Of a stretch of 64,000 nt of DNA, positions 1 to 64,000 are shown one piece after another (within the stretch, counting starts at the first letter, position 1; each line of letters opens with the position of its first letter). The notes under the pieces are model-generated. The model did not search any database. It saw only the letters and a program-made list of their open reading frames with translations, and had not been told where the DNA came from. The translations under genes were made by a program, and so were the position numbers. The stretch comes from Alphaproteobacteria bacterium. Its GTDB lineage: Bacteria > Pseudomonadota > Alphaproteobacteria > SMXP01. The stretch lies in contig JANQLI010000129.1 of assembly GCA_028280675.1 (NCBI GenBank), positions 1,833 to 65,832 on the forward strand, in the 5' to 3' direction.

Positions 1-255
1 ACTTGCTCCAGCCGCCAATCACGGAATATGTCGCTCGGCCTCGCGCTTGGGGAAGGGGCCACCCTCGACGACATTATGGCGGCACGCAACACAGTGGCCG
101 AAGGTGTGCACAGCGCGAAAGCGGTTGTGTCACTGGCCAAGCAACATAAAATCGACATGCCCATCAGCGACGCTGTCGCCGGTATTGTTGGCGGGCACAT
201 AACAGTTGATGAAGCGATTGAGAACTTGCTCAATCGCCCGTTTAAAGATGAATGA
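1..255 (+). CDS. gpsA: Glycerol-3-phosphate dehydrogenase [NAD(P)+], C-terminal fragment (5' end lies outside the window)
   Basis: The frame is open from base 1 to the stop at 253-255. The C-terminal peptide ...GEGATLDDIMAARNTVAEGVHSAKAV...IDMPISDAVAGIV matches the conserved GpsA C-terminus. Confidence 0.65.
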   Translation, partial: TCSSRQSRNMSLGLALGEGATLDDIMAARNTVAEGVHSAKAVVSLAKQHKIDMPISDAVAGIVGGHITVDEAIENLLNRPFKDE

Positions 256-282
256 TCGCGTTACTAAAGGAAATCTCAATCT

Positions 283-570
283 ATGTTATTTGTCATATAC
301 TGCCTCGACAAACCTAACTCTCTGAAGATTCGCTTGGCCAACCGCGACAAACACCTTGCATGGATGAATGAATATGAGCAGCTTAAACTTGCGGGGCCAT
401 TCCTGTCAGACGATGGCAAAAGCATGATCGGCAGCATGCTTGTTATCGAAGCTGACGATCTGGACGCGGCAAAAGCCTGGGCCACGAATGACCCCTATGC
501 TAAAGCAGGCCTCTTTCAATCCGTCACCATCCATCCGTGGAAGCATGTTTTAGGCGCTGCGACACTATGA
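283..570 (+). CDS. YciI-like (Dabb fold) protein
   Basis: 95 aa, with a YciI-family pattern (...GPFLSDDG...IEADDLDAAKAWATNDPY...). Its stop overlaps the next start by ATGA at 567-570. Confidence 0.55.
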   Translation: MLFVIYCLDKPNSLKIRLANRDKHLAWMNEYEQLKLAGPFLSDDGKSMIGSMLVIEADDLDAAKAWATNDPYAKAGLFQSVTIHPWKHVLGAATL

Positions 571-953
571 GCGCATTTATGGATCAACATTGGTCAAAAT
601 GGCCCGGCGCGCCCGCACCCGGCACCGTATTGTATAAGTTTTCTGACCTCAAAAACCTTGAATCACGGGGGTTTGTCTTTGGCAAAGGCAGCAACCGTTT
701 TGAAATGTTTATTGTCCGCAAGGACGACAACATTTTTGGTTACATCAATGCATGCCCCCATATCGGCTCCCCGCTTGAGTTCATGCCAAACCAATTTCTT
801 AATTTGGATAAAACACTAATCATGTGTGCGACACATGGCGCACAATTCGAAATTGATAATGGGTTATGCGTCATTGGTCCGTGCAAAGATCAGCATCTCC
901 CTCCTGTGCCCGTCGCCATTATAGGCGATGATGTCGTTATTGAAGATGCCTAG
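567..953 (+). CDS. Rieske [2Fe-2S] domain protein
   Basis: CPH...CATHG Rieske ligand boxes are present. Start chosen at ATG 567, which is ATGA-coupled to the upstream gene. Confidence 0.55.
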   Translation: MSAFMDQHWSKWPGAPAPGTVLYKFSDLKNLESRGFVFGKGSNRFEMFIVRKDDNIFGYINACPHIGSPLEFMPNQFLNLDKTLIMCATHGAQFEIDNGLCVIGPCKDQHLPPVPVAIIGDDVVIEDA

Positions 954-958
954 GAAGA

Positions 959-1993
959 ATGGCCATGCAAATTGATATTGTCCTCGAACCGAATGCTGAC
1001 GCGCAGACCTTTGGCGAGTTGGCCGCCCTTGCGGAACATTATGGTATTGGGACGATTTGGACCGCCAATCACCCGGCCGCACGCGATCCCTTCATGGCCT
1101 TTACCGGTGTGGCGCAGGCCACCCGTAATGTGCGCATGGGACCTGTGGCCGTGAGCCCCTATGAACTGCATCCTCTTAAGATGGCGAATGCGCTGTTGAC
1201 CTTAGAAGAAATGTCAGAGGGCCGCGCCAGCATCGTCATCGGCGGTGGTGGAGGCACAGCCATTGCTATGGGCCTTAAAGGCGGGCGACAAGATATGTTC
1301 CCGCGCATGGTGCGCGGTGTGCGTGAATGTGTGGAATTTCTCAAACAAGTCGGCCCGGATACACTGACGACTTACACTGGTGAAATCTGGTCAATCAGCA
1401 ATTACTGTCCTGCATGGGCACCTCAAACCCAACCCCACATCTATGTTGCCGCCAGCCAACCGCAAATGCTTCGCATGGGCGCACAGGTTGCTGACGGCAT
1501 CATGATGAGCGACATCACCCTGCCGCTTGTTGACGACGCAATCACCACGATACGTCAAAGTTTAGATAAACATGGACGCGACACACAAAGCTTCCGCATC
1601 AACAATCTCTATACATGGCACGTCAAACAAGACCGGAACGACGCTTATCGTGAAGCGCGCCGCAAACTTTGGGTGCGCGGCATGTTATGGCCGTTTTATA
1701 TCTCACCCTTCTTGAGTGATGATGAGACCGCGCTGGTCCAAGACAAAATGGACAGCTTTATTCAAGCTTACGTGACTGACAGTCCGGAGATTCCGGATGT
1801 GCCCGATGACATCGTGACGAAACTGGTTGATAACCTGACCTTCGCAGGCGATTATTCTGATATTGATCGCTTCATTGCCGATATGAAAAAATTTGAAGCC
1901 GCCGGACTCAATGAATTCGCGTTGCGGCTTTATGATGATCCGGCAGAGTCGATTAAGCTCATCGGGGAACGCGTTGTGCCCGCACTCGGGTGA
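959..1993 (+). CDS. LLM-class (luciferase-like) flavin-dependent oxidoreductase
   Basis: 344 aa with a TIM-barrel luciferase-like pattern and a GGGGG loop. It is a clear paralog of the minus-strand gene at 9769-10803, sharing N-terminal, GGGG and C-terminal LRLYDDP motifs. Confidence 0.7.
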   Translation: MAMQIDIVLEPNADAQTFGELAALAEHYGIGTIWTANHPAARDPFMAFTGVAQATRNVRMGPVAVSPYELHPLKMANALLTLEEMSEGRASIVIGGGGGTAIAMGLKGGRQDMFPRMVRGVRECVEFLKQVGPDTLTTYTGEIWSISNYCPAWAPQTQPHIYVAASQPQMLRMGAQVADGIMMSDITLPLVDDAITTIRQSLDKHGRDTQSFRINNLYTWHVKQDRNDAYREARRKLWVRGMLWPFYISPFLSDDETALVQDKMDSFIQAYVTDSPEIPDVPDDIVTKLVDNLTFAGDYSDIDRFIADMKKFEAAGLNEFALRLYDDPAESIKLIGERVVPALG

Positions 1994-2743
1994 TCATCTG
2001 GCGTTTAAAAAGGCTTTATAGCTTTTGGATAAGCTCTTCACAGACGCGTCCATAATCTTCTCACCCAACTCCACTGTTGCCAAACTTGGGTCCGAGCCAA
2101 TACGTCCATCGGGAAAACGGCGTTTATAATCTTCTGCGTCTTTGATGGGACCATTTGGCGCGATCTTCGGCGTCATCGTCACATCTTTGACGGCTTCAGG
2201 ATACGCATAATAGGTCAGCGAGACTTCGGACGGTGTGGCATGGGCCCCATGCCCTTGGGGAAACATCTTGTTACACAAATCAAAAATGCCAGGGAGCTCC
2301 CACCAATTTTGCAGATAACACGTGAGCGGCGCGCCAGAGGGATCGTTCGCATCTAAACTCCATTGCGCATAAATCTCCGCAAAGGCGGCATTGATCGTGG
2401 GGACATTCCCGCCATGCCCATTCAAGAAATAAAAATGGGTAAAGCCATGCTTATAGAGCGAGTTCACCCAGTCCATTATCGCCGCCATCATGGTGGAAGG
2501 ACGCAAGGTAATGGTGCCCGCAAAAGCCATATGATGCTGCGCACAGCCGACATTAAAAGTCGGTGCAATCAAGACATCATCCTCTGCTCCCATACGCTTG
2601 GCGATTTCTTCCGGACAAATGACATCCGTTCCCAGCAGGCCATTCGGTCCATGTTGCTCGGTCGAGCCAATCGGTATGATGATGCCTTTGCTGTGTTGCA
2701 AATAGCTCTCAACGTCTTGCCATGTCATCAAGTGGAGTTGCAT
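1994..2743 (-). CDS. Creatininase-family amidohydrolase
   Basis: The motifs IPIGSTEQHGP ... FLNGHGGN are characteristic of the creatinine amidohydrolase family. Confidence 0.7.
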   Translation of the reverse strand: MQLHLMTWQDVESYLQHSKGIIIPIGSTEQHGPNGLLGTDVICPEEIAKRMGAEDDVLIAPTFNVGCAQHHMAFAGTITLRPSTMMAAIMDWVNSLYKHGFTHFYFLNGHGGNVPTINAAFAEIYAQWSLDANDPSGAPLTCYLQNWWELPGIFDLCNKMFPQGHGAHATPSEVSLTYYAYPEAVKDVTMTPKIAPNGPIKDAEDYKRRFPDGRIGSDPSLATVELGEKIMDASVKSLSKSYKAFLNAR

Positions 2744-2778
2744 AAATCGATTGTATTTCTTATTTCAGAAAAGAAACA

Positions 2779-3279
2779 TTAAAATAAACCACGGGTCAAA
2801 CGTTGCCATTTAGAAACAGCCTCAATCTGCCGCATAAACTCTCTACTATAAACATGGCCACCTAAAACATTCGCCATATGATTTGAAATGTCTTGCTGCT
2901 CACGAGACGTAAGCTGACCCAATGCTACTTGGGCATTCGCAAAACTCTCATGAAGACTATTAAGGCCCGCCAGCTGCCTAACCATTGACTTAGGCATTAT
3001 AGAGCCCCCAATTACTTGGGCAAGATCATTCAACGCCGAAGAGTGGTGCATGCTTCTAATATTAGAATTACGGACCTCTGTACGCACCTCTGATTGCCCC
3101 TTACGCTTTTTCCATTTTCTATTTATGCGCCGGTACATAGTATCATCCGACTGCACACATACGCCACGAACCAATTCCGCAACACTCAAACCCTGTTTCT
3201 TATCTGATAACTCCTCCATAGCTATCAAAATACTTTCATCGTCAATCTCTGGGCGACCGGGGCTTCTTTTTGCTGCCAT
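2779..3279 (-). CDS. Hypothetical protein (possible small HTH regulator)
   Basis: ORF 2779-3318; likely start is MAAKRSPGRPE at 3279. I recognise no family. The region has lower GC than its flanks, and the gene is divergent from acs. Confidence 0.3.
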   Translation of the reverse strand: MAAKRSPGRPEIDDESILIAMEELSDKKQGLSVAELVRGVCVQSDDTMYRRINRKWKKRKGQSEVRTEVRNSNIRSMHHSSALNDLAQVIGGSIMPKSMVRQLAGLNSLHESFANAQVALGQLTSREQQDISNHMANVLGGHVYSREFMRQIEAVSKWQRLTRGLF

Positions 3280-3510
3280 CTTTACCTCCTTAAAGTCTTG
3301 TATTGGGCTAAGAATCATTAGCTAACTTGAATTAGATCAAGTCAGGTCTTTGTCGTCTACGTATTTAATTAGCGGATAATTTTATCCAGGGTGCAGTGCA
3401 GCGGACAAAATTACGCCTCTCCTGGCTTCCATGAATAAAATTCCCAATTGCATTCTCGAATGACCTAATCATAATGCCGTTGAATACTCGCCCGATAGGA
3501 GATCCCATAC

Positions 3511-5454
3511 ATGCACGAGAATGACCTTTACCCCGTAAGTGCTGACTGGGCCGCGCGTGCCCATGCGGATAAAGCTGTTTACGAGGAGATGTACAAACAC
3601 TCCATCACAGATCCAGACGGGTTTTGGGGTGAGCATGGCAAACGGATTAACTGGATCACGCCTTATACCAAGGTGAAGAACACCCATTATGGCACGGATG
3701 ATGTCTCTATCAAGTGGTATGAAGACGGCACATTAAACGCCTCAGCCAATTGCATCGACCGGCATTTAGACACTCGCGGCGATCAGGTGGCCATCATCTG
3801 GGAAGGGGACGACCCAAATGATGACGCCAAAATCACTTATAAAGACCTCCACGGCCATGTGTGTAAGTTCGCCAATGTGCTGAAAGCGCAAGGGGTGCAG
3901 AAAGGCGATACGGTCACCATCTATATGCCGATGATCCCGGAAGCTGCTTACGCCATGTTGGCCTGCGCGCGTATTGGCGCCGTGCACAGCGTTGTCTTTG
4001 GTGGTTTTTCGCCAGACAGTCTTGCGGGGCGGATTGATGATTGTCAGTCGGATTTTGTCGTCACCGCTGATGAAGGCGTGCGCGGCGGCAAAGCGATCCC
4101 GCTCAAAGCCAATACGGACGCCGCTGTGGCACAATGCGATCACGTGAAAAAAGTCATCGTGATCAAACGCACCGGTGGCGGCGTGCAGATGCTGGAAGGC
4201 CGTGATGTCTGGTATCACGATGAAGTCGCGAAGGTCTCTGCTGACTGCCCGCCCGAAGAGATGAGCGCGGAAGATCCGCTCTTTATCCTTTACACCTCGG
4301 GCTCGACCGGCAAACCCAAAGGGGTGCTGCACACCACGGGTGGCTATATGGTTTATGCCTCCATGACACATCACTATGTCTTCGATTATCATGATGGCGA
4401 CATTTACTGGTGCACGGCGGATGTCGGTTGGGTCACCGGGCACTCTTACATCGTTTATGGCCCGCTCGCCAATGGCGCGACCACACTGATGTTTGAAGGC
4501 GTGCCGAACTACCCGACTTTTTCCCGCTTTTGGGAGGTGATCGATAAACACCAAGTGAACATCTTCTATACTGCGCCCACAGCCATCCGGGCGTTGATGC
4601 GGGAAGGGGACGATCCTGTCACATCCACATCGCGCGCCTCTCTGCGTTTGCTTGGCACAGTCGGTGAGCCGATCAACCCGGAAGCCTGGATTTGGTACAA
4701 TGATGTGGTGGGCGACAAACGTTGCCCCATCGTCGATACATGGTGGCAAACGGAAACCGGCGGCATTGCCATTACACCGCTGCCTGGCGCAACAGACCTG
4801 AAACCAGGCAGCGCCTCTAAACCCTTCTTCGGCATTCAGCCGCAAATTTTGGATACGGATGGCAATGTGCTCGAAGGCGAAGCGGAAGGAAACTTGGTGA
4901 TTGCCGATTCCTGGCCGGGGCAAATGCGCACCGTGTTTGGCGATCATCAACGTTTCATTGAGACATACTTTAAAATGTATCCCGGCAAATATACGGCGGG
5001 TGACGGCTGCCGCCGTGATAAAGATGGCTATTACTGGATTACTGGCCGTATTGACGATGTGATCAATGTCTCAGGCCACCGCATGGGGACAGCGGAAGTG
5101 GAGAGCTCCCTTGTCTGTCATCACAATGTCGCCGAAGCCGCCGTGGTCGGTTACCCGCATGACATCAAAGGCCAAGGCATTTATGCTTATGTGACATTGA
5201 ATGTGGGTGATGACCCATCCGAAGAGCTGCGCCAAGAGCTGGTGCAGTGGGTGAGGAAAGACATCGGCCCAATCGCAAGTCCCGACAAAATTCAGTTCGC
5301 GCCGGGCCTTCCCAAAACCCGCTCTGGCAAAATCATGCGCCGCATCCTGCGCAAAATCGCCGAGGATGATTTCTCAAACCTTGGCGACACGTCAACGCTC
5401 GCCGACCCCAGCGTCGTGGATGACTTGATTGAGAATCGGCAGAACAGGCAATAA
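3511..5454 (+). CDS. acs: Acetyl-CoA synthetase (AMP-forming)
   Basis: 647 aa with canonical Acs N-terminus and motifs ([14 protein letters not shown]-binding core, C-terminal [11 protein letters not shown]). SD AGGAG sits 10 nt upstream of ATG 3511. Confidence 0.95.
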
Positions 5455-5477
5455 TTTTTACCTTACCTACATTATCT

Positions 5478-6050
5478 TTATTCAGCACTAGATAAATAGC
5501 GCTGCAGAGAAAATAGTGTTTCTTCTAAAGAAACTTGAACAGCTTTCTCGATGGCTTCTTCTGCTGCAGGGGGGCAGGTACCACTTTCTATAGTTGATCG
5601 CACCTCGCGCATACTTTGAGTGTTAAAAGATACAGTCGTCCCATCCGCTTTCAAACCCGAAATGCGTCCATTCACAGTCGCGTCGGCTTTGCAGGCCGAA
5701 GTCATTGAACTGGCCATAAAGCAAGCCACATGAAGATGCGACAACTCGACATCAAGTAATAAATTACTCTCATTGAATTTTTCTTGCTTTGAAGGACCAA
5801 AGGCTTGTTCAATAAGCCCCCGGGAGGCAGATTGCAGATCAACATGAAAAGTATTAGCACTGCATAAAGCTGAAACTGGCTTTATGGTCATTTGGAATGA
5901 CTGAAGGGAGTCAGGTTTAATAGAATAATTTTGCAATGTGGTGCGCGAAACATCCATTTGAGGTGATAACGCCTGAAAAGACTCTGGTGCCACCGTACCT
6001 GTGCAGCCCACTAAAACGAATGCAATCGCTATAAATTTCTGACTTTTCAT
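5478..6050 (-). CDS. Hypothetical lipoprotein
   Basis: The internal start MKSQKFIAIAFVLVGCTG gives a signal peptide with lipobox LVGC. The region is AT-rich. No family recognised. Confidence 0.4.
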   Translation of the reverse strand: MKSQKFIAIAFVLVGCTGTVAPESFQALSPQMDVSRTTLQNYSIKPDSLQSFQMTIKPVSALCSANTFHVDLQSASRGLIEQAFGPSKQEKFNESNLLLDVELSHLHVACFMASSMTSACKADATVNGRISGLKADGTTVSFNTQSMREVRSTIESGTCPPAAEEAIEKAVQVSLEETLFSLQRYLSSAE

Positions 6051-6189
6051 ATTACCCCCAATGAAAGAACCACCAATCAAACTTACAGAATGCATGTAAC
6101 TATTAGTAGAGAACATTAACAGACTTGCAAATAAAGTGCAAAATGCTACCATAGAGCACATTTCATTGTTAATTTTTATGGGGGGAAAA

Positions 6190-6750
6190 ATGAAATATCA
6201 ACAAACAGGCGTAGTTTTAAAGTTAAAATACATAGTAGCAGCTTTAATATTATCAACCATAGCATCATGTGCACCGAAAACAGTACAACCAATTTCTGCT
6301 GTGCCAGTTGAAGTGTCACCCACTCTTGCATATTCAAATGTTGATGTCACATTTGATCAACAAGTCAAAAAATCTGAAAGCATTGAGGAAAGCATACGTA
6401 ATGGCTTTACAGAGGCTATAGCTGATTTCCGCATTGACGATGATGCTCCAGCAGCACTACGCAATGTTGATCTCAAAGTTGAAATTGACGGCTTTCGCAT
6501 GGCTAATGCCGCACTTACGTTCCTATTAGGTGACACAAGTCAACTAGCAGGAACTGTAAAGGTTTTGGATTCCGAAACTAAACAAGAATTAGGGTCTTAC
6601 TATGTTGACAAAATCATTTCTGGCGGCGGCTTACTAGGAATGGCTATGAATCAATCAGAAACAGCTCTTGCCAAACAGTTTGCAAAAGAGTTTTTCAAAG
6701 AACTCGGCAAAGAATTTATTTCACGCAGAAGCAGGCAACGAACCAAATAA
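6190..6750 (+). CDS. Hypothetical lipoprotein
   Basis: The start MKYQQ...LSTIASCAP gives a signal peptide with lipobox IASC. The region is AT-rich, and the gene is divergent from the preceding lipoprotein gene. Confidence 0.4.
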   Translation: MKYQQTGVVLKLKYIVAALILSTIASCAPKTVQPISAVPVEVSPTLAYSNVDVTFDQQVKKSESIEESIRNGFTEAIADFRIDDDAPAALRNVDLKVEIDGFRMANAALTFLLGDTSQLAGTVKVLDSETKQELGSYYVDKIISGGGLLGMAMNQSETALAKQFAKEFFKELGKEFISRRSRQRTK

Positions 6751-6808
6751 AGAATCATATAAAACGACGAACTGTGGCCCTCTAAAATCAGGAGGGCTCA
6801 TAGCGCAA

Positions 6809-8014
6809 TTATGACTTCCGTCTTGCCAGTAGTCTAAGCCTTAGCGCATTCAGTTTAATAAACCCTTCGGCGTCTTTTTGATCATACACCGTATCTTCTT
6901 CGAAGGTCGCGATTTCTTCTGAGTACAGCGTATAAGGCGACTTGCGACCAACGACAGTGGCGCTGCCTTTATAGAGCTTCATGCGCACCGTGCCGGTAAC
7001 AAACTCTTGAGATTTATCAATGAGCGCTTGCAACATTTCCCGTTCAGGGCTGAACCAAAAGCCATTGTATATGAGCTCTGCATAACGCGGCATGATGTCG
7101 TCTTTGAGATGCGCCGCGCCTTTGTCGAGGGTCGCCTCTTCAATGCCGCGATGCGCAGCAAGCAAAATGGTGCCGCCCGGTGTTTCATAAATGCCGCGGG
7201 ATTTCATGCCGACAAAGCGGCTCTCCAAAAGATCAAGCCGTCCGATACCATTATGACGGCCATAATCGTTGAGCGCGGCGAGCAAGGGCGCTGGTGACAT
7301 CGCGACGCCGTCGATCGCCACCGCATCGCCTTTTTCAAAGTCGATCTCAATGTAAGTTGGCTGATCTGGCGCGTCCTCTGGTGAGACGGTCCGCTGATAG
7401 ACATATTCCGGGGCTTCTTCCCAGGGGTCTTCCAGCGCTTTGCCTTCGGATGAGGTGTGAAGCAAGTTGGCATCACAGGAAAACGGCGCTTCGCCGCGTT
7501 TGTCCTTTGGAATGGGAATTTGATTTTTCTCGGCAAAGTCGATCAATTTTGACCGCGAATCGAGATCCCATTCCCGCCAGGGCGCAATCACTTTGATGTC
7601 GGGATCAAGGGCATAATAGCCGAGCTCAAACCGCACCTGGTCATTGCCTTTGCCTGTCGCGCCATGACACACCGCATCCGCCCCGGTTTCATGGGCGATT
7701 TCAATCTGCCGTTTGGCGATCAGCGGCCGGGCGATGGAGGTGCCAAGCAAATACACCCCTTCATACACCGCATTGGCGCGGAACATGGGGAACACATAGT
7801 CACGGACAAATTCTTCGCGCAAATCTTCGATGTAGATCTCTTTGATGCCCATCATTTCCGCTTTTTTGCGCGCGGGCGCAAGCTCTTCTTCCTGACCGAG
7901 ATCGGCCGTAAACGTCACCACTTCACAGCCATAGGTGGTCTCCAGCCATTTCAAGATGATTGAGGTATCGAGGCCTCCGGAATAGGCCAGCACGACTTTT
8001 TTGACATCACTCAT
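6809..8014 (-). CDS. argG: Argininosuccinate synthase
   Basis: The start [18 protein letters not shown] carries the PP-loop SGGLDTS, and the rest has classic ArgG body motifs. The ORF upstream of 8014 looks like a spurious extension. Confidence 0.9.
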
Positions 8015-8139
8015 CAGAGCACCCAATCTTTTGCGTAATTGCTTTTTGGCGAAATTTTTGCGCACTATAGGCATCTGAGCGCGTTTGGAAAGAGGCATTT
8101 TGGCCCTTGATGCGGGTCTCCACACAAGAGGAGCGATCT

Positions 8140-8964
8140 ATGACATCATCACCCAAACGAACCTGCTTGATCACCGGGGCATCAGCAGGCATTGGCAAGG
8201 CCTTTGCGGAGGTTTTTGCGGAAAAGGGCTGGGATTTGATCCTCACTGCCCGGCGTAAAGACCGCTTGCAGGAAGTCGCAGCCGACCTCGAAAAGCGCTT
8301 TGGCACCCATTCCCTTGTGATTCCCACCGATCTCAATGAAGCGGCGGCGCCAGATCAATTGTTTGAAGACATTACCACCCACGGCGTGCATGTGGACGCT
8401 ATCATCAACAATGCGGGCTATGGGGTGAAAGGAAAATTCCTCGATAATCCCTGGTACACCCACCGCGATCAGATCGAAAACATGGCCACAGCGCCGTTGC
8501 ATCTGTCTTATCTTTTCCTGCCAGGCATGGTCGAAAAAGGCTTTGGCCGAATCATCAATGTGTCATCTGTATCAGGCATTGTCCCCGGATCACCGGGCTC
8601 GACCCTTTATGGCGGAATCAAATCCCTGCTTATTCAATTTTCGGAAACGCTCCATATGGAATATGCCCGCTTTGGCATCCATGTTTGTGCTGTCTGCCCT
8701 GGCTTCACCTGGAGCGAATTTCACGATGTTATGAAGACGCGAGAGAATATGAACACCATGCCCAAGATCATCTGGCTCAAGGCAGAGGATGTGGCGCGCC
8801 AAGGCTATGACGGCGTGATGAAAGGCAACCCCATGGTGGTGAATGGCTGGCAATATAAGCTGGTCACCAGCATCATCAAAGTTTTGCCACGCGGCCTCGT
8901 GCGGCGCATGTCGGGCGGCACGAGCAAACGCGCGCGGATGCAAAAAAACGAGAGCCGCGCTTGA
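8140..8964 (+). CDS. SDR-family oxidoreductase
   Basis: TGASAGIGKA Rossmann motif, NNAG, and the catalytic Y..K region of classical SDRs. The start is taken at MTSSPKR. Confidence 0.75.
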   Translation: MTSSPKRTCLITGASAGIGKAFAEVFAEKGWDLILTARRKDRLQEVAADLEKRFGTHSLVIPTDLNEAAAPDQLFEDITTHGVHVDAIINNAGYGVKGKFLDNPWYTHRDQIENMATAPLHLSYLFLPGMVEKGFGRIINVSSVSGIVPGSPGSTLYGGIKSLLIQFSETLHMEYARFGIHVCAVCPGFTWSEFHDVMKTRENMNTMPKIIWLKAEDVARQGYDGVMKGNPMVVNGWQYKLVTSIIKVLPRGLVRRMSGGTSKRARMQKNESRA

Positions 8965-9001
8965 CAGAAGCGTTCCGTTCTGTGACCAAAGGCATGCTTT
9001 C

Positions 9002-9721
9002 ATGGAGATCCGCATGGCCAAAACCCCTATCCCCACCAAAGACCGTTTAATCGTTGCGCTTGACGTTCCGTCTACGGATGAAGCAAGAGAGATTATCGCG
9101 GCGTGCGGGGACAGCGTGAACTTTTATAAAATCGGGCATCAATTGATTCCGATTGGCGGGCTGGATTTGGCCCAAGAATTGATAAGGGCCGACAAGAAGG
9201 TTTTTCTTGATTTCAAATTTTATGACATCGGCAATACGGTGAAGTCAGGCGTGGCCAGCGTCGCGCAACTTGGCTGTCATCTTCTCACGATTCATGGTGA
9301 TCGCGACATTATCGATGGCGCAGTGAAGGGACGCGGTGAGTCGGCTCTTAATATTCTTGCCGTCACGGTTCTGACCAGTATGGATCAAAAGGATCTCGAA
9401 GAGCTTGGATATACCGGCACGGTGGAAGATCTGGTGCTGAAGCGGGCGCGCATGGCCGTGGACGGGGGGTGCGATGGGGTCGTCGCATCCGCGCAAGAAG
9501 TGGTGCGTCTACGCAAAGAGTTGGGTGATGACTTCATCATTGTCACACCGGGCATCCGCAGTGCTGGCGTTGCAACCGATGACCAGAAGCGCGTTATGAC
9601 GCCAGGGGACGCTATCCGCGCTGGTTCCGATTATCTGGTGATGGGCCGGGAAATCACACAGGCGGCTGACCCAAAGACCGCAGCCGTCCATGTCTTTGCG
9701 CAAATCGAAGAGGCGCTATAA
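9002..9721 (+). CDS. pyrF: Orotidine 5'-phosphate decarboxylase
   Basis: ...DRLIVALDV...FLDFKFYDIGNTV...VTPGIR... are the PyrF catalytic motifs. Start at ATG 9002 or 9014. Confidence 0.85.
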   Translation: MEIRMAKTPIPTKDRLIVALDVPSTDEAREIIAACGDSVNFYKIGHQLIPIGGLDLAQELIRADKKVFLDFKFYDIGNTVKSGVASVAQLGCHLLTIHGDRDIIDGAVKGRGESALNILAVTVLTSMDQKDLEELGYTGTVEDLVLKRARMAVDGGCDGVVASAQEVVRLRKELGDDFIIVTPGIRSAGVATDDQKRVMTPGDAIRAGSDYLVMGREITQAADPKTAAVHVFAQIEEAL

Positions 9722-9722
9722 C

Positions 9723-9767
9723 CACACTTTGTCATCCCGTAACTTGATTGCGGGATGACAAAGTGTG
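9723..9767. terminator. Perfect 17-bp inverted repeat (hairpin) between convergent genes; putative bidirectional terminator
   Basis: CACACTTTGTCATCCCG - 11 nt loop - CGGGATGACAAAGTGTG. It lies exactly between the pyrF stop and the stop of the minus-strand LLM gene. There is no strong U-tract. Confidence 0.45.
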
Positions 9768-9768
9768 A

Positions 9769-10803
9769 TTATTGAAACTTCGGCATCACATGTTCCGCGA
9801 TCATCTTCAAACCGTCCATCGGGTCATCAAACAGACGCAGTGAGAGATCGGTCAACCCGCCCTCTTCAAATTTTTTATAACGCTCTTCGACTTCTTGTTC
9901 GATGTCATCAATCGTGCCTGCAGAGGCAAGTTCCTTGATCAAATGATTGACAATCTCTTCCGGCACGTTGTTGATCACGCCAGTACGCATGAAATACGCC
10001 TTTTGGAATTCGCCAAAATTATCGAGAACGATTTTTTCTTCTTCTGGGCTCAGGAAGTGATGCAGCGAATGCGGCGGCAACATGGACCCACGATAGACAA
10101 GCTCACGTCGCGCTTCTTTCATAGAGACATCACGGTCTTCTTTATAGTGCCACGCCCAGAAATTGCCGATGCGGAAATTGTCTGCGGGCAGTTCACGTTT
10201 CCCAAGACCGATTTTCACATTTTCCATCGCTTCGGGCAGCATGTCGAGCGAGACATCGCTCATTTGAATGGCGTCAGCCACGCGCCCGCCCATACGGCAC
10301 ATCATAGGCTCGGTGGAGCAACTGTAAATTTGCGGGCCGTCTGCTTTTGCCCATTGATGCCAGAAGGGGCGATTCACCTCGTAAATCTCACCTTCATATT
10401 TCATGTTAAACTCACCGGAAGCGCAAGCGCGAATGATCTCAATGGTTTCCCGGGTGCGGCGCACGGACCGCAAAGCTTTCGGATCCACTTTCACACCGAT
10501 CGCACCCGCCACACCGCCGCCACCGGAAATCGCGACCATCGCCCGCCCATTGGCAAGTTCATTGAGCGATAAAACGCTATTGGCGATTTTGAGGGGGTGC
10601 ATCTCCATGGGGCTGAGCGCCAAGACACCAAGGTAAATCTTGCTCGTCGCCTGGGCGGCCGGCACCAAAGACACAAAAGGATCCCAATGCATATGATAGT
10701 TGGAGGCCCAAAGCGCCCGCACACCTGCTTTTTCGGCTTCCACAGCGATTTCCGCTAATTGTTGCGGCGTGATGTCCGGCTCAAGGATGATTTCTATGTC
10801 CAT
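9769..10803 (-). CDS. LLM-class flavin-dependent oxidoreductase (paralog of 959-1993)
   Basis: 344 aa. It can be aligned by eye with the 959-1993 product along its whole length. Confidence 0.7.
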   Translation of the reverse strand: MDIEIILEPDITPQQLAEIAVEAEKAGVRALWASNYHMHWDPFVSLVPAAQATSKIYLGVLALSPMEMHPLKIANSVLSLNELANGRAMVAISGGGGVAGAIGVKVDPKALRSVRRTRETIEIIRACASGEFNMKYEGEIYEVNRPFWHQWAKADGPQIYSCSTEPMMCRMGGRVADAIQMSDVSLDMLPEAMENVKIGLGKRELPADNFRIGNFWAWHYKEDRDVSMKEARRELVYRGSMLPPHSLHHFLSPEEEKIVLDNFGEFQKAYFMRTGVINNVPEEIVNHLIKELASAGTIDDIEQEVEERYKKFEEGGLTDLSLRLFDDPMDGLKMIAEHVMPKFQ

Positions 10804-10877
10804 TGTGCGCCTCTCTTTATGCTCATCATGACTTTGTCACAGCCACTTATGCAGATCAGGGTCACCGCATCAATGAT

Positions 10878-11744
10878 TTAAAGCAATTCATCGCCGTCTC
10901 GTTCGGAGAACGGATCAAGATAACGAAATCCAAGATCTTTGAGTTTCTGATTGGACACCTGACGGGGCCCAGGCGACAAATTTAGCCATTCAATCGCACC
11001 ATAGCCTTCGCGGTCGCAGACCTTTGCGAAAAACTCTTTCTTTGAATCGGTCGTATCATTGAACACATTATAACGTCCGGAAACATTATGCTTGATGCCA
11101 AATACAAGAGCGCCCACCACATCATCCCTGTGCACGATCATGACATCTGAATCGCCATCAAAGGGAATGGGCTGCATCGTCATGCCTTTCGCTGAATCAT
11201 TCAGACCCCGCATAACGCCAGGGCCATAAATAGTCCCTGTACGATAAATCGCAACGTTCAGCGTCTCGGATTGCGCCCCGAGCAAGACGTCTTCGGTTTC
11301 GACGTAGACAGATTGAAACGGCCCTTGCGGGTGAGAAGGTGTGTCTTCGACAACAGGTGTCACACCCCCCGCATCACCATAGGCATTCAGCGAACTTGTA
11401 AAAATGATTTGCTTGAGATTTGGCGCCGCGTCCAATGATTCCACCAACGACTGCGCTGTTCCGAGATACGCATCACGATAAAGCTCGGGATCCATAACGG
11501 TTTTACCATCCCGCTCAACCATACCGCCGGCTACTGTCATCAATACAATGTCTTGCCCTGTTAAAAGCGCGCGCATTTTTTCGCGGTCACTGCCCACCAT
11601 CACAATAACATTGTCAGCCACCTCTTTGAGCGGGGCAACACGTTTCTCTTGGGTGGTGGTCACTGTAACCGTATGGCCTTGGGCTGTGAGTATTTTTGCC
11701 GCCTTCAAGCCTGTATAGGCCGCTCCGATAATCGCGATGTTCAA
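10878..11744 (-). CDS. NAD(P)-binding epimerase/NmrA-like SDR-superfamily protein
   Basis: N-terminal IAIIGAAYTGL Rossmann motif. At 288 aa it has the extended-SDR size. Confidence 0.55.
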   Translation of the reverse strand: MNIAIIGAAYTGLKAAKILTAQGHTVTVTTTQEKRVAPLKEVADNVIVMVGSDREKMRALLTGQDIVLMTVAGGMVERDGKTVMDPELYRDAYLGTAQSLVESLDAAPNLKQIIFTSSLNAYGDAGGVTPVVEDTPSHPQGPFQSVYVETEDVLLGAQSETLNVAIYRTGTIYGPGVMRGLNDSAKGMTMQPIPFDGDSDVMIVHRDDVVGALVFGIKHNVSGRYNVFNDTTDSKKEFFAKVCDREGYGAIEWLNLSPGPRQVSNQKLKDLGFRYLDPFSERDGDELL

Positions 11745-11800
11745 TCTATTTCTCCCGTCTGTGATAAAGCGGGCACTGTTTCAGCTTTAGACGCTGCGCG

Positions 11801-11827
11801 CAAAAGGAAGAAGCAACGCCTTCTCCC
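11801..11827 (-). terminator. Putative rho-independent terminator downstream of the secreted-protein gene triplet
   Basis: The minus strand reads GGAGAAGGCGTTGCTTCTTCCTTTTG: a roughly 7-bp stem (one wobble pair), a 6-nt loop, then a T-run. Confidence 0.4.
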
Positions 11828-11851
11828 TGGTGGTTGGTTTTTGAAAAGGGG

Positions 11852-12283
11852 TTATTCAGACTCTGCCTGTGCAACATCTTGCGGTTCGCCGTTACGGCCA
11901 GGCACAATTTCACCGGTCAGGGTTAAAGCAAAGAAAGGCTTATATTCCCATGTCGCACCCACTTCTGTGTTTTCGCCAATGGGACCACAAATTTCACGGT
12001 TATATTTATTCTCGTGTTCGGGGATGTATGTGCAATGTCCGCGTGAACCGTCTTTTAATGTCGTGTATTCCCATGTCCCGCGATACACATTTTTTTTATC
12101 GACGATGGTGACGGTTTGATCGGGGTTATAAAAATATTTTGTGACTCCACCTTTGCCGAACTGACCACCGGATGTGATGGCGATGGTATTTTCAAAAGCG
12201 ACATCGAAATCAGCTTCCGCCATGGCTGATGATGTTGGCACAAACAAAGCAAATGTCATCAGCGATAACCAAGTCTTTATCAT
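11852..12283 (-). CDS. Small secreted protein, paralog C of a tandem triplet (unknown family)
   Basis: Signal peptide MIKTWLSLMTFALFVPTSSAMA. Shares the motifs FxNT, YxYNPDxTV, GTW, two Cys, GATWE and a C-terminal GEIVPGR. Confidence 0.5.
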   Translation of the reverse strand: MIKTWLSLMTFALFVPTSSAMAEADFDVAFENTIAITSGGQFGKGGVTKYFYNPDQTVTIVDKKNVYRGTWEYTTLKDGSRGHCTYIPEHENKYNREICGPIGENTEVGATWEYKPFFALTLTGEIVPGRNGEPQDVAQAESE

Positions 12284-12320
12284 AACGCATTTTCCCCTGC
12301 TCATCGGCGGCCTTCACCCC

Positions 12321-12686
12321 TTAACGCCCAGCCACCAATTTGCCTTTGATGGTCATATTCGGCCCGCCTTGCGTTTCCCAGGTCGATCCAGGTCCGGCGC
12401 CTTTCATTTCAGCCAAGGGGGCGCAGGCTTCGTAATCCGAACCGTCTGCAAGCTTAAACACAGTGCAAATCGCATCACCTTTTTGCTGCCAGGTATAAAC
12501 ATCATCTGTGTCCGTACCGACAGAACCATCTGGATTATAATATAATTGTATTGTGGTTTCGCTCTCAGGTGTGATCGTTGTCAACACGACAGTATTGCCG
12601 AAGAGAACATCCATCTCACCTGCAAAAGAAAGTGATGACGTGAGTGAAAGACCCAATATACAAAGTAACGTTTTCAAGCGTTTCAC
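12321..12686 (-). CDS. Small secreted protein, paralog B of a tandem triplet (unknown family)
   Basis: Probable GTG start, with an AGGAG Shine-Dalgarno 6 nt upstream. Signal peptide VKRLKTLLCILGLSLTSSLSFA. Same conserved motifs, ending GKLVAGR. Confidence 0.5.
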   Translation of the reverse strand: MKRLKTLLCILGLSLTSSLSFAGEMDVLFGNTVVLTTITPESETTIQLYYNPDGSVGTDTDDVYTWQQKGDAICTVFKLADGSDYEACAPLAEMKGAGPGSTWETQGGPNMTIKGKLVAGR

Positions 12687-12778
12687 GATGTTCTCCTGAA
12701 AGATAAAATGACCTTCCCCATCATCCGACAAGGAAGGTCATCCCGTGTTCACATCAGCTAGCGCTGACAAAACCAATC

Positions 12779-13159
12779 TTAACGGCCGGCAATAAGCGCG
12801 CCTTTAATGTTGAGACCTTCCGCTGGGGAAAACTCCCATGTATCACCGACGGACGCACCTTCCATATCCGCAACCGGATTACAGATCTGTTGTTCTTGAC
12901 CTTGTGGTGATTTCATGGTGGTGCACATTTCAGCACCATTTACCGCCCATGAACCAGTGCTTTCGCCTTGCGATGTAATGATTTTTACAGTGCCATCTTC
13001 ATTGTAGTGATATTTAGATGTCATTGGCGGAATATCTTTGTACGTTGCTGTCATTTCAACGGTGTTCGCAAACAAAACACCAAGATCTGCAGCTTGAGCG
13101 ACGGAGGCTCCCCCCAGAACCAAACTCGACACCAAAATAGACTTGAATACTTTTTTCAT
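12779..13159 (-). CDS. Small secreted protein, paralog A of a tandem triplet (unknown family)
   Basis: Signal peptide MKKVFKSILVSSLVLGGASVAQA. Motifs FANTVEMT, YHYNEDGTV, GSW, two Cys, GDTWE, ending GALIAGR. The start could instead be at 13171. Confidence 0.5.
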   Translation of the reverse strand: MKKVFKSILVSSLVLGGASVAQAADLGVLFANTVEMTATYKDIPPMTSKYHYNEDGTVKIITSQGESTGSWAVNGAEMCTTMKSPQGQEQQICNPVADMEGASVGDTWEFSPAEGLNIKGALIAGR

Positions 13160-13435
13160 TTGTTCCCTCATTCGTCCCCCGTTTCTTTAAGGGGCATCCT
13201 GTTAATTTTGAATACTACGTGTAAGCTGACCAACTCGTACTCAAATAGTCATTTTGGAAAGTGCGAGACTTCCTGCGCCCACGGGCGTGAGTTTTTAACC
13301 TTAAATGAGACAAAAAAAAGGCACCAATGAATCGCGGATGTGACGGGCTTTTTATTGACCACATATTGGTATGAATAAAACTTAAGGTTCAATGGAACAC
13401 AACATATTGCGTGGAGTTTAAGTCCTTATGGCCGT

Positions 13436-13672
13436 TCAAAAATCAATCGCAAGACCGCCTTTTTCCCAATCCCCATAACGGGTCGGCTCAGGTCCTTTGC
13501 GGCCATTGATTTCTTTGGTTGCTTGCTCTTTTGACTGTTCCGCCAAGCGGCGGCGGTCTTCCGCTTCCGCTAAAGCGCGCTGTGCCGCAGGAGGAAGATC
13601 TGCCCTTTTGCGTTTCGCTGATTCGCTTGCCTGCCCGCTTTGAGTCTCGCTATGATCTGAAGCTGTGCTCAT
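13436..13672 (-). CDS. DUF1674-family protein (SDHAF4-like)
   Basis: 78 aa with a C-terminal TRYGDWEKGGLAIDF signature, as in alphaproteobacterial DUF1674 proteins. Confidence 0.55.
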   Translation of the reverse strand: MSTASDHSETQSGQASESAKRKRADLPPAAQRALAEAEDRRRLAEQSKEQATKEINGRKGPEPTRYGDWEKGGLAIDF

Positions 13673-13786
13673 AAGACTATCGTATGCCGTTATTATTGAA
13701 TGATCGCCGCGATCACTTACATATCTCTTATATGTTTTTCTTCAGATGTGCAAAAGTACGCTGAAAACATAAGTAAATGAGAAACG

Positions 13787-14656
13787 ATGAATTACGTTAA
13801 GACAGCCATTCTCCTTGCGGTTTTAACCGCTCTTTTCGGCGCCATTGGTTACGCTTTGGGCGGGGCAGGCGGCATGATTATCGCTTTGTTGGTGGCGGCG
13901 GCAATGAACGTGTTTTCCTACTGGAATGCAGATAAAATGGTGTTGCGCATGTATAACGCACGCCAAGTCGACGAAAGCACAGCACCAGATTTTGTCCGTA
14001 TGGTTGGCCGTCTTGCACAAAATGCCAATATGCCGATGCCGAAGGTGTTTATCATTGAGACGCCCCAACCCAATGCGTTCGCCACCGGACGCAATCCAGA
14101 AAACGCCTCTGTCGCAGCGACCACAGGTCTTTTGAAAATGCTCAATCACGACGAAATCGAAGGCGTGATGGCACATGAACTGGCCCATGTGAAAAACCGC
14201 GACACCCTCACCATGACCATTACAGCCACCATAGCAGGCGCTATTTCCATGCTTGCCAATTTTGCTTTCTTCATAGGCGGGCGACGCAACAATGGTATTG
14301 GCGGCTTAATCGGAACACTGGCCATCATGTTGCTTGCGCCTATGGCCGCAGGCCTGGTGCAAATGGCCATCAGCCGCACCCGTGAATACCAAGCGGATAA
14401 AATAGGCGCTGAGATTAGCGGCAAACCTGTTGCCTTAGCCAGCGCCCTTGAAAAAATTTCACAAGGGGCGGCCCGTATTGATTACCAACAAGCAGAAGAC
14501 AATCCCGCGACAGCGCATCTCTTCATCATCAACCCGCTGCACACAAAGAAGATAGACAATCTCTTCTCTACACATCCCAACACAGAGAACCGCATTGCCC
14601 GTCTCTATGAGATGGCCACAGGGATGGAACGGAGCCGCCGCGGCCCCTGGGGTTAA
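13787..14656 (+). CDS. htpX: Zinc metalloprotease HtpX (M48 family)
   Basis: Multi-TM N-terminus and a HELAHV zinc-binding motif. Overall HtpX architecture. Confidence 0.85.
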
Positions 14657-14709
14657 CACCACAAAAACACATCTTGGCGACGCGCCGTACCTGTGATCTA
14701 AGGCAGGTC

Positions 14710-16035
14710 ATGTCGCAGTCATCACAAACACCGCACGGTCTCGCATCACGCACCACGGCAACGTATGTATTAGGCCGTATCCTCGATGCAGGGCAGGCCC
14801 TTGATCTCGCTTTTGCAGACGCCATAAAAGGGAACCAACAAGGCCTTGCAGACATGCGTGACCGGGCTTTTGTACGCCGATTGGTCACCCATACCTTGCG
14901 GCGTTTGGGTCAGGTCGATGCAGCAATCAAACGCTATCTGAAAAAACCCATCGCAAAAAAGGACGTCCGTACACGACACATTCTGCGTATTGCGGTGTGT
15001 GAAATTCTGTTTCTGGACACGCCGCCACATGCAGCGGTAGACACGGCCGTGTCCCAAGCAAACGCACATGTCAAAACGCGCCACACCAAAGGCATGATCA
15101 ACGCTGTGTTGCGGCGGATTACCGAAGATAGTGAGACTCTTTTAAAAGATCTCAGCGATGTCAGTAACACGCCGCGCTGGCTGATAGAGAGCTGGGGCAC
15201 CGCCTATGGCGATGAAACGGCAAAAGCCATTGCCGATATGCACCTGACTGAACCACCCCTTGATCTCATCCTTAAAGCTGACGCTGATTCCGCCGCATGG
15301 GCGCGGATATTAGAAGCGGACATTTTACCTACCGGCGCCTTACGCCGCCAGGCCGGGGGATCGATTACCGAACTCGCGGGCTTCGATGATGGGCAATGGT
15401 GGGTGCAAGACGCGGCCGCAGCCCTTCCCGCCAGTTTAATGGGTGACATTGAGGGACAGTGCGTCCTAGATCTTTGCGCCGCCCCTGGCGGAAAAACACT
15501 GCAGCTCGCCGATCAAGGCGCAATTGTCACAGCACTGGACCGCTCCAAAAACCGTCTCACGCGTGTGCAGGAGAACCTTGAACGCACAGGCTTAGCGGCC
15601 GACCTTATTGCGGCAGATAGTGTAGAATGGCGCCCTGAACAACCAGCTCCCTTTGTGCTGCTTGATGCCCCTTGCTCGGCGACGGGAACGCTCCGCAGGC
15701 ACCCGGATGTGGCGCGCCTCAAGGGACCTAAAGACATCGGCGCTCTGATCAAAGCCCAAACGCGTCTGCTGGATGCAGCCGCTGAGATGACGGCTCCGGA
15801 TGGCACATTGATCTATTGCACCTGCTCCCTGCAGCCTGAAGAAGGCCCCGATCAAATCACCGCTTTTCTTAAGCGCCATCCTGCGTGGCAGCGCAAAGCC
15901 ATTGTGCCGGAAGAGATTGGCGGCCTCATGGACTGCATTACGCAGGATGGGGAACTCCGCACCCTGCCCTGTCACTTCGGCGATAGAGGCGGGATGGACG
16001 GATTTTTCGCGGCGCGATTGATGAACACATCTTAA
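14710..16035 (+). CDS. rsmB: 16S rRNA (cytosine-C5) methyltransferase, RsmB/Sun family
   Basis: NusB-like N-terminal domain followed by a SAM-methyltransferase core (DLCAAPGGKT). Catalytic Cys region DAPCSATG. Confidence 0.8.
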   Translation: MSQSSQTPHGLASRTTATYVLGRILDAGQALDLAFADAIKGNQQGLADMRDRAFVRRLVTHTLRRLGQVDAAIKRYLKKPIAKKDVRTRHILRIAVCEILFLDTPPHAAVDTAVSQANAHVKTRHTKGMINAVLRRITEDSETLLKDLSDVSNTPRWLIESWGTAYGDETAKAIADMHLTEPPLDLILKADADSAAWARILEADILPTGALRRQAGGSITELAGFDDGQWWVQDAAAALPASLMGDIEGQCVLDLCAAPGGKTLQLADQGAIVTALDRSKNRLTRVQENLERTGLAADLIAADSVEWRPEQPAPFVLLDAPCSATGTLRRHPDVARLKGPKDIGALIKAQTRLLDAAAEMTAPDGTLIYCTCSLQPEEGPDQITAFLKRHPAWQRKAIVPEEIGGLMDCITQDGELRTLPCHFGDRGGMDGFFAARLMNTS

Positions 16036-16122
16036 GCTCAGGGCCTTAATTTGACCCTTTTCCTCCGCTAAAACTGTCCATGTCAGGTGGGTGGGCTCTA
16101 TTGCACAACAAGGAGCCACAAA

Positions 16123-16680
16123 ATGTTTAATTTTTTTCAAGGGGTTAGCCTCAGAACCCCAAAAATTGCCGTGGTGATGGCGGCGGGTCTCGGTCTGTTC
16201 CTGAGCGCTTGCGCGCAAGATCTCGGCAATAATACCTATTCCCGCTCTGCCGTTGGCACCGTTAATCAAATCGCCTACGGCACAGTGGTCAGTACGCGCA
16301 ATGTCACGATTGATGGCACCAAAACCCATATCGGCACAGGGGCCGGCGCGGTGATTGGCGGCGTGGCGGGCTCCAATATTGGCGGCAGCCGGGATGAAAA
16401 TATCGTTGGGGCGGTGGCCGGTGCCGTTCTTGGCGGGATAGCAGGGAACGCTCTTGAACGCGGCGTAACACGCCAATCCGGTATTGAATATACGGTCCGC
16501 GGTGAAAGCGGAGAGATGTTCACAATCGTGCAAACAGCAAAGTCCGGTTTGATCTATCCCGGCACGCCCGTACAGATCATTTATGGCGCAGATCGGATAC
16601 GCCTGGTGCCGCAAGGGTATAACCAGGCTTATCAGGACGGCTATGCCCCTTATGCCGATGATCCCCGTTTGATTCGCTAA
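16123..16680 (+). CDS. Glycine-zipper (17 kDa surface antigen/SlyB-like) outer-membrane lipoprotein
   Basis: Start MFNFF..., lipobox LSACA, and a GxxxG-rich glycine zipper (GAVIGGVAGSNIGG...AVLGGIAG). Confidence 0.55.
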   Translation: MFNFFQGVSLRTPKIAVVMAAGLGLFLSACAQDLGNNTYSRSAVGTVNQIAYGTVVSTRNVTIDGTKTHIGTGAGAVIGGVAGSNIGGSRDENIVGAVAGAVLGGIAGNALERGVTRQSGIEYTVRGESGEMFTIVQTAKSGLIYPGTPVQIIYGADRIRLVPQGYNQAYQDGYAPYADDPRLIR

Positions 16681-16788
16681 ACCAAACCGTGTTGTGCAGA
16701 GACATGTAAGGCTTGCGATGCATTTTGAGAGCGCAGAATGAATCTGTCCTGAGCAAGCCTTGCACGGGGATTCACATGGTGTTACCCC

Positions 16789-17460
16789 TTGTCCATGCCG
16801 CAACCGATTCGTATAGCCCCTTCAATTCTTGCCGCTGACTTTGCAAAACTCGGCGAAGAAGTGCGTGCTGTCACCGAAGCTGGTGCGGATTACATCCACA
16901 TTGACGTGATGGATGGCCATTTCGTGCCGAACCTCACGATTGGACCGGATGTGGTGAAAGCGTTGCGTCCACATAGCAAAGCTGTGTTTGACGTCCATCT
17001 CATGATTTCGCCAGTTGATCCGTATATTGATGAATTTGTCGCTGCGGGAGCGAATATTATTTCTTTCCACCCCGAAGCGGGGGCACATGCCCATCGCACG
17101 GTGCAGATGATCAAAGAGGCAGGTATTAAGGCAGGGATCGCATTGAACCCTGCAACCCCAATCGAGGCGATTGACTATTTAATTGACGATCTCGACCTGA
17201 TCTTGGTGATGAGCGTCAATCCAGGCTTTGGCGGACAAAGCTTTATCGAATCCCAACTTGCAAAAATTGCTGCCCTCCGCCAGCGTATTAACGACTCAGG
17301 GCGCGACATCGACTTAGAGGTAGACGGTGGGATTAATTTTGACACCGCTCCAAAAGCCATCGCCGCTGGAGCCGATGTACTTGTCGCCGGAACAGCCACA
17401 TTTAAAGGCGGACCAAGCGCTTACGCGGACAATATCGCAAGGATACGAGGCGGAACGTGA
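16789..17460 (+). CDS. rpe: Ribulose-phosphate 3-epimerase
   Basis: [16 protein letters not shown]...[12 protein letters not shown]... are canonical Rpe motifs. Confidence 0.9.
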
Positions 17461-19241
17461 CAGATGCGACATTGAAGGGTGCCAGGCATGGGCCATCGCG
17501 CGGGGAACTCCTCAGTGATATGGCCCACGAGGCCCTGGCGCGCTCTGCGACATTTCTGCGTGATATATCCTTTCGCTCGTGGCCCTATCGGCTCAGTCTC
17601 GCAGGGCCGATGCCGGATCGCTTCCAGTATTATCCCAAAGATGTTGACCGCGGATCGCTGCCAATCGCGCAAAGTCTGCTGCAAGGACGCTATGCGTCCC
17701 CCGACGGGATGGTGCAAGCCAATCAGAGCACAGCCCCTTGGTCTCTTGTGCCTCCATCTGACGCCTGGGCCGAAACGTTACACGGTTTTTCCTGGCTCAA
17801 ACATTTTGACGGTCATCGCACACCTGCTATGCGCGACCACGTGCATTGGCTCATTACCACATGGATGGAAGACTGCGACCGCTGGAACTCTATCGCCTGG
17901 CGTCCTCATGTCATTGGCCGGCGGCTCATTTCATGGTTTAGCCATGCGAAGCTAATCGCCAATGAAAGCGATCTGATCTGGCGCAGTGAATTGCTGTGCT
18001 CAATTGCTAGACAAGCTCGGCATCTCTCCCGCACAGCGAAATGGGCGCAGGAAGGGGATGCCAAACTGACAGCCGCCGTCGGCCTTGCTTTTTCAGGACT
18101 ATGTTTACCGGACGGCGAACACCGCCTTGAGCAAGGGATGAATATCCTTCTCGCCGAGTTGGATAAACAGATCTTGCCCGATGGCGGGCATGTGAGCCGG
18201 AACCCTTCTGTACAATTGTCAACCTTAGCCGATTTGTGCATGTTAAAAGACTCGCTCTTAGCGGCGAACTTCCCCGTCCCGCAAGACCTCGATGACATCA
18301 TCAGCCGCATGGGGCCGATGCTGCGTTTCTTCCGCCATACTGACGGCAAGCTTGCTCTCTTTAACGGCTCTGCCGAGAATCAAACCACCACAATTGACGC
18401 CTTGCTCGCACGCAAAGATACACGCGGCAAACCCTACGGCTATGCGCCCCATTCCGGTTATCAACGTATACAGGCAGGACGCACCTATCTCATCGCGGAC
18501 ACGGCCTCCCCGCCTCAACGCGGTTTTAGTCAAAACGCCCATGCTGGCTGTTTGTCGTTTGAAATGAGCATCGGCCGCCATCGTTTGATCGTGAATTGCG
18601 GCTCAACAGAAACACGCGGCGGAGATTGGCAAAATGCCAGCCGCGCGACAGCAGCGCATTCCACTGTAACGTTGGCGGACAAATCCTCTGCACGTTTTCT
18701 CAAACGCACTCTGACGGCCAAGCTTCTTGGGCCACGCGTCACACAAGGCCCGAACATGGTGGTGAGTGAACGTGATGAAAACGCGCAGGGTCTGTGGCTC
18801 ACAACATCACATGATGGCTATGTGGATCGTTTCGGTCTCATACATGAACGCCGCCTCTACCTCAGCCGCGATGGAGAAGATTTGCGCGGTGAAGATTGCA
18901 TCAAAGCGCCTGAAAACGACGCCACGCTATCTTGGTTAACACCCCATAGAGGGAAAACATCGACAGCAGTGCCTTTCTCTGTGCGGTTTCATTTGCATCC
19001 TGATGTGCGGGTTTCGCAATCCCGTGACGATGGTTCGGTGATCATGATGTTACCCAATGGCGATGGCTGGACATTCCGCACCAATTGGCCGTCACCAACT
19101 CTTGAGGAGAGCATCTATCTCGGATCTGGCGACGCGCTGAAGCGCACCACTCAAATCGTGATCAATGGGGTGGCGGATAAAGATGCGCAAACCAGCATCA
19201 AATGGGCGATACAGCGCATGAGCACCCTTCCTAAAATCTGA
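17457..19241 (+). CDS. Heparinase II/III-family protein
   Basis: 594 aa. GTG start overlapping the rpe stop (GTGA). I am recalling the syntenic heparinase II/III-like gene that lies between rpe and purH in many Alphaproteobacteria. Confidence 0.5.
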
Positions 19242-19384
19242 TAATTGTTGCGAAAATTAGCTTCAAGTCCAAAATGCGCTGCCCGGAATGACTCCCTCTC
19301 CCGCAAAAACATGCTATGACTATCGCTTACGGGGGTAGAGTCCCCTGCCATGTACGGCGTTAGGAATTAAAGGCAGCCATACCG

Positions 19385-21373
19385 ATGACCAAAGCACAAA
19401 CGCAGCAGCCGCTGATGACCGGACGTATGGCCATCACACTGGCCCATGATGTGATCATGGCGATGATTGTGATGCAAGGCGTTATATGGCTGCGCTATAG
19501 CTTCACTAATTTCGAGCATGGTCCTCTCTACCTCTGGCAAGCAAGCTTGCTGTATGGGGCTGTGAGTATGAGCATTTTTCTGGCCGTTGGCTTGCCACGC
19601 GGCATATGGCGTTACACATCCTTCAATGAATTGATTCAGATTCTGAAAGCAGTGACGTTTGCGACAATTCTTTTCGTCCCTATTCTGTTTTTGTTTACGC
19701 GTCTCGAAGACTTTCCGCGTCTTGTTCCGATCCTGCAATGGCCCTTACTTGTCGGTGCCCTCTGCTTGCCGCGTATCGCGTATCGCTTGCTTACATCTGG
19801 CGATGTAGCGGCGGCGTTCCAATCATATAGCGAAAATCAAATACCGATTTTGTTGTTAGGACCGTCAGACAAAGTTGAACCGTTTATTCGTGAAGCACAG
19901 CGCTTAGGCACGGACCGTTTCCCTTATCGTATCGTCGGTCTCATTGATCCCGACCCACAACAAACAGGCCATAATGTGCGCGGCAAACGGATTCTCGGCG
20001 ATCTAACCGCCATACCGGACGTTGTCCGTAAACTGATAGACGCGGGCCGGGCCCCGCAAAAACTTGTTATGGCTGACCCAGATATGAAGGGCGATACAGT
20101 TGGGCAATTGCTTGAAACGTGTGAGGATCTGGGCATTGGCCTCGCGCGCGCACCGAAACTGACCGACATCCAAGTGAGTGATGGCAACAAGCCCGTGAAT
20201 ATCCGCCCGGTTGATTTGCGTGATCTTTTAGGACGCCCGCAAAAAGCGCTCGACCGCGAAGCAATGCGGCGGATGATTGCCGGAAAACGCGTTCTCATTA
20301 CCGGCGCCGGTGGGACCATTGGGTCAGAACTCACACGTCAGGTTGCAGCTCTTCAGCCCTCCCACATTGCGGTTTTAGATAACAGTGAGTTTAACCTCTA
20401 CCAAATTGATCTTGAGCTTAAAGAGAGTTTTCCCGACCTGCCACGCCGTCAGATATTGGCCGATGTGCGGGATCCAAAGCAAATCGCAAACGTCTTTGCC
20501 AATGAACGCCCCGAAATCGTGTTTCATGCGGCGGCCTTAAAACATGTCCCTATTGTTGAAGATAATCCAGCCGAGGGCATGCTGACCAATGTTGGCGGAA
20601 CGCGGCATGTGATTGATGCCTGTCTCGCGCACAAGATCAACACCATGGTCATGATCTCAACAGATAAGGCCGTTAATCCATCGAACATGATGGGCGCGAG
20701 CAAACGTATCGCGGAGCTGTATTGCCAAGCCCAAGATGTGGCGCAAAACCACACCCAATTCGTCACCGTGCGATTTGGCAATGTGCTCGGCTCGACCGGC
20801 TCTGTCGTGCCCCTCTTTCAAAAGCAACTCGCACGGGGCGGTCCTTTGACAGTGACGCACAAAGAGATGACCCGTTATTTCATGACAACCGCCGAAGCGG
20901 TAGAGCTGGTTCTGCAATCGGCCACACTGCATCTTCATGACGCCCGCGATCATGGCACTGATGGCCGGATTTTTGTGCTCGATATGGGCAAGCCTGTGAA
21001 AATCAGTGCGCTGGCCGAGCGGATTATCCAGCTCGCAGGGCTGCGACCGTATGAGGATATTGATATTATCTTTACCGGGATGCGCGCAGGCGAGAAATTG
21101 CATGAGAGTCTGTTTCACGAACTTGAGAAACTGGTCCCCACCGAATCGGACGGTATCTTTCTCGCCGCACCGCGCATTATCGATGTGGATCAATTGATTC
21201 CAGCGCTGGAACGCCTACTGGATGCCGCTGAGGAGCGTGACCTTACCAAACTTTTTCGCGTCATGCGCACGCTCGTGCCTGAATATGAAGGCGATAGCGC
21301 ACCTGCACAGACCGTAGAAGGCAGCACCACATCCCCAGAGAAAGCGGCTCCCGTGCAAAGCTTGCGCGACTGA
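19385..21373 (+). CDS. Polysaccharide biosynthesis protein CapD/PglF/WbpM-like nucleotide-sugar 4,6-dehydratase
   Basis: N-terminal multi-TM region followed by two Rossmann domains, with VLITGAGGTIGSEL and the extended SDR catalytic region. Confidence 0.7.
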   Translation: MTKAQTQQPLMTGRMAITLAHDVIMAMIVMQGVIWLRYSFTNFEHGPLYLWQASLLYGAVSMSIFLAVGLPRGIWRYTSFNELIQILKAVTFATILFVPILFLFTRLEDFPRLVPILQWPLLVGALCLPRIAYRLLTSGDVAAAFQSYSENQIPILLLGPSDKVEPFIREAQRLGTDRFPYRIVGLIDPDPQQTGHNVRGKRILGDLTAIPDVVRKLIDAGRAPQKLVMADPDMKGDTVGQLLETCEDLGIGLARAPKLTDIQVSDGNKPVNIRPVDLRDLLGRPQKALDREAMRRMIAGKRVLITGAGGTIGSELTRQVAALQPSHIAVLDNSEFNLYQIDLELKESFPDLPRRQILADVRDPKQIANVFANERPEIVFHAAALKHVPIVEDNPAEGMLTNVGGTRHVIDACLAHKINTMVMISTDKAVNPSNMMGASKRIAELYCQAQDVAQNHTQFVTVRFGNVLGSTGSVVPLFQKQLARGGPLTVTHKEMTRYFMTTAEAVELVLQSATLHLHDARDHGTDGRIFVLDMGKPVKISALAERIIQLAGLRPYEDIDIIFTGMRAGEKLHESLFHELEKLVPTESDGIFLAAPRIIDVDQLIPALERLLDAAEERDLTKLFRVMRTLVPEYEGDSAPAQTVEGSTTSPEKAAPVQSLRD

Positions 21374-21483
21374 CACACACGGCTTTTACTGCATGGCCTC
21401 TATGCATCCTTGGGCCTTTTCCACATAGGAAATCCATGTTAGGTCGAGGACATATTCACTAACCATCCTCAATGGGTTCTTCT

Positions 21484-23085
21484 ATGTCTGACGTTGCCTC
21501 CTCTCCGATTCTCCGTGCTCTCATTTCCGTTTCCGATAAAGAGGAGCTTGTGGATTTTGCTCAAAGCCTGACGGATCACGGCGTCGAGATTATCTCCACA
21601 GGTGGGTCGGCCCGTACATTACGTGAGGCAGGCGTCACCGTGACAGAGATTGATGATGTCACCGGATTTCCTGAAATTATGGACGGCCGCGTCAAAACCT
21701 TGCACCCGAAAGTGCACGGCGGTCTCCTCAGTGTACGCGACAATGCAAACCACATTGCCGCGATGGAAGAGCACGGTATTGAGGGCATTGATCTCTTGGT
21801 CGTGAATCTCTACCCGTTTGAAAGCACCGTTGAAGCAGGCGCGGATTATGCGACGTGCATTGAAAATATTGACATTGGGGGACCAGCACTCATTCGCGCA
21901 GCATCGAAAAACCATGCCTTCGTCACTGTGGTCACCGCCAAAGAAGATTACCCACGTGTGCTGGAAGAGATGAACGCCAATCAAGGCGCGACAACACTTA
22001 CCCTTCGCAAAGAACTCGCCGCAAAAGCCTATGCCCGCACCGCCGCTTACGATGCGGCAATCTCAACTTGGTTTGCCGAACACATCGGCGATAAAGCGCC
22101 AGCACGCCGCGTGCTTGCAGGGGAGCTCAAGCAGACACTGCGCTATGGTGAGAATCCCCATCAGGAGGCGGCGTTCTATGTCACCCGCGACACCCGCCGA
22201 GGCGTTGCTACAGCCGTACAAGTTCAAGGGAAAGAGCTGAGTTATAACAATATCAATGACACGGATGCGGCCTTTGAATTGGTGAGTGAATTTGATCCAA
22301 AAGACGGCCCAGCGGTAGCGATTATTAAACACGCCAATCCGTGCGGTGTGGCGCGCGGCGCATCGCTGATTGATGCGTATCAAAAAGCTTTTGCGTGCGA
22401 TACGGTTAGCGCCTTTGGCGGCATTATTGCACTCAATAGTCTCCTTGATGGCCCGACAGCGGAAGAAATCTCCAAAATCTTTACCGAGGTGATTATCGCA
22501 CCTGATGCCGACGATACGGCAAAAGAAATATTGGCGAAAAAGAAAAACCTGCGCCTTCTTCTCACTGGCGGTTTATCCGATCCTATTGCATCTGGTTTGA
22601 CCTATCGCACCGTCAGCGGAGGCTTTTTGGTGCAAAATCGCGACGCCGGTCAGGTTGGCGGACCCGGTACGAAACTGGAAGTCGTCACCAAGCGTGCGCC
22701 AAGTGATCAAGAAATGGCCGATATGCGTTTTGCCTTCACTGTTGCTAAGCATGTGAAATCAAATGCGATCATCTACGTCAAAGATGGCGCGACAGTCGGC
22801 ATTGGCGCTGGACAAATGAGCCGTCTCGATTCATCGCGCATCGCCGCACGCAAATCGCAAGACATGGCGGATGAAGCGGGTGCTTCAGAGCCCGGCACGA
22901 TTGGATCTGTGGTGGCGTCGGATGCCTTTTTCCCCTTCGCCGATGGCTTACTGGCTGCGGCTGAAGCGGGCGCGACAGCAGTGATCCAACCAGGCGGATC
23001 CATCCGTGACGATGACGTAATCGCCGCTGCTGATGACGCTGGTCTTGCCATGGTCTTCACCGGTATGCGCCATTTCCGACATTAA
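21484..23085 (+). CDS. purH: Bifunctional AICAR transformylase / IMP cyclohydrolase
   Basis: MGS-like N-domain (ALISVSDK...GGSA) and an AICARFT C-domain, at the canonical length of about 530 aa. Confidence 0.9.
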
Positions 23086-24527
23086 ACTTTCATCGCGCGC
23101 TCTTCTTTGACAGGCAGCAAGAGCAGCGCGCCGATCAGTAAAAAGACGATGATCACATAAAGGCTGGCGCGTTGTTCCCCGCTGGCACGAGTCGCCACAG
23201 CAATCAGCATCGGTGCGAGAAACGTGGTCGCTTTGCCCGATAAGGCATATAAACCAAAAAATTCCGTGACCAATTCTTTAGGCGCAAGGCGCGCCATCAT
23301 CGAACGGCTGGCTGCTTGCGCCGGCCCGGAGAAAAAACCGATCATTGCGCCGCACACCATATAAGCAAGCTCAGAAACAGAGCTGAAAACCGCATCATCC
23401 TGACCCCGCGGCGCGACATCCCATACCCAGAGCACACTTGACGGTGTAATGGAAATCGCAAAAACCATCGCCAACACCAACCCGAAGATGGACAGATTCA
23501 ATGTGCGCTTTGTCCCCCAATGATCGTCCCAAACGCCGCCAAGAAACGCGCCAATAGACGCAAAGATGGCAAGCACAATGCCGAAAATCCCAAGCTCTGT
23601 GATGGACCAGTTAAACAGCGCCACTGCAAACACCCCGCCAAAGGCAAAAATTGCAGCAAGGCCATCATTGTAAATCATCCGTGCAAAGAGAAAAAGCGCA
23701 ACATTTTTATAAGACCCTAAACGCTTGAGAGTCTCAAGAAGAGATCGCAAGCCCCGGCGCATGCCATCGCGCCAATGTATGCCGCTGGAAGGCTGATCCG
23801 GTGTGAAAACAAAAAGCGGAATGACAAAGAGTACATACCATGCCGCCGAAAATGGGCCCGTAAAACGTTCAGGTTCAAACGCCTCCCGTGAGAGACCCAA
23901 CAATGGTTCCTTGGGAATAAACCCCACATCCATCGTGCCGGGCAGTGAGAAACCAATCAAGATGATAAAGAGGGCGACCAAACCACCGACATATCCAAGG
24001 CCCCAGCCATAGCCACTCAGGCGGCCGAGTTCAGAGGGCACGGCCAAACTGGGCAGCATGGCGTTGTTAAACACGATGGCGATTTCCATTGTGACACCCG
24101 AGAGAATGATCAACGCGGCAATACCCCACACACCATGCGGTGCACCGGGAATGGCGTACCACAACGCGGCGCAAGACAGCACATAGATTACCGATAGAGA
24201 AAACACCCAAGGTTTGCGCGGGCCCGTGGCATCGGCAATCGCGCCCATTACAGGGCTGGCAATGGCGATAATCAGACCCGAAATACCCAGAGTGAAACCG
24301 AGAACTTCTTGCCCGCGCAAGCTGTCGCCCACAAAGCCAGATGTGAAATAGGGAAAGAAGATAAACGTTGTAATGAGGGTGAAATAAGGCTGGTTTGCCC
24401 AATCAAACATCGCCCAACTGCCCTGACCCAAGCGCGAGGCGGGCTTGCCGCCTAAAGCTGTCAGGCTTTCGGCAGTGTCTTCTGATCTTTCACCCATAGA
24501 GATGCCCGCATTTGATGATGTCCTCAA
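23082..24527 (-). CDS. MFS transporter (UMF1/Atg22-like)
   Basis: 12 predicted TM helices. N-terminal [11 protein letters not shown] motif typical of the MFS_1-like UMF1 family. Confidence 0.6.
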
Positions 24528-24533
24528 TGAGGA

Positions 24534-27500
24534 TCATACAGACAAACGCGCTCCGGCCATAGTGGCTAATTCACGGACTTGGCTCGCTGCTAATGACAAT
24601 TTTGCGACAGACAACGCGCCACCGGATTCCATTTCCGCAATCATGACCTTGGTGCGTTCAGCCGCGGCTTGATGGCGGCCTAGCCAGGCTTGCAAAATCG
24701 TCTCAGCATTGTCATCGGCAGTCATATCAGCAAGAACAATCTGCAATAATTGACGTTGCTGTTGGTTGAGGTCATCTATCGTTCGCCGCACTGCCAGCCG
24801 TTCCCAATGTTCGCTGAGGTGCAACTGGGTTGCTTGTTCCCGTAATCCATCAATGCCAAGGTAATCACCGATGCGGAAGTAAAGGGCGCTCGCAAGCGCC
24901 ATATCAACATCCATGCTTTTGAGCACATCAATAATATCACACGCAGCGCTCATGGGTTCGAGCATGCTGATAGCACGCGCAAGATCCTCGGGGACTCCTG
25001 CATGCAAGTATGTGTCTTGCACCGTATTCATATGGAGCAGCATCTGCGGCGCCAAGCAATCCGGCATTGTGGAGGCAACATCATTGATACCGGTTTGATA
25101 GGCTTGAATGGTTTCTTCAAGCGGCAGGGCCACACCATCGCCATCAGCAACGCGATACCGTAAAAACCATAATGTGCGCTGCATTAAGAATTGGCGTATG
25201 GCGCCATAAAGGGAAAGCTGCACATCAGACTCGATGCGGTTATCCAGTTGGTGCACCTCCTGCCACAAATCCGACAGGCCGAAACTTTCCTTCGCTGCAA
25301 TAAAAGTACGGGCCACCAAAGCCGCATCCGCACCACTGTTTTCGACAAGACGGTGAACAAAACTCATCCCGCCCATATTGATGATGTCTCCACCAAGAAC
25401 CGTCGCAATAATTTCACGCCGTAATTGATGCTGTTCTGCAGTCTCACGGTAATGCGCGACCAAGCGCTGTGGTAAGTAGTCGAATAACGCCTGGGTGAGA
25501 TAAGGTTCATCCGGAACGTCTGACTCTATCAACGCATCGAAAAGGGCGATCTTCGCATAGGCCATTACCACAGCCAGTTCCGGGCGTGTCAGCCCCCGAT
25601 TCTCAAGCGATAAGTCGTTGATTTGATCATCGCTCGGCAACCCCTCTACATCGCGATCAAGGCGTCCTTTACTTTCGAGAGCATGCATAAAGCGTTGATG
25701 GGCATCGAGACGCGCCGGCGCTGTGTGCTCTGAAAGACTGAGGGCAAGGGTTTGGGCATAATTATTGGCCAGCACCAAATCCGCCACTTCGTCTGTCATA
25801 TCCGACAACAACACGTTACGTTCATCCGTGCTCAGATGACCTTCACTCAGAACGCGATCTACAAGGATCTTGATATTGACTTCGTGGTCCGAACAATCAA
25901 CCCCTGCGGCATTGTCTACCGCATCCGTATTGATGCGCCCGCCTTTTTGCGCAAAGGCAATACGGCCCGCCTGTGTCACACCAAGATTTGCCCCTTCACC
26001 GATAACCTTGACGTTGACCTCATCGGCATTAATCCGCAGCGAATCATTTGCTTTATCACCGGCTTCAGAATGGCGTTGTGACGCGGCTTTGATGTATGTG
26101 CCGATCCCGCCAAACCACAAAAGATCTGCCGGCGCACGCAAAATAGCTTGCATCACGTCATCAGGCGTGAGTTTGTCGCCCGTGATGTTCAGCACCTCTT
26201 TGGCCTCTGGGGAGAGATCAATGGCTTTAAGAGAGCGGCTATAAACGCCACCGCCGTCTGATATTAAGTTTTGATCATAACTTTCCCAACTGGAACGCGG
26301 GAGCGAGAACAAGCGTTTTCGCTCTGCAAAACTCACAGCCGCATCCGGGTTGGGATCAATAAAAATATCGCGATGATCGAAGGCCGCGATTAAACGGGTT
26401 TGCTCTGATAACAGCATGCCATTGCCAAACACATCGCCGGACATATCGCCCACACCAACCGCCGTGAAAGGCTGTGTTTGAATATCCGTTCCCATTTCAC
26501 GGAAGTGGCGTTTCACCGCCTCCCAGGCGCCACGGGCGGTGATCCCCATCCCTTTATGGTCATACCCTTGCGACCCGCCAGAGGCAAAGGCATCCCCGAG
26601 CCAGAATCCATAGGCGTGTGAAATGTCATTGGCAATATCAGAGAATGTTGCCGTGCCTTTATCCGCCGCGACAACCAAATACGGATCATTGCCATCATGC
26701 ACAACAACACCGTCCGGTTTCACCACATCGCCATCCACAATGTTATCGGCAAGATCAAGCAAACCACTGATGAAAATGCGATAACACACAATCCCTTCCT
26801 GCTGGATGTCTTCGCGGCTGCCGCCTTCAGGTAAGTTTTGCGGCACAAAACCGCCTTTTGCGCCAACAGGCACGATTACTGCATTCTTCACTTGTTGTGC
26901 TTTTGCGAGACCTAAAATTTCCGTGCGAAAATCTTCACGCCGATCCGACCAACGCAAGCCGCCGCGCGCAACAAATCCCCAACGCAAATGAACGCCTTCG
27001 ACACGCGGTGAATAAACAAAAATTTCCGTCAGTGGTTTGGGGAGGGGCAAGTCTTCTAAATCACGGCTTGAAATTTTAAACGAAATATATGATTTCGTTT
27101 CACCCGCCTGATTGACCTGATAAAAATTCGTGCGCCACAGAGCCGAAATCAAAGCGAGAAACTGCCGGATGATGCGGTCTTCATCCAAACTCCGCACATC
27201 ATCTAATGCGCTTATGATTTGCGCACGGTGATCTTCGAATTGCTGTTCCCGGTCTTGTTTCGAAAGAGCCAATGCTGGGTCAAACTTCAGTGCAAATGCG
27301 GTCACGAGCAGTTTCGTGACGATTGGATGATTGGCGAGCGTTTCTTGCATATAAGCGATTGAAAGCGTCCGCCCAGTCTGACGCCAATAATGGGCAAAGC
27401 CACGTAACAACGCCACGTATCGCCAACTGATCCCTTGCTCAACACACAAACGGTTGAACGGATCATTCGCAGCATGTCCGTGCCAAATCGCCTCAAACGC

Positions 27501-29438
27501 CTCTTCTAAATTTTCGGCCACTTGGCCAAAGACAAGCTCCAGCTCGCTTGGCTGCTCCATATAGAAATCATGGACCCAAAATGTCCCGTCAGCGCGATGG
27601 ACTGGATTCCCAGCCTCAGTAATCACTTTCAGCCCCATATTCTCAAGGATCGGCAAGACGTCACTTAAGGGGATGGTTTCGCTTGCCCGGTAAAGCTTAA
27701 GGCGCAACGAATGCGCAGGGTCGCCTGCACGTTGATAACAGCGCAAAGCGATAGCAGGGGGCGCGCTTAACGGCTCTAACTTTTCAATATCGTAACACGC
27801 GTCTTTGGCTGTGTTGATTTCGCGATAGCCTGCTGAGAATGCATCGCCATAGCGCGCAACGAGGGGACGGCTATTTTCTTCGCCATAAATTTCATTTAAT
27901 TCACGTGCGAGCGCATCGCGAAAATTTTGCGTCACTGCGACAATGGTTTTCTCAACATCATCCGGATCAGGATAATCGAACGCCTCTTCAGAGTTACGCC
28001 CAATAATGAAATGAATACGCGCTAATGGCGTATCATTGAACTGCGGGTAAAATGCCGAAAGACGCCCTTGATATGCGTTCACCAACGTCTCTGCAACCTG
28101 ATGGCGCGTCCGTGAATCATAACGGTCACGGGGAATATATACGAGCGCAGAGACATAACGGTCATAGCGATCGCGCCGCACGAAAAGACGCGTGCGCGGA
28201 CGTTCATGCAAATCCAAAATGCCAAGAGAAATACGTAAGAGCTCGTCTTCGCTGGTTTGGAATAATTCGTCGCGTGGATAGGTTTCCAGAATATTGGTCA
28301 ACGCTTTCTTGTTGAAACTTAATGACATAAATCCAGCGCGTTCAATAACGCGTTCGACTTTCCGCGACAGAAGTGGAATACGTGAAATGGATCGGTTGTA
28401 TGCTTCAGACGTGAACAGACCGATGAAGCGATACTCACCTGTCAGTGTCCCTTGCGCATCAAACAGTTTCACGCCGATATAATCCATATAAACCCGGCGG
28501 TGCACTTCGGAGCGCACATTTGCTTTGGTGATAATAATCGGCGAAGGCAACATAAGAAACTCGCGCACTTCGGATGTAAAGTAGACGAGCTTGTCTCCGC
28601 GCCGCAACATACGCGCACTTGGATCACGTAAAATCCCTAGGCCCGTTTCATCAAGAGGCTCAAGCGTGCCGGTCTCTGGCTCACCCTCAAAACGATAGAC
28701 ACGTGATCCCAGCAGAGCAAAATGATCATCGCGCAGCCATGATAAAAAAGCCTGACACTCTGCCGCCTCTTCAGGATCAATCGTGCCTGACATATCCTGA
28801 AGACCTTCAATCGCTTCATTTAAGCGATCCAACATAGGTTCGTAGTCAGCGATGACAATGCGAACTTCATTGACAATCGTATTTAAACGATTTTGCAAAG
28901 ACGTCAGACGGCGCTCATCTGAATGGTAATTAAACTCGATATGGATAACGGACTCGCGATGCGCGCCATTGGACAGGTCCTCCACTCCCGAAGCAAAATC
29001 TAAACACCGCCCTGCGGCATCGCGCTCCACATTGGTGATTGGATGAAGCACACTGCGCAGCTCAACCCCTTGCGCTGTCAGCTCCCCCAATATCGAGTCA
29101 ACGAGGAAGGGCATATCCGCCGCAACGATCTCAAGAATCGTATGTGGACTTTCCCAACCATGCTCAGCCATATTTGGATTGAACACCCGCAACAAGACAT
29201 CGTTGGGCGCGCGGCATGCGGAGAAACGCCAAAACGATAACGCGGCGTGAAAAAGCTGGCTGCTGTCATATATGTCCAATTCATCTGGCAGGGCGTCATC
29301 GAACAAAGCCTGTATAAAGGCAGAGAAACCTGTATATGAGATGTGATCAGAGTCTGCTGGCGTGCTCTGCCCCTGAGTATCCGACGCCAATGACACAATC
29401 TCGGCTATTCTATCGGCTTTATCCTGTCGGTACATCAC
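24534..29438 (-). CDS. gdhB: NAD-specific glutamate dehydrogenase, large (about 180 kDa) form
   Basis: 1634-aa single ORF with the typical length and domain order of the large NAD-GDH family. Confidence 0.85.
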   Translation of the reverse strand: MMYRQDKADRIAEIVSLASDTQGQSTPADSDHISYTGFSAFIQALFDDALPDELDIYDSSQLFHAALSFWRFSACRAPNDVLLRVFNPNMAEHGWESPHTILEIVAADMPFLVDSILGELTAQGVELRSVLHPITNVERDAAGRCLDFASGVEDLSNGAHRESVIHIEFNYHSDERRLTSLQNRLNTIVNEVRIVIADYEPMLDRLNEAIEGLQDMSGTIDPEEAAECQAFLSWLRDDHFALLGSRVYRFEGEPETGTLEPLDETGLGILRDPSARMLRRGDKLVYFTSEVREFLMLPSPIIITKANVRSEVHRRVYMDYIGVKLFDAQGTLTGEYRFIGLFTSEAYNRSISRIPLLSRKVERVIERAGFMSLSFNKKALTNILETYPRDELFQTSEDELLRISLGILDLHERPRTRLFVRRDRYDRYVSALVYIPRDRYDSRTRHQVAETLVNAYQGRLSAFYPQFNDTPLARIHFIIGRNSEEAFDYPDPDDVEKTIVAVTQNFRDALARELNEIYGEENSRPLVARYGDAFSAGYREINTAKDACYDIEKLEPLSAPPAIALRCYQRAGDPAHSLRLKLYRASETIPLSDVLPILENMGLKVITEAGNPVHRADGTFWVHDFYMEQPSELELVFGQVAENLEEAFEAIWHGHAANDPFNRLCVEQGISWRYVALLRGFAHYWRQTGRTLSIAYMQETLANHPIVTKLLVTAFALKFDPALALSKQDREQQFEDHRAQIISALDDVRSLDEDRIIRQFLALISALWRTNFYQVNQAGETKSYISFKISSRDLEDLPLPKPLTEIFVYSPRVEGVHLRWGFVARGGLRWSDRREDFRTEILGLAKAQQVKNAVIVPVGAKGGFVPQNLPEGGSREDIQQEGIVCYRIFISGLLDLADNIVDGDVVKPDGVVVHDGNDPYLVVAADKGTATFSDIANDISHAYGFWLGDAFASGGSQGYDHKGMGITARGAWEAVKRHFREMGTDIQTQPFTAVGVGDMSGDVFGNGMLLSEQTRLIAAFDHRDIFIDPNPDAAVSFAERKRLFSLPRSSWESYDQNLISDGGGVYSRSLKAIDLSPEAKEVLNITGDKLTPDDVMQAILRAPADLLWFGGIGTYIKAASQRHSEAGDKANDSLRINADEVNVKVIGEGANLGVTQAGRIAFAQKGGRINTDAVDNAAGVDCSDHEVNIKILVDRVLSEGHLSTDERNVLLSDMTDEVADLVLANNYAQTLALSLSEHTAPARLDAHQRFMHALESKGRLDRDVEGLPSDDQINDLSLENRGLTRPELAVVMAYAKIALFDALIESDVPDEPYLTQALFDYLPQRLVAHYRETAEQHQLRREIIATVLGGDIINMGGMSFVHRLVENSGADAALVARTFIAAKESFGLSDLWQEVHQLDNRIESDVQLSLYGAIRQFLMQRTLWFLRYRVADGDGVALPLEETIQAYQTGINDVASTMPDCLAPQMLLHMNTVQDTYLHAGVPEDLARAISMLEPMSAACDIIDVLKSMDVDMALASALYFRIGDYLGIDGLREQATQLHLSEHWERLAVRRTIDDLNQQQRQLLQIVLADMTADDNAETILQAWLGRHQAAAERTKVMIAEMESGGALSVAKLSLAASQVRELATMAGARLSV

Positions 29439-29583
29439 CCAGCGCCCCCCAACCCATGTTCATCAGCGTGGTTGTCAAAACAGGAAGATGTCCTGCCTAA
29501 CAAGGCCACGCTAGCCCTATCACAAAAGCCAAGTCTAGCGGGATTTTGTTAAGATTAATGAAATTTTAGTCATGACACATGTC

Positions 29584-30213
29584 TCAGGACTCCGCGTCTT
29601 TTGGCCCTGTATAGCGATAATGGCCTGTAATCGGGAAATCGAAGAGACGGTCCTCCTGTTTGGGACCTTGGCCGATATTATGGATAATGAGCGGCCGTGC
29701 ACCATCCTCTGAGCGGGCCTGGGCGACAATGCCAATATGGGGGAGATGAGGCGGCACAGTCCATGTCACCAAATCACCAGGCAAATAGTTGGCGGGGTTT
29801 TGTGACACAGTAAGGCTTTCGCCATGACGCCGGAAAAAGGTCTGCAAATTGGGCACACGGCGGTGATCAATATTTGGATCCGGTTTGGTCAGGCCCCAGT
29901 GCGCCGGATAGGATGAAAACTGTGCTGTCATATCTTCATGGATAAGCTGTTGCAGATCAATGCCCAGGCTGCGATAGGATCGAATAATAACGTCCGTACA
30001 CACACCTTTTCCCGGATCCACATCGCCGCCCGGATAAGCCATCGCAACATAAGCAGGGTCATATGTCACCTGATGCTTTGTGCGATCCAAAGCAGCTTTG
30101 GCAATGTCGACTCCCGTTGCAGCATGGGCAAATCCACTGAGCGTCAGCCCCACAATCACCATAAAAACCGACACGCCGCAGAGCCATAACATACGCAAAG
30201 ACATGATCTTCAT
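29584..30213 (-). CDS. DUF1287-family secreted protein
   Basis: Signal peptide followed by a DUF1287-like core (...YDPAYVAMAYPGGDV...GVCTDVII...). Confidence 0.45.
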   Translation of the reverse strand: MKIMSLRMLWLCGVSVFMVIVGLTLSGFAHAATGVDIAKAALDRTKHQVTYDPAYVAMAYPGGDVDPGKGVCTDVIIRSYRSLGIDLQQLIHEDMTAQFSSYPAHWGLTKPDPNIDHRRVPNLQTFFRRHGESLTVSQNPANYLPGDLVTWTVPPHLPHIGIVAQARSEDGARPLIIHNIGQGPKQEDRLFDFPITGHYRYTGPKDAES

Positions 30214-30329
30214 CCTCACATCGTCACTATGAGGATCATTCAAGTCTGCAAATATGGTCATAGAACGTCGTGGATTGGGCAATCTATAGGCAGGTCAGGA
30301 AAGTCAATTTCCCCTGAAAAAACAAAGCC

Positions 30330-30737
30330 CTAAGACGTTTTGCGCGGTGTCAGAGGCGCGGCCAGTTCGTTGAGAATAGGGCAATCGGGGCGATCATCAC
30401 CGTGGCAATGCCGCACAAGATTAGCCAGTGTGTCGCGTAAATCCCGCAGCTCTGCAATTTTATGCTCAATATCAGCGATCCGCGCTTCAGCAATCGCTTT
30501 TACATCGGCGCTCGCGCGCTGTTGATCTTCATAAAGAGACAAAAGATCACGGCAGACATCAATCGAAAACCCAAGACCACGTGAGCGTTGGACGAATCGG
30601 AGTTTGTGAATATGCGCATCGCTATAATCGCGATACCCATTCGCCTTGCGATCCGCAACCACCAGCCCAATGTCTTCGTAATAGCGGATCGTTTTCTTTG
30701 GTAAGCCGGATTGCTCTGAGGCTTCACTGATATTCAT
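30330..30737 (-). CDS. cueR: MerR-family Cu(I)-responsive transcriptional regulator (CueR/HmrR type)
   Basis: N-terminal MerR HTH (IRYYEDIGL), a coiled-coil dimerisation helix, and the C-terminal metal-binding loop CHGDDRPDC. Confidence 0.75.
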   Translation of the reverse strand: MNISEASEQSGLPKKTIRYYEDIGLVVADRKANGYRDYSDAHIHKLRFVQRSRGLGFSIDVCRDLLSLYEDQQRASADVKAIAEARIADIEHKIAELRDLRDTLANLVRHCHGDDRPDCPILNELAAPLTPRKTS

Positions 30738-30896
30738 AGGTGGCTCCTGGGTCTACGCCTGGCGGCGGTTCATCCGCATCATTATAACCGCGGTGCAGAC
30801 GCTGCCAAACAGAATCGATAGGAAGGGCTCAGCTAGACAGGTCCGCATAAATCGTGCATGAAGGCGGTCAGGTTTGACTTGGAGGAAGGGCTGACA

Positions 30897-32225
30897 ATGA
30901 ATCAAAAGCTGCAAGTGATCTGGCAATGGATTCGAGACTTGCCGCATAACATTCGGCATTTGTTTTTCGGATGGTGGGTACTTGCCGGTGTATTTATTGT
31001 CTATGCAGCCTCCAACGGAATCATTCTCAATACACTGCCACTGATTTACCCCGACTTGGTCAAAGAGTTTGGCTGGACCAATGAACAAGTCACACGACCT
31101 GCGACGCTTTTCCTCTTAATCACAGCAATATTGTCCCCCTTTGGTGGAACACTACTTGATCGCTGGCCACCGAAGAAGCTTATGCTTATTGGGATTGGCA
31201 TGATCCTTATCGCTCTTGCTTGCCTCCCAATCATTTCAACATTGAATCAGCTCACCGCCATTTATCTTACTTTTTCCATTGGCCTTGCCTTAGGCGGTTT
31301 GATCGCCAGCATGGTGATCGTAACACGTTGGTTCGTCCGTTATCGTGGCCTCGCTGTCGGCTTGTTGCTGATGGCGTCAAGTTTTGGCGGCGCTATTTTC
31401 CCTTGGTTAGTTGGCGATACGCTTGTTGAATCTGGTTGGCGACAAGCCATGCTCTTACTTGCTGGCATTGGCGGCGTGATGATGCTGGTGCCGCTTATTT
31501 TCCTTGTCCGTAATCAACCAAGCGATATGGGTTTAAATCCGGATGGAGACGATGTAAAAACTAACGCTGAACCTGTACCATCAGAATCTACTGCAGCGAC
31601 AACCCATATTGGCCCAACACTGCAAGACGCATTTCGCTCACCCGCGTTCTACCTTCTCGCTTTTGCCACTGGCACATTGTGGTTTTGCATTTTGGGTGTG
31701 TTGCAACATCAAGGTCTTTACCTTGGGCTAGACTTAAAAGTTGACCCTGCAGTTATTCCAGACGTGTTTATAGCGTTCTTTTGGGCAGCAGTTGTCGGCA
31801 AAGTGTTGTTTGGCTGGCTCAGTGATCATTTTGACAAACTCCTGATCATGCTTGCGGCTGTTGGCAATCTGATCCTTGGACTCATTGTCTTACGTCTAGT
31901 CGATGCTGATTCGCTTTTCTCCGTTTATCTCTATGCCATTATCTATGGTGTTGGCTATAGCGGCGCCTTTACAATGATCCAGCTTGCCATTGCCGAATTT
32001 TTCTCAGGGAGTTCCTATGGCAAAATTTTAGGGACCTTTACATTAGTTGATACATTGTCGGGATCACTTGGTGTATTCGTTCTGGGCACTATGCGTGACA
32101 GTATGGGTGATTACATTGCTGCCTTTAATTTGATGATTGCATTATGTGTCGTCGCCTTTTTATGCGTTATAGTATTGATGCGGATGAATCATGGGCAAAA
32201 CACTGAGCTAGCTGGCAACACATAG
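30897..32225 (+). CDS. MFS transporter
   Basis: 12-TM MFS topology. The start at 30897 has a strong SD (GGAGGAAGGG) 7 nt upstream. It is divergent from cueR. Confidence 0.7.
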   Translation: MNQKLQVIWQWIRDLPHNIRHLFFGWWVLAGVFIVYAASNGIILNTLPLIYPDLVKEFGWTNEQVTRPATLFLLITAILSPFGGTLLDRWPPKKLMLIGIGMILIALACLPIISTLNQLTAIYLTFSIGLALGGLIASMVIVTRWFVRYRGLAVGLLLMASSFGGAIFPWLVGDTLVESGWRQAMLLLAGIGGVMMLVPLIFLVRNQPSDMGLNPDGDDVKTNAEPVPSESTAATTHIGPTLQDAFRSPAFYLLAFATGTLWFCILGVLQHQGLYLGLDLKVDPAVIPDVFIAFFWAAVVGKVLFGWLSDHFDKLLIMLAAVGNLILGLIVLRLVDADSLFSVYLYAIIYGVGYSGAFTMIQLAIAEFFSGSSYGKILGTFTLVDTLSGSLGVFVLGTMRDSMGDYIAAFNLMIALCVVAFLCVIVLMRMNHGQNTELAGNT

Positions 32226-32311
32226 CACCTGTTGGTCAGGATACTAGAGCACGATTACTTTACGCGCGCTGACCCTCTAAACTTAGCTTTATAGGTAAGA
32301 GGGTTATTGTT

Positions 32312-34276
32312 ATGCGTGTTCTCTGTTTTATTGCGATTGGCCTGTGGACGACTGCAGGTGTAGCTCAAGAGTGGTCTGTGTGGGGTGGTGATCCAGGCGG
32401 CGCACGTTATTCAGCCTTGAATCAGATCAACGTCGATACCATTGATGATCTTGAGATTGCCTGGCAAGTGCAAACAGGCGCTGTAGAAAAATATCCTGAG
32501 ATCGCGAATCTGTTTGCAGGCTTTCAAGTCAATCCGATTTTGCTGCCCGAAAATGCCGGGCGTCACCTCATCCTCTGCACACCCTTCCATGACATTATCG
32601 CCCTTGATCCGGAAACCGGAGAGGAGCGGTGGCGCTATGAACCGGATGTGCATATGGGCGGCTATGCCTCTGACGATGATCCGGAAGGCAAAAAAAGTTT
32701 GCCCTTTAAAAAATGCCGCGGTGTTTCGCTCTGGCAAGACAGTAACGACCCATCCGGTTTTTGCGCGTCACGTATTCTTACCGGGACAACGGACCTTCGT
32801 CTTATTGCCTTAGACGCCCGCAGTGGGCAGCCATGTCCCGATTTCGGCGCCAACGGGGAAAAAGACGTCAATGACATCTACCTTACGAAGAAACCAGCCT
32901 GGCGCAATGAGGTGCAGTTTTATTCACCGCCTGTAATTATTGGTGATCTGATGGTGATTGGCACATCAGTGCGCGATAATCACCGCATTGACGCGCCATC
33001 CGGTGCTATCCGCGCTTTTAATGTTCGCACAGGTGAGATGGCGTGGGAGTGGGACCCTATTCCGCGCGATGCCAGCGATCCTGAATATGTTAATTGGGAC
33101 CCCAAAGCCGCCGCAACAACAGGAGGCGGCAATGTCTGGTCGATGATGAGCGTCGATGCAGAGCGCGATCTCATCTTTCTCCCCACCACAGGCCCCTCGG
33201 TTGATTTTTACGGCGGCAATCGCCCAGGCGATAACCGTTACGCTGATTCTATCGTCGCCTTGCGCGGCTCGACCGGTGAGCTGGTCTGGCATTTCCAGAC
33301 CATTCATCATGATGTGTGGGATTATGACAATGCGGCGCAGCCCGTTCTGGTCGATCTGGTGAAAGACGGCAAACCGTTTCCAGCGGTGATCCAAGCCACC
33401 AAAACCAGCATGATTTATATTTTTCACCGCGAAACCGGAGAGCCTTATTTCAAGATCGAAGAACGCCCAGTGCCAACCGATGGGGTGATGGGCGAGCACC
33501 TCTCGCCGACACAGCCTTTCCCGGTCGCCCCGCCGCCGCTCTCACCCCATAACTTTACCTTTGAGGATGAGTGGTGGCTGAATTTTGGAGCGTGTGCGGA
33601 CAAATACAAAGATGCCCGTGTCGGCCCGATTTTCACCCCGCCATCAGAAGAAGGTACACTTGTCGTGCCGGCCACAGCAGGCGGTGTGAATTGGGGCAGT
33701 GTCGCTATTCACAAACCAAGCAACACGCTGATTACCAATGTATTGAACCTGTTGCATTTTGTGCAATTGATCCCGAATGACAAAGTCAATCCGGATGAAT
33801 TAAGCGGAGAAACCATGGGCGCCCCACGGCCACTCATCGGCACGCCTTATCATCTTAAACAAGGGCCAGCGATGTCGCCGCGTTTTACACCCTGTAATGC
33901 GCCACCCTTTGCCAAGCTCGTTGCGGTTGATCTCAATGACGGCACTATCAAATGGGATGTGCCCTTAGGAACGATTGAAAAAGTTGCTCCCATACCCCTG
34001 CCAATCCGGTGGGGCGCGCCGAGCTTTTCGGGTGGCATCGTCACAGGTGGAAACCTCATATTTATCGGCGCAACGGCAGACGATCGTTTCCGCGCGTTTA
34101 ATATTGAAAATGGTGAAGAAATTTGGTCGCAGAAAATGCCAAAGGGCTCATTCGCGCACCCTATGACTTATAAAATCAACGGGCGGCAATATGTCGTCGT
34201 GGTGTCCGGCGGACACCCCTTTGTTGACCAAGATCCTGGGGATTTCGTGACGGCTTTTGCTCTGCCGCAAGATTAA
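32312..34276 (+). CDS. PQQ-dependent dehydrogenase (quinoprotein alcohol/sugar dehydrogenase family)
   Basis: Signal peptide, W-rich beta-propeller repeats, and the diagnostic HHDVWDYD motif. Confidence 0.7.
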   Translation: MRVLCFIAIGLWTTAGVAQEWSVWGGDPGGARYSALNQINVDTIDDLEIAWQVQTGAVEKYPEIANLFAGFQVNPILLPENAGRHLILCTPFHDIIALDPETGEERWRYEPDVHMGGYASDDDPEGKKSLPFKKCRGVSLWQDSNDPSGFCASRILTGTTDLRLIALDARSGQPCPDFGANGEKDVNDIYLTKKPAWRNEVQFYSPPVIIGDLMVIGTSVRDNHRIDAPSGAIRAFNVRTGEMAWEWDPIPRDASDPEYVNWDPKAAATTGGGNVWSMMSVDAERDLIFLPTTGPSVDFYGGNRPGDNRYADSIVALRGSTGELVWHFQTIHHDVWDYDNAAQPVLVDLVKDGKPFPAVIQATKTSMIYIFHRETGEPYFKIEERPVPTDGVMGEHLSPTQPFPVAPPPLSPHNFTFEDEWWLNFGACADKYKDARVGPIFTPPSEEGTLVVPATAGGVNWGSVAIHKPSNTLITNVLNLLHFVQLIPNDKVNPDELSGETMGAPRPLIGTPYHLKQGPAMSPRFTPCNAPPFAKLVAVDLNDGTIKWDVPLGTIEKVAPIPLPIRWGAPSFSGGIVTGGNLIFIGATADDRFRAFNIENGEEIWSQKMPKGSFAHPMTYKINGRQYVVVVSGGHPFVDQDPGDFVTAFALPQD

Positions 34277-34360
34277 TTCAGGGCAGAATCCAGACGAAAC
34301 AGGTAATTTTTGTATGATTCCAGCTTGCCATGATTTTTCAGCAGTCCTAAATTCACCGCT

Positions 34361-34711
34361 ATGAATATGAGACGCGTCATACTCTCTGGCCTGTTTACGC
34401 TGATCCTTCTTATTGGGTCGGTGATAAATGTCGTTGCGGCCTATTGCCCGCACGCTGATACAGGTCCCCAGCCAATCAGCATCATCAATCACCATGCACA
34501 CATGGACCATAAGGCGATGTCATCTGACAACGCGACCGCTCTTCCGGAGGTTTGCGATCTTGGTATGACCTGCACCTACGTTATGTCCAGCATTCTTCAG
34601 CAACCAACGCATAATACAAAAGTGTCACAGACATCCGGTCTCGTTGCGGGTGAGCCTATCATTCCGCTTTCGACACTTGAAGAGCACATACCACCACCGC
34701 CGCGAGTCTAA
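34361..34711 (+). CDS. Small secreted His/Met-rich protein (possible periplasmic copper-binding protein)
   Basis: Signal peptide and an HHAHMDHKAM segment. It sits immediately upstream of the multicopper oxidase gene. Confidence 0.35.
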   Translation: MNMRRVILSGLFTLILLIGSVINVVAAYCPHADTGPQPISIINHHAHMDHKAMSSDNATALPEVCDLGMTCTYVMSSILQQPTHNTKVSQTSGLVAGEPIIPLSTLEEHIPPPPRV

Positions 34712-34756
34712 CTCCACACGATAAACGCATTCGTCTTTTTATCTTAACGCCACCCC

Positions 34757-36871
34757 TTGCACGGATGGCGCACCTTGTGGAGTCTCGACATGACCATATG
34801 TCGTTTAAGCCTCATGGCGATCATGAGCATGTTTTTTATCGCACACGGGTTTGCTGAGGACACCGTGTCCTACGAACTCAATGTGGATACCAAAATTGTC
34901 AATTTTTCAGGACAAGAGGTCGAAGCTCTCGCCCTTAATGGGTCCATCCCTGGTCCGACCATTGAAGCAACAGTCGGGGATACATTGCGCGTGACCGTCA
35001 ACAACATGCTTGAGGGGGAAGCCTCTATTCATTGGCACGGTGTGTTGCTACCGCATGAGCAGGATGGCGTGCCCTATCTTAATACGGTACCGATTCCTGG
35101 GAAGACCTCACATACGTTTGAGTTCTCCGTCACCCATGCAGGAACGTATTGGTATCACTCACATACAGGCCTTCAAGAACAGCGCGGCGTTTATGGATCG
35201 ATCGTTTTCCATCCGAAAGAGGATGATCCCTATAGGCCTAATCACGACCACGTGATTGTTTTCTCGGATTGGACCAATGAAAATCCCAATGCAGTTCTCG
35301 CTAATCTGAAACGCGATGGCGATTATTACGCTTTAAAAAAAGGATCGGTTCTGTCTTGGGATAAAGTCATCCAAGCAGGGCCGGCGGCCGTCAAGAAACG
35401 GCTCACAGATTCCTGGACTCGCATGGGCCCCATGGATGTCTCGGATATTGGCTATGATGCATTTCTCGCCAATGGCCAGCAATCATCCTCCGTCATGGCC
35501 CATGCCGGTGAAACGCTACGTCTACGGATGATTAATGCCTCAGCCTCCAGCTATGTCACGGTTCAATTTGCAGGTGGTCCAATGACGGTCATTGCGGCCG
35601 ATGGCATGGATGTAGAGCCTATCGAGGTCGAGAAACTGACTATCGCTCTTGCTGAAACGTATGATGTGCTTGTGACACTGCCAGAAATGAAGAATTACGA
35701 ATTACGGGCTACTTCAGTCGACGGCACGGGCTATAGCAGCACCATGATCGGGATGGGGCCAACGGTAATGGCCCCAGCACTTGGAAAACCCAACCTGCTC
35801 ACAATGGACCATGATCACGGTGCCATGGCTGGTATGGCTCACGAGCAAATGGATCATGCACAGATGGATCACAGCGGCCACACTATGAGTGACATGACGC
35901 ATAATAGGGAAACGCTAGCCTCATCAGAGCCGGTGATTGCGCATATGGACGACTATGATTCGTTACGCGCGCCGCAATCGACACAGCTCCCCGCATCCAT
36001 GCCAATCCGCGATGTGCATTTGACTTTGACAGGCAATATGGAGCGTTTCGTTTGGTCGTTTAACAATAAAACCTTATCTGAGGCCGATAAGGTCCTCATC
36101 CGCAAAGGCAAAGTAGTGCGGTTCCATCTCACCAATGACACGATGATGGACCACCCACTGCACCTCCATGGTCACTTCTTTCGTGTGCTCAACGGCCAAG
36201 GGGAGTACAGTCCCCTCAAGCACACAGTCAATGTCCCGGCCATGGGAAAAGTGATGATTGAATTTGCCGCCAATGAAGAAAAAGATTGGTTTTTTCACTG
36301 TCATAATCTCTATCACATGAAAGCAGGCATGGCGCGGGTCATCTCATATGAAGAAAGCTCGCGCTATACTGACGCGATCCGCGATCAAATCGCGATGGAT
36401 TATCACTGGTATCCGAATCGCCAGATCCAAGTCTTCAATCACATGGCAGTAGGCATGTGGCGCATCTCAAACACCCGCAACGCTTTCGAATTTGAGTTCG
36501 ACTATGACTATGACACCTATTACGACATAGACCTTGTTTATGAACGGTCCATCACACGTTTCCTGGACATGTATGGTGGCGTTAACAGCGAACGCGATGC
36601 ACATGAGGATGAAACGAAGGCCATTGCTGGCATCAAATATGTGCTGCCCCTGTTGATCGAATCAGACTTACGTGTGAACAGTGATGGCCATTGGCGGTTC
36701 GGGCTTGAGTCAGAGCTGCAACTCACTGATCGCACGCGGTTCGATTGGCATTGGAACACCGATGAGGAATACCGCGTCACACTTGGCTACGACGTGACGA
36801 AAAATATCCGTCTGATCGCCAATAGCGATTCTGATTTTGACGCTGGCATTGGCGTGGAAATGCGGTTTTAA
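34757..36871 (+). CDS. copA: Copper-resistance multicopper oxidase (CopA/PcoA-like) with a C-terminal CopB-like extension
   Basis: The MCO copper sites HWHG, HSH and HCHxxxH are present, along with a Met/His-rich segment (MDHDHGAMAGMAHEQMDHAQMDHSGH). The C-terminal 170 aa or so resembles the CopB outer-membrane family (FLDMYGGVN...). Confidence 0.7.
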   Translation: MHGWRTLWSLDMTICRLSLMAIMSMFFIAHGFAEDTVSYELNVDTKIVNFSGQEVEALALNGSIPGPTIEATVGDTLRVTVNNMLEGEASIHWHGVLLPHEQDGVPYLNTVPIPGKTSHTFEFSVTHAGTYWYHSHTGLQEQRGVYGSIVFHPKEDDPYRPNHDHVIVFSDWTNENPNAVLANLKRDGDYYALKKGSVLSWDKVIQAGPAAVKKRLTDSWTRMGPMDVSDIGYDAFLANGQQSSSVMAHAGETLRLRMINASASSYVTVQFAGGPMTVIAADGMDVEPIEVEKLTIALAETYDVLVTLPEMKNYELRATSVDGTGYSSTMIGMGPTVMAPALGKPNLLTMDHDHGAMAGMAHEQMDHAQMDHSGHTMSDMTHNRETLASSEPVIAHMDDYDSLRAPQSTQLPASMPIRDVHLTLTGNMERFVWSFNNKTLSEADKVLIRKGKVVRFHLTNDTMMDHPLHLHGHFFRVLNGQGEYSPLKHTVNVPAMGKVMIEFAANEEKDWFFHCHNLYHMKAGMARVISYEESSRYTDAIRDQIAMDYHWYPNRQIQVFNHMAVGMWRISNTRNAFEFEFDYDYDTYYDIDLVYERSITRFLDMYGGVNSERDAHEDETKAIAGIKYVLPLLIESDLRVNSDGHWRFGLESELQLTDRTRFDWHWNTDEEYRVTLGYDVTKNIRLIANSDSDFDAGIGVEMRF

Positions 36872-36899
36872 TGCGCGTTCAATCATGAAAGGGAAGTGC

Positions 36900-37745
36900 A
36901 TGTCACTCACGCAAATCGGGTCCAATATCTGCTTCGGCGGGCAACAAAATCGCTATCAACATCAATCCAATGTACTCAACTGCGAAATGGTGTTTTCGGT
37001 CTATCTGCCTGCTGCAGCGGAGAACGGGCCATGCCCAATCCTTTATTGGCTGTCCGGTCTCACATGCACCGATGAAAACTTTGTCACCAAGGCAGGCGCA
37101 CAGAAATATGCGGCTGAGCACGGGATCATCATTGTCGCCCCGGACACCAGTCCACGCGGTGAGGGGGTGCCGGATGATCCCGACGGGGCGTATGACTTTG
37201 GCCTCAGCGCTGGATTTTATGTGAATGCGACCGAAGAGCCATGGTCCGTGCATTACAACATGTATGATTACATCATCAAAGAACTGCCAACGCTGATCAA
37301 CGCCAATTTCCCTGTCGATGCTTCACGCGTCGGAATCTTTGGACATTCCATGGGCGGTCACGGCGCGCTGACTATCGCACTCAAGAATCCTGACATTTAT
37401 CAATCAGTATCGGCTTTCGCGCCGATTGTGGCGCCGCTCAGATGTCCTTGGGGGCAGAAAGCACTCAGCAATTATTTAGGCAGCGATCAATCCATATGGG
37501 CTGACTATGACACGACCGCATTGATAGCGCGCGGCGAAAACAAAATTCCGCTTTTTGTTGATCAAGGTCTTGCCGATCAATTTCTTGAAGAGCAATTAAA
37601 ACCGGAATTGCTTGAAGAAGCGTGTAAAGCCCATGACCACCCGCTCATCCTGCGCCGTCATGACGGCTATGATCATTCTTATTTTTTTGTCGCAAGCTTC
37701 ATGGAAGACCATATCCGCTATCACGCGGAACACTTGTCACGGTAA
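36900..37745 (+). CDS. fghA: S-formylglutathione hydrolase (esterase D)
   Basis: ...VFSVYLP...YWLSGLTCTDENF...GHSMGGHGAL... are the FghA/FrmB family motifs. Confidence 0.8.
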   Translation: MSLTQIGSNICFGGQQNRYQHQSNVLNCEMVFSVYLPAAAENGPCPILYWLSGLTCTDENFVTKAGAQKYAAEHGIIIVAPDTSPRGEGVPDDPDGAYDFGLSAGFYVNATEEPWSVHYNMYDYIIKELPTLINANFPVDASRVGIFGHSMGGHGALTIALKNPDIYQSVSAFAPIVAPLRCPWGQKALSNYLGSDQSIWADYDTTALIARGENKIPLFVDQGLADQFLEEQLKPELLEEACKAHDHPLILRRHDGYDHSYFFVASFMEDHIRYHAEHLSR

Positions 37746-38303
37746 ATCATAAGTAAAAGGCGAGTCGATTTCCGATAATCGGGGAAGTGTGGTGTCTTTT
37801 CCAGAAAGCTGCGGCCCATTTTCAGGTAATGGCCAGTCGATCGCGATGTCAGGATCATTCCAGATGATTCCGTGATCATTTTCAGGACTATAAAGGGCGG
37901 TCACTTTATAGAGGAAGGTGGTGTCTTCGGTTAACGTCACAAAACCATGGGCAAAGCCTTTCGGCACGAAGAGTTGCGCGCCATTCTCAGCGGTGAGTTC
38001 CGCACCGACATACTGTCCAAAAGTCGGCGAGCCATTGCGAATATCCACAGCCACGTCATAAACGGCACCTGTGACGACACGCACCAATTTATCTTGCGCA
38101 AAGGGCGGGGATTGAAAGTGCAACCCCCGCAACACGCCAACATCTTTGGAAAAAGAATGATTGTCTTGCACAAAGTCGAGATCAAAACCAGCTTCAGCAA
38201 AACGTTGTTGATTCCACGTCTCTGTAAAAAAGCCGCGATCATCGCCAAAGCGCTGTGGGGTGATCAGTTTGACGTCGGGTATAGCGAGCGTTTCAACCTG
38301 CAT
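37737..38303 (-). CDS. rfbC: dTDP-4-dehydrorhamnose 3,5-epimerase
   Basis: Cupin RmlC motifs (RGLHFQ...KLVRVV.GAVYDVAVDIR). Its 3' end overlaps the fghA 3' end by a few bases (convergent). Confidence 0.85.
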   Translation of the reverse strand: MQVETLAIPDVKLITPQRFGDDRGFFTETWNQQRFAEAGFDLDFVQDNHSFSKDVGVLRGLHFQSPPFAQDKLVRVVTGAVYDVAVDIRNGSPTFGQYVGAELTAENGAQLFVPKGFAHGFVTLTEDTTFLYKVTALYSPENDHGIIWNDPDIAIDWPLPENGPQLSGKDTTLPRLSEIDSPFTYDLP

Positions 38304-38308
38304 GGGCG

Positions 38309-39178
38309 TCACGAGTCCTTAACGAGATTCATGAGATATTGGCCATAGCCGCTTTTAATCAAGGGCTGTGCAAGGCGCTCAATATCTTCAGCACTCACCC
38401 AATCATTCTGATAAGCAATTTCTTCCAGACACGCGATGCGCAAGCCCTGGCGGCTTTCAATGGTACGAACGAAATCAGCAGCCTCTACAAGGCTTTCATG
38501 GGTGCCCGTATCAAACCAGCAATGCCCGCGCCCTAAGCGCTCAACACGCAAGTCCCCTTTCTCAAGATAAGCCGCGTTTACAGACGTAATCTCAAGTTCG
38601 CCGCGATGCGAAGGTTTAATGGCCGCCGCGATATCGACGACATCATTGTCATAAAAATAAAGTCCCGTCACAGCCCAATTCGATTTTGGGTTTTTGGGTT
38701 TCTCTTCAATATTAACAGCCCGAAAACGGTCATCGATCGTGACAACACCGAAGCGCTCTGGGTCATGGACATGATAACCAAAAATAGTCGCCCCCGCTTC
38801 CTGACTTGATGCGCGGCGCAAACTGTCGGTGAGGCCATGACCGTAAAATATATTGTCGCCAAGAACCAGGGCACAGGAATCGGTCCCGATGAAATCACGC
38901 CCAATAAGAAAGGCTTGCGCAAGCCCATCCGGGCTTGGCTGAATGGCATAAGAGAGATTAATGCCCCACTGTGCCCCATCACCAAGAAGCTGGGTAAAGA
39001 GAGGTTGGTCCTCAGGGGTCGTGATTAATAAAATATCACGGATCCCCGCCAGCATCAGCGTGCTGAGGGGATAGTAGATCATCGGTTTGTCGAAGACCGG
39101 GAGCAATTGTTTGGAAACAACTTTGGTCACGGGATAAAGCCGTGTGCCTGATCCTCCCGCCAGAATAATCCCTTTCAT
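38309..39178 (-). CDS. rfbA: Glucose-1-phosphate thymidylyltransferase
   Basis: [18 protein letters not shown] is the RmlA N-terminal signature. About 290 aa from that start. Confidence 0.9.
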
Positions 39179-39231
39179 CACGTCTGGTCCTTTCTTCAGT
39201 ATAAACCTAGATTCATCATGATCAAAGGCAC

Positions 39232-40278
39232 TTAACGTAAACCTAACCTCTCGCCACCATAGGCGTTCGACTTTGATTGTCCCCAAGAAGAATACTCAAG
39301 ATACCATTCCACCGTTTTGCGCAGACCTGTGTCAAATGTCTCTTCCGCCTGCCAGCCAAGGTCAATCTCAATTTTACTTGCGTCAATCGCATAACGGAAG
39401 TCGTGTCCTGGGCGATCAGTTACATAGGTGATCAGATCGCGATAAGATCCACCCGCGCGAGGACGTAATTCATCCAGTAAATCACATAAAGTATGAACGA
39501 CTTCGAGATTGGTCCGCTCATTGCGCCCACCGATATTATAGCTTTCGCCGATCACGCCTCGCTCCAAGGCGAGCACCAAACCTTTGGCATGATCGTCCAC
39601 ATAGAGCCAATCACGGATATTCTCGCCCTTGCCATAGACTGGCATTGTCTCCCCGGCGAGGGCCTTGAGAATCATCAACGGAATCAGTTTTTCCGGGAAC
39701 TGATAGGGGCCATAATTGTTCGAGCAGTTGGTCAGAACGACTGGCAAACCATAGGTTTCATGCCAAGCGCGCACCAAATGATCGGAAGAGGCTTTACTGG
39801 CCGAATAAGGCGAACGCGGGTCATAGGGAGTTGTCTCGGTGAACACCCCTTCCGTGTCTAAGCTGCCAAACACTTCGTCTGTGGAGATATGATGAAACCG
39901 GAAGCGGGCACGCGCCGCTTGTGGAAGATGCGTCCAATACGCCGTCGCAATGTCCAACAGAATTTGCGTTCCAACAATATTAGTTTGAATGAACTGCCCT
40001 GGACCATCAATAGACCGGTCCACATGGCTTTCCGCGGCTAAATGCATGATGGCATCGGGTTGATAGCTCTGAATCACACGAGATACTTCAGCGGCATCGC
40101 AAATATCCACTTTTTCAAAGCTATACCGCGGATGACCCTCCGCGCCGGGAATCGCCTCTAAATTGGCAGCATAGGTGAGCTTATCGAGGTTTATGACGCT
40201 ATGATCCGAGTTGGCCAGAAGATGTCGAATAACGGCAGACCCGATGAACCCTGCCCCGCCTGTCACCAAAATACGCAT
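39232..40278 (-). CDS. rfbB: dTDP-glucose 4,6-dehydratase
   Basis: [14 protein letters not shown] plus the YxxxK catalytic region. At 348 aa it matches RmlB. Confidence 0.9.
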
Positions 40279-40543
40279 GATTTCATCCTAAACCGTTATG
40301 AGACATTAATTAAGCCGATTGACCGGATTTCAACGTTTCAATGGTTGTATTAGAGCATCCCTGCCCGCAGAGCAATCTTATCCCCCATAACAAATCCAGA
40401 AAGCCTATAGGATGGATAATTATGTATTCAAAATAAAAAATATTTAGAGAACACGGATAAAGATATATTAAAGGCGCAACAGTAAAAACTAGATATCATG
40501 CGAATCTCGGAATTGTTGTTAAAATCCGTAGGAATACCCAGCT

Positions 40544-42745
40544 GTGAAACAGTCAAATGAGATTGCCAATCGCACCCTAGGCGGCAAAGTCATCACAAAT
40601 CTTGTAAACATTTTCAGACTGGTTCTCCAGCATCCACGCCAGAGTTTGCAACGCGTGAACACGCACACGCTTAAAAGATTTGTTTATTTGCTGATAAAGC
40701 AACCTCATCTGCTACAGGACGTCACCTCACAATATTCCGGTGAATTTAACCGTGAGAAGGCCCCATCCGTCTACCATTTGAAAAAGTTTAGTCCCGAGGA
40801 ATTGGATACGCTTGATTGGAGTTTGCCAGACCCTAAGAATCCTGTCGTTAGCGTCATCATCCCAGTTTATAATCAACTCAATTATACCTTAAACTGCCTT
40901 CTCTCGATTATTGAGAATCCACCGCAATGCAGCTTTGAAGTGATTGTTACCGATGATTGTTCAACCGATAACACGGAAGACGTACTCAAACGGATTGAAA
41001 ACCTTACATATAGACGAAACCCTGAGAATCTTGGCTTTTTACGCTCGTGCAATGCAGCGGCTGAAAATGCCAAAGGTGACTATATCTTTTTCCTCAATAA
41101 TGACACCTTAGTGACGCCCGGATGGCTTGATGAACTCCTCAAGGTTTTTCAATCGCAGCCAGATACGGGCATTGTTGGCTCCAAATTGATTTTTCCCGAT
41201 GGATATGTACAAGAATGCGGCGGTATTGTTTGGAGTAATGGTTTAGGATGGAATTATGGGCGAGGGAGTGACGCTCGTCTCCCAGAATTTAATTATCTTA
41301 AAGAATGCGATTATGTTTCCGGTGCAGCGCTTATGATTGGAATATCTCTCTTTCGGGACCTTGGTGGATTTGATGAGCGCTATGCACCGGCATATTATGA
41401 AGACACCGATCTGGGTTTGGCAGTGCGTGACATTGGAAAAAAAGTGTACGTGCAACCGCTATCCACAATTGTCCATTTCGAAGGCGTTTCAAGTGGAACA
41501 GATGTGACAGCGGGCGTTAAGAAACATCAAATCGTCAATCATCAAAATTTTCGAAAAAAATGGGGGTCACGATTAAGGAGTGATCATCACAATGAACGCA
41601 CTGATATGTTTACTGCCCGTGACCGATCCAAAGATAAAACATGTGTTCTTGTAATTGATCATTATGTTCCACACTTTGACCAAGACGCTGGATCGCGATC
41701 AACATATCTTTATCTCAAAGCATTGGTTACTGCAGGATACAACGTTAAGTTTTTAGGCGACAATTTCGCGCAACATGAACCCTACACAACAGAACTGCAG
41801 CAATTAGGAATTGAAGTTCTGTATGGAAATTATTATCAAAAATATTGGCGCGACTGGTTAACTCAAAACGCACAGCATATTGATGTCGTCTACATACATC
41901 GCCCGCATATAGCCAAAAAATATATCGATTTTATACGCGCTAAAAAACAAAAAATAAAAATTATTTATTTCGGTCACGATCTCCATTATCTCCGTCTTGA
42001 AAGAGAGGCTGTAATATCTTCTAAGCCATCACTCAAAAAGAAAATTGAAAAACAACGCAACGAAGAGTTTCAGATATTTACAAAGGCCGATCTCGTTTAC
42101 TATCCCTCGCAGGCTGAAATAGATGAAATCACAAAACACAATCCTGATTTAAACACCCGCGCCATTCCACTTTATGTTTTAAGTAACGAAGAAACTCTCC
42201 CTTATTCACATGTGGATAGAGAAGGTATATTATTCGTCGGTGGGTTTAATCACCCTCCAAATCTTGATGGAATATTATGGTTTATCGAGGAAATATTTCC
42301 ACGTATTCAAAAAGATATTCCTGATATTCAGTTGCACATCGTCGGCTCCAATATGCCCGACGAACTCTTGCGTCAAGGAAACAATTTCATCCACGCGCAT
42401 GGTTATCTGACGGAAGGGGACTTAGAGAGTTTATACCGACAGATACGCCTCTGCATCGCACCATTGCGTTACGGCGCGGGGGTCAAAGGAAAAATATTAG
42501 AATCTATGAAATATGGCATTCCTGTTGTAACAACGGAAACTGGCGCCGAAGGGATACCAAACGCTGCCTCATGCCTCGATATTCAAGATGATGCGGAAGA
42601 CTTTGCAATGAGTGTGGTAGATTTGTATAAAAACGAAAATAAATGCCGGGAACTCATAACAAGTGCGCAAAAGATAATTGAAGAATATTTTAGCGAAGAT
42701 GCTGTAATGAAAGTGATCAAACGTGACTTCACACCTTTTAAATAA
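40544..42745 (+). CDS. Two-domain glycosyltransferase: N-terminal GT2 (GT-A) fused to a C-terminal GT4-like (GT-B) domain
   Basis: GT2 signature (VSVIIPVYN...VTDDCSTDNT...DXD). The C-terminal domain carries a glycos_transf_1 motif (PLRYGAGVKGKILESMKYGIPVV) and is paralogous to the C-terminus of the 45233-47995 product. Confidence 0.7.
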   Translation: MKQSNEIANRTLGGKVITNLVNIFRLVLQHPRQSLQRVNTHTLKRFVYLLIKQPHLLQDVTSQYSGEFNREKAPSVYHLKKFSPEELDTLDWSLPDPKNPVVSVIIPVYNQLNYTLNCLLSIIENPPQCSFEVIVTDDCSTDNTEDVLKRIENLTYRRNPENLGFLRSCNAAAENAKGDYIFFLNNDTLVTPGWLDELLKVFQSQPDTGIVGSKLIFPDGYVQECGGIVWSNGLGWNYGRGSDARLPEFNYLKECDYVSGAALMIGISLFRDLGGFDERYAPAYYEDTDLGLAVRDIGKKVYVQPLSTIVHFEGVSSGTDVTAGVKKHQIVNHQNFRKKWGSRLRSDHHNERTDMFTARDRSKDKTCVLVIDHYVPHFDQDAGSRSTYLYLKALVTAGYNVKFLGDNFAQHEPYTTELQQLGIEVLYGNYYQKYWRDWLTQNAQHIDVVYIHRPHIAKKYIDFIRAKKQKIKIIYFGHDLHYLRLEREAVISSKPSLKKKIEKQRNEEFQIFTKADLVYYPSQAEIDEITKHNPDLNTRAIPLYVLSNEETLPYSHVDREGILFVGGFNHPPNLDGILWFIEEIFPRIQKDIPDIQLHIVGSNMPDELLRQGNNFIHAHGYLTEGDLESLYRQIRLCIAPLRYGAGVKGKILESMKYGIPVVTTETGAEGIPNAASCLDIQDDAEDFAMSVVDLYKNENKCRELITSAQKIIEEYFSEDAVMKVIKRDFTPFK

Positions 42746-42880
42746 CCCTCCTTGCCTTTTGCATTCTCAACGCTGCGTTATTGTGAACATTCATATTTTT
42801 AAGTATGCGTATGGATGAAATTTTTTCCATGAAGACTAATGTTACGAACGCAAACGTCGAATACAGCTAAGGTTCTGAGG

Positions 42881-44065
42881 ATGATAAGGGTCTATACTTC
42901 TTGCACGAAAAGTTATTTGCCGAAAGCGCGTGTGGTTGCTCATTCCCTTAAAGAACACCACCCAGATTACTTTTTTTTACTGGTCTTTAGCGATTCGCTC
43001 CCTAGAACTTTTAATCTTGAGAATGAGCCCTTTGATGCTGTGTTAACTATTGATGATATGAACATCGAAGATAAGACGCGATGGATATTTACGCATAATG
43101 TCGTTGAGCTTTGCACTGCTGTTAAAGGATATGCCCTGAAATACTTACTCAGTATGGAGAACACGGATGCGGTTTTCTATCTTGACCCTGATATATGGGT
43201 GCTGAGCTCTTTTGACTCCCTCGTCAACTTATTTAAGCAATATGATATACTTCTCACGCCCCACATTCTTGCGCCAGAAACTGAGAAATGGGAGATCCAT
43301 GCGAAGGAAATCGTCACAACTCTCGCCCATGGCGTGTTCAATCTCGGATTCATAGGGATCAAAAATTCACCTGAAGGACACGCTTTTGCGGAATGGTGGA
43401 AACAACGTCTTATGTATTTTTGCTATGATGACGTCCCGCTTGGAATTTTTACAGATCAACGTTGGTGCGATCTCGCTCCGATCTTTTTTCCTTCAGCACA
43501 TATCGTACGCGACAAGGGGTGTAATGTTGCGACATGGAATATTACACACCGTCCCATAACGCGGTCTGGAGAAACTTTTTACGCTGATAATGAACCGATC
43601 AAATTTTATCACTTCACAGGATTTGATGCAGGGAGAAATTTCAGCGACCTATTATTGAAGCACGCAGAAGAGCATCCAGCAGCACTCGATCTATGGAATG
43701 CTTATGGAGATTACCTCAAACAACATGGTCATTCTGATGAATCGTTAAAACATTGGAAATACGAGCACTTTGCAAACGGAAAAAGGATCAGTGCAAAGTC
43801 GCGCCAAGTCTACCGTGATAATCATGAACTTCAAGAGAACTATCCGGATCCTTTTGCGGAAGGTGAAAGCAGCTATTATGATTGGTGCAATTCGGTTGGA
43901 TTGTTAAATGAAGATTCTGATTCTTGGACTCATGAACGTTACGAACTAGAAAGTAAATATGAAAGTCAAATTGAAAATCTACATGAGGATATAGATCGTA
44001 TCTATAATTCATTTAGCTGGAAAATTACAATGCCACTTCGCCAGATTAAAAGATTATTTAGCTAA
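42881..44065 (+). CDS. Putative GT-A-fold glycosyltransferase (DXD-type), family uncertain
   Basis: YLDPDIWVL DXD-like motif and sugar-nucleotide transferase-like hydrophobic patterning. No firm family assignment. Confidence 0.3.
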   Translation: MIRVYTSCTKSYLPKARVVAHSLKEHHPDYFFLLVFSDSLPRTFNLENEPFDAVLTIDDMNIEDKTRWIFTHNVVELCTAVKGYALKYLLSMENTDAVFYLDPDIWVLSSFDSLVNLFKQYDILLTPHILAPETEKWEIHAKEIVTTLAHGVFNLGFIGIKNSPEGHAFAEWWKQRLMYFCYDDVPLGIFTDQRWCDLAPIFFPSAHIVRDKGCNVATWNITHRPITRSGETFYADNEPIKFYHFTGFDAGRNFSDLLLKHAEEHPAALDLWNAYGDYLKQHGHSDESLKHWKYEHFANGKRISAKSRQVYRDNHELQENYPDPFAEGESSYYDWCNSVGLLNEDSDSWTHERYELESKYESQIENLHEDIDRIYNSFSWKITMPLRQIKRLFS

Positions 44066-44141
44066 AAAGACAATTTAGAGCTCAAGCAATCAATTATAAA
44101 TATAAACAACAGATTGATATCTTACCCCTTGGAAGACAAAG

Positions 44142-45236
44142 ATGGCAAAACCAGTACTAGTTCTTCATATCGGTCTACCAAAAACAGGCTCCACAGCAGC
44201 CCAAGAGTTTCTCTATGCCAATAGAGAATTACTCAAGACGCAGAAAATTTATTATCCCAACACAGGTATTATTGATGGAGCGCATCATCTATTAGCTACA
44301 TCGCTTTTAAAGCGCGTCCCCCCCGCTTTGCAAAAATTACCTCGACCTAACTCGCAAGCGATTTATCGAGATCTCATAAATAATTTTAATCACTCTGGAT
44401 GTAATACAATGCTCCTTAGTACAGAGTATTTTTCATTATTTGGTTTTCCATATCAGAAACATGGCCGAGAATTTATTGCAGATTTTTTTCGTGATTTCGA
44501 CATACGCATCCTCGCCTATCTTCGCCATCAATTACCCCGCTATGAATCTACGTACAGCCAAGAGGTGCGAAACGCAAAACTATCCCAACCTGTGTACCAC
44601 CAAGAATTTTTTCAGGATTTTATATCGCGAAAGGGAAATTACTACACATTTCTAATTGACCAGTGGGCTGAAACATTTGGAAAGTCAGGACTTATAATCA
44701 GGCCTTTTGTACGATCTCTTTTGCACAAGCGGAATATAATATATGATGTACTAGACCAAATTAACGCACCCTTAGATGCCACATGGAAATTTCCAATGCA
44801 CGAAGCTAATCAGGCTCTTTCGTATTATCGTATTGATCTCCTCAACAAACTTACTACCCTGTCACTTCCTAGAGATGTTAAAGACTCATCTTATGATGCA
44901 ATATCATCACTTCCGCTTCTTGACTGTGAGCGCGTCAAAACAACCATACTGTCTGACAAAGAGCGGGCCCTTTTGATCACACAATTTGAAGAAGATAATC
45001 AGAAACTAAATTTAAAGTATAAAGATGCTCTCAAAGGCCTTACGCTTGATGCACAACAGTTAGATAAAACACCAAAATACCATGAAGGCCTTGATCATAT
45101 TTTTCTCCATCAATTTGCAGATAAATTCTCCGATAAGCATAATGATCTAGGACGAGAGTTAAGTACATTAATCCTCTCACAATGCAAGCAAGACGATATG
45201 TTAAAATCATTTGCTGATCAGCTCAATAAACTATGA
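44142..45236 (+). CDS. P-loop sulfotransferase-like protein
   Basis: N-terminal LVLHIGLPKTGSTAAQ resembles the sulfotransferase 5'-PSB P-loop. It is paralogous to the N-domain of the next gene. A sulfotransferase function is inferred only. Confidence 0.35.
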   Translation: MAKPVLVLHIGLPKTGSTAAQEFLYANRELLKTQKIYYPNTGIIDGAHHLLATSLLKRVPPALQKLPRPNSQAIYRDLINNFNHSGCNTMLLSTEYFSLFGFPYQKHGREFIADFFRDFDIRILAYLRHQLPRYESTYSQEVRNAKLSQPVYHQEFFQDFISRKGNYYTFLIDQWAETFGKSGLIIRPFVRSLLHKRNIIYDVLDQINAPLDATWKFPMHEANQALSYYRIDLLNKLTTLSLPRDVKDSSYDAISSLPLLDCERVKTTILSDKERALLITQFEEDNQKLNLKYKDALKGLTLDAQQLDKTPKYHEGLDHIFLHQFADKFSDKHNDLGRELSTLILSQCKQDDMLKSFADQLNKL

Positions 45237-47995
45237 AGAAGATTATAATCCATATCGGCATTCATCGGACAGCCACCACAGCTCTTCAGTCATTTTTACG
45301 TGAGAATAAGCTCCTGCTGGAGGATCATTCTATTAGGATTCCAGAGACTGGTTATGCATTGGGGTCATCTCATCAATTGCCTTGGTGTTTTCTTCGAGAT
45401 CTTCCTACTCATTACCCAGTATCACCTTTATCGCACAGAGAGTTATTTAATAACTTAATTGAAGAAATTGATTCCCGGCCCGAAAGCATTTTTATCCTTT
45501 CAAGTGAAGACTTCTGCTTAATTGACAAAGATTCAGCAAAGGAAAATCCAAGCCTTGATGAAATTGCAAACTATTTAAAGAAGTATGATGTGACCATCAT
45601 CGCTTATCTTCGTAATCAAGTTGAATTCATATCTTCCTATTTAAATCAGGCTATTAAAGCTTACGACACCCGAATCGTCCCCCAAACAGCCGAATCCGTA
45701 AACTCCTATTTCAAGAATGTATTGGATTATGAAAAACTTCTAGAGCGCTGGGGTAAAGCTTTTGGAGAAGACAATCTTTGTGTTCGTTCATTTCATCTTG
45801 CAGTGAGCGAAGACGGTATTATTGCTGACTTCCTCTCACAAGTTGGTATTGAGATGGAGTTAAAGACCTCAACTCCAACAAATCAGTCTCTTGATGAGAA
45901 AACGTTGTCTTTTCGCAAATACCTAAATACGCTTCCCGTTGAAACTGTTACATTAGCGGATTTAGAGAGCGGTCTAAACGCACTATCACGTGATACTCCT
46001 GCTGCATCTTTAGATCGGGCAACAGCTAAAAAATATCAGGGCGTATATACAGAAATAAATCAAAGAGTAGCAGCATCTTTTTCACCACTGAACCCACTTA
46101 ACTTCTTGCCTCCCATCAACGATCAGTTATACCCTGAGATATTAACTGATAGACATATATCTCTTGATGATAAACTTAACTTATCAAATGCGTTATTTGC
46201 TCAGCTCTCTAGTGATCACCTCAATACAATAACTAGAATTGAACAAGATTTTGTTCTGTTGAGAGAAGATCTGCATGGTATACGCGAGGATACACATCAA
46301 GCCCGTGATGATTTCCATATGCAGAGGGACGATTTTCAACTGCAAAGGAAAGAATTCGTTAAACAGGAGGAGGAATACAATAAGCTAAAACAGAAGCTAT
46401 TAGAAATAAGAGGTGAGCTCAATGAATTGAAAGAGTCCCACTCTTACCAAGTTCATGCCCTCCAAGATAATCTGTTGCAATCAGAACATATTCACACTGA
46501 TATGGCTATGCAGAGCTTTCGCCGCGCGCGCAGAGCTATTTCACCCCGCAGACGGCTGAATGAAACCTTCGGAAAGGATGAACGCATTATTCAATTTTCG
46601 CCTCTTTTTGATGAATCGTATTACCGAGACCTATATTTAAAGGACTCAACAACCAGACTAACAGCAGCCAAACACTATTTAAAAATTGGCGCTGCAGCAG
46701 GGTTTAATCCATCAGCTCACTTTAATACGATTGAGTATATTCGCTCTCATGCGCATGTTGCATTAGCGGGCATCAACCCGATCGTCCACGCTGAGCAAAC
46801 CAGATATACATTACCCGAGAGCAAAACTAATGTTACCGCACATAAAAAACAGCATATCGTGATCATTGACCATGAGATTCCAAAGTTCGACCAGAACGCA
46901 GGTGCGCGGCATACACATCATTATATCAAGTTATTTCTTGAACTCGACTATGACGTCACTTTCCTTCCGTTTTGCGATGATCCAGTTGATTTGAGTCTTC
47001 TGCAATCTATACGACAAATGGGGGTCACTGTTTTAACGCACGAAGAAGAAAACAAAATATGGACGCCGGCAGCCTGGCATGGCTGGTTAGAGACAAACCA
47101 GAGCCAAATCAATTTGGTATATATTCACCGCCCACATGTTGCCGAACACTATATGAGTTATTGCAAGAATATACTTGAGCTTCCTGTCTGGTATATGTGT
47201 CATGATCTCCATTATCTACGTCTTCAAAGAGAGGCAGCTATTAAAGGCAAAGACAGTGAACAAGCACTCATTATGAAAGAAAAAGAACGCCACTTTTTTG
47301 CCATGGCAGATCTCAATTTTACACCAAGCCGAGAGGAGGAACGCTTGGTGAGAGAAGAATTCGGCATCACGTCGATTAAGACTCTACCATTATATCTGTA
47401 TGATGATCAAAGTAAGTCCAGTTCAATAGCAGAGAGAAGCGAGCGTATTCTTTTTGTCGGTAGCTTTCAACATCAACCGAACATAGACGGTTTACGCTGG
47501 TTTATTGAACACATATACCCGAAGATAAAAACCAAAACGCCCAACATCTTGATTGATATTGTAGGAAAAAATCCACCTTCTGACTTTACATCGCTAGAGG
47601 ACAGCCAACTTATTTTCCATGGTTATGTGGGTGATGAAGAGCTGGAGTTATTATATGCACAGGTCAAAGTTGTCGTGATGCCATTACGGTATGGGGCAGG
47701 CGTCAAAGGCAAAGTGCTTGAGGCAATGCGCCACGGTGTGCCATTTGTGGCTACATCATGCGCCTTAGAGGGTATTCCAGAACTTGCCGGAATAATTCCC
47801 GCTACCGATGATGACATTAGCTTCGCCAATGCTGTTTTAACAATGCTCACAAAAAATGAGCACGATTTGAAAATTTTGACAGACCAATTCGCTGAAATCA
47901 TTCAGACATTTTATTCTTTGCGGGCTGGGAAAAGCTTGATGGCACCGCTCCTTGAGGAATATTTATTACCCCAATCGGAGCGGACAAATCAATGA
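45233..47995 (+). CDS. Three-part protein: sulfotransferase-like P-loop domain + long coiled coil + GT4 glycosyltransferase domain
   Basis: N-terminus IIIHIGIHRTATTALQ is paralogous to the 44142 product. The central part is heptad-rich (EQDFVLLREDLHGIREDTHQARDDFHMQRDDFQLQRKEFVKQEEEYNKLKQKLLEIRGELNELK). The C-terminus has a GT-B fold (PLRYGAGVKGKVLEAMRHGVPFV) and is paralogous to the C-terminus of the 40544 product. Confidence 0.5.
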   Translation: MKKIIIHIGIHRTATTALQSFLRENKLLLEDHSIRIPETGYALGSSHQLPWCFLRDLPTHYPVSPLSHRELFNNLIEEIDSRPESIFILSSEDFCLIDKDSAKENPSLDEIANYLKKYDVTIIAYLRNQVEFISSYLNQAIKAYDTRIVPQTAESVNSYFKNVLDYEKLLERWGKAFGEDNLCVRSFHLAVSEDGIIADFLSQVGIEMELKTSTPTNQSLDEKTLSFRKYLNTLPVETVTLADLESGLNALSRDTPAASLDRATAKKYQGVYTEINQRVAASFSPLNPLNFLPPINDQLYPEILTDRHISLDDKLNLSNALFAQLSSDHLNTITRIEQDFVLLREDLHGIREDTHQARDDFHMQRDDFQLQRKEFVKQEEEYNKLKQKLLEIRGELNELKESHSYQVHALQDNLLQSEHIHTDMAMQSFRRARRAISPRRRLNETFGKDERIIQFSPLFDESYYRDLYLKDSTTRLTAAKHYLKIGAAAGFNPSAHFNTIEYIRSHAHVALAGINPIVHAEQTRYTLPESKTNVTAHKKQHIVIIDHEIPKFDQNAGARHTHHYIKLFLELDYDVTFLPFCDDPVDLSLLQSIRQMGVTVLTHEEENKIWTPAAWHGWLETNQSQINLVYIHRPHVAEHYMSYCKNILELPVWYMCHDLHYLRLQREAAIKGKDSEQALIMKEKERHFFAMADLNFTPSREEERLVREEFGITSIKTLPLYLYDDQSKSSSIAERSERILFVGSFQHQPNIDGLRWFIEHIYPKIKTKTPNILIDIVGKNPPSDFTSLEDSQLIFHGYVGDEELELLYAQVKVVVMPLRYGAGVKGKVLEAMRHGVPFVATSCALEGIPELAGIIPATDDDISFANAVLTMLTKNEHDLKILTDQFAEIIQTFYSLRAGKSLMAPLLEEYLLPQSERTNQ

Positions 47996-48066
47996 ACGCG
48001 GCTGTTTACATTTCACACGCGCCCTACCAAGGAAAATCTGGCTAACTTTTTCCTAGGGAGCAATTC

Positions 48067-49968
48067 GTGCCGAATTACTATCGCCCAGAAATTGATGGTC
48101 TCCGCGCAATAGCGGTTGTGAGCGTTATTCTATTTCATGCGGAGTTTACGTTATCTGGGACAACCCTCTTTCAGGGAGGATACATCGGAGTTGATGTGTT
48201 TTTTGTGATCTCCGGTTATCTCATCACACTCATCATCATCAGAGAATTGGCACAAGATAAATTTAGCCTAAAGAATTTTTATGAACGGCGCGCTCGGCGT
48301 ATTATGCCAATATTACTAACCGTGACGTTGTTAACAACATTGGCAGCGCTCTTTCTCATGCCTCCCCAACCGCTGATGTCGTTTTCTTTGTCAGCGATCA
48401 CGACATTGTTTTTTAGCTCAAACATTTACTTCTTTTTAGACAGCAATTATTGGGCGGAGCCAAGCGCGCTGAAGCCACTACTACACACCTGGAGCTTAGC
48501 GGTTGAGGAACAATTTTATATTTTGTATCCGTTTATGTTAATAGCACTGTGGCGATACTTTAAGAATCACCTTGTTTTTATTCTTGGTCTCATAACAATC
48601 ACGTCTTTAGGTCTCGCACAATACGGAAGCTCTCAATTTATAGAAGCGAATTTCTATCTCCTTCCGTCACGGGGCTGGGAATTGATGGCTGGTGCTATCC
48701 TTGCTCACATCGAGTTAACATCTGGGCGTAAAATTGAGAGTCGATTTACTAAGGCCTTACCCATTCTGGGATTCGTTTTCATTATTTGTGCGGTTTTGCT
48801 ATTTGACGAGACAACTCCACACCCTTCCTTAGTTACACTTCTCCCAGTCGCAGGAACCATGCTGCTTATTTGGTTCTCGCAAGAAGGAGATTACATAACT
48901 TGGCTCTTAAGTCGTCAAATATGCGTCCGCATCGGCCTTCTTTCATATTCACTCTATATGTGGCATTTCCCACTTTTTGCTTTTTCAAGACTCACACAAG
49001 CATCAGAATCAAATTTAGATAAATTTCTGATCATTATGTTGACAACAATTCTGTCTTCTATCGGCTATATAGCGATTGAAAGAAGGGCGCGCATTCAAAA
49101 TAAGCTGTCCACGAAGCTATTCCTGATGATCGTCGTCACGGCATCACTTATTATTCTCATATTAAATGTTTATGCACTCCAGGCCAGAGGATCATTAACG
49201 GGCTCAGAAGAAGATGAAATCGCATTCGGTCCATATGACTACGCCAATGATTACCTAGCGCATACATGCTTTCTTGAGCCAGATGATATGTCTGAACCGC
49301 TTCCCTTTAAAAGGTGCACTGCAAAAGGGAAAACTGACGGCCCCACAATGCTTTTATGGGGTGATAGTCACGCTGCCCACCTCATACCCGGACTTATTGA
49401 GAATTTTGCCGATACATATAATATCATTATTCGGACATCCTCAGACTGTAGACCTATTTTAAATCGCAATCCAAAACACAGGCCCTTCTGCAAGAACATC
49501 AATGATAATATTTTTCAATATGTCAAAGAGACAAGGCCATCGCATGTGTTAATAGCGGGCAGATGGCAAAGGGAACAATATACTTTAACAGTCTCACTTA
49601 TCAAAGAATTGAAACGAGCGGGTGTCAAATTTATATATGTTGTTGGTCCAGTGCCCCATTGGTCTAAAGGCTTGCCGATTCGGCTTTATCAACAGCTTGG
49701 CCCCCAGGAAATTCCGAATATATATTCCATCCCGCAATATTTGCTTGATGATAGGAATGAGCCCTATATCGCTATGGACCAAAAGATGCAGGAGTTTTTC
49801 AGTGAGTTGGACGTTACATATATATCACCCATATCTATACTATGCCGACCGGAAAAGGGCTGTCTTACCTATGCAGGAGACAAAGATAAAGCCCTCGTGC
49901 AGTGGGATTCATCTCATCTGACGCGTCATGGCTCCTCATACTTAGTTAGACGTTTTGAAATACGGTGA
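48067..49968 (+). CDS. Acyltransferase-3 (OafA/YrhL) family O-acyltransferase with C-terminal SGNH domain
   Basis: N-terminal motif EIDGLRAIAV...FFVISGYLIT, about 10 TM helices, and a C-terminal SGNH-like hydrolase region. Confidence 0.8.
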   Translation: MPNYYRPEIDGLRAIAVVSVILFHAEFTLSGTTLFQGGYIGVDVFFVISGYLITLIIIRELAQDKFSLKNFYERRARRIMPILLTVTLLTTLAALFLMPPQPLMSFSLSAITTLFFSSNIYFFLDSNYWAEPSALKPLLHTWSLAVEEQFYILYPFMLIALWRYFKNHLVFILGLITITSLGLAQYGSSQFIEANFYLLPSRGWELMAGAILAHIELTSGRKIESRFTKALPILGFVFIICAVLLFDETTPHPSLVTLLPVAGTMLLIWFSQEGDYITWLLSRQICVRIGLLSYSLYMWHFPLFAFSRLTQASESNLDKFLIIMLTTILSSIGYIAIERRARIQNKLSTKLFLMIVVTASLIILILNVYALQARGSLTGSEEDEIAFGPYDYANDYLAHTCFLEPDDMSEPLPFKRCTAKGKTDGPTMLLWGDSHAAHLIPGLIENFADTYNIIIRTSSDCRPILNRNPKHRPFCKNINDNIFQYVKETRPSHVLIAGRWQREQYTLTVSLIKELKRAGVKFIYVVGPVPHWSKGLPIRLYQQLGPQEIPNIYSIPQYLLDDRNEPYIAMDQKMQEFFSELDVTYISPISILCRPEKGCLTYAGDKDKALVQWDSSHLTRHGSSYLVRRFEIR

Positions 49969-50028
49969 TAAAGTGATTGAAAAATATGTATAGCTGAATG
50001 TTGAACATCTAAGTTTAGGGGAAAAGGG

Positions 50029-51324
50029 GTGCCGCTCTCTGTCAGAAGATCTTACCGTGCCGCCGCGAATGCAATTTCCCGAGGGGAGGGTTGGGGGACT
50101 CTCACACGCATCAAAAATGAACTTCAAATGTCACCCGCGATGGAAAAAAGTGGCGATCTCTTTCGCTCTCTCTACAACCATCGCAATATTGATTGCGCGG
50201 CTAACCTCCTGAGCACATCAAATGGGTCAAAGTTTTTTGATTACGAACTGAGCACCATGGTGCCGGCAGCATACATGCCCCGCGTGCATACGGCATCGCA
50301 TTCCACACTTCTGCCCACACGTGCGGTTTATCCAAATGATTGGCAATTTGACGGATACTTTGACCACATTGCTTACGATAATAAAGGCAATCCCATCCCA
50401 TCGGCCAATCACCTTATCTCGCGCTATAAAGGGTATTTAGACAATCCGGAAATGCAAAATAAAGACATCAAGTTAACCCCCCTAGGGGGCCCCCATTATC
50501 ATATGGGTTTCTTAATCACCCATTATGGCCACTTTATACTCGAGGTATTGACCCGCTATTGGCATGCTTTGCAAACGGGCGTCGATCCAAACACCATTTT
50601 TGTGTTTCATATATGGCAACGCGATATTGAGAATGCTTTGAATGACGCTCTTAAAAATCGCCTTTTTAAAGGTTATTGGGCGGACTATCTCAATGCCCTT
50701 GGCTTGTCTCAAGAAAACACGCTCTTTCTGACGCACCCAACATCATTTCACTCAATAACCCTGCCGCAATATGCGGTCAGCCTGTCCGCCTCCGACTGTT
50801 TTATCAGTGATGCAGCTCTTCCTGTTTGGCGTTTTTTAAATAGTGAAATGTCCGCTGCCTATTATACAAATAATCCAGAAAAAAACTTTGGCGATCGCGT
50901 TTACATTTCGCGTCGTAAGGTCGCCAATCCTAACCGCGGCAGAGTCTATAGCAATGAAGCTGAGATTGAGGATCTTTTTCGTTCAAAAGGGTTTTTCATT
51001 CTCTACCCTGAAGACCTCGAATCTGAATATGAAAAACAAGCCGTGCTCTCAAATGTGCGCTTTCTCGCAGGCGCACCTGGGTCGGGCCTGCTAAGTTCAG
51101 TCTTTATTCCGCATCAGGCTGATGTCTTGATGATCATCAGTGAACAAGCCTACAAAACCAATCCAGCCGTGATCCATCAAATAGCCATGAATACCCTGGT
51201 GGGACATCGCACACACGCATATTTCGAGCATGATCTCGCGATGGGATCGGAGCCCCAACAACCTCCGATAAACTTAACAAAACTTGAAAAGGCGCTTGAT
51301 AAGACTCTGTCTTCCTGCCTATAG
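50029..51324 (+). CDS. GT61/DUF563-family glycosyltransferase (paralog 1 of 3)
   Basis: YHMGFLITHYGHFILEVLTRYW and the C-terminal ...EAEIEDLFRSKGFFILYPEDLESEYEKQAVLSNVRFLAGAPGSGLLSSVF match DUF563 core motifs. Probable GTG start. Confidence 0.5.
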   Translation: MPLSVRRSYRAAANAISRGEGWGTLTRIKNELQMSPAMEKSGDLFRSLYNHRNIDCAANLLSTSNGSKFFDYELSTMVPAAYMPRVHTASHSTLLPTRAVYPNDWQFDGYFDHIAYDNKGNPIPSANHLISRYKGYLDNPEMQNKDIKLTPLGGPHYHMGFLITHYGHFILEVLTRYWHALQTGVDPNTIFVFHIWQRDIENALNDALKNRLFKGYWADYLNALGLSQENTLFLTHPTSFHSITLPQYAVSLSASDCFISDAALPVWRFLNSEMSAAYYTNNPEKNFGDRVYISRRKVANPNRGRVYSNEAEIEDLFRSKGFFILYPEDLESEYEKQAVLSNVRFLAGAPGSGLLSSVFIPHQADVLMIISEQAYKTNPAVIHQIAMNTLVGHRTHAYFEHDLAMGSEPQQPPINLTKLEKALDKTLSSCL

Positions 51325-51337
51325 AGTTTGATAAACA

Positions 51338-52564
51338 TTGCCGAAAGACGAAGGCTATAAATTTGTAATGGCCCCTTATATTCCAAAAACGCAATACAAG
51401 GATTTATTTCGGCGTCTCTATACCCACGAAGACCTTGCCAGTTTTGAAACGTTAACACATCACCTCTCTGAACCGCCAGACTACTACAAACACAGTCTTG
51501 CTTTTTCTCCAGCAAATTTCACCCCAACCTCCATCGACGTTGATGGCGCTTATTTATTTCCATTTGTGGCACCACAACAAGTTCCCCAGTCACGCATTAT
51601 TGAACATGTTGTTTATGATCATGAACTCAATCCTGTGACAATCGCAAATCACATCAAGGCCTTTTATAATGGATATGAGGACCATCCAGATTTACCTGCC
51701 TACCCCTTCTCAAAGAACACCATACTCGAGCATATCCCCGGCACATCATACTATATGGGTCTTCTGCTTCCTCATTTTGGGCATTTCATTCTGGAAGTCA
51801 TCACGCGGCTTTGGTGTCGTTTGAAGGATGAAGAAAAAAAACTGTCGAAATTTATTTTTCATATTGTTGGTCAGCGCGATGAAGAGGGAATTAAGCAAAA
51901 TCTTTTTGGCGGTTATTGGAAAGCTTACTTTGATGCTTTCGGCATCACACCAGATAATTTTGTAGTCGCCAACCGTCCCCTTCACTGTGATAATTTAATT
52001 GTTCCACAATGCGCACTGAGTATTGGCGTTTACCGTGCACCCGATTGTTTCCTTTCAAAAGATGCTGTGCGTGTTTGGCGCGAAACGCATCGGCGTATCA
52101 TCGACTCTACACCACACACAGATCAAAATAGCGCCTATGAGAGGATCTATATCTCACGGAGAAAGGTTGAGAATCCGTTCCAAGGGCGATTATTAGAGAA
52201 TGAAGAAGACATAGAGCAGCTATTGATGAAAAAAGGATTTCACATCCTCTACCCCGAAGACATTAAGTCGGAAGCTGAAAAACATGTCATTCTCTCACAA
52301 TGCCGAACACTAACAGCTCTTTCAGGATCAGGCCTGATGAACAGTGTTTTCTTACCAAAAGGCAGTAAAGTTCTACAGATTATCAGTGATCAAATAAATC
52401 GCGGCTTGCCGGGACTTGAGCAACAAATCTCTATTGATACTCTCTGTGAACATCATTCATATGTTTACTACCAAGATGACTATGTGAGTGATACGAAGAA
52501 ATCAGCACGTATAGACCTTCGTCCCTTTGAAAGCGCAATTGATTCCTTTCTATATGACAAATAA
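51338..52564 (+). CDS. GT61/DUF563-family glycosyltransferase (paralog 2 of 3)
   Basis: HFGHFILEVITRLW ... GFHILYPEDIKSEAEKHVILSQCRTLTALSGSGLMNSVF. Confidence 0.5.
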   Translation: MPKDEGYKFVMAPYIPKTQYKDLFRRLYTHEDLASFETLTHHLSEPPDYYKHSLAFSPANFTPTSIDVDGAYLFPFVAPQQVPQSRIIEHVVYDHELNPVTIANHIKAFYNGYEDHPDLPAYPFSKNTILEHIPGTSYYMGLLLPHFGHFILEVITRLWCRLKDEEKKLSKFIFHIVGQRDEEGIKQNLFGGYWKAYFDAFGITPDNFVVANRPLHCDNLIVPQCALSIGVYRAPDCFLSKDAVRVWRETHRRIIDSTPHTDQNSAYERIYISRRKVENPFQGRLLENEEDIEQLLMKKGFHILYPEDIKSEAEKHVILSQCRTLTALSGSGLMNSVFLPKGSKVLQIISDQINRGLPGLEQQISIDTLCEHHSYVYYQDDYVSDTKKSARIDLRPFESAIDSFLYDK

Positions 52565-53747
52565 TTTCATGTTTGATCTTTTTAAACGACAGAATAAAAC
52601 AACACACCTTGCAACCCTCGCGGATGTCGGGACGAATCTGACACAGTCAGACCATTACGCACACTACCTCAAGAGCATCTCGGTATCGGAATTTACGCCA
52701 AAGGCAAGCACGGAGAAAGACGCCCTCCTCTTGCCATTGCATGCACACTTACAAATACCTGCCTCACTGATGATGGAGCATGCGGTTTATGACAATGCGC
52801 TGAATCCCATTACCTATGCAACCCACATCAAACCCCTTTACCGCGGATTTAAACTACATCCCGATCTCCCTAAATATCCGGGCTATGACCTATCAGAATA
52901 TGAAGCTCTTCCTGGCCGATCATATTATGGAGGCATATTACTAGATCAATTCGGGCATTTTATTCTTGAGACTCTCACCCGCTTTTGGCGCGCGGTGGAA
53001 ACTGAAGAGCGCAAATTTGATCAGGTTCTGTTTCATGTCCTCAGTGATCGCAATACGATGCATATGCGCAAGCGTCTCTTTCGTGACTTTTGGAGTAATT
53101 ATTTTCATGCCCTTGGCATTACGGAAGACAACTTTATTTTTATCGAGAAACCCTTCATTGCGGAAGAGCTTATTATTCCACAATGCAGTGTCAGTATTGG
53201 CATGTTTAATCGAAGCAATTGCTATATCTCGGAGAAAGCACACGGTGTGTGGTCAATTTTAAACCAGCGCATGGCAGGAGAGTATAGACCAAGCGACACC
53301 TCAACGGCACGTCCTGAAAAAATATATATGTCACGCCGTAATGTAAATTATTCGTTCCGCACAGGACAAATTGAGAACGAGGCCGACATTGAACACCTCT
53401 TCCGATCACGTGGATTCCATATCATTCGCCCTGAAGAACTCAGCTCAGAAAATGAGAAACACTATCTTCTCTCTGAATGTAAGATTCTCGCAGGGCCAAT
53501 TGGATCAGGTATGCACAATAGTGTTTTCATGAAACCTGGTGGGCATATTCTCAGCATCATTAGCGAGCAAATGAATGAAGGTGTGTGTGCGCTGGAGCAT
53601 CTTCTTGCACTCGGGGCGTCTCTTGGTCACAACATGTATCAATATTACCAATGTGACCTTGACCCAGAGCAGGAAAGTAAGGATAGCGTAATTAATCTCA
53701 CGCAACTTTCACAGGCGCTTGATCACTTTTTAGAGCGCAGCACGTGA
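52554..53747 (+). CDS. GT61/DUF563-family glycosyltransferase (paralog 3 of 3)
   Basis: QFGHFILETLTRFW ... GFHIIRPEELSSENEKHYLLSECKILAGPIGSGMHNSVF. Start is uncertain (52527, 52554 or 52569). Confidence 0.5.
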   Translation: MTNNFMFDLFKRQNKTTHLATLADVGTNLTQSDHYAHYLKSISVSEFTPKASTEKDALLLPLHAHLQIPASLMMEHAVYDNALNPITYATHIKPLYRGFKLHPDLPKYPGYDLSEYEALPGRSYYGGILLDQFGHFILETLTRFWRAVETEERKFDQVLFHVLSDRNTMHMRKRLFRDFWSNYFHALGITEDNFIFIEKPFIAEELIIPQCSVSIGMFNRSNCYISEKAHGVWSILNQRMAGEYRPSDTSTARPEKIYMSRRNVNYSFRTGQIENEADIEHLFRSRGFHIIRPEELSSENEKHYLLSECKILAGPIGSGMHNSVFMKPGGHILSIISEQMNEGVCALEHLLALGASLGHNMYQYYQCDLDPEQESKDSVINLTQLSQALDHFLERST

Positions 53748-53757
53748 CCCTGGGCAC

Positions 53758-54645
53758 TTACCATGGTTCATAACAATCATGAAAGCGCGCAAGAATGTCT
53801 TGATGATTCTCAACATACGTTGAGATGTCATCGGCATGCACTTTTTGAAACCGTGTTCCTGTGTCTAACGCCAACTGGATATCTGCATCTGTGACATCGA
53901 CGTCCAATGTATCGCACAAGGCACGGAAATGCGCCTTGGGATCTGACTGAAAATCTTCATAACGCAAGATCTCAACCCGCGCCCCAGCAGCATGTAGTTC
54001 TGAGACAATCTTCTTTTTACGCTTGTGAATATACCGACAGCGATGAATAAAAGTTCCTAAGCGGTCTACATCAACATAGATTTTTTCATGATTTGCATCA
54101 TGACTTCCTTGGAGATGCCCAAAACTATGCGTGCCATCGCCATGATAGGTCGAAAGCGCCCAGCGCAGAATGTCTTGGCGGACCGCCATAAACACAACCA
54201 CACCATAGGCACGAAAAATCCGAAAAAGTCTCCGCTTCATATCCCTTAAAAGGTAGTCATTATATTGCCGTTGAAAATATTGGGCCCACCGCGGCGATGT
54301 TTGCATTGTTGTCGCTAAGACACGTGACGGTGGATGAAGACGCATCTTAAACCCAATCGATTTGGATGCATCAATAGATGCAATTTTTTGGCATGATGTT
54401 TGCTGATAAGCAGCATTCACCTTATGCAAATCAACGGTGTGCCCTGAGAAAATCTCCTCAAAAATAAGCTCCAGATTTTTATTGGACATCGCACCGCACT
54501 TTGCAAATTCAAAGGGTTCCCACTGCGGGGTGGATTGTGCATCTGTTAGGGAATGAACGATTGAGAAAGCATCAAGATTATTCAAGAGAGACACTTGCGC
54601 CATTGTGCCTTCCTTTTCTTGAAAAATGATGACGAAATTCTTCAT
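53758..54645 (-). CDS. Hypothetical protein with sulfotransferase-like motifs
   Basis: Degenerate P-loop-like FVIIFQEKEGT near the N-terminus, and RYEDFQSDPKAHFRALCDTLDV resembling the sulfotransferase C-terminal YEDL..DP...LC.FLG block. It is the only minus-strand gene in this part of the cluster. Confidence 0.3.
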   Translation of the reverse strand: MKNFVIIFQEKEGTMAQVSLLNNLDAFSIVHSLTDAQSTPQWEPFEFAKCGAMSNKNLELIFEEIFSGHTVDLHKVNAAYQQTSCQKIASIDASKSIGFKMRLHPPSRVLATTMQTSPRWAQYFQRQYNDYLLRDMKRRLFRIFRAYGVVVFMAVRQDILRWALSTYHGDGTHSFGHLQGSHDANHEKIYVDVDRLGTFIHRCRYIHKRKKKIVSELHAAGARVEILRYEDFQSDPKAHFRALCDTLDVDVTDADIQLALDTGTRFQKVHADDISTYVENHQDILARFHDCYEPW

Positions 54646-54810
54646 GATGAGCTTTCACGCGTAGGTGCCATGTGATTCGCCAGCATCATAGAGACCGCGT
54701 GCGATGTGTCAAACAGCCAACAGTTTTGACGGGCGACACCCTATCCTGACGAAGTCTTAACCTGACGTCCTGAATGTGCTAGGAAACAGTATCACTTTCT
54801 TTATCACGGC

Positions 54811-55827
54811 ATGGTGCCTGGAAAGACAATCCGCACAATGACACACACCTACACCATTCGCCTTGCTGGAACAGACACAGCCATTGCCTGTCCTGAGAGC
54901 GTGTCTGTGCTGAATGGATTTTTAAATCAAGATGTGCAGCTTGTGCATGGATGCAAGAATGGCCGCTGCAAGTCATGCAAGGCGACCCTTCTTGAAGGTC
55001 GCATTCAGAACGAAGACGGGGAAACAATCGACTCAGGCGAATTTCTTAGTTGTTCGTATATACCCCTCTCCGACCTCGTGATCGAAGCGGACTATTGCCC
55101 TGAACTCGCGGATATTCAAAGGCGCACATTGCCCTGTAAAGTGAATCAGGCCACGTATGTGGGCGACGATATTCTGATTCTCACCCTACGCACACCTCCC
55201 AATCAGCGCCTTGTTTACCTCCCGGGGCAATATCTTGATTTAACGTATCAAGGGGTCTGCCGGTCCTATTCCATCGCCAATTCCCCAAATGCAGACGGCA
55301 CAATCGAGCTGCATATTAAACGCTATTCTGGCGGTGAAATGAGCGCTCTCTTTTTTGACAAGCCGATCACCACGAACACGCTCATGTCCATGCGCGCGCC
55401 CCTTGGGACATTCTTCGTCAGAGATGGAGAGGCCCCTTTAGTTTTCTTAGCCACAGGAACAGGGTTGGCGCCCATCAAAGCTATGATTGAATCTCTCATA
55501 CACGAGGGCGACAAACGGCCCATCACACTTCTCTGGGGCTGCCGCGAGGAGGCAGATTTTTATGACAAGCGCCCCACTGTATGGGCCTCTCAATATGATC
55601 ACATAAAAGTCGAGCAGGTTCTCTCAAAGCGTCAAAGAACCACAGCAAAAAAACACTATGTGCAAGATCATCTGTTAACCATACATCCCGATTTAAGCGG
55701 ATTCGATGTTTACGCTTGCGGGTCCCTGACTATGATAGAAGACGCGGAAAGCCTATTATGCGAATATGGCCTGGATAAGCGCCGGTTTTTTTATGATGCC
55801 TTTGTGGCATCCCATGAGAAGGATTGA
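54811..55827 (+). CDS. ddhD: CDP-6-deoxy-delta-3,4-glucoseen reductase (E3; 2Fe-2S ferredoxin + FAD/NAD reductase)
   Basis: Plant-type ferredoxin Cys cluster (C..GRCKSC...C), RSYSIAN FAD-binding motif, GTGLAPI NAD-binding motif. A start at 54838 is possible. Confidence 0.65.
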   Translation: MVPGKTIRTMTHTYTIRLAGTDTAIACPESVSVLNGFLNQDVQLVHGCKNGRCKSCKATLLEGRIQNEDGETIDSGEFLSCSYIPLSDLVIEADYCPELADIQRRTLPCKVNQATYVGDDILILTLRTPPNQRLVYLPGQYLDLTYQGVCRSYSIANSPNADGTIELHIKRYSGGEMSALFFDKPITTNTLMSMRAPLGTFFVRDGEAPLVFLATGTGLAPIKAMIESLIHEGDKRPITLLWGCREEADFYDKRPTVWASQYDHIKVEQVLSKRQRTTAKKHYVQDHLLTIHPDLSGFDVYACGSLTMIEDAESLLCEYGLDKRRFFYDAFVASHEKD

Positions 55828-56606
55828 TCAGCATGAAAGCTGTCATTCTGGCTGGAGGATTGGGCACGCGCTTAAGCGAAGAAACAACCCTTAAGCCAAA
55901 ACCCATGATCGAGATTGGGGGAAAGCCCATTCTCTGGCACATTATGAAGATCTATTCTCATCACGGCATCAATGATTTCATTATCTGCTGTGGCTACAAA
56001 GGCTATGTGATCAAAGAATACTTTGCGAATTATTTTTTACACACCTCAGATGTGACATTCTCCATGCAAGACAATAACATGGAGGTGCATCATAAACGCA
56101 CTGAGCCCTGGACTGTGACCTTAATCGATACCGGTGATTTAACCCCGACGGGGGGGCGTTTATTGAAGGTCAAAGAGCATCTTGAGAATGAATCGGCCTT
56201 TTGCTTTACCTATGGTGATGGCGTTGGCAGTATCGATATTCAGGCCAGTCTGTGCTTTCATAAAGAACATGGCAAAAATGCTACTGTCACAGCCACCTAT
56301 CCACCTGGACGCTTTGGCGCGCTGGAAATTCAAAACGGGAAGGTGGAGCGCTTTCAAGAAAAACCAGAAGGTGATGGGTCTATGATCAATGGCGGGTTCT
56401 TTGTCCTCTCACCGAAAGCACTCGATTTCATTGCCAATGAAGAGACGATTTGGGAGCAAGAGCCATTGGCGACGCTGGCTGAGAAGGGCGAATTGATGGC
56501 TTTTGAACATCATGGATTCTGGCAGCCCATGGATACTTTGCGCGATAAAAATCTGCTGGAAGATTTATGGGCGTCTGGCGATGCGCCGTGGAAGATGTGG
56601 GCATGA
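55824..56606 (+). CDS. ddhA: Glucose-1-phosphate cytidylyltransferase
   Basis: MKAVILAGGLGTRLSEET...KPMIEIGGKPILWHIM matches RfbF/DdhA. Confidence 0.85.
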   Translation: MISMKAVILAGGLGTRLSEETTLKPKPMIEIGGKPILWHIMKIYSHHGINDFIICCGYKGYVIKEYFANYFLHTSDVTFSMQDNNMEVHHKRTEPWTVTLIDTGDLTPTGGRLLKVKEHLENESAFCFTYGDGVGSIDIQASLCFHKEHGKNATVTATYPPGRFGALEIQNGKVERFQEKPEGDGSMINGGFFVLSPKALDFIANEETIWEQEPLATLAEKGELMAFEHHGFWQPMDTLRDKNLLEDLWASGDAPWKMWA

Positions 56607-57685
56607 CGATTGATCCAACCTTTTGGAAGGGAAAAAAAGTTTTTCTCACCGGCCACACAGGCTTTAAAGGCAGTTGGCTTTCACTTTGGCTGCAACATAT
56701 GGGCGCGCATGTGAAAGGGTATGCGCTCACCCCCCCCACAACGCCAAGCTTGTTTCAAGAAGCGCAGGTTGAGAAAGGCATGGATTCGGTCATTGCCGAT
56801 ATTCGTGACTTTGATCGGTTAAAAGCGGAAATCACCTCATTCGCTCCAAACATTATCATACATATGGCGGCCCAGCCTTTGGTGCGCTTTTCTTATGAGG
56901 ACCCAATCGAAACCTATTCCACCAATGTCATGGGAACGGTCCATTTACTCGAAGCCATACGCACCATTGACGGGGTGCAAGTCTGCCTCAATGTGACCAG
57001 CGACAAATGTTATGAAAATCAGGAATGGGATTGGGGTTATCGCGAAAACGAGCCCATGGGCGGGCGTGATCCCTATAGCAATAGCAAGGGCTGTGCAGAA
57101 TTGGTCACTGCGGCGTTTCGCGAGTCATTTTTTCACCCCGATCGTTTCGATCAACATGGCTGCGCCATCGCAACGGGCCGGGCTGGCAATGTTATCGGCG
57201 GCGGCGACTGGGCCGATGATCGGCTTGTGCCGGATGTTCTCACCGCTTTTGAGAAACAGACGCCAGTAGTTATCCGAAACCCCCATGCCATACGTCCATG
57301 GCAACATGTCCTCGAACCCCTCGCCGGTTACCTAACTCTTGTGCAAAAGCTTTGGGAAGATGGGCCGCGCTATGCTGGACCATGGAATTTCGGCCCCAAT
57401 GAAGGGGATGCAAAACCGGTCTCTTGGATTTGTGACGCCATGGTCAAAGAGTGGCCAGGAAGTAGCTGGTCAACCGATAATGGGGATCACCCACACGAAG
57501 CCCATTATCTCAAGCTCGATAGCACAAAAGCGCGTGAGTATTTAGGATGGCGTCCCGTTTGGTCACTCGGCGATGCCCTCAAGCGCATCACAGCTTGGCA
57601 TCAAGCATGGCTGGCCGGCGAAAATATGCACGACTACACCCAGGCGGAAATCTCGACCTATCAAACGCTAGCAAATAGCCCGTAA
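56603..57685 (+). CDS. ddhB: CDP-glucose 4,6-dehydratase
   Basis: [19 protein letters not shown] is the RfbG/DdhB signature. Its start is ATGA-coupled to the ddhA stop. Confidence 0.85.
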
Positions 57686-57705
57686 TTCAGCTACATCTCA
57701 GCACC

Positions 57706-59019
57706 ATGTCAAAAGAAGAGCTCAGAAAACACATTGCCGCATTAGTCGAAGACTATGCAGCGCTGCAATATGCGCCAGCATCCTTTGTGCCGGGGGAAAG
57801 TGCTATCCCCCCCTCGGGGAAAGTGTTGGATGCGGATGAACTGAAACATATGGTCGAAGCGTCCCTTGATGGCTGGCTGACGACGGGGCGGTTCAATGGC
57901 ATGTTCGAGGAACATCTTGGCGCTTTCCTCGGCGCAAAGCATGTACTCACCACGGTCTCCGGGTCGGCGGCAAATCTGCTTGCCGTAACGGCCCTGACAT
58001 CGCGAAAGTTAGGGGACCGCGCGCTCAAACCAGGCGATGAGATGGTGACAGTGGCCGCCGGGTTTCCAACGACTGTTAATCCAATTATTCAAAATGGTTT
58101 AGTTCCTGTCTTCGTCGATGTGGATATTCCAACCTACAATATTGATGTGAATTTGATTGAAGGGGCGATTAGCAAAAAAACCCGCGCCATCATTCTTGCC
58201 CATACGCTTGGTAATCCGTTTGATCTCAAGCGCGTGCGTGAAATAGCTGATAAGTATAATCTCTGGCTTATCGAAGATTGCTGTGATGCGCTCGGATCGA
58301 CATATGATGGAAAAATCGTCGGCACGACAGGGGATATTGGTACGATTAGCTTTTACCCGGCCCACCAAATTACCATGGGTGAAGGCGGCGCTGTGTTTAC
58401 AAATTCGGATGAACTCGAGACCATTATCGAATCATTCCGCGATTGGGGACGTGATTGCTATTGTGATCCTGGATGTGACAATACCTGTGGCAAACGTTTC
58501 GAACAACAGCTTGGGAGCTTGCCGTTCGGATACGATCACAAATATACCTATTCCCATATTGGTTATAATCTGAAAATCTCAGACATGCAGGCGGCTTGCG
58601 GCGTTGCACAACTCAAAAAACTTCCTGGCTTCATTCAAGCACGCAAAGACAATTTTAATTTTCTGCATAAGGGTCTTACCAGTTGTTCAGACTTTCTCAT
58701 CCTACCGGAAGCCACACCGAACACGGACCCTTGTTGGTTTGGCTTTCCCATCACTATAAAGGACAGCGCTGGACAACAGCGCGTCGATCTGACGCGTTAT
58801 TTGGATGACCATAAAATCGGAACCCGTTTGTTGTTCGCAGGCAACCTCACACGGCAGCCCTATTTTGAGGGCGTGAATTATCGTATCGCGGGCACACTCA
58901 ACAATACAGACCGTATTATGAATCAAACATTTTGGCTGGGTGTTTATCCCGGCCTAGGGCAAGAGCAATTGCGCTTTGTTATTGAAAAAGTGGAAGAGTT
59001 CTTTGGCCTTCATTTTTAG
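57706..59019 (+). CDS. ddhC: CDP-6-deoxy-D-xylo-4-hexulose-3-dehydrase (E1; PMP-dependent DegT/DnrJ/EryC1 family)
   Basis: 437 aa of the aminotransferase-fold DegT family, with Cys-rich C-terminal insert motifs ([15 protein letters not shown]) typical of E1 [2Fe-2S] dehydrases. Confidence 0.75.
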
Positions 59020-59031
59020 TCTATATGGCAA

Positions 59032-59922
59032 TTGCCTATGACACTTCTTATCACAGGCGCTTCTGGTTATCTTGGGTCACATTTAGTGAATCATTTTGCG
59101 CCCACACATAACATCATCGCCATCACACGCGCGGGGTCAGATACGTCGCGTCTCGGGCGGCATAAGAATGTTCATTTACGCACACTTGCGCGCAATGACC
59201 CAATAAGCAAGGCCGTCGAGGGTGAAACTGTGCAGGCTGTGCTCCATACAGCAACGAACTATGGCCGTCACGGGGAAACCAAAGATGAAATTTGGCGCAC
59301 CAATGTGACCTATGCATCAAACACCCTTGCATGGGCAACAAAGGCGGGTGTTCAAGTTTTTATCAATGCCGATACGGTGCTCGATCCCCGCGTCAGTGAA
59401 TATGCGGCCAGTAAAGCCGCCTTTCTTGAGCAGAGCGAGGTGTTATGTCACCAAAGCGAAATCCAATTTATAAATGTCCGTCTTGAGCAATTCTATGGTC
59501 CTGCTGTGGATACAACGAATTTTATCGGTTACATCGCGAACAGTCTGCTCACGCACTCATCTTCAATAGATCTTACGGCAGGCGAACAAAAGCGTGACTT
59601 TGTTTATATCGACGATGTGGTCAACGCATATGCGTGTATTTTGGAAAATTTACCGGGATTCGCAAAACGCGATTCAGTTGACGTCGGCACAGGTGTCGCC
59701 ACACATCTTCGCGGCCTTGTGGAAATGATGAAAGAGCTTACAGGCGCAAACACCGCGCTTAACTTCGGCGCTTTACCTTACCGCACACATGAGATGATGG
59801 ACTCCCAATCCGATTCCTCTCGCTTGAATGCGCTGGGATGGCGATGCAACACCTCTCTGACAGAGGGACTCAGGATGACACTTCAAGCCACTGAGCGCGC
59901 TTTACATATGGGCAATGATTGA
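59032..59922 (+). CDS. CDP-paratose/abequose synthase-like NAD(P)-dependent reductase (short extended SDR)
   Basis: LLITGASGYLGSHLV, and the size (296 aa) typical of RfbS/RfbJ-type CDP-4-keto-3,6-dideoxyhexose reductases. Confidence 0.55.
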   Translation: MPMTLLITGASGYLGSHLVNHFAPTHNIIAITRAGSDTSRLGRHKNVHLRTLARNDPISKAVEGETVQAVLHTATNYGRHGETKDEIWRTNVTYASNTLAWATKAGVQVFINADTVLDPRVSEYAASKAAFLEQSEVLCHQSEIQFINVRLEQFYGPAVDTTNFIGYIANSLLTHSSSIDLTAGEQKRDFVYIDDVVNAYACILENLPGFAKRDSVDVGTGVATHLRGLVEMMKELTGANTALNFGALPYRTHEMMDSQSDSSRLNALGWRCNTSLTEGLRMTLQATERALHMGND

Positions 59923-59965
59923 GAGGAGATGAAGATCCTGCTAAAACCAGGACAAAGGGGAGATT

Positions 59966-61222
59966 ATGGGTGAACACAAGCAAGATATTGGAACCTTAGG
60001 AGAGACAACATGCCGGGCCTGCATGAGCCAGAACATGTTCATGTTTCTCGACCTCGGCATGCACCCGCCTGCGAATCAGTTTCTTAAGAAGGAAAATCTA
60101 GAGCGTGAAGAAAAATTCCCGCTACCGGCGCATACGTGTCTTGAGTGCGGGTTGATCCAAATCCCGGATTATGTTCCTGCTGATTTCTTTCGCGATTACC
60201 TTTATGTCCCCTCATTTTCCACAACCATGCACAAGCATTTTGGTGATTACGCCAAGCTAATCCAAGATCGTTTCATCAACGACCCTTCACAGCAGGTTCT
60301 TGATATTGGATGTAATGATGGTCTGTTGCTCATCCATTGCCAGGAACGTGGCCTTGCAACACTTGGTATTGACCCAGCGGCAAATCTCAGCGATGCACCG
60401 CGCGCCAAAGGCATTGAAATTCTCAATGAATATTTCGGCGCGGAGATGGGCCAAGAAGTCCGGCAAAGTCATGGCGCCATGCAAGTCATCACCACATCGA
60501 ACACATTCAATCACATTGATGACTTACACAGCTTTATGTCAGGCGTGAAAGCCCTTCTTGCAGATGACGGTGCATTTATCGTTGAAGTGCCGCAAGCGCT
60601 GACTCTTGTTGAAAATAATGAATTCGATACAATCTACCTCGAACATGTTTCAGAATTTAGCGTCAAATCATTTATTGAAATTTGCAAATTCTTTGACATG
60701 GTGGTGTTCGATGTTAAACCTATTCCCGTGCATGGTGGTTCGATGCGAGTTTTTATGCAACACAAAGATTGCGCCCGCCCGATCAATACGCATGTAGATG
60801 AGTGGCTGGACCGGGAACACGAGGCAAAACTTTTCGAGCGCGAAACATATGTTGCCCTTGCAAAGCGCGTGAACACAATAAGGGACGACTTACTGTCTTT
60901 GATCACGCGTTTGAAAGGGGAAGGGAAAAGCGTTGCTGGATATGGTGCCCCGGCAAAAAGCTGTACCCTTTTGAATTACTACGGTATTGGTCCAGAACAC
61001 CTTGATTATCTCGCTGACAAAAGCACCATGAAACAAGGCCTTTATTCACCAGGCATGCATATTCCTATCGTCTCACCCTCCGTGTTAGAGGAACAACAAC
61101 CGGATTATGTAATTATCCTTGCCTGGAATTTCGCTGATGAAATCATAGCTGAGCAAACAACATATCAAGCGCGCGGCGGAAAATTCATCCTTCCCATTCC
61201 TGAACCCCGTATTTTTGAATGA
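59966..61222 (+). CDS. NDP-hexose C-methyltransferase-like (TylCIII/C3-methyltransferase family) with N-terminal zinc ribbon
   Basis: CRAC...CLECG Zn-ribbon, SAM-binding LDIGCNDGLL, and a C-terminal dimerisation domain. The length (418 aa) is typical of sugar C-methyltransferases. Confidence 0.55.
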   Translation: MGEHKQDIGTLGETTCRACMSQNMFMFLDLGMHPPANQFLKKENLEREEKFPLPAHTCLECGLIQIPDYVPADFFRDYLYVPSFSTTMHKHFGDYAKLIQDRFINDPSQQVLDIGCNDGLLLIHCQERGLATLGIDPAANLSDAPRAKGIEILNEYFGAEMGQEVRQSHGAMQVITTSNTFNHIDDLHSFMSGVKALLADDGAFIVEVPQALTLVENNEFDTIYLEHVSEFSVKSFIEICKFFDMVVFDVKPIPVHGGSMRVFMQHKDCARPINTHVDEWLDREHEAKLFERETYVALAKRVNTIRDDLLSLITRLKGEGKSVAGYGAPAKSCTLLNYYGIGPEHLDYLADKSTMKQGLYSPGMHIPIVSPSVLEEQQPDYVIILAWNFADEIIAEQTTYQARGGKFILPIPEPRIFE

Positions 61223-62199
61223 ACACGCAAGGGTCAAACGCGTTTTTCCAAGGCCGGTCCGTTCTGGTGACCGGAGCAACCGGGTTTATCGGCTCACACC
61301 TCACGCGGGCGCTTGTGAAGCAAGGTGCAGAGGTTACGGCGCTTGTCCGCGCCAGCAGCAAAACAGATCGTATTAACGATCTGCGCGAACAGATTTTATT
61401 TGCTGAAGGTGACTTAGAAAATCTCGCGTCGTTAGAAGAAGCAATTAGCACAACGAAACCCGAAATCATTTATCACCTCGCTTATGCCACATCTGTACGA
61501 TCAAATGACAATCCCGTTGAGGCCTTACAAACCAGTTTACGTGTGAATGTGCAAGGGAGCATCAATCTCTTACAAGCTGCCCACACACATAAAGACACCA
61601 TTAAAAAATTTATTCGCGCAGGCGGACTCGAAGAATATGGCGATGGAGAGGTACCTTACCAGGAGGGTCAGCGTGAAAAACCCATCTCCGCTTATTCTGC
61701 GAGCCAAGTTGCGCTAACGCATTACGGCCAAATGTTCCAACAGGTCACCCCTATCGAGCTTATCACTCTACGCCTTGCTCTTGTCTATGGACCATATCAG
61801 TCTGACTCCTTCTTTATCCCTTCTCTCATTAAGCACTGCCTCGCCAACAAACAATTTAACATGACCAAAGGCACCCAGCGCCGCGATTACCTCTATATTG
61901 ATGATGCAATTAAGGGCTTACTTTCAGCCGGACGCACTGCAAAGCTGCACGGCTGCGTCATCAATATAGCGAGCAGCAAGGCGTATGCCATGAACGACAT
62001 CGTGGATAAGATTTGTTCCCTTACGGATTATAGCGGCATCATTCTCCGTGATAAGCTCTCACGCCGCTTTATAGACATTGACAATCTTGTGGCAGATAAT
62101 CGTCACGCGAAGATGCGCCTGCAGTGGCAACCAAAATGGCGGCTAGACGATGGATTACGCGAAACTGTGAACTGGCATAAAGGCCAGATGAAAGACTAA
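61219..62199 (+). CDS. NAD-dependent epimerase/dehydratase family protein
   Basis: VLVTGATGFIGSHL Rossmann motif, YxxxK, 326 aa. It is not RfbD-like. Confidence 0.65.
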   Translation: MNTQGSNAFFQGRSVLVTGATGFIGSHLTRALVKQGAEVTALVRASSKTDRINDLREQILFAEGDLENLASLEEAISTTKPEIIYHLAYATSVRSNDNPVEALQTSLRVNVQGSINLLQAAHTHKDTIKKFIRAGGLEEYGDGEVPYQEGQREKPISAYSASQVALTHYGQMFQQVTPIELITLRLALVYGPYQSDSFFIPSLIKHCLANKQFNMTKGTQRRDYLYIDDAIKGLLSAGRTAKLHGCVINIASSKAYAMNDIVDKICSLTDYSGIILRDKLSRRFIDIDNLVADNRHAKMRLQWQPKWRLDDGLRETVNWHKGQMKD

Positions 62200-62219
62200 C
62201 ACATTACTTTTGCGTCTCT

Positions 62220-63959
62220 TTACTTGTCCAAACATGTTGCAAGATCCAATGAGAGTGTCTTTAATGTGATCTTCGGGTTGATCGATGGGGCATCAACATA
62301 TGTTATTCCAGAGTTATCAGATTGATGAGCCGTTAGATCAAATCCGGTTCTTATAAATGATTGATAATTTTTAACGGCTTTTTGAGTCTCCAGGTGCCTT
62401 TGCAAACGGGTCTTTTTTCGTTTCTGATTTTTCATACTTTGCAATTTTTGACTGATGTCATTTTGGAATAGTGCGAGATGCGTGGGAAGAACAAAGAGGG
62501 CCTGTTCTGACGTTGATATTTCACAAGATGGCAACGCCAACGCATCTACAATTTCATACTTATGCCGTAAACGATTCAAGTCAGGGGCTTGAAAATGTAA
62601 TTCACGTGATAAATAGAGCGGTATATCTAGATTTTGAGCATTGAGCTCATCGATGATAACACTGCGGGTTTCTGTATGAATTGCGACGGCCCAAGCTTTG
62701 GGCCATACCTCAAAACTTTTCTGCCCAAGTAAAATAAAGACCACAATAATAACAGGAAATACTGCAGCATTCTGTTGTTGAGGGAGAAACGCGATAAGAG
62801 CCCGCCGCAGAAATTTATGTATGACAAATAACCCACAAACAAAAAAGACAGACAAAAAGGGGTATAGTTGCACATAGTTGCGGTGGAAGTTGACCTTCAT
62901 ACTGGTCATAAACAAGAAAAACACAAAAGGGTAGATCAGCAAAAAGGCAATATCTCTTTTATAGTAAGCAGCACCGACTCCGAATAGAATGATCAAACTG
63001 GCAACTGCGCCTATGTTTTCATTGAATGTGCGCAATTGAAACAACATATGCGATAGACCAGGCTCGGAGGTGAAATCCGGACCATGGCCCGCAACGCTGT
63101 AATGATTGAACTCTCTTAAAAGTGCAGCGACAAAATCGTTCACCTCAATCACAGAATAAGGCATCGCTAGAACAAATGTGAGAGGAGGCACAAGAAAAAG
63201 GATTGCAAACTGACGGGGGGAAGGCGTCTGCCCAGTTGTGCGCCAGTGCAGGAGGAATGCCGCAAGGGGCATAAGGCCTACGAGGCCAGAATTATATTTC
63301 ACAGCGACAGCACATCCCATTGCAATGAGACTGACGATAAAATCACGCTCCAACTTTTCTTGTTTGTAACGTAGCGCATAGTAAGTGCAGACAATAACAA
63401 AAAATGCAACCGGTGTATCCGGTGTTGTGCGGATACCGTGTGTAATATGAAAAGGGATCACAGCGAGAAATAATGCCGCCGTAAACGAAAGCCATTTATT
63501 CTGGAAAATTCTTTGTACGATTAAGTATGTGAAAACAACCATGCCTGCGCTCATTAGCGCCGTCAGCATGCGATTCCAATACACAAAACCGGGGTGGGAC
63601 ACATCCCAATACCACCCCGTATCGACCGCAATTTTGACCTCATCCATGCTTGCCATATGATAAGGCGAAGACACGGGAAGCGCATGGCGAATAGCAAAGT
63701 AGATCGTATCAACAAACGCACTGAGATAGATCGGCAGCGACCCATAACTATAGAAATGCGGGTTGAGGGTCCCCTCGCGCAACATGCCGAGCGCATAGCT
63801 AACGGTTTGCGGTTCATCCCAATAATGAAGGTAAGGAAGCCCGTTGCCGACCTGTAACGCACGCAAAATAAAAGCCACGGCAAAGGCCAACCCTAGCAGG
63901 TAATATTTTTTCATCACGCGGGACATACCTGAGAGTAGAATGCTCCTCATGATTCTCAA
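62220..63959 (-). CDS. GT39/ArnT/PMT-like membrane glycosyltransferase (lipid-carrier dependent)
   Basis: Multi-TM N-terminal region with a DE-containing first periplasmic loop (YWDEPQT), in a protein of about 560 aa. A start at 63911 (MKKYY) is possible. Confidence 0.6.
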   Translation of the reverse strand: MRIMRSILLSGMSRVMKKYYLLGLAFAVAFILRALQVGNGLPYLHYWDEPQTVSYALGMLREGTLNPHFYSYGSLPIYLSAFVDTIYFAIRHALPVSSPYHMASMDEVKIAVDTGWYWDVSHPGFVYWNRMLTALMSAGMVVFTYLIVQRIFQNKWLSFTAALFLAVIPFHITHGIRTTPDTPVAFFVIVCTYYALRYKQEKLERDFIVSLIAMGCAVAVKYNSGLVGLMPLAAFLLHWRTTGQTPSPRQFAILFLVPPLTFVLAMPYSVIEVNDFVAALLREFNHYSVAGHGPDFTSEPGLSHMLFQLRTFNENIGAVASLIILFGVGAAYYKRDIAFLLIYPFVFFLFMTSMKVNFHRNYVQLYPFLSVFFVCGLFVIHKFLRRALIAFLPQQQNAAVFPVIIVVFILLGQKSFEVWPKAWAVAIHTETRSVIIDELNAQNLDIPLYLSRELHFQAPDLNRLRHKYEIVDALALPSCEISTSEQALFVLPTHLALFQNDISQKLQSMKNQKRKKTRLQRHLETQKAVKNYQSFIRTGFDLTAHQSDNSGITYVDAPSINPKITLKTLSLDLATCLDK

Positions 63960-64000
63960 GAGGTAATTTGCAAAAGAGATGGAGATTAGGTGAGGAGAGC

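Follow-up and report, generated by a model that had tools for sequence, protein, structure and literature searches.

Positions 11801-13171 of the 64-kb stretch of DNA analysed here (the window) raise the question of what three small adjacent genes encode, how they came to lie side by side and what their products might do in the cell. The minus strand in this region carries three consecutive open reading frames (ORFs), referred to below as paralogs A, B and C, and these had been predicted to encode divergent secreted proteins of an unrecognised family. The reading preferred here, tentatively, is that the triplet consists of tandem paralogs from a new family whose members act in the periplasm as lipocalin-like binding modules and are probably envelope-related.

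Arrangement of the three genes and their export signals

All three small-protein genes are present as predicted, and their positions and those of the associated features are listed in Table 1. As an ORF, A extends over 12779-13171; the ATG at 13159 is the likely start, matching the length of the public gene call, and an alternative ATG upstream at 13171 would add 4 residues. B had been described as using a GTG start with an AGGAG Shine-Dalgarno sequence, and both can be read in its sequence, while an ATG occupies the start position in orthologs such as that at locus L022. C differs from A and B in two places: 5 residues are inserted ahead of the first Cys, and beyond the G-R with which the family ends, the protein runs on as an acidic C-terminal tail of 13 residues.

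Table 1. Position of features of the A-B-C array in the window, in order of transcription
Feature	Position	Strand	Details
DUF1674-A intergenic region	13172..13435	-	264 bp; presumed promoter region of array
Paralog A CDS	12782..13159	-	126 aa; stop 12779-12781; sequence as in public gene call P0001
Signal peptide A	13091-13159	-	residues 1-23; predicted cleavage between AQA and AD
A-B spacer hairpin and U-rich tract	12698..12744	-	17-18 bp stem at 12705-12744; just upstream of B's Shine-Dalgarno sequence
Shine-Dalgarno sequence of B	12693..12697	-	AGGAG, 6 bases upstream of GTG; read from sequence
Paralog B CDS	12324..12686	-	121 aa; GTG start 12686-12684; stop 12321-12323
Signal peptide B	12621-12686	-	residues 1-22; predicted cleavage between SFA and GE
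Paralog C CDS	11855..12283	-	143 aa from second ATG; stop 11852-11854
Signal peptide C	12218-12283	-	residues 1-22; predicted cleavage between AMA and EA
Array-end hairpin	11801..11828	-	9-bp stem with G-U pairs at 11805-11828, then UUUU

The original prediction placed a hairpin followed by a T-run at the end of the array. The hairpin was found, beginning 24 bases past the stop codon of C, but the T-run amounts to only four T, which is why the terminator scan did not call the structure. Folding of the 81 nt around it gives a z-score of just -0.8, and the hairpin is a weak candidate for an intrinsic terminator. A much stronger hairpin, absent from the original prediction, lies in the 92 bp spacer between A and B. 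The fold of 12687-12785 on the minus strand has a predicted energy of -38.5 kcal/mol (z = -4.5), a stability reached by none of 200 shuffles. This hairpin is conserved at L022 and is kept at locus L021 with changes on both stem arms, and it may serve as an internal terminator, as an attenuator or to stabilise the mRNA. It was missed by the terminator scan, probably because the stem is longer than the short-stem criteria of the scan allow. Upstream of A, the intergenic region includes a small GC-rich palindrome at 13274-13289. No convincing match to a sigma-70 promoter was detected in 13172-13435, the fold of 13160-13300 is no different from that of shuffles, and Rfam and tRNA scans of the whole window returned nothing.

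As predicted, each of the three copies begins with a Sec-type signal peptide. A heuristic scan identified a K/R n-region, a hydrophobic core, a small-x-small cleavage site of the AxA type and no lipobox Cys in A, B and C, which is the combination of features of soluble periplasmic proteins exported by the Sec pathway, and the signal peptide is conserved over the family alignment. The Sec pathway would export each protein and signal peptidase I would cleave the signal peptide. The mature proteins of ~100-120 aa are acidic (pI 4.1-4.7) and are expected to be soluble. The invariant Cys residues of A are C79 and C93, positions that are kept in 99-100% of 181 sequences, and the pair would be expected to form a disulfide between strands 5 and 6 of the predicted fold described below.

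Family extent, duplication and selection

The alignment of A, B and C has 26 invariant columns, including F-x-N-T, Y-N-x-D, W, C...C, G-x-T-W-E and G-R, in agreement with the ordered set of motifs and two conserved Cys noted earlier. Pairwise identities are 30-38%, close to the original estimate of about 30%, and BLASTP E values are 7e-21 (A-B), 5e-18 (A-C) and 7e-11 (B-C); as judged by sequence comparison, the similarity far exceeds chance. Searches of Pfam, NCBIfam and PADLOC gave no match at family thresholds for A, B, C, 70 relatives or the family consensus, and the description of the family as unrecognised stands. It was to be abandoned if a confident match to a characterised family appeared or signal peptides were lacking; there was no such match, and the signal peptides are present.

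A word-indexed homolog search using one protein or the three paralogs recovered only 3-7 close relatives, and an exhaustive HMMER search was needed to see the family. This search gave 151 matches, which include a few spurious repeat matches, corresponding to ~150 clusters (50% identity) of similar 110-130 aa proteins. P0102 (PKD repeats), P0123 and P0135 (WD40) seem to have matched spuriously through low-complexity or repeat sequence and were rejected as members. All 10 of the named sources are Alphaproteobacteria, and the named carriers are MAGs placed in Caulobacterales or among unclassified Alphaproteobacteria. A scan of the genome collection with the three paralogs produced no matches, those obtained coming from a Caulobacterales-type core query, and the family consensus likewise had no tblastn match in plasmids. 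Tandem arrays of divergent copies occur in the family, many genomes carry a single copy, and fused forms are found with membrane-anchored proteins and with a lipoprotein cytochrome c. A, B and C are functional members of an undescribed alphaproteobacterial protein family.

Relative to their orthologs, the triplet copies have dN/dS values of 0.09-0.21, and the value for the adjoining DUF1674 gene is 0.21. Orthologs of A share 81% and 74% identity with it (dN/dS 0.11-0.13), and those of B, at L021 and L022, share 61-63%. The copies are old duplicates kept under purifying selection. They had been considered either old or fast-evolving, and only the first of these holds, as dN/dS is ~0.1-0.2. Purifying selection likewise contradicts the view of the copies as a diversified set, and the variable loops lack paralog-specific conservation. 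When paralog-specific (type II) conserved sites were sought in the variable loops, only 1 of 25 loop positions qualified; such sites are few and are not enriched in the loops, which vary even among orthologs. Finely tuned, loop-based specificities are thus unsupported.

A relative (locus L029) carries a single family copy at the orthologous htpX-DUF1674 position, indicating that the triplet is a lineage-specific tandem amplification, and in a neighbour-joining (NJ) tree of 180 sequences A, B and C all fall within one 10-member subclade. Tandem duplication of one ancestral gene beside DUF1674 and htpX gave rise to the triplet. C shares 37% identity with the protein at L006 and was considered as a member of the clade linked to AsmA-like genes. 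This assignment was rejected because the tree groups C with A and B in a subclade of their own.

Small periplasmic proteins encoded in tandem arrays of divergent copies could also be immunity proteins directed against periplasm-acting toxins (T6SS, CDI or bacteriocin-type), with the tandem copies neutralising different toxin variants. This explanation is highly improbable. Genes for toxins, Rhs, VgrG, CdiA or secretion systems are absent from the vicinity of the array in the 64-kb window and from every related locus, and the genes occupy conserved housekeeping positions (htpX-DUF1674 and dapE-dapD), their neighbours, both in the window and at about 20 related loci, being housekeeping or membrane-protein genes. 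The low dN/dS and the 61-81% identity between orthologs, the single copy in many genomes, the lack of a PADLOC match and the GC content of the array, which at 46.6% is typical of the window (48.6%), also argue against it. The locus is neither a toxin-immunity nor an arms-race locus.

Predicted fold and its nearest neighbours

Structure prediction, one of the checks that had been suggested, was carried out for two copies. The AF2 model of A (pLDDT 85.8) consists of a short helix followed by 8 strands, and that of the mature domain of C (pLDDT 85.2) has the same topology with a low-confidence tail. Both models display the strand topology of a lipocalin-like (calycin-type) protein, and the predicted fold is an eight-stranded up-and-down barrel, its closure also being predicted, preceded by the short N-terminal helix.

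The nearest neighbours in sequence and in fold are lipocalin-like domains, all below family thresholds. Lipocalin_4 (PF13648) matches 17 of 70 relatives at E <= 1 (best E 5.6e-5), and the family consensus scores 20.4 bits against it, below the gathering threshold of 22.4; a Pfam scan of A, B and C themselves gave no match to Lipocalin_4 even at E <= 10. DUF4923 (PF16270) matches 16 of 70 relatives (best E 1.6e-4) and DUF995 (PF06191) 2 of 70 (best E 0.042), both below the gathering threshold, and DUF5640 (PF18692) scores 21.9 bits against the consensus, below the cutoff of 28.5. Matches in the PDB profile search were 4zgf and fatty-acid-binding proteins. The best Foldseek matches are small lipocalin-like barrels (6czi, 4qrl, 5h9n, 5byp, 8wb2 and 4u3q) with TM scores of 0.36-0.5; for the Lipocalin_4-type neighbours the TM scores are 0.35-0.45 and the E values about 0.01-0.1. 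A Foldseek search against viral structures gave nothing meaningful.

Lipocalin_4, DUF4923, DUF5640 and the solved lipocalin-like Bacteroides proteins 4qrl, 5byp and 4zgf likewise represent small exported bacterial eight-stranded up-and-down barrels. They have in common with the triplet family a central motif of the type F-x-x-D-G-T ... G-x-W ... G-x-x-L/C over strands 2-5. The triplet family has an invariant Cys pair, N-T, V-G-D-x-W and C-terminal A-G-R of its own. The Lipocalin_4-type neighbour families are mostly Bacteroidota lipoproteins, unlike the triplet family, which lacks a lipobox and has its named sources in Alphaproteobacteria. To our knowledge, these neighbour families are likewise without a known function, and a literature search on Lipocalin_4 or on a lipocalin-like AsmA partner found nothing relevant.

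Classical lipocalins, among them bacterial Blc, plant TIL (8wb2) and LTBP1, a leukotriene binder of insects (5h9n), have the same short N-terminal helix and eight-stranded antiparallel barrel, and as in the triplet family their conserved residues (Trp, Arg) are gathered at one barrel end and the variable loops at the opposite one. They serve as carriers of hydrophobic ligands. The mature triplet proteins are only ~100 aa long, compared with 160-180 in classical lipocalins; G-x-W is on strand 4 rather than on strand A as in kernel lipocalins, and paralog A lacks the C-terminal helix that packs on the barrel in the classical proteins. Kernel lipocalins (PF00061) are recognised by a G-x-W that follows a 3-10 helix, an Arg or Lys conserved close to strand H, a C-terminal alpha-helix and their length; the triplet family differs from them in the position of G-x-W, the C-terminal helix and length, and neither the window proteins nor the consensus gave a Pfam match to PF00061, TM scores being at most 0.5.

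Strand 1 of the family opens with a near-invariant N-T, and the N-x-D-G-T turn, a G-x-W on strand 4, a V-G-D-x-W that precedes strand 7 and the G-R at the C-terminus are near-invariant as well. By the topology of the models, all of these are at the end of the barrel that bears the N- and C-termini. By analogy with the conserved regions of lipocalins, this is most likely the closed structural end. Insertions and deletions are mainly in two loops at the opposite end, which would be the open end of the barrel. Two points count against the preferred reading: the functional site could instead be the cluster of near-invariant polar residues at the conserved end, and a barrel of ~100 residues may have a filled core.

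The general architecture predicted for the triplet proteins, an exported ~100 aa 8-stranded barrel with a Cys pair, is also that of the lysozyme inhibitors MliC/PliC (PF09864; 2f09, 3f6z) and the metalloprotease inhibitors Inh/AprI (PF02974, MEROPS I38; 1jiw_I), and AprI has a G-x-W ... C motif, as does the triplet family. The proteins could be hydrolase inhibitors, either of lysozymes, like MliC/PliC and Neisseria ACP in the periplasm, or of metalloproteases, like Inh/AprI, in which a conserved surface of the barrel blocks an active site. A near-invariant polar cluster on one face (N32, T33, D55, D106 and R126) would provide a possible interaction surface, different enzymes could be the targets of multi-copy arrays, and Neisseria ACP (6gq4) is found at rank 50 of the Foldseek list, but its TM score is only 0.25 and MliC and Inh are both outside the top 50. 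The original prediction had set both families aside, and profile comparisons agree. When a 70-sequence profile was compared with E. coli MliC (2f09, identity verified), the hhalign probability was 15.8% and the match covered the signal peptide only; with AprI (1jiw_I, identity verified) it was 0.4%, over 16 columns. The family consensus has no MliC or Inh Pfam match, and membership of either family finds no basis in sequence or profile homology. MliC is, moreover, a lipoprotein, and the triplet proteins have no lipobox.

A search for neighbouring secreted hydrolases or toxins, suggested with the original prediction, found none adjacent to a family member in about 20 independent loci, and no protease or lysozyme gene adjoins the family there. 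Inhibition of the product of the nearby htpX was considered and rejected. E. coli HtpX is a membrane protease whose active site faces the cytoplasm, and DUF1674 also lies between the genes. With no match to a characterised family and with signal peptides present, an inhibitor role is possible in principle but unsupported, and it is judged improbable. From the proposal of a binding, inhibitor or immunity function, generic binding survives, as it fits the predicted barrel, and the inhibitor and immunity parts find no support in the genomic context.

Genomic context and possible role in the envelope

The preferred reading, a lipocalin-like binding module, draws its connection to the envelope from other members of the family. 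In one clade, the family gene comes immediately downstream of an AsmA-like gene at all 8 of the 8 informative loci, and this gene order is kept even where AsmA identity drops to about 41%. In Caulobacterales, the family gene follows a DUF418 gene in at least 5 loci, the pair being co-directional and only a few tens of bases apart. DUF418 corresponds to a YeiB-type transmembrane acyltransferase (PMC12423673). At locus L030, a gene for an NnrU membrane protein precedes the family gene. The neighbours of the window triplet are DUF1674 and an SDR-family gene, with no membrane-protein partner upstream and no AsmA or DUF418 homolog within the window. The envelope link of the triplet is therefore borrowed from other clades, where it may be mere synteny.

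These arrangements could also be explained if the proteins belonged to membrane machines of the envelope as accessory or modulator subunits, the barrel then binding a partner protein and not a small ligand. Such a partner could be an AsmA-like lipid bridge, bound at its periplasmic end, or a transmembrane acyltransferase, bound at a periplasmic loop. The gene order in the AsmA-linked clade, the DUF418 and NnrU neighbours and the existence of membrane-anchored fused forms are all consistent with such a role, and there is a precedent for a small periplasmic modulator encoded together with an AsmA-like gene. In E. coli, the small periplasmic protein YdbL modulates the YdbH-YnbE bridge (PMC13464000, PMC11126948). 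YdbL, from the ydbH-ynbE-ydbL operon, is also small and soluble (PMC13464000), but the likeness is one of genomic arrangement only, and the AsmA linkage belongs to a clade other than that of the window triplet. General searches, none of them aimed at YdbL, turned up no sequence relationship between it and the family. The partner gene varies by clade and is absent beside both the window triplet and a further triplet at locus L003, and members of a clade can inherit a conserved gene order even if the genes have no functional link. A modulator role is thus considered unlikely, if somewhat less so than inhibition.

Under the preferred reading of a binding module, the barrel would serve to bind a ligand in the periplasm, either a small molecule of hydrophobic or amphipathic character or a partner-protein segment, tied to the cell envelope. 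A narrower proposal is that the proteins are soluble periplasmic barrels binding lipids or acyl acceptors, which operate with AsmA-like bridges in one clade and with YeiB/DUF418 acyltransferases in Caulobacterales, tandem arrays and fused doublets then representing several carriers or a hetero-oligomeric carrier. This proposal is doubtful, and is placed on a level with the inhibitor explanation.

If the preferred reading is correct, the triplet belongs to a new family of at least ~150 clusters at 50% identity that is missing from current domain databases, has a confident lipocalin-like model and has been seen so far only in Alphaproteobacteria. In this window, the genes would be an ordinary case of gene amplification, conserved and lineage-specific. 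New partners of AsmA-like proteins continue to be found, and the consistent place of family genes after AsmA-like genes in one clade and YeiB-type genes in Caulobacterales makes their products testable candidates for a soluble component still missing from the handling of envelope lipids or glycans.

Organisation and products of the three tandem genes

Three minus-strand open reading frames were found where the original prediction had placed them (paralogs A, B and C, see table). The open reading frame of A extends further upstream, to an ATG at 13171. The GTG start of B has AGGAG six bases upstream, and B orthologs carry an ATG in place of this GTG.

Coordinates and content of features in and around the paralog array
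Feature	Position	Strand	Content
Paralog A	12782-13159	minus	126 aa; start is the ATG of public gene calls
Paralog B	12324-12686	minus	121 aa; GTG start at 12686-12684
Paralog C	11855-12283	minus	143 aa
A-B spacer element	12698-12744	minus	very stable hairpin and U-rich tract
Hairpin after C	11805-11828		9-bp stem, then UUUU
Palindrome upstream of A	13274-13289		TGCGCCCACGGGCGTG; small, GC-rich, in the 264-bp region upstream of A
Upstream of triplet			DUF1674, htpX, rsmB, glycine-zipper lipoprotein, rpe
Downstream of triplet			argG, pyrF, luciferase-like monooxygenase, SDR-family gene
NAD-glutamate dehydrogenase	24534-29438		1634 aa
Open reading frame	5478-6161	minus	227 aa; zero Pfam matches at E <= 0.001
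Heparinase II/III-like and Polysacc_synt_2 genes	17457-21373		neighbouring genes, the second for polysaccharide biosynthesis; ordinary annotations

The three proteins are 30-38% identical (BLASTP E-values of 7e-21 for A-B, 5e-18 for A-C and 7e-11 for B-C). Their alignment contains 26 invariant columns, among which are the ordered motifs and the two Cys that had been predicted, namely F-x-N-T, Y-N-x-D, the Trp of G-x-W, both Cys, G-x-T-W-E and the G-R end. A heuristic check also finds the proposed signal peptides, since A, B and C each combine an n-region containing K/R with a hydrophobic core and a site of the AxA type, with cleavage predicted between AQA and AD in A, SFA and GE in B, and AMA and EA in C. 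None of the three contains a lipobox, and the mature proteins are acidic (pI 4.1-4.7).

A family with a predicted lipocalin-like barrel

No matches to A, B or C were found in Pfam-A, NCBIfam or PADLOC, and the view that they represent an unrecognised family holds and can be extended to approximately 150 clusters from Alphaproteobacteria with a predicted lipocalin-like fold. A word-indexed search of 5.8 billion proteins returned only 3-7 close relatives, and an exhaustive HMMER search of 1.84 billion cluster representatives gave 151 matches at E <= 1e-3, nearly all of 105-135 aa. Among 46 members with retrievable records, neither a precomputed Pfam domain nor an informative name was found. Named sources are Alphaproteobacteria without exception, comprising nine reference-genome loci in MAGs labelled Hyphomonadaceae, Terricaulis, Caulobacteraceae or uncultured Alphaproteobacteria, and one NCBI protein labelled 'Alphaproteobacteria bacterium'. 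The genes of the window, DUF1674 among them, would also suit an alphaproteobacterium. Over 181 sequences (paralog A numbering), the near-invariant positions are N32 (99%), T33 (97%), D55 (96%), G69 (96%), W71 (89%), C79 (99%), C93 (100%), G105 (99%), D106 (83%), W108 (97%), G125 (99%) and R126 (77%).

Two copies of the domain also occur within single polypeptides. P0009 is a plain fusion, while P0015 and P0037 carry a membrane anchor and an N-terminal domain of ~200 aa with no known identity ahead of the two copies. In P0021 the copies follow a lipoprotein cytochrome c, and P0077 (247 aa) has two copies of the same subtype.

The AlphaFold2 model of A (49-sequence alignment) has a pLDDT of 85.8, rising above 90 in most of the mature domain, and consists of a short helix (27-30) followed by eight strands. 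An independent model of mature C (pLDDT 85.2, pTM 0.78) repeats this order of elements and adds an acidic tail that is disordered. In the model, the two invariant Cys lie on adjacent antiparallel strands 5 and 6, either side of the variable loop, and a disulfide staple between them in the oxidising periplasm would be the natural reading.

The sequence neighbours of the family are lipocalin-like domains, every one below threshold. Lipocalin_4 was matched by 17 of 70 members and DUF4923 by 16 of 70, and the family consensus reached 20.4 bits for Lipocalin_4, short of the cutoff of 22.4, and 21.9 for DUF5640, where the cutoff is 28.5. A PDB sequence profile search found 4zgf (E 0.003) and intestinal fatty-acid-binding proteins (~0.03). 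Profile comparisons with sequence-verified E. coli MliC (probability 16%, arising from the signal peptide alone) and P. aeruginosa AprI (0.4%) revealed no relationship, in agreement with the earlier exclusion of MliC and Inh. Given these below-threshold neighbours and the lack of relationship to MliC or AprI, the most fitting description of the proteins is that of a new sequence family, predicted to have a lipocalin-like (calycin-type) architecture and without a close solved relative.

In the up-and-down topology of the model, the end of the barrel at which strand 1 begins also holds the 2-3, 4-5 and 6-7 connections and the point where strand 8 finishes. Nearly all near-invariant residues map to this end, the exceptions being two turn glycines. 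The loops at the opposite end (1-2, 3-4, 5-6 and 7-8) are the least conserved, and 1-2 and 5-6 hold most of the indels. Across six orthologous sequences (three of A, three of B), all residues agree at 15 of 40 conserved-end positions but at only 1 of 25 in the opposite loops. In lipocalins, the conserved regions with the strand-A Trp and strand-H Arg seal the barrel at one end and variable loops ring the ligand entrance, and by analogy the same closed- and open-end logic may apply here. On the opposite reading, the conserved polar cluster may itself be the functional surface. Sites conserved in a paralog-specific way are few, with no enrichment in the variable loops; therefore, no claim of tuned loop specificities is made. 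The suggestion that the copies are diversifying did not find support.

Amplification, selection and expression signals

In a neighbour-joining tree covering 180 members of the family, the three window copies group together in one 10-member subclade. A more distant relative (L029, 1-2077), with HtpX 66% identical to that of the window, has htpX, DUF1674, a single family copy and then a terminator-like hairpin at the orthologous locus. This single copy shows the ancestral state, and the triplet therefore arose from one ancestral gene by tandem amplification specific to this lineage, at a chromosomal site that is conserved. Amplification has occurred independently elsewhere, with pairs in L014 and L020 and a triplet in an unrelated genome (L003, 6001-7263; 119, 115 and 115 aa, 38-49% identical to one another) flanked by a gluconolactonase-like (SGL) gene and an Mrp/ApbC-type gene, though single genes are found in most loci.

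Two close relatives from one metagenome carry A then B (L021), and DUF1674, A, B and the beginning of C (L022). Nei-Gojobori dN/dS lies at 0.11-0.21 in A and near 0.09 in B, indicating ordinary purifying selection; in the same genomes, the neighbouring DUF1674 gives 0.21. A is also better conserved than its housekeeping neighbour DUF1674 (74-81% versus 63% identity). Hence, of the earlier description of the copies as old or fast-evolving, only old stands. The B ortholog in L022 has an in-frame TAG at about 1293-1295 (TPLS*LKGAGPG...), after which the frame resumes to the normal ...PGR end, and is either a recent pseudogene or reflects an assembly or sequencing error.

The 92 bp A-B spacer includes a 17-18 bp hairpin (12705-12744, minus strand) with the U-rich tract after it, right before the SD of B. 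Its predicted fold (-38.5 kcal/mol, z = -4.5) was equalled by 0 of 200 shuffles, and it is conserved in L022 and kept in L021 with changes on both stem arms. In the L003 triplet, a hairpin and T-run also follow copies 1 and 3. These predicted hairpins suggest that each copy may have its own termination or attenuation, and that A may be expressed above B and C; the A-B element may be an internal terminator, an attenuator or an mRNA-stabilising element, leading to unequal expression. No significant structure was found in the 37 bp between B and C. The hairpin anticipated after C exists, but is weak and was left uncalled by the terminator scan. The same scan read the palindrome upstream of A as a terminator on the plus strand, but no gene on that strand ends at this point; an operator or an element acting in both directions would be conceivable.

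Genomic context and possible role

The surroundings of the triplet are housekeeping genes, with purH and the NAD-glutamate dehydrogenase gene among those further out, and the GC content of the array (46.6%) is typical of the window (48.6%). No toxin, secretion-system or secreted hydrolase gene is present in the window around the triplet. The inhibitor or immunity-like interpretation is not supported. Toxin immunity is very improbable, being contradicted by the context, the selection and the conserved housekeeping positions. Inhibition of a hydrolase, in the manner of MliC, Inh or ACP, would fit the general architecture shared with those proteins but is unlikely, as neither homology to them nor a linked enzyme nor any sign of host association was found.

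Elsewhere, three arrangements recur. In one clade of 125-128 aa proteins, the order is an AsmA-like gene, the family gene, aspartate dehydrogenase and putA, and this order is kept wherever the available upstream sequence is long enough (8 of 8 loci: L006, L008, L009, L010, L023, L024, L026 and L027), with AsmA identity as low as about 41-47%. In Caulobacterales MAGs, one or two family genes lie a short spacer 3' of a co-directional DUF418 gene, and this combination is inserted between dapE and dapD in five loci (L011, L012, L013, L014 and L020). In L030, the family gene follows an NnrU membrane-protein gene. DUF418/YeiB proteins belong to a transmembrane acyltransferase superfamily (PMC12423673). 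AsmA-like proteins are proposed intermembrane phospholipid bridges, and in E. coli the gene for one of them occurs together with that for YdbL, a small modulator in the periplasm (PMC11126948, PMC13464000). That the family proteins are likewise accessories or modulators of membrane machines, acting through protein-protein binding, is somewhat unlikely.

These associations hint at an envelope role; however, the partner changes from clade to clade and is missing beside the triplet, and the window contains no homolog of AsmA or DUF418, so this remains guilt by association. The explanation tentatively favoured is that the exported, disulfide-stapled, lipocalin-like barrels would serve as periplasmic binding modules, their genes having been amplified in this lineage. 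They would bind either a small molecule of hydrophobic or amphipathic character or a segment of a partner, in connection with the envelope. The remaining probability lies with other kinds of function, none of them assigned. This is a new family of a structural kind already known, and the most interesting lead is its linkage, in particular clades, to envelope proteins of the AsmA-like and YeiB types.

Follow-up and report, generated by a model that had tools for sequence, protein, structure and literature searches.

Multi-module glycosyltransferases are typical of the ABC-transporter-dependent pathway of glycan assembly (PMC11231755). Ruler-type capping is known from WbdD, WbbB and K. pneumoniae O7 ORF6, whose caps are methyl, phosphomethyl or Kdo (PMC11231755, PMC3482155), and in the described capped systems the carbohydrate-binding module (CBM) of Wzt reads the cap (PMC11231755). 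A sulfated precedent is the capsule of Vibrio sp. KMM 8419, ->2)-a-L-Rha3S4Ac-(1->6)-a-D-Glc-(1->, whose cluster contains rml genes, GT61, sulfotransferases, an acyltransferase, cysNDC and an ABC exporter (PMC11641403); a related cluster is found in Cobetia marina KMM 1449 (PMC11766843).

Extent and gene content of the cluster

We analysed a 64-kb stretch of DNA (the window) from an uncultured bacterium, whose alphaproteobacterial assignment is coarsely supported by PurH (70-73% identity to named Rhodobacterales, 80% to the best other match). A first-pass annotation had proposed a sharp fall in GC relative to the flanking genes, and this was confirmed: GC is 0.421 at positions 40279-54700 vs 0.506 for the rest of the stretch, and the nine genes of the low-GC interval have a mean GC of 0.424 and GC3 of 0.399, vs 0.524 and 0.556 in 21 upstream genes (Mann-Whitney p = 2.6e-5). 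The bracketing genes, rmlB and ddhD, are at 0.508 and 0.498, and the edges carry no tRNA, integrase or IS. The low GC stood, but not the idea of a self-contained island: the interval is the variable middle of a ~24.5 kb cluster flanked by, and functionally including, the rmlCAB, ddhDABC, SDR, C-methyltransferase and SDR genes. Recombination between the conserved sugar-pathway flanks may have exchanged this variable block, as happens at other O-antigen loci, and so left its low GC.

37737..38312, minus: rmlC, dTDP-4-dehydrorhamnose 3,5-epimerase (TIGR01221, 242 bits, cut-off 156; Pfam dTDP_sugar_isom, E = 4.8e-73)
38309..39286, minus: rmlA, glucose-1-phosphate thymidylyltransferase (TIGR01207, 504 bits, cut-off 361)
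39232..40278, minus: rmlB, dTDP-glucose 4,6-dehydratase (TIGR01181, 481 bits, cut-off 365)
40279..40543, no strand: AT-rich intergenic region from which rmlB and the first glycosyltransferase gene diverge, where sequence reading and composition place the GC drop
40544..42745, plus: 733-aa two-module glycosyltransferase, GT2 at about aa 100-317 (Pfam Glycos_transf_2, 107 bits) and GT4 at about aa 365-727 (Glyco_trans_1_4, 88 bits)
42839..44065, plus: 408-aa GT8-like (GT-A, DxD) candidate with a C-terminal extension (Glyco_transf_8, 23.1 bits, below the cut-off of 24.3)
44142..45236, plus: 364-aa sulfotransferase-fold protein of the "STL" family, which has no Pfam model; 4-nt overlap of its stop with the next start
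45233..47995, plus: 920-aa fusion of STL (about aa 1-240; 45233-45952), coiled coil (about aa 324-408; 46202-46456) and GT4 (about aa 540-895; 46850-47917)
48067..49968, plus: 633-aa AT3 + SGNH acyltransferase of OafA/OafB-type architecture (Acyl_transf_3, 105 bits; SGNH, 115 bits)
50029..51324, plus: GT61/DUF563 glycosyltransferase a (PF04577, 52 bits, cut-off 27)
51338..52564, plus: GT61/DUF563 glycosyltransferase b (PF04577, 62 bits, cut-off 27)
52527..53747, plus: GT61/DUF563 glycosyltransferase c (PF04577, 65 bits, cut-off 27); from the public gene call in L001 the true start is probably 52569
53758..54645, minus: 295-aa sulfotransferase-fold protein of a second small family unrelated to STL (Sulfotransfer_3, 19.9 bits, cut-off 27)
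54811..55827, plus: ddhD-type reductase (Fer2-FAD-NAD by Pfam architecture), E3 of the 3,6-dideoxyhexose pathway; no equivalog over its cut-off
55824..56606, plus: ddhA, glucose-1-phosphate cytidylyltransferase (TIGR02623, 470 bits, cut-off 300)
56567..57685, plus: ddhB, CDP-glucose 4,6-dehydratase (TIGR02622, 502 bits, cut-off 278)
57706..59019, plus: ddhC/rfbH, CDP-6-deoxy-4-keto-hexose 3-dehydrase (NF011936, 741 bits, cut-off 423)
59032..59922, plus: 296-aa SDR (Pfam Epimerase), probably a CDP-dideoxyhexose 4-reductase or epimerase; a syntenic 290-aa homologue follows ddhC in L002
59966..61222, plus: NDP-sugar 3-C-methyltransferase of TylC3/TcaB9 type (PDB 4rv9, E = 1.8e-89; TcaB9, 1e-79; Pfam Methyltransf_13, _14, _23)
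61219..62199, plus: 326-aa SDR, candidate 4-ketoreductase for the branched sugar (Pfam Epimerase/GDP_Man_Dehyd/RmlD_sub_bind; no equivalog over cut-off); overlaps the methyltransferase stop by 4 nt
62220..63959, minus: 579-aa GT-C (PMT_2/ArnT-like) membrane glycosyltransferase (PMT_2, 52 bits), of uncertain membership in the cluster; followed in L003 by DUF2141, FA_hydroxylase and TetR

The flanks encode the supply of dTDP-4-keto-6-deoxyhexose, through rmlA, rmlB and rmlC without rmlD (an equivalog search of the window found no RmlD, and none follows rmlB), and CDP-3,6-dideoxyhexose, through ddhA, ddhB, ddhC and ddhD plus a reductase; the ddhD-type reductase is 33% identical to the syntenic gene of locus L002. 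They also encode the TylC3-type 3-C-methyltransferase, paired with a reductase. In the low-GC middle lie genes for seven glycosyltransferase modules (GT2+GT4, GT8-like, GT4 and three GT61), the AT3-SGNH acyltransferase and three sulfotransferase-fold proteins with conserved PAPS-binding motifs. Every enzyme class named in the first-pass annotation (GT2+GT4 fusion, DXD glycosyltransferase, acyltransferase, three GT61, sulfotransferase-like) was recovered by Pfam, BLASTP or fold, the GT8-like protein just under threshold, and the gene content supports its description as a glycan-assembly block. O-acetylation, also proposed there, is a fair prediction from the AT3-SGNH enzyme. The fused and paralogous glycosyltransferases had been regarded as unusual, but are the norm in ABC-transporter-dependent assembly (PMC11231755). 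The GT4 modules of the 733-aa and 920-aa proteins are 38% identical, and the three GT61 proteins share 36-41% pairwise identity (b vs c, 41%). The GT8-like protein has counterparts in L002 and L004 at 56-60% identity; its DPD motif (D116, D118) is invariant among 5 homologues, whose profile matched only GT8/glycogenin chains in the PDB, with E about 0.04.

The sulfotransferase-fold proteins

Two of the three sulfotransferase-fold enzymes belong to STL, a widespread family without a Pfam model and with two to five paralogues per locus. The 364-aa protein and the N-terminus of the 920-aa protein are paralogous (BLASTP E = 2e-17 over about 230 residues). The family carries an HIGxPKTGTT loop, R128 followed eight residues later by S136, spaced like the 3'-phosphate motif of cytosolic sulfotransferases, and an invariant E95 directly after a strand. 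In the 920-aa protein, Arg12 replaces the near-invariant loop Lys, so its STL domain could be weakened or non-catalytic. The GT4 module of the fusion was assigned by Pfam GT4 families and its coiled coil by a heptad scan and weak matches to coiled-coil families; orthologous fusions occur in L002 (878 aa, 34% identity) and L004 (801 aa).

The 295-aa family counts 121 representatives at E <= 1e-3 and has an EKEGS loop and invariant R156 and S165. The AF2 model of the 295-aa protein (pLDDT 92) retrieved sulfotransferases as 49 of the 50 top Foldseek matches in the PDB (best Stf0, 4e-4), and in a profile search of the PDB all 17 matches were sulfotransferases, with E of at least 0.04. Four homologues were looked up, all on contigs of 2-4.4 kb; their Pfam-called neighbours are housekeeping rather than glycan genes, among them leuA-like (L085) and phosphoglycerate-dehydrogenase-like (L087).

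The sulfotransferase-like calls of the first-pass annotation, based on motifs, are strengthened by the fold, by the conserved PAPS-binding motifs and by the genomic linkage of STL to APS kinase: in 15 of 81 loci, STL genes have an APS-kinase domain within about 10 kb, vs about 0.7 expected (binomial 6e-16), and cysC is inside the cluster in L004. Since the block holds three sulfotransferase-fold enzymes, the sugar coat is probably sulfated as well as acetylated. The sulfated polysaccharide nevertheless stays a prediction, and the supply of the PAPS donor rests on other genomes, because neither the window nor the 4.9 kb past its right end contains PAPS-synthesis genes. An improbable alternative is that these proteins are not sulfotransferases, using another donor or serving as non-catalytic binding or scaffold domains, with an unsulfated product. 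No sulfotransferase Pfam model matched them over threshold (15.4 bits vs 22; 19.9 bits vs 27), cys genes are absent from the window, the fused STL copy carries the Arg12 substitution, and the ABC-type O-antigen cluster of A. salmonicida has a "sulfotransferase-domain" gene, with an O-antigen in which sulfate is not found (PMC4483657). However, the fold comparison singles out sulfotransferases, kinases following only after a wide gap; 66 diverse STL members show little or no variation in the candidate catalytic Glu and in both PAPS phosphate-binding motifs; and APS kinase is enriched ~20-fold beside them.

Export route and proposed model

No exporter had been seen in the window, and indeed no ORF of at least 150 aa matched ABC2_membrane, ABC_tran, Wzx, Wzy or Wzz; the 4.9 kb past the right end (L003) contain none of these classes, and no initiating phosphoglycosyltransferase or ligase was found in either. 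Thus the window's export route rests on other genomes. Calling that route undefined went too far: three other loci have this gene core beside wzm/wzt (with the GT8-like gene and STL paralogues in L002, L004 and L015; the STL-coiled-coil-GT4 fusion also in L002 and L004). The STL family itself is not tied to one export route, because Wzm was detected in only 15/81 STL loci.

With moderate confidence, we consider 40.5-54.6 kb to be the strain-specific assembly and decoration block of a ~24.5 kb surface-polysaccharide cluster (O-antigen or capsule; 37.7-62.2 kb), with sulfation and ABC export. The multi-module transferases would build the chain on a lipid carrier at the cytoplasmic face, where it would be sulfated, with PAPS as donor, by the 364-aa and 295-aa enzymes and by the N-terminal domain of the 920-aa fusion. 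A Wzm/Wzt-type ABC transporter with genes elsewhere in the genome would then export the chain, and the AT3-SGNH enzyme would O-acetylate it at the outer face of the membrane. A probable role for the GT61 paralogues, which accompany ddh genes both in the window and in L002, is the addition of side residues that are dideoxyhexoses or branched sugars.

It seems unlikely that the glycan follows a Wzx/Wzy (or synthase) route in which genes elsewhere provide the flippase, polymerase and chain-length regulator and the multi-domain glycosyltransferases build a large repeat unit instead of a polymer. Such a route would fit the lack of any transporter in the window and just beyond, the minority of STL loci with Wzm, and the seven glycosyltransferase modules, three sugar pathways and several decorations, which suit a repeat unit that is complex and branched; the repeats of ABC-route O-antigens are usually simpler, three sugars having been a first (PMC4483657). 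Yet the closest syntenic loci all carry wzm/wzt beside the shared core, coiled-coil glycosyltransferase fusions are taken to mark the ABC strategy (PMC11231755), and the readable contig holds no Wzy-like or Wzx-like membrane ORF. It is also quite unlikely that sulfate is a chain-terminating cap, the STL domain of the 920-aa protein being held away from the GT4 polymerase module by a coiled-coil "molecular ruler" and sulfating the non-reducing end at a set length while the 364-aa and 295-aa enzymes decorate internal residues. The 920-aa protein shares its domain order (modifying domain, coiled coil, C-terminal glycosyltransferase) with WbbB and O7 ORF6, the fusion is conserved across very distant hosts, and a heptad-rich, proline-free segment recurs at an equivalent position in the fusions of the window, L002 and L004, with weak coiled-coil-family matches in this region of the 920-aa protein (NCBIfam TIGR02680 spans aa 327-442); moreover, one STL locus (L028) encodes a Wzt with a Wzt_C carbohydrate-binding module. 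However, in all three syntenic loci Wzt is short (239, 245 and 257 aa) and has no CBM, the number of STL paralogues per locus suggests several sulfation sites, a crude score predicts a coil that is short and variable, at about 47-85 residues, and the fused STL domain has Arg for Lys.

Comparison with described systems

Like WbdD, WbbB and K. pneumoniae O7 ORF6 (PMC11231755, PMC3482155), the 920-aa protein is a single polypeptide in which a modifying domain at the N-terminus and glycosyltransferase module(s) at the C-terminus flank a coiled coil, with partner multi-module glycosyltransferases and, in the window's syntenic loci, adjacent wzm/wzt. Unlike in those systems, its modifying domain has a sulfotransferase fold, not that of a methyltransferase, kinase or Kdo transferase, the coil is shorter, the syntenic Wzt lacks the cap-reading CBM, and capping is a proposal. 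Comparison with heparan-sulfate 3-O-sulfotransferases, the NDST sulfotransferase domain and the bacterial sulfotransferase 3rnl gives only 13-17% sequence identity; in contrast to them, the 364-aa protein adds a helical C-terminal half of about 130 residues and has no Pfam membership.

The 633-aa protein has the AT3-SGNH architecture of the Salmonella O-antigen acetyltransferases OafA/OafB, both domains well over threshold, and likewise lies in an O-antigen-type cluster. The likeness is one of domain architecture; its best NCBIfam match is the mycobacterial SucT (94 bits, far under cut-off). The window's ddhA, ddhB and ddhC, counterparts of the CDP-3,6-dideoxyhexose (ddh/rfb) pathway of Salmonella and Yersinia, exceed their equivalog cut-offs, and its methyltransferase resembles the TylC3/TcaB9 NDP-sugar 3-C-methyltransferases by its match to 4rv9; unlike these systems, the window joins both pathways and an rmlD-less rml set in one cluster, which is unusual.

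The product of the Vibrio sp. KMM 8419 locus is proven to be sulfated and O-acetylated (PMC11641403), whereas that of the window is predicted from genes. The Vibrio locus includes kpsMTDE/S and cysNDC, both absent from the window, while the sulfotransferase-coiled-coil-GT fusion, ddh pathway and C-methyltransferase of the window are not reported in the Vibrio paper (PMC11641403). The two nevertheless share rml genes, GT61/DUF563, an acyltransferase, a GC under that of the genome and several sulfotransferase genes.

Composition, borders and gene content of the low-GC stretch

The GC content of the window is about 50-55% and falls to 38-46% between 40 and 55 kb. Taken as a whole, positions 40279-54700 have 42.1% GC against 50.6% in the remaining window, and mean GC3 is 0.40 in the nine genes inside versus 0.56 in 21 upstream genes (Mann-Whitney p = 2.6e-5). 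The windowed profile thus contradicts a uniform composition and bears out the drop announced in the first-pass annotation. The fall starts at 40279-40543, in the AT-rich region that separates rmlB from the divergently oriented first transferase gene, and GC recovers from ddhD (54811) on. Although compositionally foreign, the stretch is not a classical mobile island, a reading that we rejected because the window yielded no tRNA and no Rfam match and the ORFs scanned in it contained no integrase or transposase family. An already characterised cluster was ruled out as well: the products of the 364-aa gene, rmlB, ddhC and the C-methyltransferase gene are without a named or close (90%) relative. 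The 920-aa fusion and a 326-aa short-chain dehydrogenase (SDR) had matches solely on contigs of the same sample, and no homologue at least 90% identical to the window's own genes was found from any other sample. Seven window proteins, PurH and acetyl-CoA synthetase among them, were placed in clusters at 90% identity: five form a cluster of their own, and the remaining two each cluster with a single further sequence. The best match of PurH is 80%, with a coarse alphaproteobacterial placement. The host belongs to a poorly sampled alphaproteobacterial lineage.

Every gene previously listed for the stretch was recovered in its place:

Genes of the low-GC stretch
40544-42745, GT2+GT4 fusion, 733 aa
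42839-44065, GT8-like protein (Pfam PF01501, 23.1 bits against a cut-off of 24.3)
44142-45236, 364-aa protein without Pfam family
45233-47995, 920-aa protein with N-terminal STL domain and C-terminal GT4 module
48067-49968, AT3+SGNH acyltransferase (PF01757, 105 bits, aa 7-332; PF19040, 115 bits, aa 412-631)
50029-53747, three tandem GT61 genes (PF04577, 52, 62 and 65 bits against a gathering threshold of 27)
53758-54645, minus strand, 295-aa protein with a weak C-terminal Sulfotransfer_3 match

STL designates the family to which both the 364-aa protein and the N-terminal part of the 920-aa protein belong. In the latter, the first ~240 residues have the 364-aa protein as a paralogue (E = 2e-17), and the last ~380 form a GT4 module that shares 38% identity with the one in the 733-aa protein. 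A profile of the GT4 modules matched only generic GT-B enzymes, for example PimA and GlgA, and gave no donor specificity. The GT8-like protein has a DPD motif that is invariant in five homologues, and its profile retrieved nothing but GT8 chains, glycogenin included, from the PDB, and these weakly (E ~0.04-0.09). All three tandem genes belong to GT61 (DUF563), with 36-41% mutual identity, and the acyltransferase has the OafA/OafB-type architecture, with an Acyl_transf_3 membrane domain and, C-terminal to it in one protein, an SGNH domain. The HMM searches by which the first-pass annotation could be checked placed GT61, AT3 and GT2/GT4 above cut-off; for the sulfotransferases that it had also called, Pfam matches stayed below threshold, and the call is instead supported by fold and motifs.

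The stretch is flanked by sugar-nucleotide genes. Upstream, RmlC, RmlA and RmlB each exceed the NCBIfam equivalog cut-off, and no RmlD equivalog was found in the window, where the scores of the two SDRs, 20 and 48 bits, miss the cut-off of 224; the dTDP-L-rhamnose pathway RmlABCD is thus incomplete there. Downstream follow ddhD, ddhA, ddhB, ddhC/rfbH and the gene of a 296-aa SDR. DdhA (TIGR02623, 470 bits), DdhB (TIGR02622, 502 bits) and DdhC (NF011936, 741 bits) are all above cut-off and DdhD is called from its Fer2-FAD-NAD architecture and synteny only, which completes the CDP-3,6-dideoxyhexose set ddhABCD. The next gene encodes a sugar 3-C-methyltransferase close to TylC3/TcaB9 (PDB 4rv9, E = 1.8e-89). 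It is translationally coupled to the 326-aa SDR, whose gene overlaps the methyltransferase stop codon, and a convergent GT-C (PMT_2) gene comes next. The presence of a TylC3-type methyltransferase with its dedicated SDR in a cluster that lacks rmlD suggests that a 3-C-methyl-6-deoxyhexose replaces rhamnose or is made beside it. Such a branched sugar, predicted from 37737-40278 and 59966-62199, is rare among surface-glycan sugars. Since the rml, ddh and C-methyl flanks belong to the same cluster, the functional unit extends over ~37.7-62.2 kb, and 40279-54700 is its low-GC variable middle.

Other genes of the region deserve mention. The GT-C gene (62220-63959, minus strand) encodes a PMT_2/ArnT-like transferase that may serve either periplasmic decoration of this glycan or lipid modification; it is followed by DUF2141 and fatty-acid hydroxylase genes (8014-9632 of L003, a contig reaching 4.9 kb past the right end of the window). 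At 17457-21373, 16 kb from the cluster, the gene of a 662-aa WbpM/PglF-type UDP-GlcNAc 4,6-dehydratase is immediately preceded by one for a heparinase II/III-like protein (PF07940, E = 2.8e-69), and these may form a second glycan-related pair. A tandem of three paralogous genes at 11852-13171 (minus strand) encodes small proteins of 150, 136 and 130 aa; they have N-terminal signal-peptide-like segments and the common motif LF.NT ... YYNPDG.V ... W ... C, and the 150-aa protein matched no Pfam family.

Two sulfotransferase-like families

Sequence alone leaves the sulfotransferase identity of these proteins unsettled, because Pfam matches are below threshold and single-sequence PDB searches with the 364-aa, 920-aa and 295-aa proteins returned nothing meaningful. 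Sulfotransfer_1 reached 15.4 bits against a gathering threshold of 22, Sulfotransfer_3 reached 13.1 and 12.1 bits in relatives against 27, and NCBIfam gave no match. A word-indexed search for homologues, with the 364-aa protein as its single query, found three proteins; the family was reached only by a six-sequence profile, which collected 189 cluster representatives at E <= 1e-3. A sulfotransferase Pfam domain was absent from all 120 STL representatives among the matches listed, and a few members carry the name "sulfotransferase" in NCBI or UniRef.

The predicted structure of the 364-aa protein (pLDDT 93) has the sulfotransferase alpha/beta fold, distinct from P-loop kinases. The loop HIGxPKTGTT is kept across 66 diverse members: G11 and T15 are invariant, while K14, G16, T17 and T18 are at least 90% conserved, the 364-aa protein itself reading PKTGST. 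A second motif, YLR128xQxxxxxS136, is also conserved (Y126-L-R128), with R128 invariant and S136, eight residues further, invariant in the six-sequence set and the consensus residue in the 66-sequence set. We take the loop to bind the 5'-phosphosulfate and the R128/S136 motif to bind the 3'-phosphate, as in PAPS-dependent sulfotransferases. In the 364-aa model an invariant E95 directly follows a central strand, presumably where carbohydrate sulfotransferases carry their catalytic Glu, which makes it a candidate catalytic residue of STL. The 920-aa protein keeps both the Arg and the Ser of the predicted 3'-phosphate motif; its loop (aa 9-18, 45233-45300) reads HRTATT, with Arg in place of the near-invariant Lys that is retained in its L002 orthologue, and its sulfotransferase-like domain may thus be catalytically altered.

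The 295-aa protein is unrelated to STL and belongs to a separate, small family of 121 representatives. It stays below the Pfam gathering threshold (Sulfotransfer_3 matches no more than its C-terminal 42 residues, with 19.9 bits against 27). Its AF2 model (pLDDT 92) retrieved sulfotransferases in 49 of the top 50 Foldseek PDB matches, at modest scores (best E = 4e-4, TM 0.31-0.53), and all 17 PDB matches of the family profile are sulfotransferases, though weak (E >= 0.04). R156 and S165 are invariant; the protein has both the fold and the Arg/Ser 3'-phosphate motif. The public gene call (L001 15419-16264, from a locus carrying such calls) is 281 aa and starts at Met15. Since the alignment with homologues covers the protein from its first residue on, and F4 and G13 hardly vary, the 295-aa form, including the first strand and a P-loop-like EKEGT segment, is the likely product. 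Around four homologues (contigs of 2-4.4 kb), all Pfam-called neighbours are housekeeping genes.

STL is widespread, occurring in at least 393 stretches of species-representative genomes from many phyla. We analysed its context in 81 loci, 80 from the species-representative scan plus the metagenome locus L002. These contain 136 ORFs with the domain; two to five of them often share a locus, and fusions to other modules are frequent. At 15 of the 81 loci the ~10-kb flanks include an APS-kinase domain (cysC or fused cysNC), against ~0.7 expected even when two genes per 4-Mb genome are allowed (binomial 6e-16); GT2 modules are present at 36 loci, Wzm at 15 and ABC nucleotide-binding proteins at 17. 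By association, this APS-kinase enrichment and the glycan-gene neighbours argue strongly for a family that uses PAPS and acts on glycans. No APS kinase was found in the window, and sulfate transfer from PAPS by the 364-aa and 920-aa proteins is a prediction. All together, the locus points to two sulfotransferase-fold families, the larger of which, STL, is strongly tied to PAPS-synthesis genes.

Two of these neighbourhoods can be described individually. In L004, a syntenic Mariprofundaceae polysaccharide cluster, an APS kinase gene (3516-4118; PF01583, E = 6.7e-68) lies between a ugd-like (UDP-glucose/GDP-mannose dehydrogenase-family) gene and rmlA, and shares its strand with the STL genes and wzm/wzt. 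In L028 (4063-11053; MAG 'uncultured delta proteobacterium'), a stand-alone 366-aa STL gene is found ~4.6 kb from wzm and from a wzt whose product has a Wzt_C carbohydrate-binding module (E = 5.6e-23).

Synteny, export route and the STL-GT4 fusion

Three loci share the core of the window:

Loci sharing the gene core of the window
L002, metagenome contig, 59% GC: Sulfotransfer_2-like gene, GT8-like gene (56% identical), two stand-alone STL genes, 878-aa STL-coil-GT4 fusion (34%), GT61, ddhD, ddhA, ddhB, ddhC, SDR, wzm, wzt
L004, Mariprofundaceae MAG: manC, ugd-like, cysC, rmlACDB, GT8-like, two STL genes, 801-aa STL-coil-GT4 fusion, wzm, wzt, in this order
L015, Bacillota MAG: wzm, wzt, 1627-aa GT4 protein, GT8-like gene, STL genes

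STL thus recurs as part of a portable module together with a GT8-like gene and, in three cases (the window, L002 and L004), the coiled-coil GT4 fusion. Where L002 has wzm/wzt, the window has the C-methyltransferase gene with its SDR, placed after the 296-aa SDR gene. As noted before, there is no exporter in the window, and neither Wzm/Wzt nor KpsM/KpsT was found there or in the 4.9 kb beyond, which hold DUF2141, fatty-acid hydroxylase, TetR and HD-domain genes. ORFs of at least 150 aa on this contig gave no Wzx/Wzy family match. Since the window lacks an exporter and the contig continues with unrelated genes, the exporter must lie elsewhere in this genome. Multi-module cytoplasmic glycosyltransferases, present here as the GT2+GT4 and STL-coil-GT4 fusions, are typical of the ABC-transporter-dependent route (PMC11231755); from these and from synteny, we infer that export is probably of this type.

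The fusion also admits a more specific interpretation, namely that the 920-aa protein and its L002 and L004 relatives are a new class of chain terminator, in which a sulfotransferase domain on a coiled-coil ruler above a GT4 polymerase would cap the polysaccharide with sulfate. Known capping chemistries are methyl, phosphomethyl, Kdo and pyruvate. By a crude, home-made heptad score, a proline-free, heptad-rich segment separates the STL domain from the GT4 module (aa 324-408), with equivalents of ~65 residues in L002 and ~47 in L004, and the same region has weak matches to coiled-coil families, NCBIfam TIGR02680 matching aa 327-442. The order modifying domain, coiled coil, C-terminal glycosyltransferase is that of two chain terminators, WbbB and ORF6 of K. 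pneumoniae O7 (PMC11231755). Moreover, at L028, an otherwise unrelated locus, STL stands alongside a Wzt_C-bearing transporter, and no methyltransferase or kinase terminator was found among the ten ORFs scanned.

However, each of the three syntenic loci encodes a short Wzt (239, 245 and 257 aa), and no carbohydrate-binding module was seen in these proteins (those of L004 and L015, scanned here, had ABC_tran only; for L002 a precomputed ABC_tran match is the only one). There are also several sulfotransferase paralogues per locus, and the predicted coil is short. A metagenome scan with an alignment of the fusion proteins found one locus, in which the GT4 part alone matched. No description of sulfate as a terminator was found in the literature searched, the 2019 census of terminator chemistries (Mann, Kimber & Whitfield) being outside its reach. 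We consider sulfate capping unlikely; if true, sulfate would join the known caps, and a widespread family of bacterial polysaccharide sulfotransferases without a Pfam model would have been identified. The preferred reading is that the stretch is the assembly and decoration block of a surface-polysaccharide cluster.

Predicted pathway and comparison with known systems

A model of this pathway can be built on the observed enzyme classes, sugar pathways, folds, motifs, synteny and linkage of the STL family to PAPS genes. The GT2+GT4, GT8-like and GT4 modules would polymerise the glycan on a lipid carrier in the cytoplasm, and the GT61 paralogues would add side chains, a role proposed because GT61 co-occurs with ddh in the window and in L002 and both are absent from L004. 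Up to three enzymes would carry out PAPS-dependent sulfation, which is the key prediction. The chain would then be exported through distantly encoded wzm/wzt and acetylated by the AT3-SGNH enzyme, presumably on the periplasmic side, as for OafA-type enzymes. The organism, an uncultured alphaproteobacterium, would thus be covered by an anionic, acetylated, deoxy-sugar-rich coat with a rare branched sugar. The first-pass interpretation, a heavily decorated surface polysaccharide, was largely right; however, the oddity of the locus was over-read. Nothing in it contradicts current understanding.

For bacterial polysaccharide sulfation the locus is a good lead, and it offers a testable capping hypothesis. 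If the prediction holds, it would provide sequence handles by which genomes of sulfated-glycan producers can be spotted, candidate enzymes for the microbial production of sulfated polysaccharides, and a test case for sulfate as a chain-length cap.

Little is known of the enzymes that sulfate bacterial polysaccharide sugars (PMC11641403). As a caution, a sulfotransferase-domain gene is present in the O-antigen cluster of A. salmonicida, yet sulfate is not found in the O-antigen (PMC4483657). The closest described system to the window is the capsule cluster of Vibrio sp. KMM 8419, which makes a sulfated, acetylated Rha-Glc capsule and contains rml genes, GT61, sulfotransferases, an acyltransferase, cysNDC and an ABC exporter, with lowered GC (PMC11641403). 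Both have rml, GT61, sulfotransferase (or sulfotransferase-like) and acyltransferase genes and lowered GC. The window adds the Pfam-less sulfotransferase family, its coiled-coil fusion to GT4, and the joint presence of ddh genes, C-methyl genes and an rml set without rmlD.

Follow-up and report, generated by a model that had tools for sequence, protein, structure and literature searches.

A single open reading frame in this glycan gene cluster encodes a 920-residue protein in which a sulfotransferase-like head is joined, through a heptad-patterned stalk and a conserved motif region, to a C-terminal GT4 glycosyltransferase domain (Table 1). Our preferred reading, to which we give a probability of about 0.42, is that the stalk-mounted head caps the end of a growing glycan with sulfate. 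The original prediction had proposed a three-part chain terminator or molecular ruler, and the three-part architecture was borne out in the window (the whole 64,000-nucleotide stretch of DNA analyzed), with both of the paralogies it had drawn well above chance. The functional interpretation fared less evenly. It is supported by the fold, the coil pattern, the GT4 domain, the layout, and the linkage of orthologs to wzm-wzt, but not by a local transporter, by a Wzt binding module, or by a close likeness to WbdD.

TABLE 1 Features of the fusion gene and of the surrounding cluster (residues refer to the 920-residue product)
Feature	Residues	Coordinates	Strand	Basis or remarks
Whole ORF: sulfotransferase-like head, heptad stalk, FDxxYY/HY motif region, GT4 domain	1-920	45233..47995	+	920 aa, ATG start
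Sulfotransferase-fold domain	1-305	45233..46147	+	Class F of a large family without a Pfam model
5'-Phosphosulfate-binding (5'-PSB) loop HIGIHRTATT	7-16	45251..45280	+	Motif comparison
SSEDF with conserved Glu92	90-94	45500..45514	+	S-[ST]-E kept in 15/15 sulfotransferase-like copies of cassette loci
3'-Phosphate-binding motif YLRNQVEFISS (R127-x7-S135)	125-135	45605..45637	+	Family alignment; aligns to 3rnl
Predicted coiled coil, 12 uninterrupted heptads, ~12 nm	321-404	46193..46444	+	Heptad score
FDxxYY...HYLxxGxxxGxNPS...NP motif region between stalk and GT4	455-520	46595..46792	+	Conserved in 5/6 fusion orthologs
GT4 (GT-B) glycosyltransferase domain	535-920	46835..47992	+	Pfam
rmlC, rmlA, rmlB (dTDP-rhamnose precursor genes)		37737..40278	-	Divergent from the GT operon
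GT2-GT4 dual glycosyltransferase, 733 aa, no coil		40544..42745	+	Pfam; L086 ortholog E = 2e-210
GT8-like, DxD-containing cassette partner, 408 aa		42839..44065	+	56-60% identical in all ortholog loci
Standalone sulfotransferase-like paralog, 364 aa, class B, canonical HIGLPKTGST		44142..45236	+	BLASTP, motifs
AT3-SGNH O-acyltransferase		48067..49968	+	Same operon as the fusion gene
Remainder of the same-strand operon: the O-acyltransferase of the preceding row, then three tandem GT61/DUF563 paralogs		48067..53747	+	
CDP-deoxyhexose pathway		54811..62199	+	Fer2/FAD reductase, cytidylyltransferase, 4,6-dehydratase, DegT/E1-like, epimerase/reductases, C-methyltransferase

The predicted sulfotransferase P-loop fold of the N-terminal domain was confirmed, and both PAPS-binding motifs are present. 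The 5'-PSB loop, of the K-x-G-T-T type, reads R12-T-A-T-T16 in the target and KTGST in the standalone paralog, with HIGxxKTGTT as the consensus of the wider family. Fusion orthologs follow the pattern HIGxH[K/R]T[G/A][T/S]T, with Arg12 in three of six and Ala14 in two of six, so these residues represent normal variation within the subfamily, and Arg is a conservative replacement for Lys. A search for the 3'-phosphate-binding motif, proposed earlier as a check, recovered R127-x7-S135. Across an alignment of 50 sequences, R127 is invariant and S135 is at least 90% conserved; both residues are retained in all three paralog classes, the exception being a Ser-to-Ala change in L084. Glu92, which is invariant and follows strand 3, is a candidate catalytic base by analogy with heparan-sulfate sulfotransferases, which use a glutamate base. 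Identity of the head to heparan-sulfate 3-O-sulfotransferases, the sulfotransferase domain of NDST1, and the bacterial protein 3rnl is only 10 to 16%, and the target differs from these enzymes in having Arg in place of the P-loop Lys and an additional C-terminal helical region of ~70 residues. We infer that the head acts as a carbohydrate sulfotransferase with PAPS as its donor.

The head belongs to a sulfotransferase-fold family of more than 16,000 clusters at 50% identity that is modeled by neither Pfam nor NCBIfam. No sulfotransferase model in either collection matched the target, and Sulfotransfer_1 weakly matches only 22 of 50 family members. Most members form tandem arrays of two to four domains without coils. 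The predicted paralogy with the product of the upstream gene was recovered by BLASTP with residues 1 to 330 (26% identity over 243 aa, E = 1e-21). A weak Sulfotransfer_3 match in another ORF of the window (53758-54645, minus strand) proved unrelated to the target head and has no PDB relative.

The central segment, which had been expected to form a coiled coil, carries one unbroken heptad register over 84 residues (z = 5.3, with none of 300 shuffles of the same protein reaching it), as measured with a home-made scorer that is not a validated predictor. The a positions are I, F, L, T, F, F, F, Y, L, L, H, and L, and the d positions are I, L, I, A, Q, Q, Q, L, I, and L. Only long single-register windows were significant; a 28-residue window was not. 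The linker as a whole (residues 321 to 436) is 34% charged and free of proline, and a single-sequence AF2 model of low confidence (full-length pLDDT of 37) placed helices at 355-399 and 407-434. The stalk holds an insertion of ~40 aa that is absent from the orthologs, about half of which show a short or weak heptad signal; in P0016, P0033, and P0051 it is not significant. No transmembrane segment was found in the target (KD19 maximum of 1.24).

The GT4 domain carries the invariant motifs DHE[IL]P, WYMCHDLH, and PLR[YF]GAGVKGK. Pfam models matched both of its Rossmann-like halves (Glyco_trans_1_4 at 738-873, E = 9e-26; Glycos_transf_1, E = 4e-10; Glyco_transf_4 at 558-715, with a score at the cut-off), and there were weak profile matches to PimA and PimB'. 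As predicted, the domain is paralogous to the C-terminal half of the GT2-GT4 protein encoded at 40544-42745 (38% identity over 365 aa, E = 2e-78). The same GT4 subfamily supplies the C-terminal module of metagenomic methyltransferase-coil-GT2-GT4 proteins (L003, L020, and ~30 more), and in other proteins of this plan (P0002, P0003, L027, L059, and others) a Sulfotransfer_3 head replaces the methyltransferase. Both groups share the head-coil-GT order of the target, and their GT4 modules are homologous to it (tblastn E values from 1e-57 to 1e-71). They differ from the target in that their chain also contains a GT2 module. Furthermore, the Sulfotransfer_3 head represents a different sulfotransferase family from that of the target, and the methyltransferase-headed group, unlike the sulfotransferase-headed proteins, pairs with a Wzt that carries Wzt_C.

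The stop codon of the standalone paralog and the start codon of the fusion gene overlap (ATGA, 45233-45236), and the two genes are probably translationally coupled. The GT2-GT4 protein, a candidate polymerase, has an ortholog in L086 that lies directly 3' of wzm-wzt. The CDP-deoxyhexose genes are also syntenic with L086, and rmlC, rmlA, and rmlB sit where L086 has wzm-wzt. The cluster is closed by a GT-C (PMT_2) gene, and scanning the operon for promoters and terminators gave no excess over shuffles. The target also occurs, as an exact copy, in a Logan assembly and on a 70,774-bp contig at NCBI. Word-indexed homolog searches with the full protein or a six-ortholog profile yielded nothing beyond the self-match and three relatives that have the GT part alone, those with the N-terminal domain returned no matches, and a scan of genome contigs returned one locus; relatives were recovered by an exhaustive HMMER search.

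The terminator interpretation had called for an ABC transporter nearby, and this expectation failed locally: no Wzm, Wzt, Wzx, or Wzy is encoded in the window or in the 4.9 kb beyond it (~69 kb in total). The window cluster also lacks an initiating transferase, and the window has no PAPS-synthesis gene. No remnant of a degraded wzm, wzt, or cysC was detected by tblastn in the window and its right-hand extension. Five orthologs share the fusion architecture within a conserved cassette, in which a GT8-like gene and one or two standalone sulfotransferase-like genes precede the fusion. For four of these orthologs, wzm-wzt is adjacent or no more than 7 kb away, and the L002 locus carries cysC (APS kinase). 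The Wzt proteins that adjoin sulfotransferase-headed proteins (L002, L084, L086, L087, L005, and L006) are all 234 to 265 aa long, too short to include a carbohydrate-binding module. Those of the methyltransferase-headed relatives are 423 to 514 aa, and Wzt_C was confirmed in both that were scanned. Every characterized capped system has a Wzt binding module (PMC11231755).

Comparison with known terminators sharpened the original analogy. WbdD of Escherichia coli O9a and Klebsiella pneumoniae O3 resembles the target in that a coiled coil, acting as a molecular ruler, sets its head apart from the membrane-proximal end, and this head transfers a small group rather than a sugar (PMC3482155, PMC11231755). 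However, WbdD has kinase and methyltransferase heads, a C-terminal amphipathic membrane anchor, and a Wzt with a binding module. It also recruits a separate polymerase, WbdA, and has no GT domain of its own, which makes WbbB (K. pneumoniae O12 and Raoultella terrigena) and ORF6 of K. pneumoniae O7 the closer analogues. WbbB is a single-protein polymerase-terminator acting in cytoplasmic assembly for ABC-transporter export (PMC11231755), and like the target it places an N-terminal modifying module, an extended coiled coil, and C-terminal GT module(s) in one polypeptide. The likeness is one of layout. In WbbB the head is a GT99 beta-Kdo transferase, two polymerase GTs are present, and the Wzt of the system has a binding module, whereas the target has a single GT4, with the GT2-GT4 pair in a separate protein, and its relatives have a short Wzt. 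ORF6 combines a methyltransferase-kinase, a coiled coil, and two GT2 modules, alongside a standalone GT; unlike the target, it uses GT2 modules, makes a methylphosphate cap, and depends on a Wzt binding module for export.

We propose that the target is an enzyme of head, stalk, and base, built on the plan of WbbB and ORF6, and that it belongs to an assembly line making a glycan at the cytoplasmic side of the membrane. The base would be the GT4 domain, related to the GT4 half of the neighboring candidate polymerase, and the modifying head lies at the end of the coil distal to it, an arrangement read from layout only. Once a polyprenol-linked chain had grown long enough to reach across the stalk (~84 residues, roughly 12 nm), the head would sulfate its non-reducing end. 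The terminal sulfate would block further extension, and stalk length would thereby influence chain length. Meanwhile, the standalone paralog may sulfate other positions, and in this genome the product would be exported by an unlinked ABC transporter. Against capping stand the contig itself, which bears no Wzm/Wzt, cysC, or other exporter, the module-less Wzt of linked loci, and a coil that is weak in about half of the orthologs.

Sulfation along the chain is a serious rival, close to terminal capping in probability, given the two to three sulfotransferase paralogs in each cassette locus and the coil-less arrays formed by the head family, which together point to sulfation at multiple sites. The target would then be bifunctional, both glycosyltransferase and sulfotransferase, and its product would be a heavily sulfated polysaccharide, with GT4 adding a sugar while the head and the standalone paralog(s) sulfate along the chain; the helical stalk would only oligomerize or scaffold, and a module-less ABC transporter coupled to synthesis would determine chain length, as it does in K. 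pneumoniae O2a. The paralogs fall into conserved classes with intact motifs, the coil is weak in half of the orthologs, and the module-less Wzt resembles those of uncapped systems in which extension and export are coupled (PMC11231755). There is also a precedent in the capsule of Cobetia marina KMM 1449, which has Rha2S in every repeat and is made by an ABC-transporter cluster with dTDP-Rha, PAPS, and sulfotransferase genes (PMC11766843), although export there is of the KpsMT type with KpsSC and no coiled-coil fusion is reported. What this explanation leaves unaccounted for is that exactly one sulfotransferase class is always stalk-mounted on a GT of the terminator-polymerase subfamily, and that a second sulfotransferase family independently occupies the methyltransferase-terminator position on long coils.

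It is also possible, though improbable, that the cluster acts outside an ABC-transporter pathway, in glycolipid synthesis, protein glycosylation, or with an unrecognized exporter, so that the likeness to terminators reflects shared module ancestry only. The missing transporter fits this idea, including the absence of wzm-wzt from the exact position it holds in syntenic L086, as does the closing GT-C gene. Of the 10 Sulfotransfer_3-headed loci for which DNA was available, eight also show no Wzt, three of them despite full 10-kb flanks, and two such loci have an MFS/Acatn-like permease. The linkage of most direct orthologs to wzm-wzt argues against it; O-antigen transporter genes are often unlinked, and essential parts must be encoded elsewhere in any case, since Wzx, Wzy, and an initiating transferase are likewise missing from the window cluster. 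Least probable is that the head is not an active sulfotransferase, being degenerate or regulatory or using another donor or acceptor, and that GT4 alone is catalytic. The lack of a model match and of a PAPS-synthesis gene in the window would agree with this, as would the departure of the target at two positions that the wider family conserves to 90% or more. However, a pseudo-enzyme reading of Lys12 to Arg and Gly14 to Ala was rejected because orthologs vary likewise and the other motif residues are kept. Glu92, Arg127, and Ser135 (five of six) persist over 30 to 44% identity, indicating purifying selection rather than decay; the fold match to sulfotransferases is specific, and cysC is linked in L002.

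Characterized terminators in ABC-transporter-dependent glycan synthesis add methyl, phosphomethyl, Kdo, or pyruvate. A sulfate cap, if true, would be a new termination chemistry; none was reported in the literature that we searched, though surveys of terminator chemistry outside that search may already predict sulfotransferase terminators. More tentatively still, and with some doubt, sulfotransferase-headed coiled-coil glycosyltransferases could constitute a second, undescribed branch of capped-glycan systems, in which sulfate ends the chain, stalk length sets its size, Wzt needs no carbohydrate-binding module, and two unrelated sulfotransferase families were recruited independently. The GT8-like partner might add a conserved cap sugar to carry this sulfate. 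Export without a Wzt module would uncouple termination from the export checkpoint of all studied systems, so that a coiled-coil head-stalk enzyme would work without the cap-reading step of the transporter. Should sulfation by the head prove to be in-chain, the protein would be a natural glycosyltransferase-sulfotransferase fusion, relevant to making sulfated heparin-like polysaccharides in bacteria. Either way, the analysis exposes a very large sulfotransferase-fold family and a testable, conserved four-gene cassette.

The target gene is a single open reading frame encoding 920 amino acids. Its ATG shares bases with the upstream gene's stop codon (ATGA), and it is part of a same-strand gene run extending from 40544 to 53747. 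In the glycosyltransferase region of the cluster (40001 to 54000), GC content was 0.38 to 0.45 versus approximately 0.50 to 0.53 in most of the window upstream, suggesting that this stretch was horizontally acquired. The original prediction had described a protein with three parts, and this architecture held. Pfam detected only the C-terminal GT4 domain (Glyco_trans_1_4, residues 738 to 873, E = 9e-26; Glyco_transf_4, residues 558 to 715). The proposed paralogies were also recovered: the C-terminal 420 residues matched the C-terminal half of the GT2-GT4 protein (38% identity, E = 2e-78), while residues 1 to 330 matched the upstream standalone product (26% identity, E = 1e-21). Between these domains, the expected charged, heptad-like segment was found as one unbroken register at residues 321 to 404, with a z score of 5.3 that was reached by none of 300 shuffles of the same protein. 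The scorer was home-made rather than a validated predictor; it was silent on the coil-less GT2-GT4 protein and gave strong signals for long relatives. The a positions are mainly Phe, Leu, and Tyr, with Gln at three central d positions, and the linker (residues 321 to 436) contains 34% charged residues and no proline. We predict a coiled coil here; an AF2 run on the full-length protein was of poor quality.

A word-indexed homolog search with the N-terminal domain returned no matches. Using exhaustive HMMER with a profile built from two paralogs, we recovered 16,440 cluster representatives (50% identity) at E ≤ 1e-3 and 6,650 at E ≤ 1e-10. This very large family lacks a Pfam or NCBIfam model of its own, and its members are either standalone proteins of about 330 amino acids or tandem arrays of two to four domains in proteins of up to 1,676 amino acids (P0010 to P0157 among them). 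Weak matches to Pfam Sulfotransfer_1 occurred in 22 of 50 members, and the only solved structure reached by a 50-sequence profile was that of the sulfotransferase 3rnl (E = 4e-4). An AF2 model of the head from the 50-sequence alignment was confident (pLDDT 84.4, pTM 0.85), and all 27 Foldseek matches at E ≤ 1e-3 were PAP(S)-binding sulfotransferase-family enzymes. The family consensus HIGxxKTGTT fits a 5'-PSB loop, and YLR127-x7-S135 fits the 3'-PB motif. We considered whether the P-loop of the target, HRTATT instead of the family's KTGTT, had decayed. We rejected this, since the five fusion orthologs vary alike (H[K/R]T[G/A][T/S]T) with all other positions conserved, which marks subfamily variation.

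The same architecture was found in five other cluster representatives (P0016, P0023, P0031, P0033, and P0051; 33 to 38% identity). Their loci share a cassette consisting of a GT8-like protein, one or two standalone sulfotransferase-like genes, and the fusion. The GT8-like partner is far better conserved (56 to 60% identity) than the fusion. Its features include an LDPD (DxD) motif and a conserved segment at the C-terminal end, RSRSWKITxPLRW; its only Pfam matches were below threshold, and no relative was found in the PDB. The sulfotransferase-like domains of the cassette fall into three orthologous classes: F (the fusion domain), B (standalone, including the window's 44142 gene), and A (standalone, without a member in the window). 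PAPS motifs and Glu92 are kept in all three, except for Ser135 to Ala in the related locus L084.

Other genes accompany the cassette. A CDP-deoxyhexose pathway encodes a Fer2/FAD reductase, cytidylyltransferase, 4,6-dehydratase, DegT/E1-like dehydrase, and epimerase/reductases. Because it includes a sugar C-methyltransferase, which the L086 pathway lacks, the predicted product is a branched or C-methylated dideoxyhexose. The 295-aa product between this pathway and the GT61 genes has only a weak C-terminal Sulfotransfer_3 match (E = 9e-4), with no relationship to the target head and no relative in the PDB; it could be a further sulfotransferase. The GT-C gene at the cluster end raises the possibility of a periplasmic step that modifies the glycan.

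Coordinates of features in the window and in related loci (L083 covers the 4.9 kb past the window's right edge)
Feature	Locus	Coordinates	Strand
Heparinase II/III-like and WbpM/PglF-type Polysacc_synt_2 dehydratase pair, ~20 kb upstream	window	17457-21373
GT2-GT4 protein	window	40544-42745
GT8-like partner	window	42839-44065
GT8-like partner	L002	7750-8907
GT8-like partner	L084	4237-5403
GT8-like partner	L086	3255-4478
GT8-like partner	L087	2779-3936
Standalone sulfotransferase-like, class B	window	44142-45236
Target fusion	window	45233-47995	+
GT61/DUF563 paralogs, three in tandem (431, 408, 406 aa)	window	50029-53747
295-aa ORF	window	53758-54645	-
CDP-deoxyhexose pathway	window	54811-62199
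Sugar C-methyltransferase	window	59966-61222
GT-C (PMT_2/ArnT-like) membrane glycosyltransferase	window	62220-63959	-
DUF2141 gene, following GT-C	L083	8014-8673
MFS/Acatn-like permease	L044	14658-16190
MFS/Acatn-like permease	L015	12029-13294

A neighboring wzm-wzt pair, as an ABC-dependent pathway had led us to seek, was not found. Neither Wzm/Wzt nor Wzx, Wzy, or cysC occurred in the window or the 4.9 kb past its right edge, and tblastn found no remnants of the missing genes. Four of the five orthologous loci do carry wzm-wzt, directly adjoining the fusion in L002 (which also encodes an APS kinase), L084, and L087, and 6 kb downstream in L086. In other respects L086 is syntenic with the window: the two share the GT61 genes, the CDP-deoxyhexose genes, and the GT2-GT4 protein (the L086 copy matches the window's at E = 2e-210), and rml genes in the window occupy the wzm-wzt position of L086.

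Among 81 further loci of the target's GT4 subfamily, 44 had a Wzt-like ATPase within 10 kb. Significant heptads N-terminal to the GT modules were present in 27 of 63 complete GT4-bearing proteins, and Wzt was nearby in 23 of these 27. The X-coil-GT2-GT4 proteins, from metagenomic loci (L003 to L082), have two head classes. Methyltransferase-type heads (32 proteins; Pfam-confirmed in L003 and L020) had Wzt nearby in 30 of 32 loci, nearly all of 423 to 514 aa, with Wzt_C confirmed in the two scanned; this combination is the canonical design of capped-glycan systems (Kelly et al. 2024, PMC11231755). GMHRSGTS P-loop heads (12 proteins; Sulfotransfer_3 in P0002, P0003, L027, and L059) sat on strong coils (z up to 9.4), and Wzt was nearby in 2 of 10 loci with DNA (234 and 249 aa). 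Both Sulfotransfer_3-headed loci that we detailed, L044 and L015, lack an ABC transporter and have a permease a few kilobases downstream of the large gene.

We place the probability that the target caps or measures the glycan chain at roughly 0.42. The WbdD-type reading is plausible and comparatively supported but not established. The analogy is closer to WbbB and K. pneumoniae O7 ORF6 than to WbdD, since the former two have their GT modules in the same chain. Against a simple terminator, the commonest fusion among 51 multi-domain family members is a coil-less tandem array of two to four sulfotransferase domains, with a long heptad stretch only in the target and P0031, and three of six fusion orthologs lack significant heptads. 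The contig's lack of transporter, Wzx, Wzy, and cysC genes also argues against a simple terminator, as does Wzt size: all six Wzt adjoining sulfotransferase-headed proteins are too short for the carbohydrate-binding module that is present in every characterised capped system (PMC11231755). Sulfate may instead be added within the chain, a role that we consider almost as probable and that has a documented precedent in the ABC-dependent capsule of Cobetia marina (PMC11766843). What probability remains is divided over two further readings, a head without activity and a pathway that does not use an ABC transporter.

A possible parallel to terminal capping comes from an ABC-type O-antigen cluster of Aeromonas salmonicida, in which a 216-aa ORF with a sulfotransferase domain, conserved but unexplained, lies between the genes for WbbB and a 438-aa Wzt; the cluster also has ArnT-like and AT3 genes (PMC4483657). 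Sulfate was not seen in its bulk O-antigen (PMC4483657), which would be compatible with terminal-only sulfate. In the literature searched (a 2019 census and a 2020 review lay outside it), no sulfotransferase was linked to a coiled-coil terminator. A binding-module Wzt pairs with a sulfotransferase head neither in the GMHRSGTS lineage nor in that of the target. Judged from sequence comparison, the strong coils of the Sulfotransfer_3-headed proteins, together with the target lineage, indicate that the terminator position is taken by a putative sulfotransferase in two independent protein lineages.

Follow-up and report, generated by a model that had tools for sequence, protein, structure and literature searches.

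A candidate pathway to C-methylated 3,6-dideoxyhexoses in an alphaproteobacterial polysaccharide locus

A seven-gene operon from an alphaproteobacterium joins the classical 3,6-dideoxy sugar pathway of Salmonella and Yersinia with a sugar C-methyltransferase in one cell-surface polysaccharide locus. The operon occupies positions 54811–62199 of the forward strand in a 64,000-nucleotide stretch of DNA (the window). On balance, its sequence suggests that the operon supplies a surface polysaccharide with CDP-activated 3,6-dideoxyhexoses, and that one of these would carry a C-methyl branch.

Organization of the operon and its surroundings

All seven open reading frames are present, intact and tightly packed, and match their family profiles over nearly their full length. 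The first gene, ddhD (54811–55827), encodes an E3-type reductase with the Pfam domains Fer2 (17–84), FAD_binding_6 (109–201) and NAD_binding_1 (212–313), shares 38% identity with the E3 of Salmonella, and heads the operon as it does in Yersinia and Salmonella (PMC5399914). It is followed by ddhA (rfbF; 55824–56606), encoding glucose-1-phosphate cytidylyltransferase (TIGR02623, 470 bits with a cut-off of 300; 74.6% identity to Salmonella RfbF), ddhB (rfbG; 56567–57685), encoding CDP-glucose 4,6-dehydratase (TIGR02622, 502 bits with a cut-off of 278; 61.6% identity to RfbG), and ddhC (rfbH; 57706–59019), encoding the E1 CDP-4-keto-6-deoxyglucose 3-dehydrase (NF011936 RfbH, 741 bits with a cut-off of 423; 70.9% identity to RfbH). 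DdhC carries the E1 signature, with His220 in place of the PLP lysine together with Cys193, Cys251, Cys253 and Cys261, and is assigned as a PMP- and [2Fe-2S]-dependent E1 3-dehydrase.

The remaining three genes encode SDR1 (59032–59922), a 296-aa extended SDR (Pfam Epimerase) resembling the NAD(P)H 4-ketoreductases that act as paratose or abequose synthases; CMT (59966–61222), a SAM-dependent NDP-hexose C-methyltransferase of the TylC3/MtmC/TcaB9 family (Methyltransf_13, _23 and _14); and SDR2 (61219–62199), an atypical extended SDR of 326 aa (Pfam Epimerase/GDP_Man_Dehyd). Profile matches and Salmonella identities agree with an earlier, sequence-only reading of the ddhD-A-B-C genes, the reductase and the methyltransferase. 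The same reading described the genes as translationally coupled, which holds strictly at two junctions, the ATGA overlaps of ddhA/ddhB (probable ddhB ATG at 56603) and CMT/SDR2, and only loosely at the rest: the ddhD stop lies 5 nt from the probable ddhA ATG (55833), and the remaining gaps are 12–43 nt. These junctions were read directly from the sequence.

Convergent with the operon, on the reverse strand at 62220–63959, lies a gene for a PMT_2/ArnT-like membrane glycosyltransferase of the GT-C fold (PF13231 PMT_2 and PF02366 PMT), of which no BLAST-detectable homologue was found in other CMT loci. The remaining polysaccharide locus (40544–53747, forward strand) encodes several glycosyltransferases (a GT2–GT4 fusion, a GT8-like protein, a 920-aa GT4 and three GT61-like paralogues), sulfotransferase-like ORFs and an AT3–SGNH acyltransferase, and has a G+C content of 38–45%, against 50–55% in its flanks. 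The rmlC, rmlA and rmlB genes of the dTDP-4-keto-rhamnose branch (37737–40278, reverse strand; Pfam dTDP_sugar_isom, NTP_transferase and GDP_Man_Dehyd) encode proteins that share 57, 65 and 62% identity with RfbC, RfbA and RfbB of Salmonella, respectively. They lie approximately 14.5 kb upstream of ddhD and 20 kb from CMT, on the opposite strand. As had been remarked earlier, rfbD is missing from this set: in a profile search of the 64-kb window, no ORF reached the RmlD model.

The methyltransferase, the SDR proteins and their relatives

CMT comprises a Zn-ribbon, a Rossmann methyltransferase domain and a C-terminal domain. It retains the Zn-binding Cys16, Cys19, Cys58 and Cys61 as well as His183, Tyr224, Glu226 and His227, as aligned to the TcaB9 catalytic set. 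The proposal that it is a sugar C-methyltransferase was borne out by homology search, with matches to MtmC (PDB entry 4rv9, E = 2e-89, 39% identity), KijD1 (5t64, 5e-80, 35.5% identity) and TcaB9 (3ndi, 1e-79). The protein groups with the solved sugar C-methyltransferases rather than with N- or O-methyltransferases. The solved relatives found among these PDB matches are all 3-C-methyltransferases, all acting on dTDP sugars. CMT likely methylates C3, although the regiochemistry and stereochemistry of its product are not readable from sequence.

SDR1 has a canonical YAASK active-site motif (Y124xxxK128) and is 29.9% identical over the full length to the Salmonella CDP-abequose synthase (E = 5e-42). 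Its relatives at 39–45% identity bear the automated JGI name 'CDP-paratose synthetase', and in two classical-type loci (L087 and L088) they directly follow a ddhC-type 3-dehydratase, which is the prt position; the paratose/abequose-synthase-like assignment made earlier therefore stands. It is established that the identity of the dideoxyhexose is set by the genes directly downstream of ddhC (PMC5399914).

The survey covered 169 loci with CMT relatives, with counts restricted to loci having enough flank. Loci were split at a CMT identity of at least 46% to that of the window, and a dehydratase was sought within 7 kb. A His-type (E1- or ColD-like) DegT 3-dehydratase lies nearby in all 21 loci at or above this identity and in none of the 72 below it (Fisher p = 3e-21, for loci that are not phylogenetically independent). 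Near the 21 close CMTs, ddhA is found in 17 cases, and rmlA and an RmlC-like gene in none. In a neighbour-joining tree lacking bootstrap support, the 3-dehydratase-linked CMTs and that of the window form one clade, with the exception of locus L103. Within the clade an SDR2-type gene directly follows CMT in most loci, and outside the window CMT and SDR2 are the only partners of the dehydratase, with no SDR1 and no other pathway. The sequence-only reading had predicted a C-methylated 3,6-dideoxyhexose; the 21/21 partnership with a 3-dehydratase and the absence of rmlA support such a CDP-linked product. Among the loci surveyed, neither ddhD nor SDR1 occurs in any clade locus besides the window. 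On this account the window could be a mosaic of recent origin, and its modules might not act together in the manner proposed.

SDR2 has neither the catalytic Lys nor the catalytic Ser of SDRs (Y159-S-A-S-Q163 and G135-G-L137) but keeps the Rossmann motif GATGFIGSH, the Tyr and an Arg after β2 typical of NADPH users. With both residues missing, a ketoreductase is more probable than the epimerase or dehydratase first suggested; for the same reason, reductase activity is something we infer. In clade relatives, the CMT stop and the start of the SDR2-family gene are usually less than 100 nt apart, and 15 of the 17 CMT-coupled SDRs have YxxxQ/L/M instead of YxxxK. When the 149 nearest 50%-cluster representatives are compared with SDR2, 26 have Y...Q, nearly all of them among the closest. 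SDR2 is accordingly placed, by sequence comparison, in a conserved subfamily coupled to 3-dehydratase-linked CMTs, and is probably a dedicated 4-ketoreductase for the methylated sugar. In the open-access texts searched, no characterised enzyme was found for the SDR2 subfamily or for the CMT clade.

Predicted pathway and alternatives

By strong homology, DdhA produces CDP-glucose, DdhB converts it to CDP-4-keto-6-deoxyglucose, and DdhC (E1), with DdhD (E3) as electron donor, removes the 3-OH to give CDP-4-keto-3,6-dideoxyglucose. CMT would use SAM to place a methyl group, via an enolate, on a carbon beside the 4-keto group, most likely C3, as in all solved family members, with C5 as the alternative, and SDR2 with NADPH would reduce the 4-keto group to yield CDP-3,6-dideoxy-3-C-methylhexose. 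Because CMT needs the 4-keto group, it would act before any 4-reduction; 3-deoxygenation before or after methylation would lead to the same carbon skeleton. In parallel, SDR1 would act on the intermediate that carries no methyl group and reduce it, giving a sugar of the paratose or abequose type. SDR1 and CMT would share the 4-keto intermediate and therefore compete at this branch point, so that the operon more likely yields two products than forms a single linear route.

A single linear pathway, which we regard as unlikely, would have SDR1 as the 4-ketoreductase of the methylated sugar and SDR2 as a non-redox partner or scaffold for CMT, or in some other step. The gene order ddhC-SDR1-CMT-SDR2 fits this arrangement, as does the full catalytic motif of SDR1 set against the missing Lys and Ser of SDR2; however, the SDR1-free clade loci would be left with no reductase. 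Moreover, the Rossmann motif, Arg and Tyr of SDR2 are conserved in at least 26 50%-cluster representatives, and in the reduction direction a Tyr may be able to act as proton donor even where the Lys is absent.

Alternatively, CMT may methylate CDP-4-keto-6-deoxyglucose and SDR2 form a vinelose-like CDP-6-deoxy-3-C-methylhexose that keeps its 3-OH, leaving E1/E3 and SDR1 to make only an unmethylated dideoxyhexose. Vinelose, a CDP-linked 6-deoxy-3-C-methyl sugar of Azotobacter, provides a precedent, and many distant CMT relatives lie with ddhA and ddhB and without a 3-dehydratase, often beside an RmlC-like epimerase. The CMT of the window falls outside that part of the tree, however, in a clade strictly associated with His-type 3-dehydratases, and the dehydratase of the SDR1-free loci would have nothing but CMT and SDR2 to work with, which makes this early methylation quite unlikely.

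It is improbable that the operon serves two separate pathways, with ddhDABC and SDR1 giving plain CDP-paratose or CDP-abequose, and CMT and SDR2 acting on the dTDP-4-keto-6-deoxy sugar from rmlBAC. The classical pathway is already complete with SDR1 alone, CMT–SDR2 is a self-contained, translationally coupled pair, and dTDP sugars are the substrates of all solved family members. The absence of rmlD from the window leaves room for a dTDP-linked role in which SDR2 replaces RmlD; the outcome would be a dTDP-6-deoxy-3-C-methylhexose akin to 3-C-methylrhamnose or evalose. SDR2 reaches only 47.6 bits against the RmlD model (cut-off 224), however; CMT and SDR2 sit inside the ddh operon, away from rmlBAC; and the close CMTs of the survey neighbour a 3-dehydratase and, in 17 of 21 cases, ddhA, but never rmlA or an RmlC-like gene.

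Likewise improbable is the favoured pathway with NovU-like methylation at C5, giving a 3,6-dideoxy-5-C-methylhexose in which C5 is gem-dimethyl: this carbon is also α to the 4-keto group and the same family includes the NovU-type C5-methyltransferases of the noviose pathway, but the structurally characterised relatives found all methylate C3, which after deoxygenation would be an unhindered methylene, and known C5 methylation comes after 3,5-epimerisation, with no RmlC-like gene in any clade locus.

Comparison with known systems

The gene combination is not rare but widespread, cultured Alphaproteobacteria included; the sugar itself seems undescribed, in that no paper describing a methyl-branched 3,6-dideoxy sugar of the predicted type was found in open-access texts. 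Uncharacterised rfbF-rfbG-DegT(His)-CMT-SDR loci are present in Roseibium aggregatum, Leisingera sp. S132, Ensifer adhaerens and Kaistia granuli, on plasmids and chromids, and further loci of this kind in Acidobacteriota, Gemmatimonadota, Binatia and Usitatibacter MAGs. Like the window, these loci have ddhA, a 3-dehydratase that has His where E1 does, and a CMT (49–60% identical) directly followed by a Lys-less SDR2-type gene; unlike the window, they have no ddhD and no SDR1. Among the cultured Alphaproteobacteria the dehydratase is ColD-like and has no Fe–S cysteines, whereas that of the MAGs is E1-like, with only 52–61% identity; the E1-type loci have a 4,6-dehydratase of another SDR lineage, approximately 30% identical to DdhB of the window. 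ColD, the GDP-4-keto-6-deoxymannose 3-dehydratase of the colitose pathway, has His for Lys, lacks Fe–S cysteines and needs no reductase partner. The ColD likeness is confined to the relatives, the window using the E1/E3 system.

In Salmonella and Yersinia pseudotuberculosis, the genes that come after ddhD-ddhA-ddhB-ddhC are prt, tyv, abe or ascEF. The window has the identical ddhDABC order, with DdhA, DdhB and DdhC sharing 62–75% and DdhD 38% identity with their Salmonella counterparts, a Prt/Abe-like reductase directly after ddhC, and the ddh genes within a polysaccharide cluster that also holds rml genes. It differs in its alphaproteobacterial host, whose PurH finds its best named matches in Rhodobacterales at about 72%, in the SAM C-methyltransferase and atypical SDR that follow the reductase, and in having no tyv-type epimerase, SDR2 lacking the catalytic Lys and matching Tyv (1orr) only at E = 8e-15.

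Yersiniose, which the sequence-only reading had given as an example, is only a loose analogy. Its ddhDABC and YerE/YerF proteins also lead from CDP-4-keto-3,6-dideoxyglucose to a branched-chain dideoxy sugar of an O antigen (PMC5399914), but its branch has two carbons, at C4, and is added by a ThDP-dependent flavoenzyme, whereas that of the window would be a one-carbon branch at C3 or C5 added by a SAM methyltransferase.

TylC3, MtmC, TcaB9 and KijD1 share with CMT the three-domain build, the Zn-binding Cys4, the TcaB9 catalytic set and a chemistry that requires a 4-keto sugar. These enzymes are part of the secondary metabolism of actinomycetes (antibiotic deoxysugars), where they act on dTDP-2,6-dideoxy or 3-amino-2,3,6-trideoxy sugars, whereas CMT is encoded in a CDP-glucose operon within a surface-polysaccharide locus and belongs to a separate, 3-dehydratase-tied clade. 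Their products carry a tertiary alcohol or amine at the branch; the predicted branch of the window, at a deoxygenated C3, would be CH–CH3.

Gene content of the ddh operon and its surrounding locus

The operon comprises seven open reading frames (ORFs) on one strand, located across 54811–62199 where the sequence-only reading had placed them. [quoted passage not shown] The last three genes encode SDR1 (59032–59922, +; 296 residues), the sugar C-methyltransferase CMT (59966–61222, +; 418 residues) and SDR2 (61219–62199, +; 326 residues), both SDRs being extended SDRs that match Pfam Epimerase. The profile matches are approximately full length in all seven ORFs, so that none looks like a pseudogene. 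Junctions read from the sequence comprise a 5-nt gap between the ddhD stop codon and the likely ddhA ATG (55833), ATGA overlaps at ddhA/ddhB (ddhB start at 56603) and at CMT/SDR2, and gaps of 12–43 nt elsewhere. Promoter and terminator scans of the operon were uninformative, with sites no more numerous than in shuffled sequence. The interpretation as dideoxyhexose genes joined by a C-methyltransferase is supported, with corrections.

The first part of the operon was compared by direct BLASTP with the depositor-annotated rfb region of Salmonella group B, which comes from a record mislabelled 'plasmid'. DdhA, DdhB and DdhC are 74.6%, 61.6% and 70.9% identical to RfbF, RfbG and RfbH, respectively. 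DdhA and DdhB exceed equivalog cut-offs, and DdhC belongs by score to the RfbH/DdhC/AscC equivalog, with NF011936 covering 5–437 of 440. DdhC has His220 at the position of the PLP-lysine of aminotransferases, and Cys193, Cys251, Cys253 and Cys261, which we take to be the unusual [2Fe-2S] motif (C193-X57-C251-X-C253-X7-C261) of E1, the 3-dehydrase; the motif was reportedly defined by Agnihotri et al. in 2004. Family score and signature residues point, by strong homology, to DdhC as E1, the CDP-4-keto-6-deoxyglucose 3-dehydrase. DdhD, encoded by the first gene of the operon, has its domains in the order of E3, the reductase partner of E1 (about 330 residues): a plant-type [2Fe-2S] ferredoxin domain at the N terminus and then an FNR-like FAD/NAD(P) domain, an architecture that dioxygenase reductases share. 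In the plasmid collection it matches Salmonella E3 best (37.7% identity, 242 bits), with other reductases at 196 bits or less; it scores 165 bits with the BenC model, far below the cut-off of 430, and NCBIfam has no E3 model.

In Yersinia and Salmonella the gene order ddhD-A-B-C is established, and the dideoxyhexose made is set by the genes just 3′ of ddhC (PMC5399914). SDR1, directly after ddhC, is a candidate CDP-paratose or CDP-abequose synthase (Prt/RfbS or Abe/RfbJ); it has a normal YAASK motif (Y124xxxK128) and is, by BLASTP, 29.9% identical to the Salmonella CDP-abequose synthase Abe (E = 5e-42). Its relatives at 39–45% identity are called 'CDP-paratose synthetase', an automated JGI name only. 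SDR1 does not score as RmlD (20.4 bits with TIGR01214, cut-off 224). At two compared loci (L087 and L088), an SDR1 relative lies right after the 3-dehydratase gene and before a second, longer SDR gene.

No ddhD or SDR1 homologue was found beside CMT in any other locus examined, and DdhA, DdhB and DdhC of the window are closer to their Salmonella counterparts (62–75% identity) than to those of the clade loci (45–61%), defined as loci whose CMT shares 46% identity or more with that of the window. The operon looks like a mosaic in which a classical ddhDABC-prt module is joined to a CMT–SDR2 module.

The operon sits at one end of a polysaccharide locus, with rmlC, rmlA and rmlB (37737–40278, −; 57–65% identical to the Salmonella genes) at the other. 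As noted from the sequence at the outset, these dTDP-rhamnose genes (rfbBAC) lack an rmlD (rfbD) anywhere in the 64-kb window, and the dTDP-4-keto-rhamnose reductase would therefore be encoded elsewhere in the genome or replaced. The G+C content is 38–45% over the glycosyltransferase part (40000–54000), 47–51% in the ddh operon and 50–55% in the flanking housekeeping genes, a pattern that suggests horizontally acquired, mosaic modules. The locus also encodes large multidomain glycosyltransferases, three tandem GT61-like (PF04577) paralogues with 34–41% mutual identity just upstream of the ddh operon (50029–53747, +), and an AT3-SGNH fused acyltransferase (48067–49968, +), suggesting that the polysaccharide is O-acetylated. 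Sulfation may occur as well, since sulfotransferase-like ORFs are present at 44142–45236 (+), 45233–47995 (+, N-terminal half) and 53758–54645 (−). The protein orf364 has a PAPS-loop-like motif (GLPKTGST) and no Pfam match, and is 25% identical to part of a 920-residue GT4 protein. Sulfotransfer_3 matches orf295 weakly.

A GT-C membrane glycosyltransferase gene of GT39/PMT_2 type (62220–63959, −) adjoins the CMT operon in the window. A GT-C gene of this type and a GtrA-family gene lie beside the CMT operon in Roseibium; the same position in Leisingera holds GtrA and an unannotated ORF (regions 3394–5471 of L089 and 3547–5600 of L090). A conserved link between these GT39 genes and the PMT_2 protein of the window was rejected, as BLAST detected no relation. 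Speculatively, the GT-C protein might transfer the sugar in the periplasm in a polyprenyl-phosphate-dependent manner.

CMT, SDR2 and the proposed pathway

CMT aligns over its full length with the solved sugar 3-C-methyltransferases MtmC (Protein Data Bank (PDB) entry 4rv9, E = 2e-89, 39% identity), KijD1 (5t64, 5e-80, 35.5% identity) and TcaB9 (3ndi, 1e-79). It shares the three-domain build of this family, with a Zn-binding N-terminal domain, a class I SAM methyltransferase domain and a C-methyltransferase C-terminal domain, and matches Methyltransf_13, _23 and _14 (PF08421, 64 bits; PF13489, 69 bits; PF08484, 197 bits), all above cut-off. In an alignment of 20 sequences, the Zn ligands Cys16, Cys19, Cys58 and Cys61 are invariant, as are Tyr78, Tyr80, Tyr224, Glu226 and His227, and His183 is nearly so. 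Tyr78/80, His183, Tyr224, Glu226 and His227 align, in PDB chains, with the catalytic set of TcaB9 (Tyr76, His181, Tyr222, Glu224 and His225; mutant PDB entries 4e2w–4e33), whose roles were reportedly established by Bruender and Holden. The homology search against characterized enzymes confirms the family proposed from sequence alone, the NDP-hexose C-methyltransferases (here TylC3/MtmC/TcaB9/KijD1), and CMT does not cluster with N- or O-methyltransferases. Homologues number more than 5000 at E < 1e-30, the closest being 60% identical.

At the clade loci, an SDR2-family gene usually starts less than 100 nt from the CMT stop codon. In 15 of 17 cases its product has Tyr-x-x-x-Gln/Leu/Met in place of YxxxK. 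GGL, GSL or GTI occupies the position of the catalytic Ser/Thr of extended SDRs; in SDR2 of the window the two motifs read G135-G-L137 and Y159-S-A-S-Q163. When 1.84 billion representatives were searched exhaustively, the nearest 149 (representatives of 50% clusters) included 26 with Y...Q; almost all of these 26 belong to the closest relatives, and more distant ones return to YxxxK. The substitution common to the closest relatives is thus a conserved subfamily trait and not decay. Lys-less SDRs lie beside CMT in the window and in L003, L004, L010, L082, L085, L091–L093 and L096.

In SDR2 the Rossmann motif is kept, as is an Arg following β2, and SDR2 would accordingly bind NADPH. Epimerases and dehydratases of the same fold require a Lys-activated tyrosinate for their first oxidation; for a pure ketoreductase, a proton donor suffices. 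We therefore infer from the missing Lys that SDR2 is a dedicated 4-ketoreductase. This revises the initial assignment of the last gene as an epimerase/dehydratase. Identity as a Tyv/RfbE CDP-tyvelose 2-epimerase (1orr, 8e-15; 9rl0, 4e-15) was rejected on YSASQ in place of YxxxK and GGL at the Ser/Thr position, and identity as RmlD on a score of 47.6 bits with TIGR01214 (cut-off 224). We know of no characterized member of this Lys-less subfamily. Four fusion proteins of 656–702 residues (P0383, P0394, P0473 and P0500) have an SDR2-like C-terminal domain; their N-terminal domains (about 330–380 residues) gave no BLAST match to CMT, DdhA or DdhC.

In the proposed pathway, CDP-glucose would be converted to CDP-4-keto-6-deoxyglucose and, by E1/E3, to CDP-4-keto-3,6-dideoxyglucose, steps predicted by strong homology. 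CMT would then methylate a carbon α to the ketone, most likely C3, and SDR2 would reduce C4. Since CMT requires the ketone, SDR1 cannot precede it on the same molecule; most simply, SDR1 would draw off a share of the intermediate and turn it into an unmethylated sugar of the paratose or abequose type, so that the locus would supply two CDP-dideoxyhexoses. Alternatively, SDR1 could be the real reductase of the methylated sugar. A further alternative concerns the site of methylation, which could be C5 instead of C3.

Association of CMT with 3-dehydratases

The neighbours of CMT were classified, with the window proteins as queries, in 80 genome and 80 metagenome loci together with plasmid loci and exact-protein contexts, and counting was restricted to loci extending 4 kb or more upstream and 2.5 kb or more downstream of CMT. 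All 21 loci whose CMT reaches 46% identity to that of the window encode, within 7 kb, a member of the DegT family bearing His at the position of E1 residue 220; none of the 72 loci with a more distant CMT does (Fisher p = 3e-21, a significance overstated by the mutual relatedness of the loci). Among the latter, Lys-type aminotransferases are present in 12 and RmlC-like epimerases in 27. The 21 clade loci contain ddhA in 17 cases and neither rmlA nor RmlC-like genes in any. These context data argue against methylation without deoxygenation. They also bear on the nucleotide carried by the substrate, CDP or dTDP, and argue against the alternative in which CMT acts on a dTDP sugar supplied by the rmlD-less rml genes.

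The His-type proteins fall into two groups. E1-like proteins with the Fe-S cysteines (L003, L008, L010, L045, L082, L091, L093, L096, L097 and L103) are mostly 52–61% identical to DdhC (44% in L103) and have all four Cys residues, with two exceptions: L093 has Ser193, and L097 aligned incompletely. The others, found in CDP-glucose operons (L002, L004–L007, L009, L085, L089, L090, L092, L098 and L099, and also L088), lack these cysteines and resemble ColD, the His-type 3-dehydratase of the colitose pathway; RefSeq labels them only 'aminotransferase', and they include the proteins of Ensifer, Kaistia, Roseibium and Leisingera. By sequence they look like reductase-independent 3-dehydratases acting on CDP sugars. 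In a neighbour-joining tree, calculated without support values, the CMT of the window and the 3-dehydratase-linked CMTs form one clade, except for that of L103. The strict co-occurrence and the tree together argue that this CMT clade works with 3-deoxygenation of a CDP-hexose by either type of dehydratase, and the predicted product draws its principal independent support from this link.

The arrangement rfbF-rfbG-His-DegT-CMT-SDR is present on plasmids of Roseibium aggregatum, Labrenzia and Leisingera sp. S132, in Ensifer adhaerens replicons of the plasmid collection and in Kaistia granuli. The genes, occurring as they do in cultured members, are therefore not rare in Alphaproteobacteria; it is the sugar that appears undescribed, as we found no account of it in the open-access literature. 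PurH is at best 80% identical to any protein matched and about 72% identical to its counterparts in many Rhodobacterales, which fits an alphaproteobacterium lacking close relatives among sequenced genomes. The ddhA, ddhB and 3-C-methyltransferase genes of Sinorhizobium meliloti pSymB (SMb21416–18; PMC4053727) were rejected as members of the same class, the CMT being 36% identical and the locus lacking a 3-dehydratase. Another arrangement, distinct and very common, places an RmlC-like epimerase gene after ddhA, ddhB and CMT, in that order; its CMT is 39–45% identical to that of the window (L012, L018, L023, L027–L030, L036, L041, L043, L044, L062, L063, L065, L069 and others). Its titled records are mainly from Verrucomicrobiota, and also from Acidobacteriota and Nitrospirota; it is predicted to yield CDP-6-deoxy-3-C-methyl-L-hexoses (vinelose-like), and our search found no paper on it.

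Relation to known dideoxyhexoses

The 3,6-dideoxyhexoses are immunodominant O-antigen sugars, made by textbook radical deoxygenation chemistry, and yersiniose is, to our knowledge, the only branched 3,6-dideoxyhexose derivative known so far. In full-text searches of open-access papers, no 3,6-dideoxy-C-methyl sugar and no characterized CDP-linked enzyme of the CMT clade was described, and nothing relevant emerged on the LPS chemistry of the carrier genera. All matches for '6-dideoxy-3-C-methyl' were 2,6-dideoxy sugars of the mycarose or cladinose type. Neither of two candidate papers proved a precedent: PMC7851689 treats the Tyv epimerase with no methyltransferase context, and 'C-methyl' in PMC10918830 refers to methylerythritol.

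We tentatively propose, with doubt still somewhat outweighing confidence, that the CMT/SDR2 pair marks a widespread and undescribed class of surface sugars, the CDP-3,6-dideoxy-3-C-methylhexoses, which would be the first natural sugars methyl-branched on a deoxygenated ring carbon. Their 3-deoxygenation would proceed by either the E1/E3 or the ColD-type route, and they would be finished by a new subfamily of SDR ketoreductases without the canonical Lys and Ser; the window would be a mosaic making a methylated and a plain dideoxyhexose from one intermediate. The methyltransferase/3-dehydratase partnership spans soil and marine phyla as well as cultured Alphaproteobacteria (Roseibium, Leisingera, Ensifer and Kaistia), which makes the prediction directly testable on available strains. 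If correct, a SAM-methylated dideoxyhexose would be a new type of monosaccharide for bacterial glycobiology, and the CMT-coupled SDR subfamily, lacking as it does the catalytic Lys, poses a modest enzymological question in its own right. All components come from known families, so the novelty is incremental and not categorical: the pathway is a new variant, probably widespread, in which TylC3-type C-methyltransferases would reach from the dTDP-linked sugars of antibiotics to the CDP-linked sugars of the cell surface.
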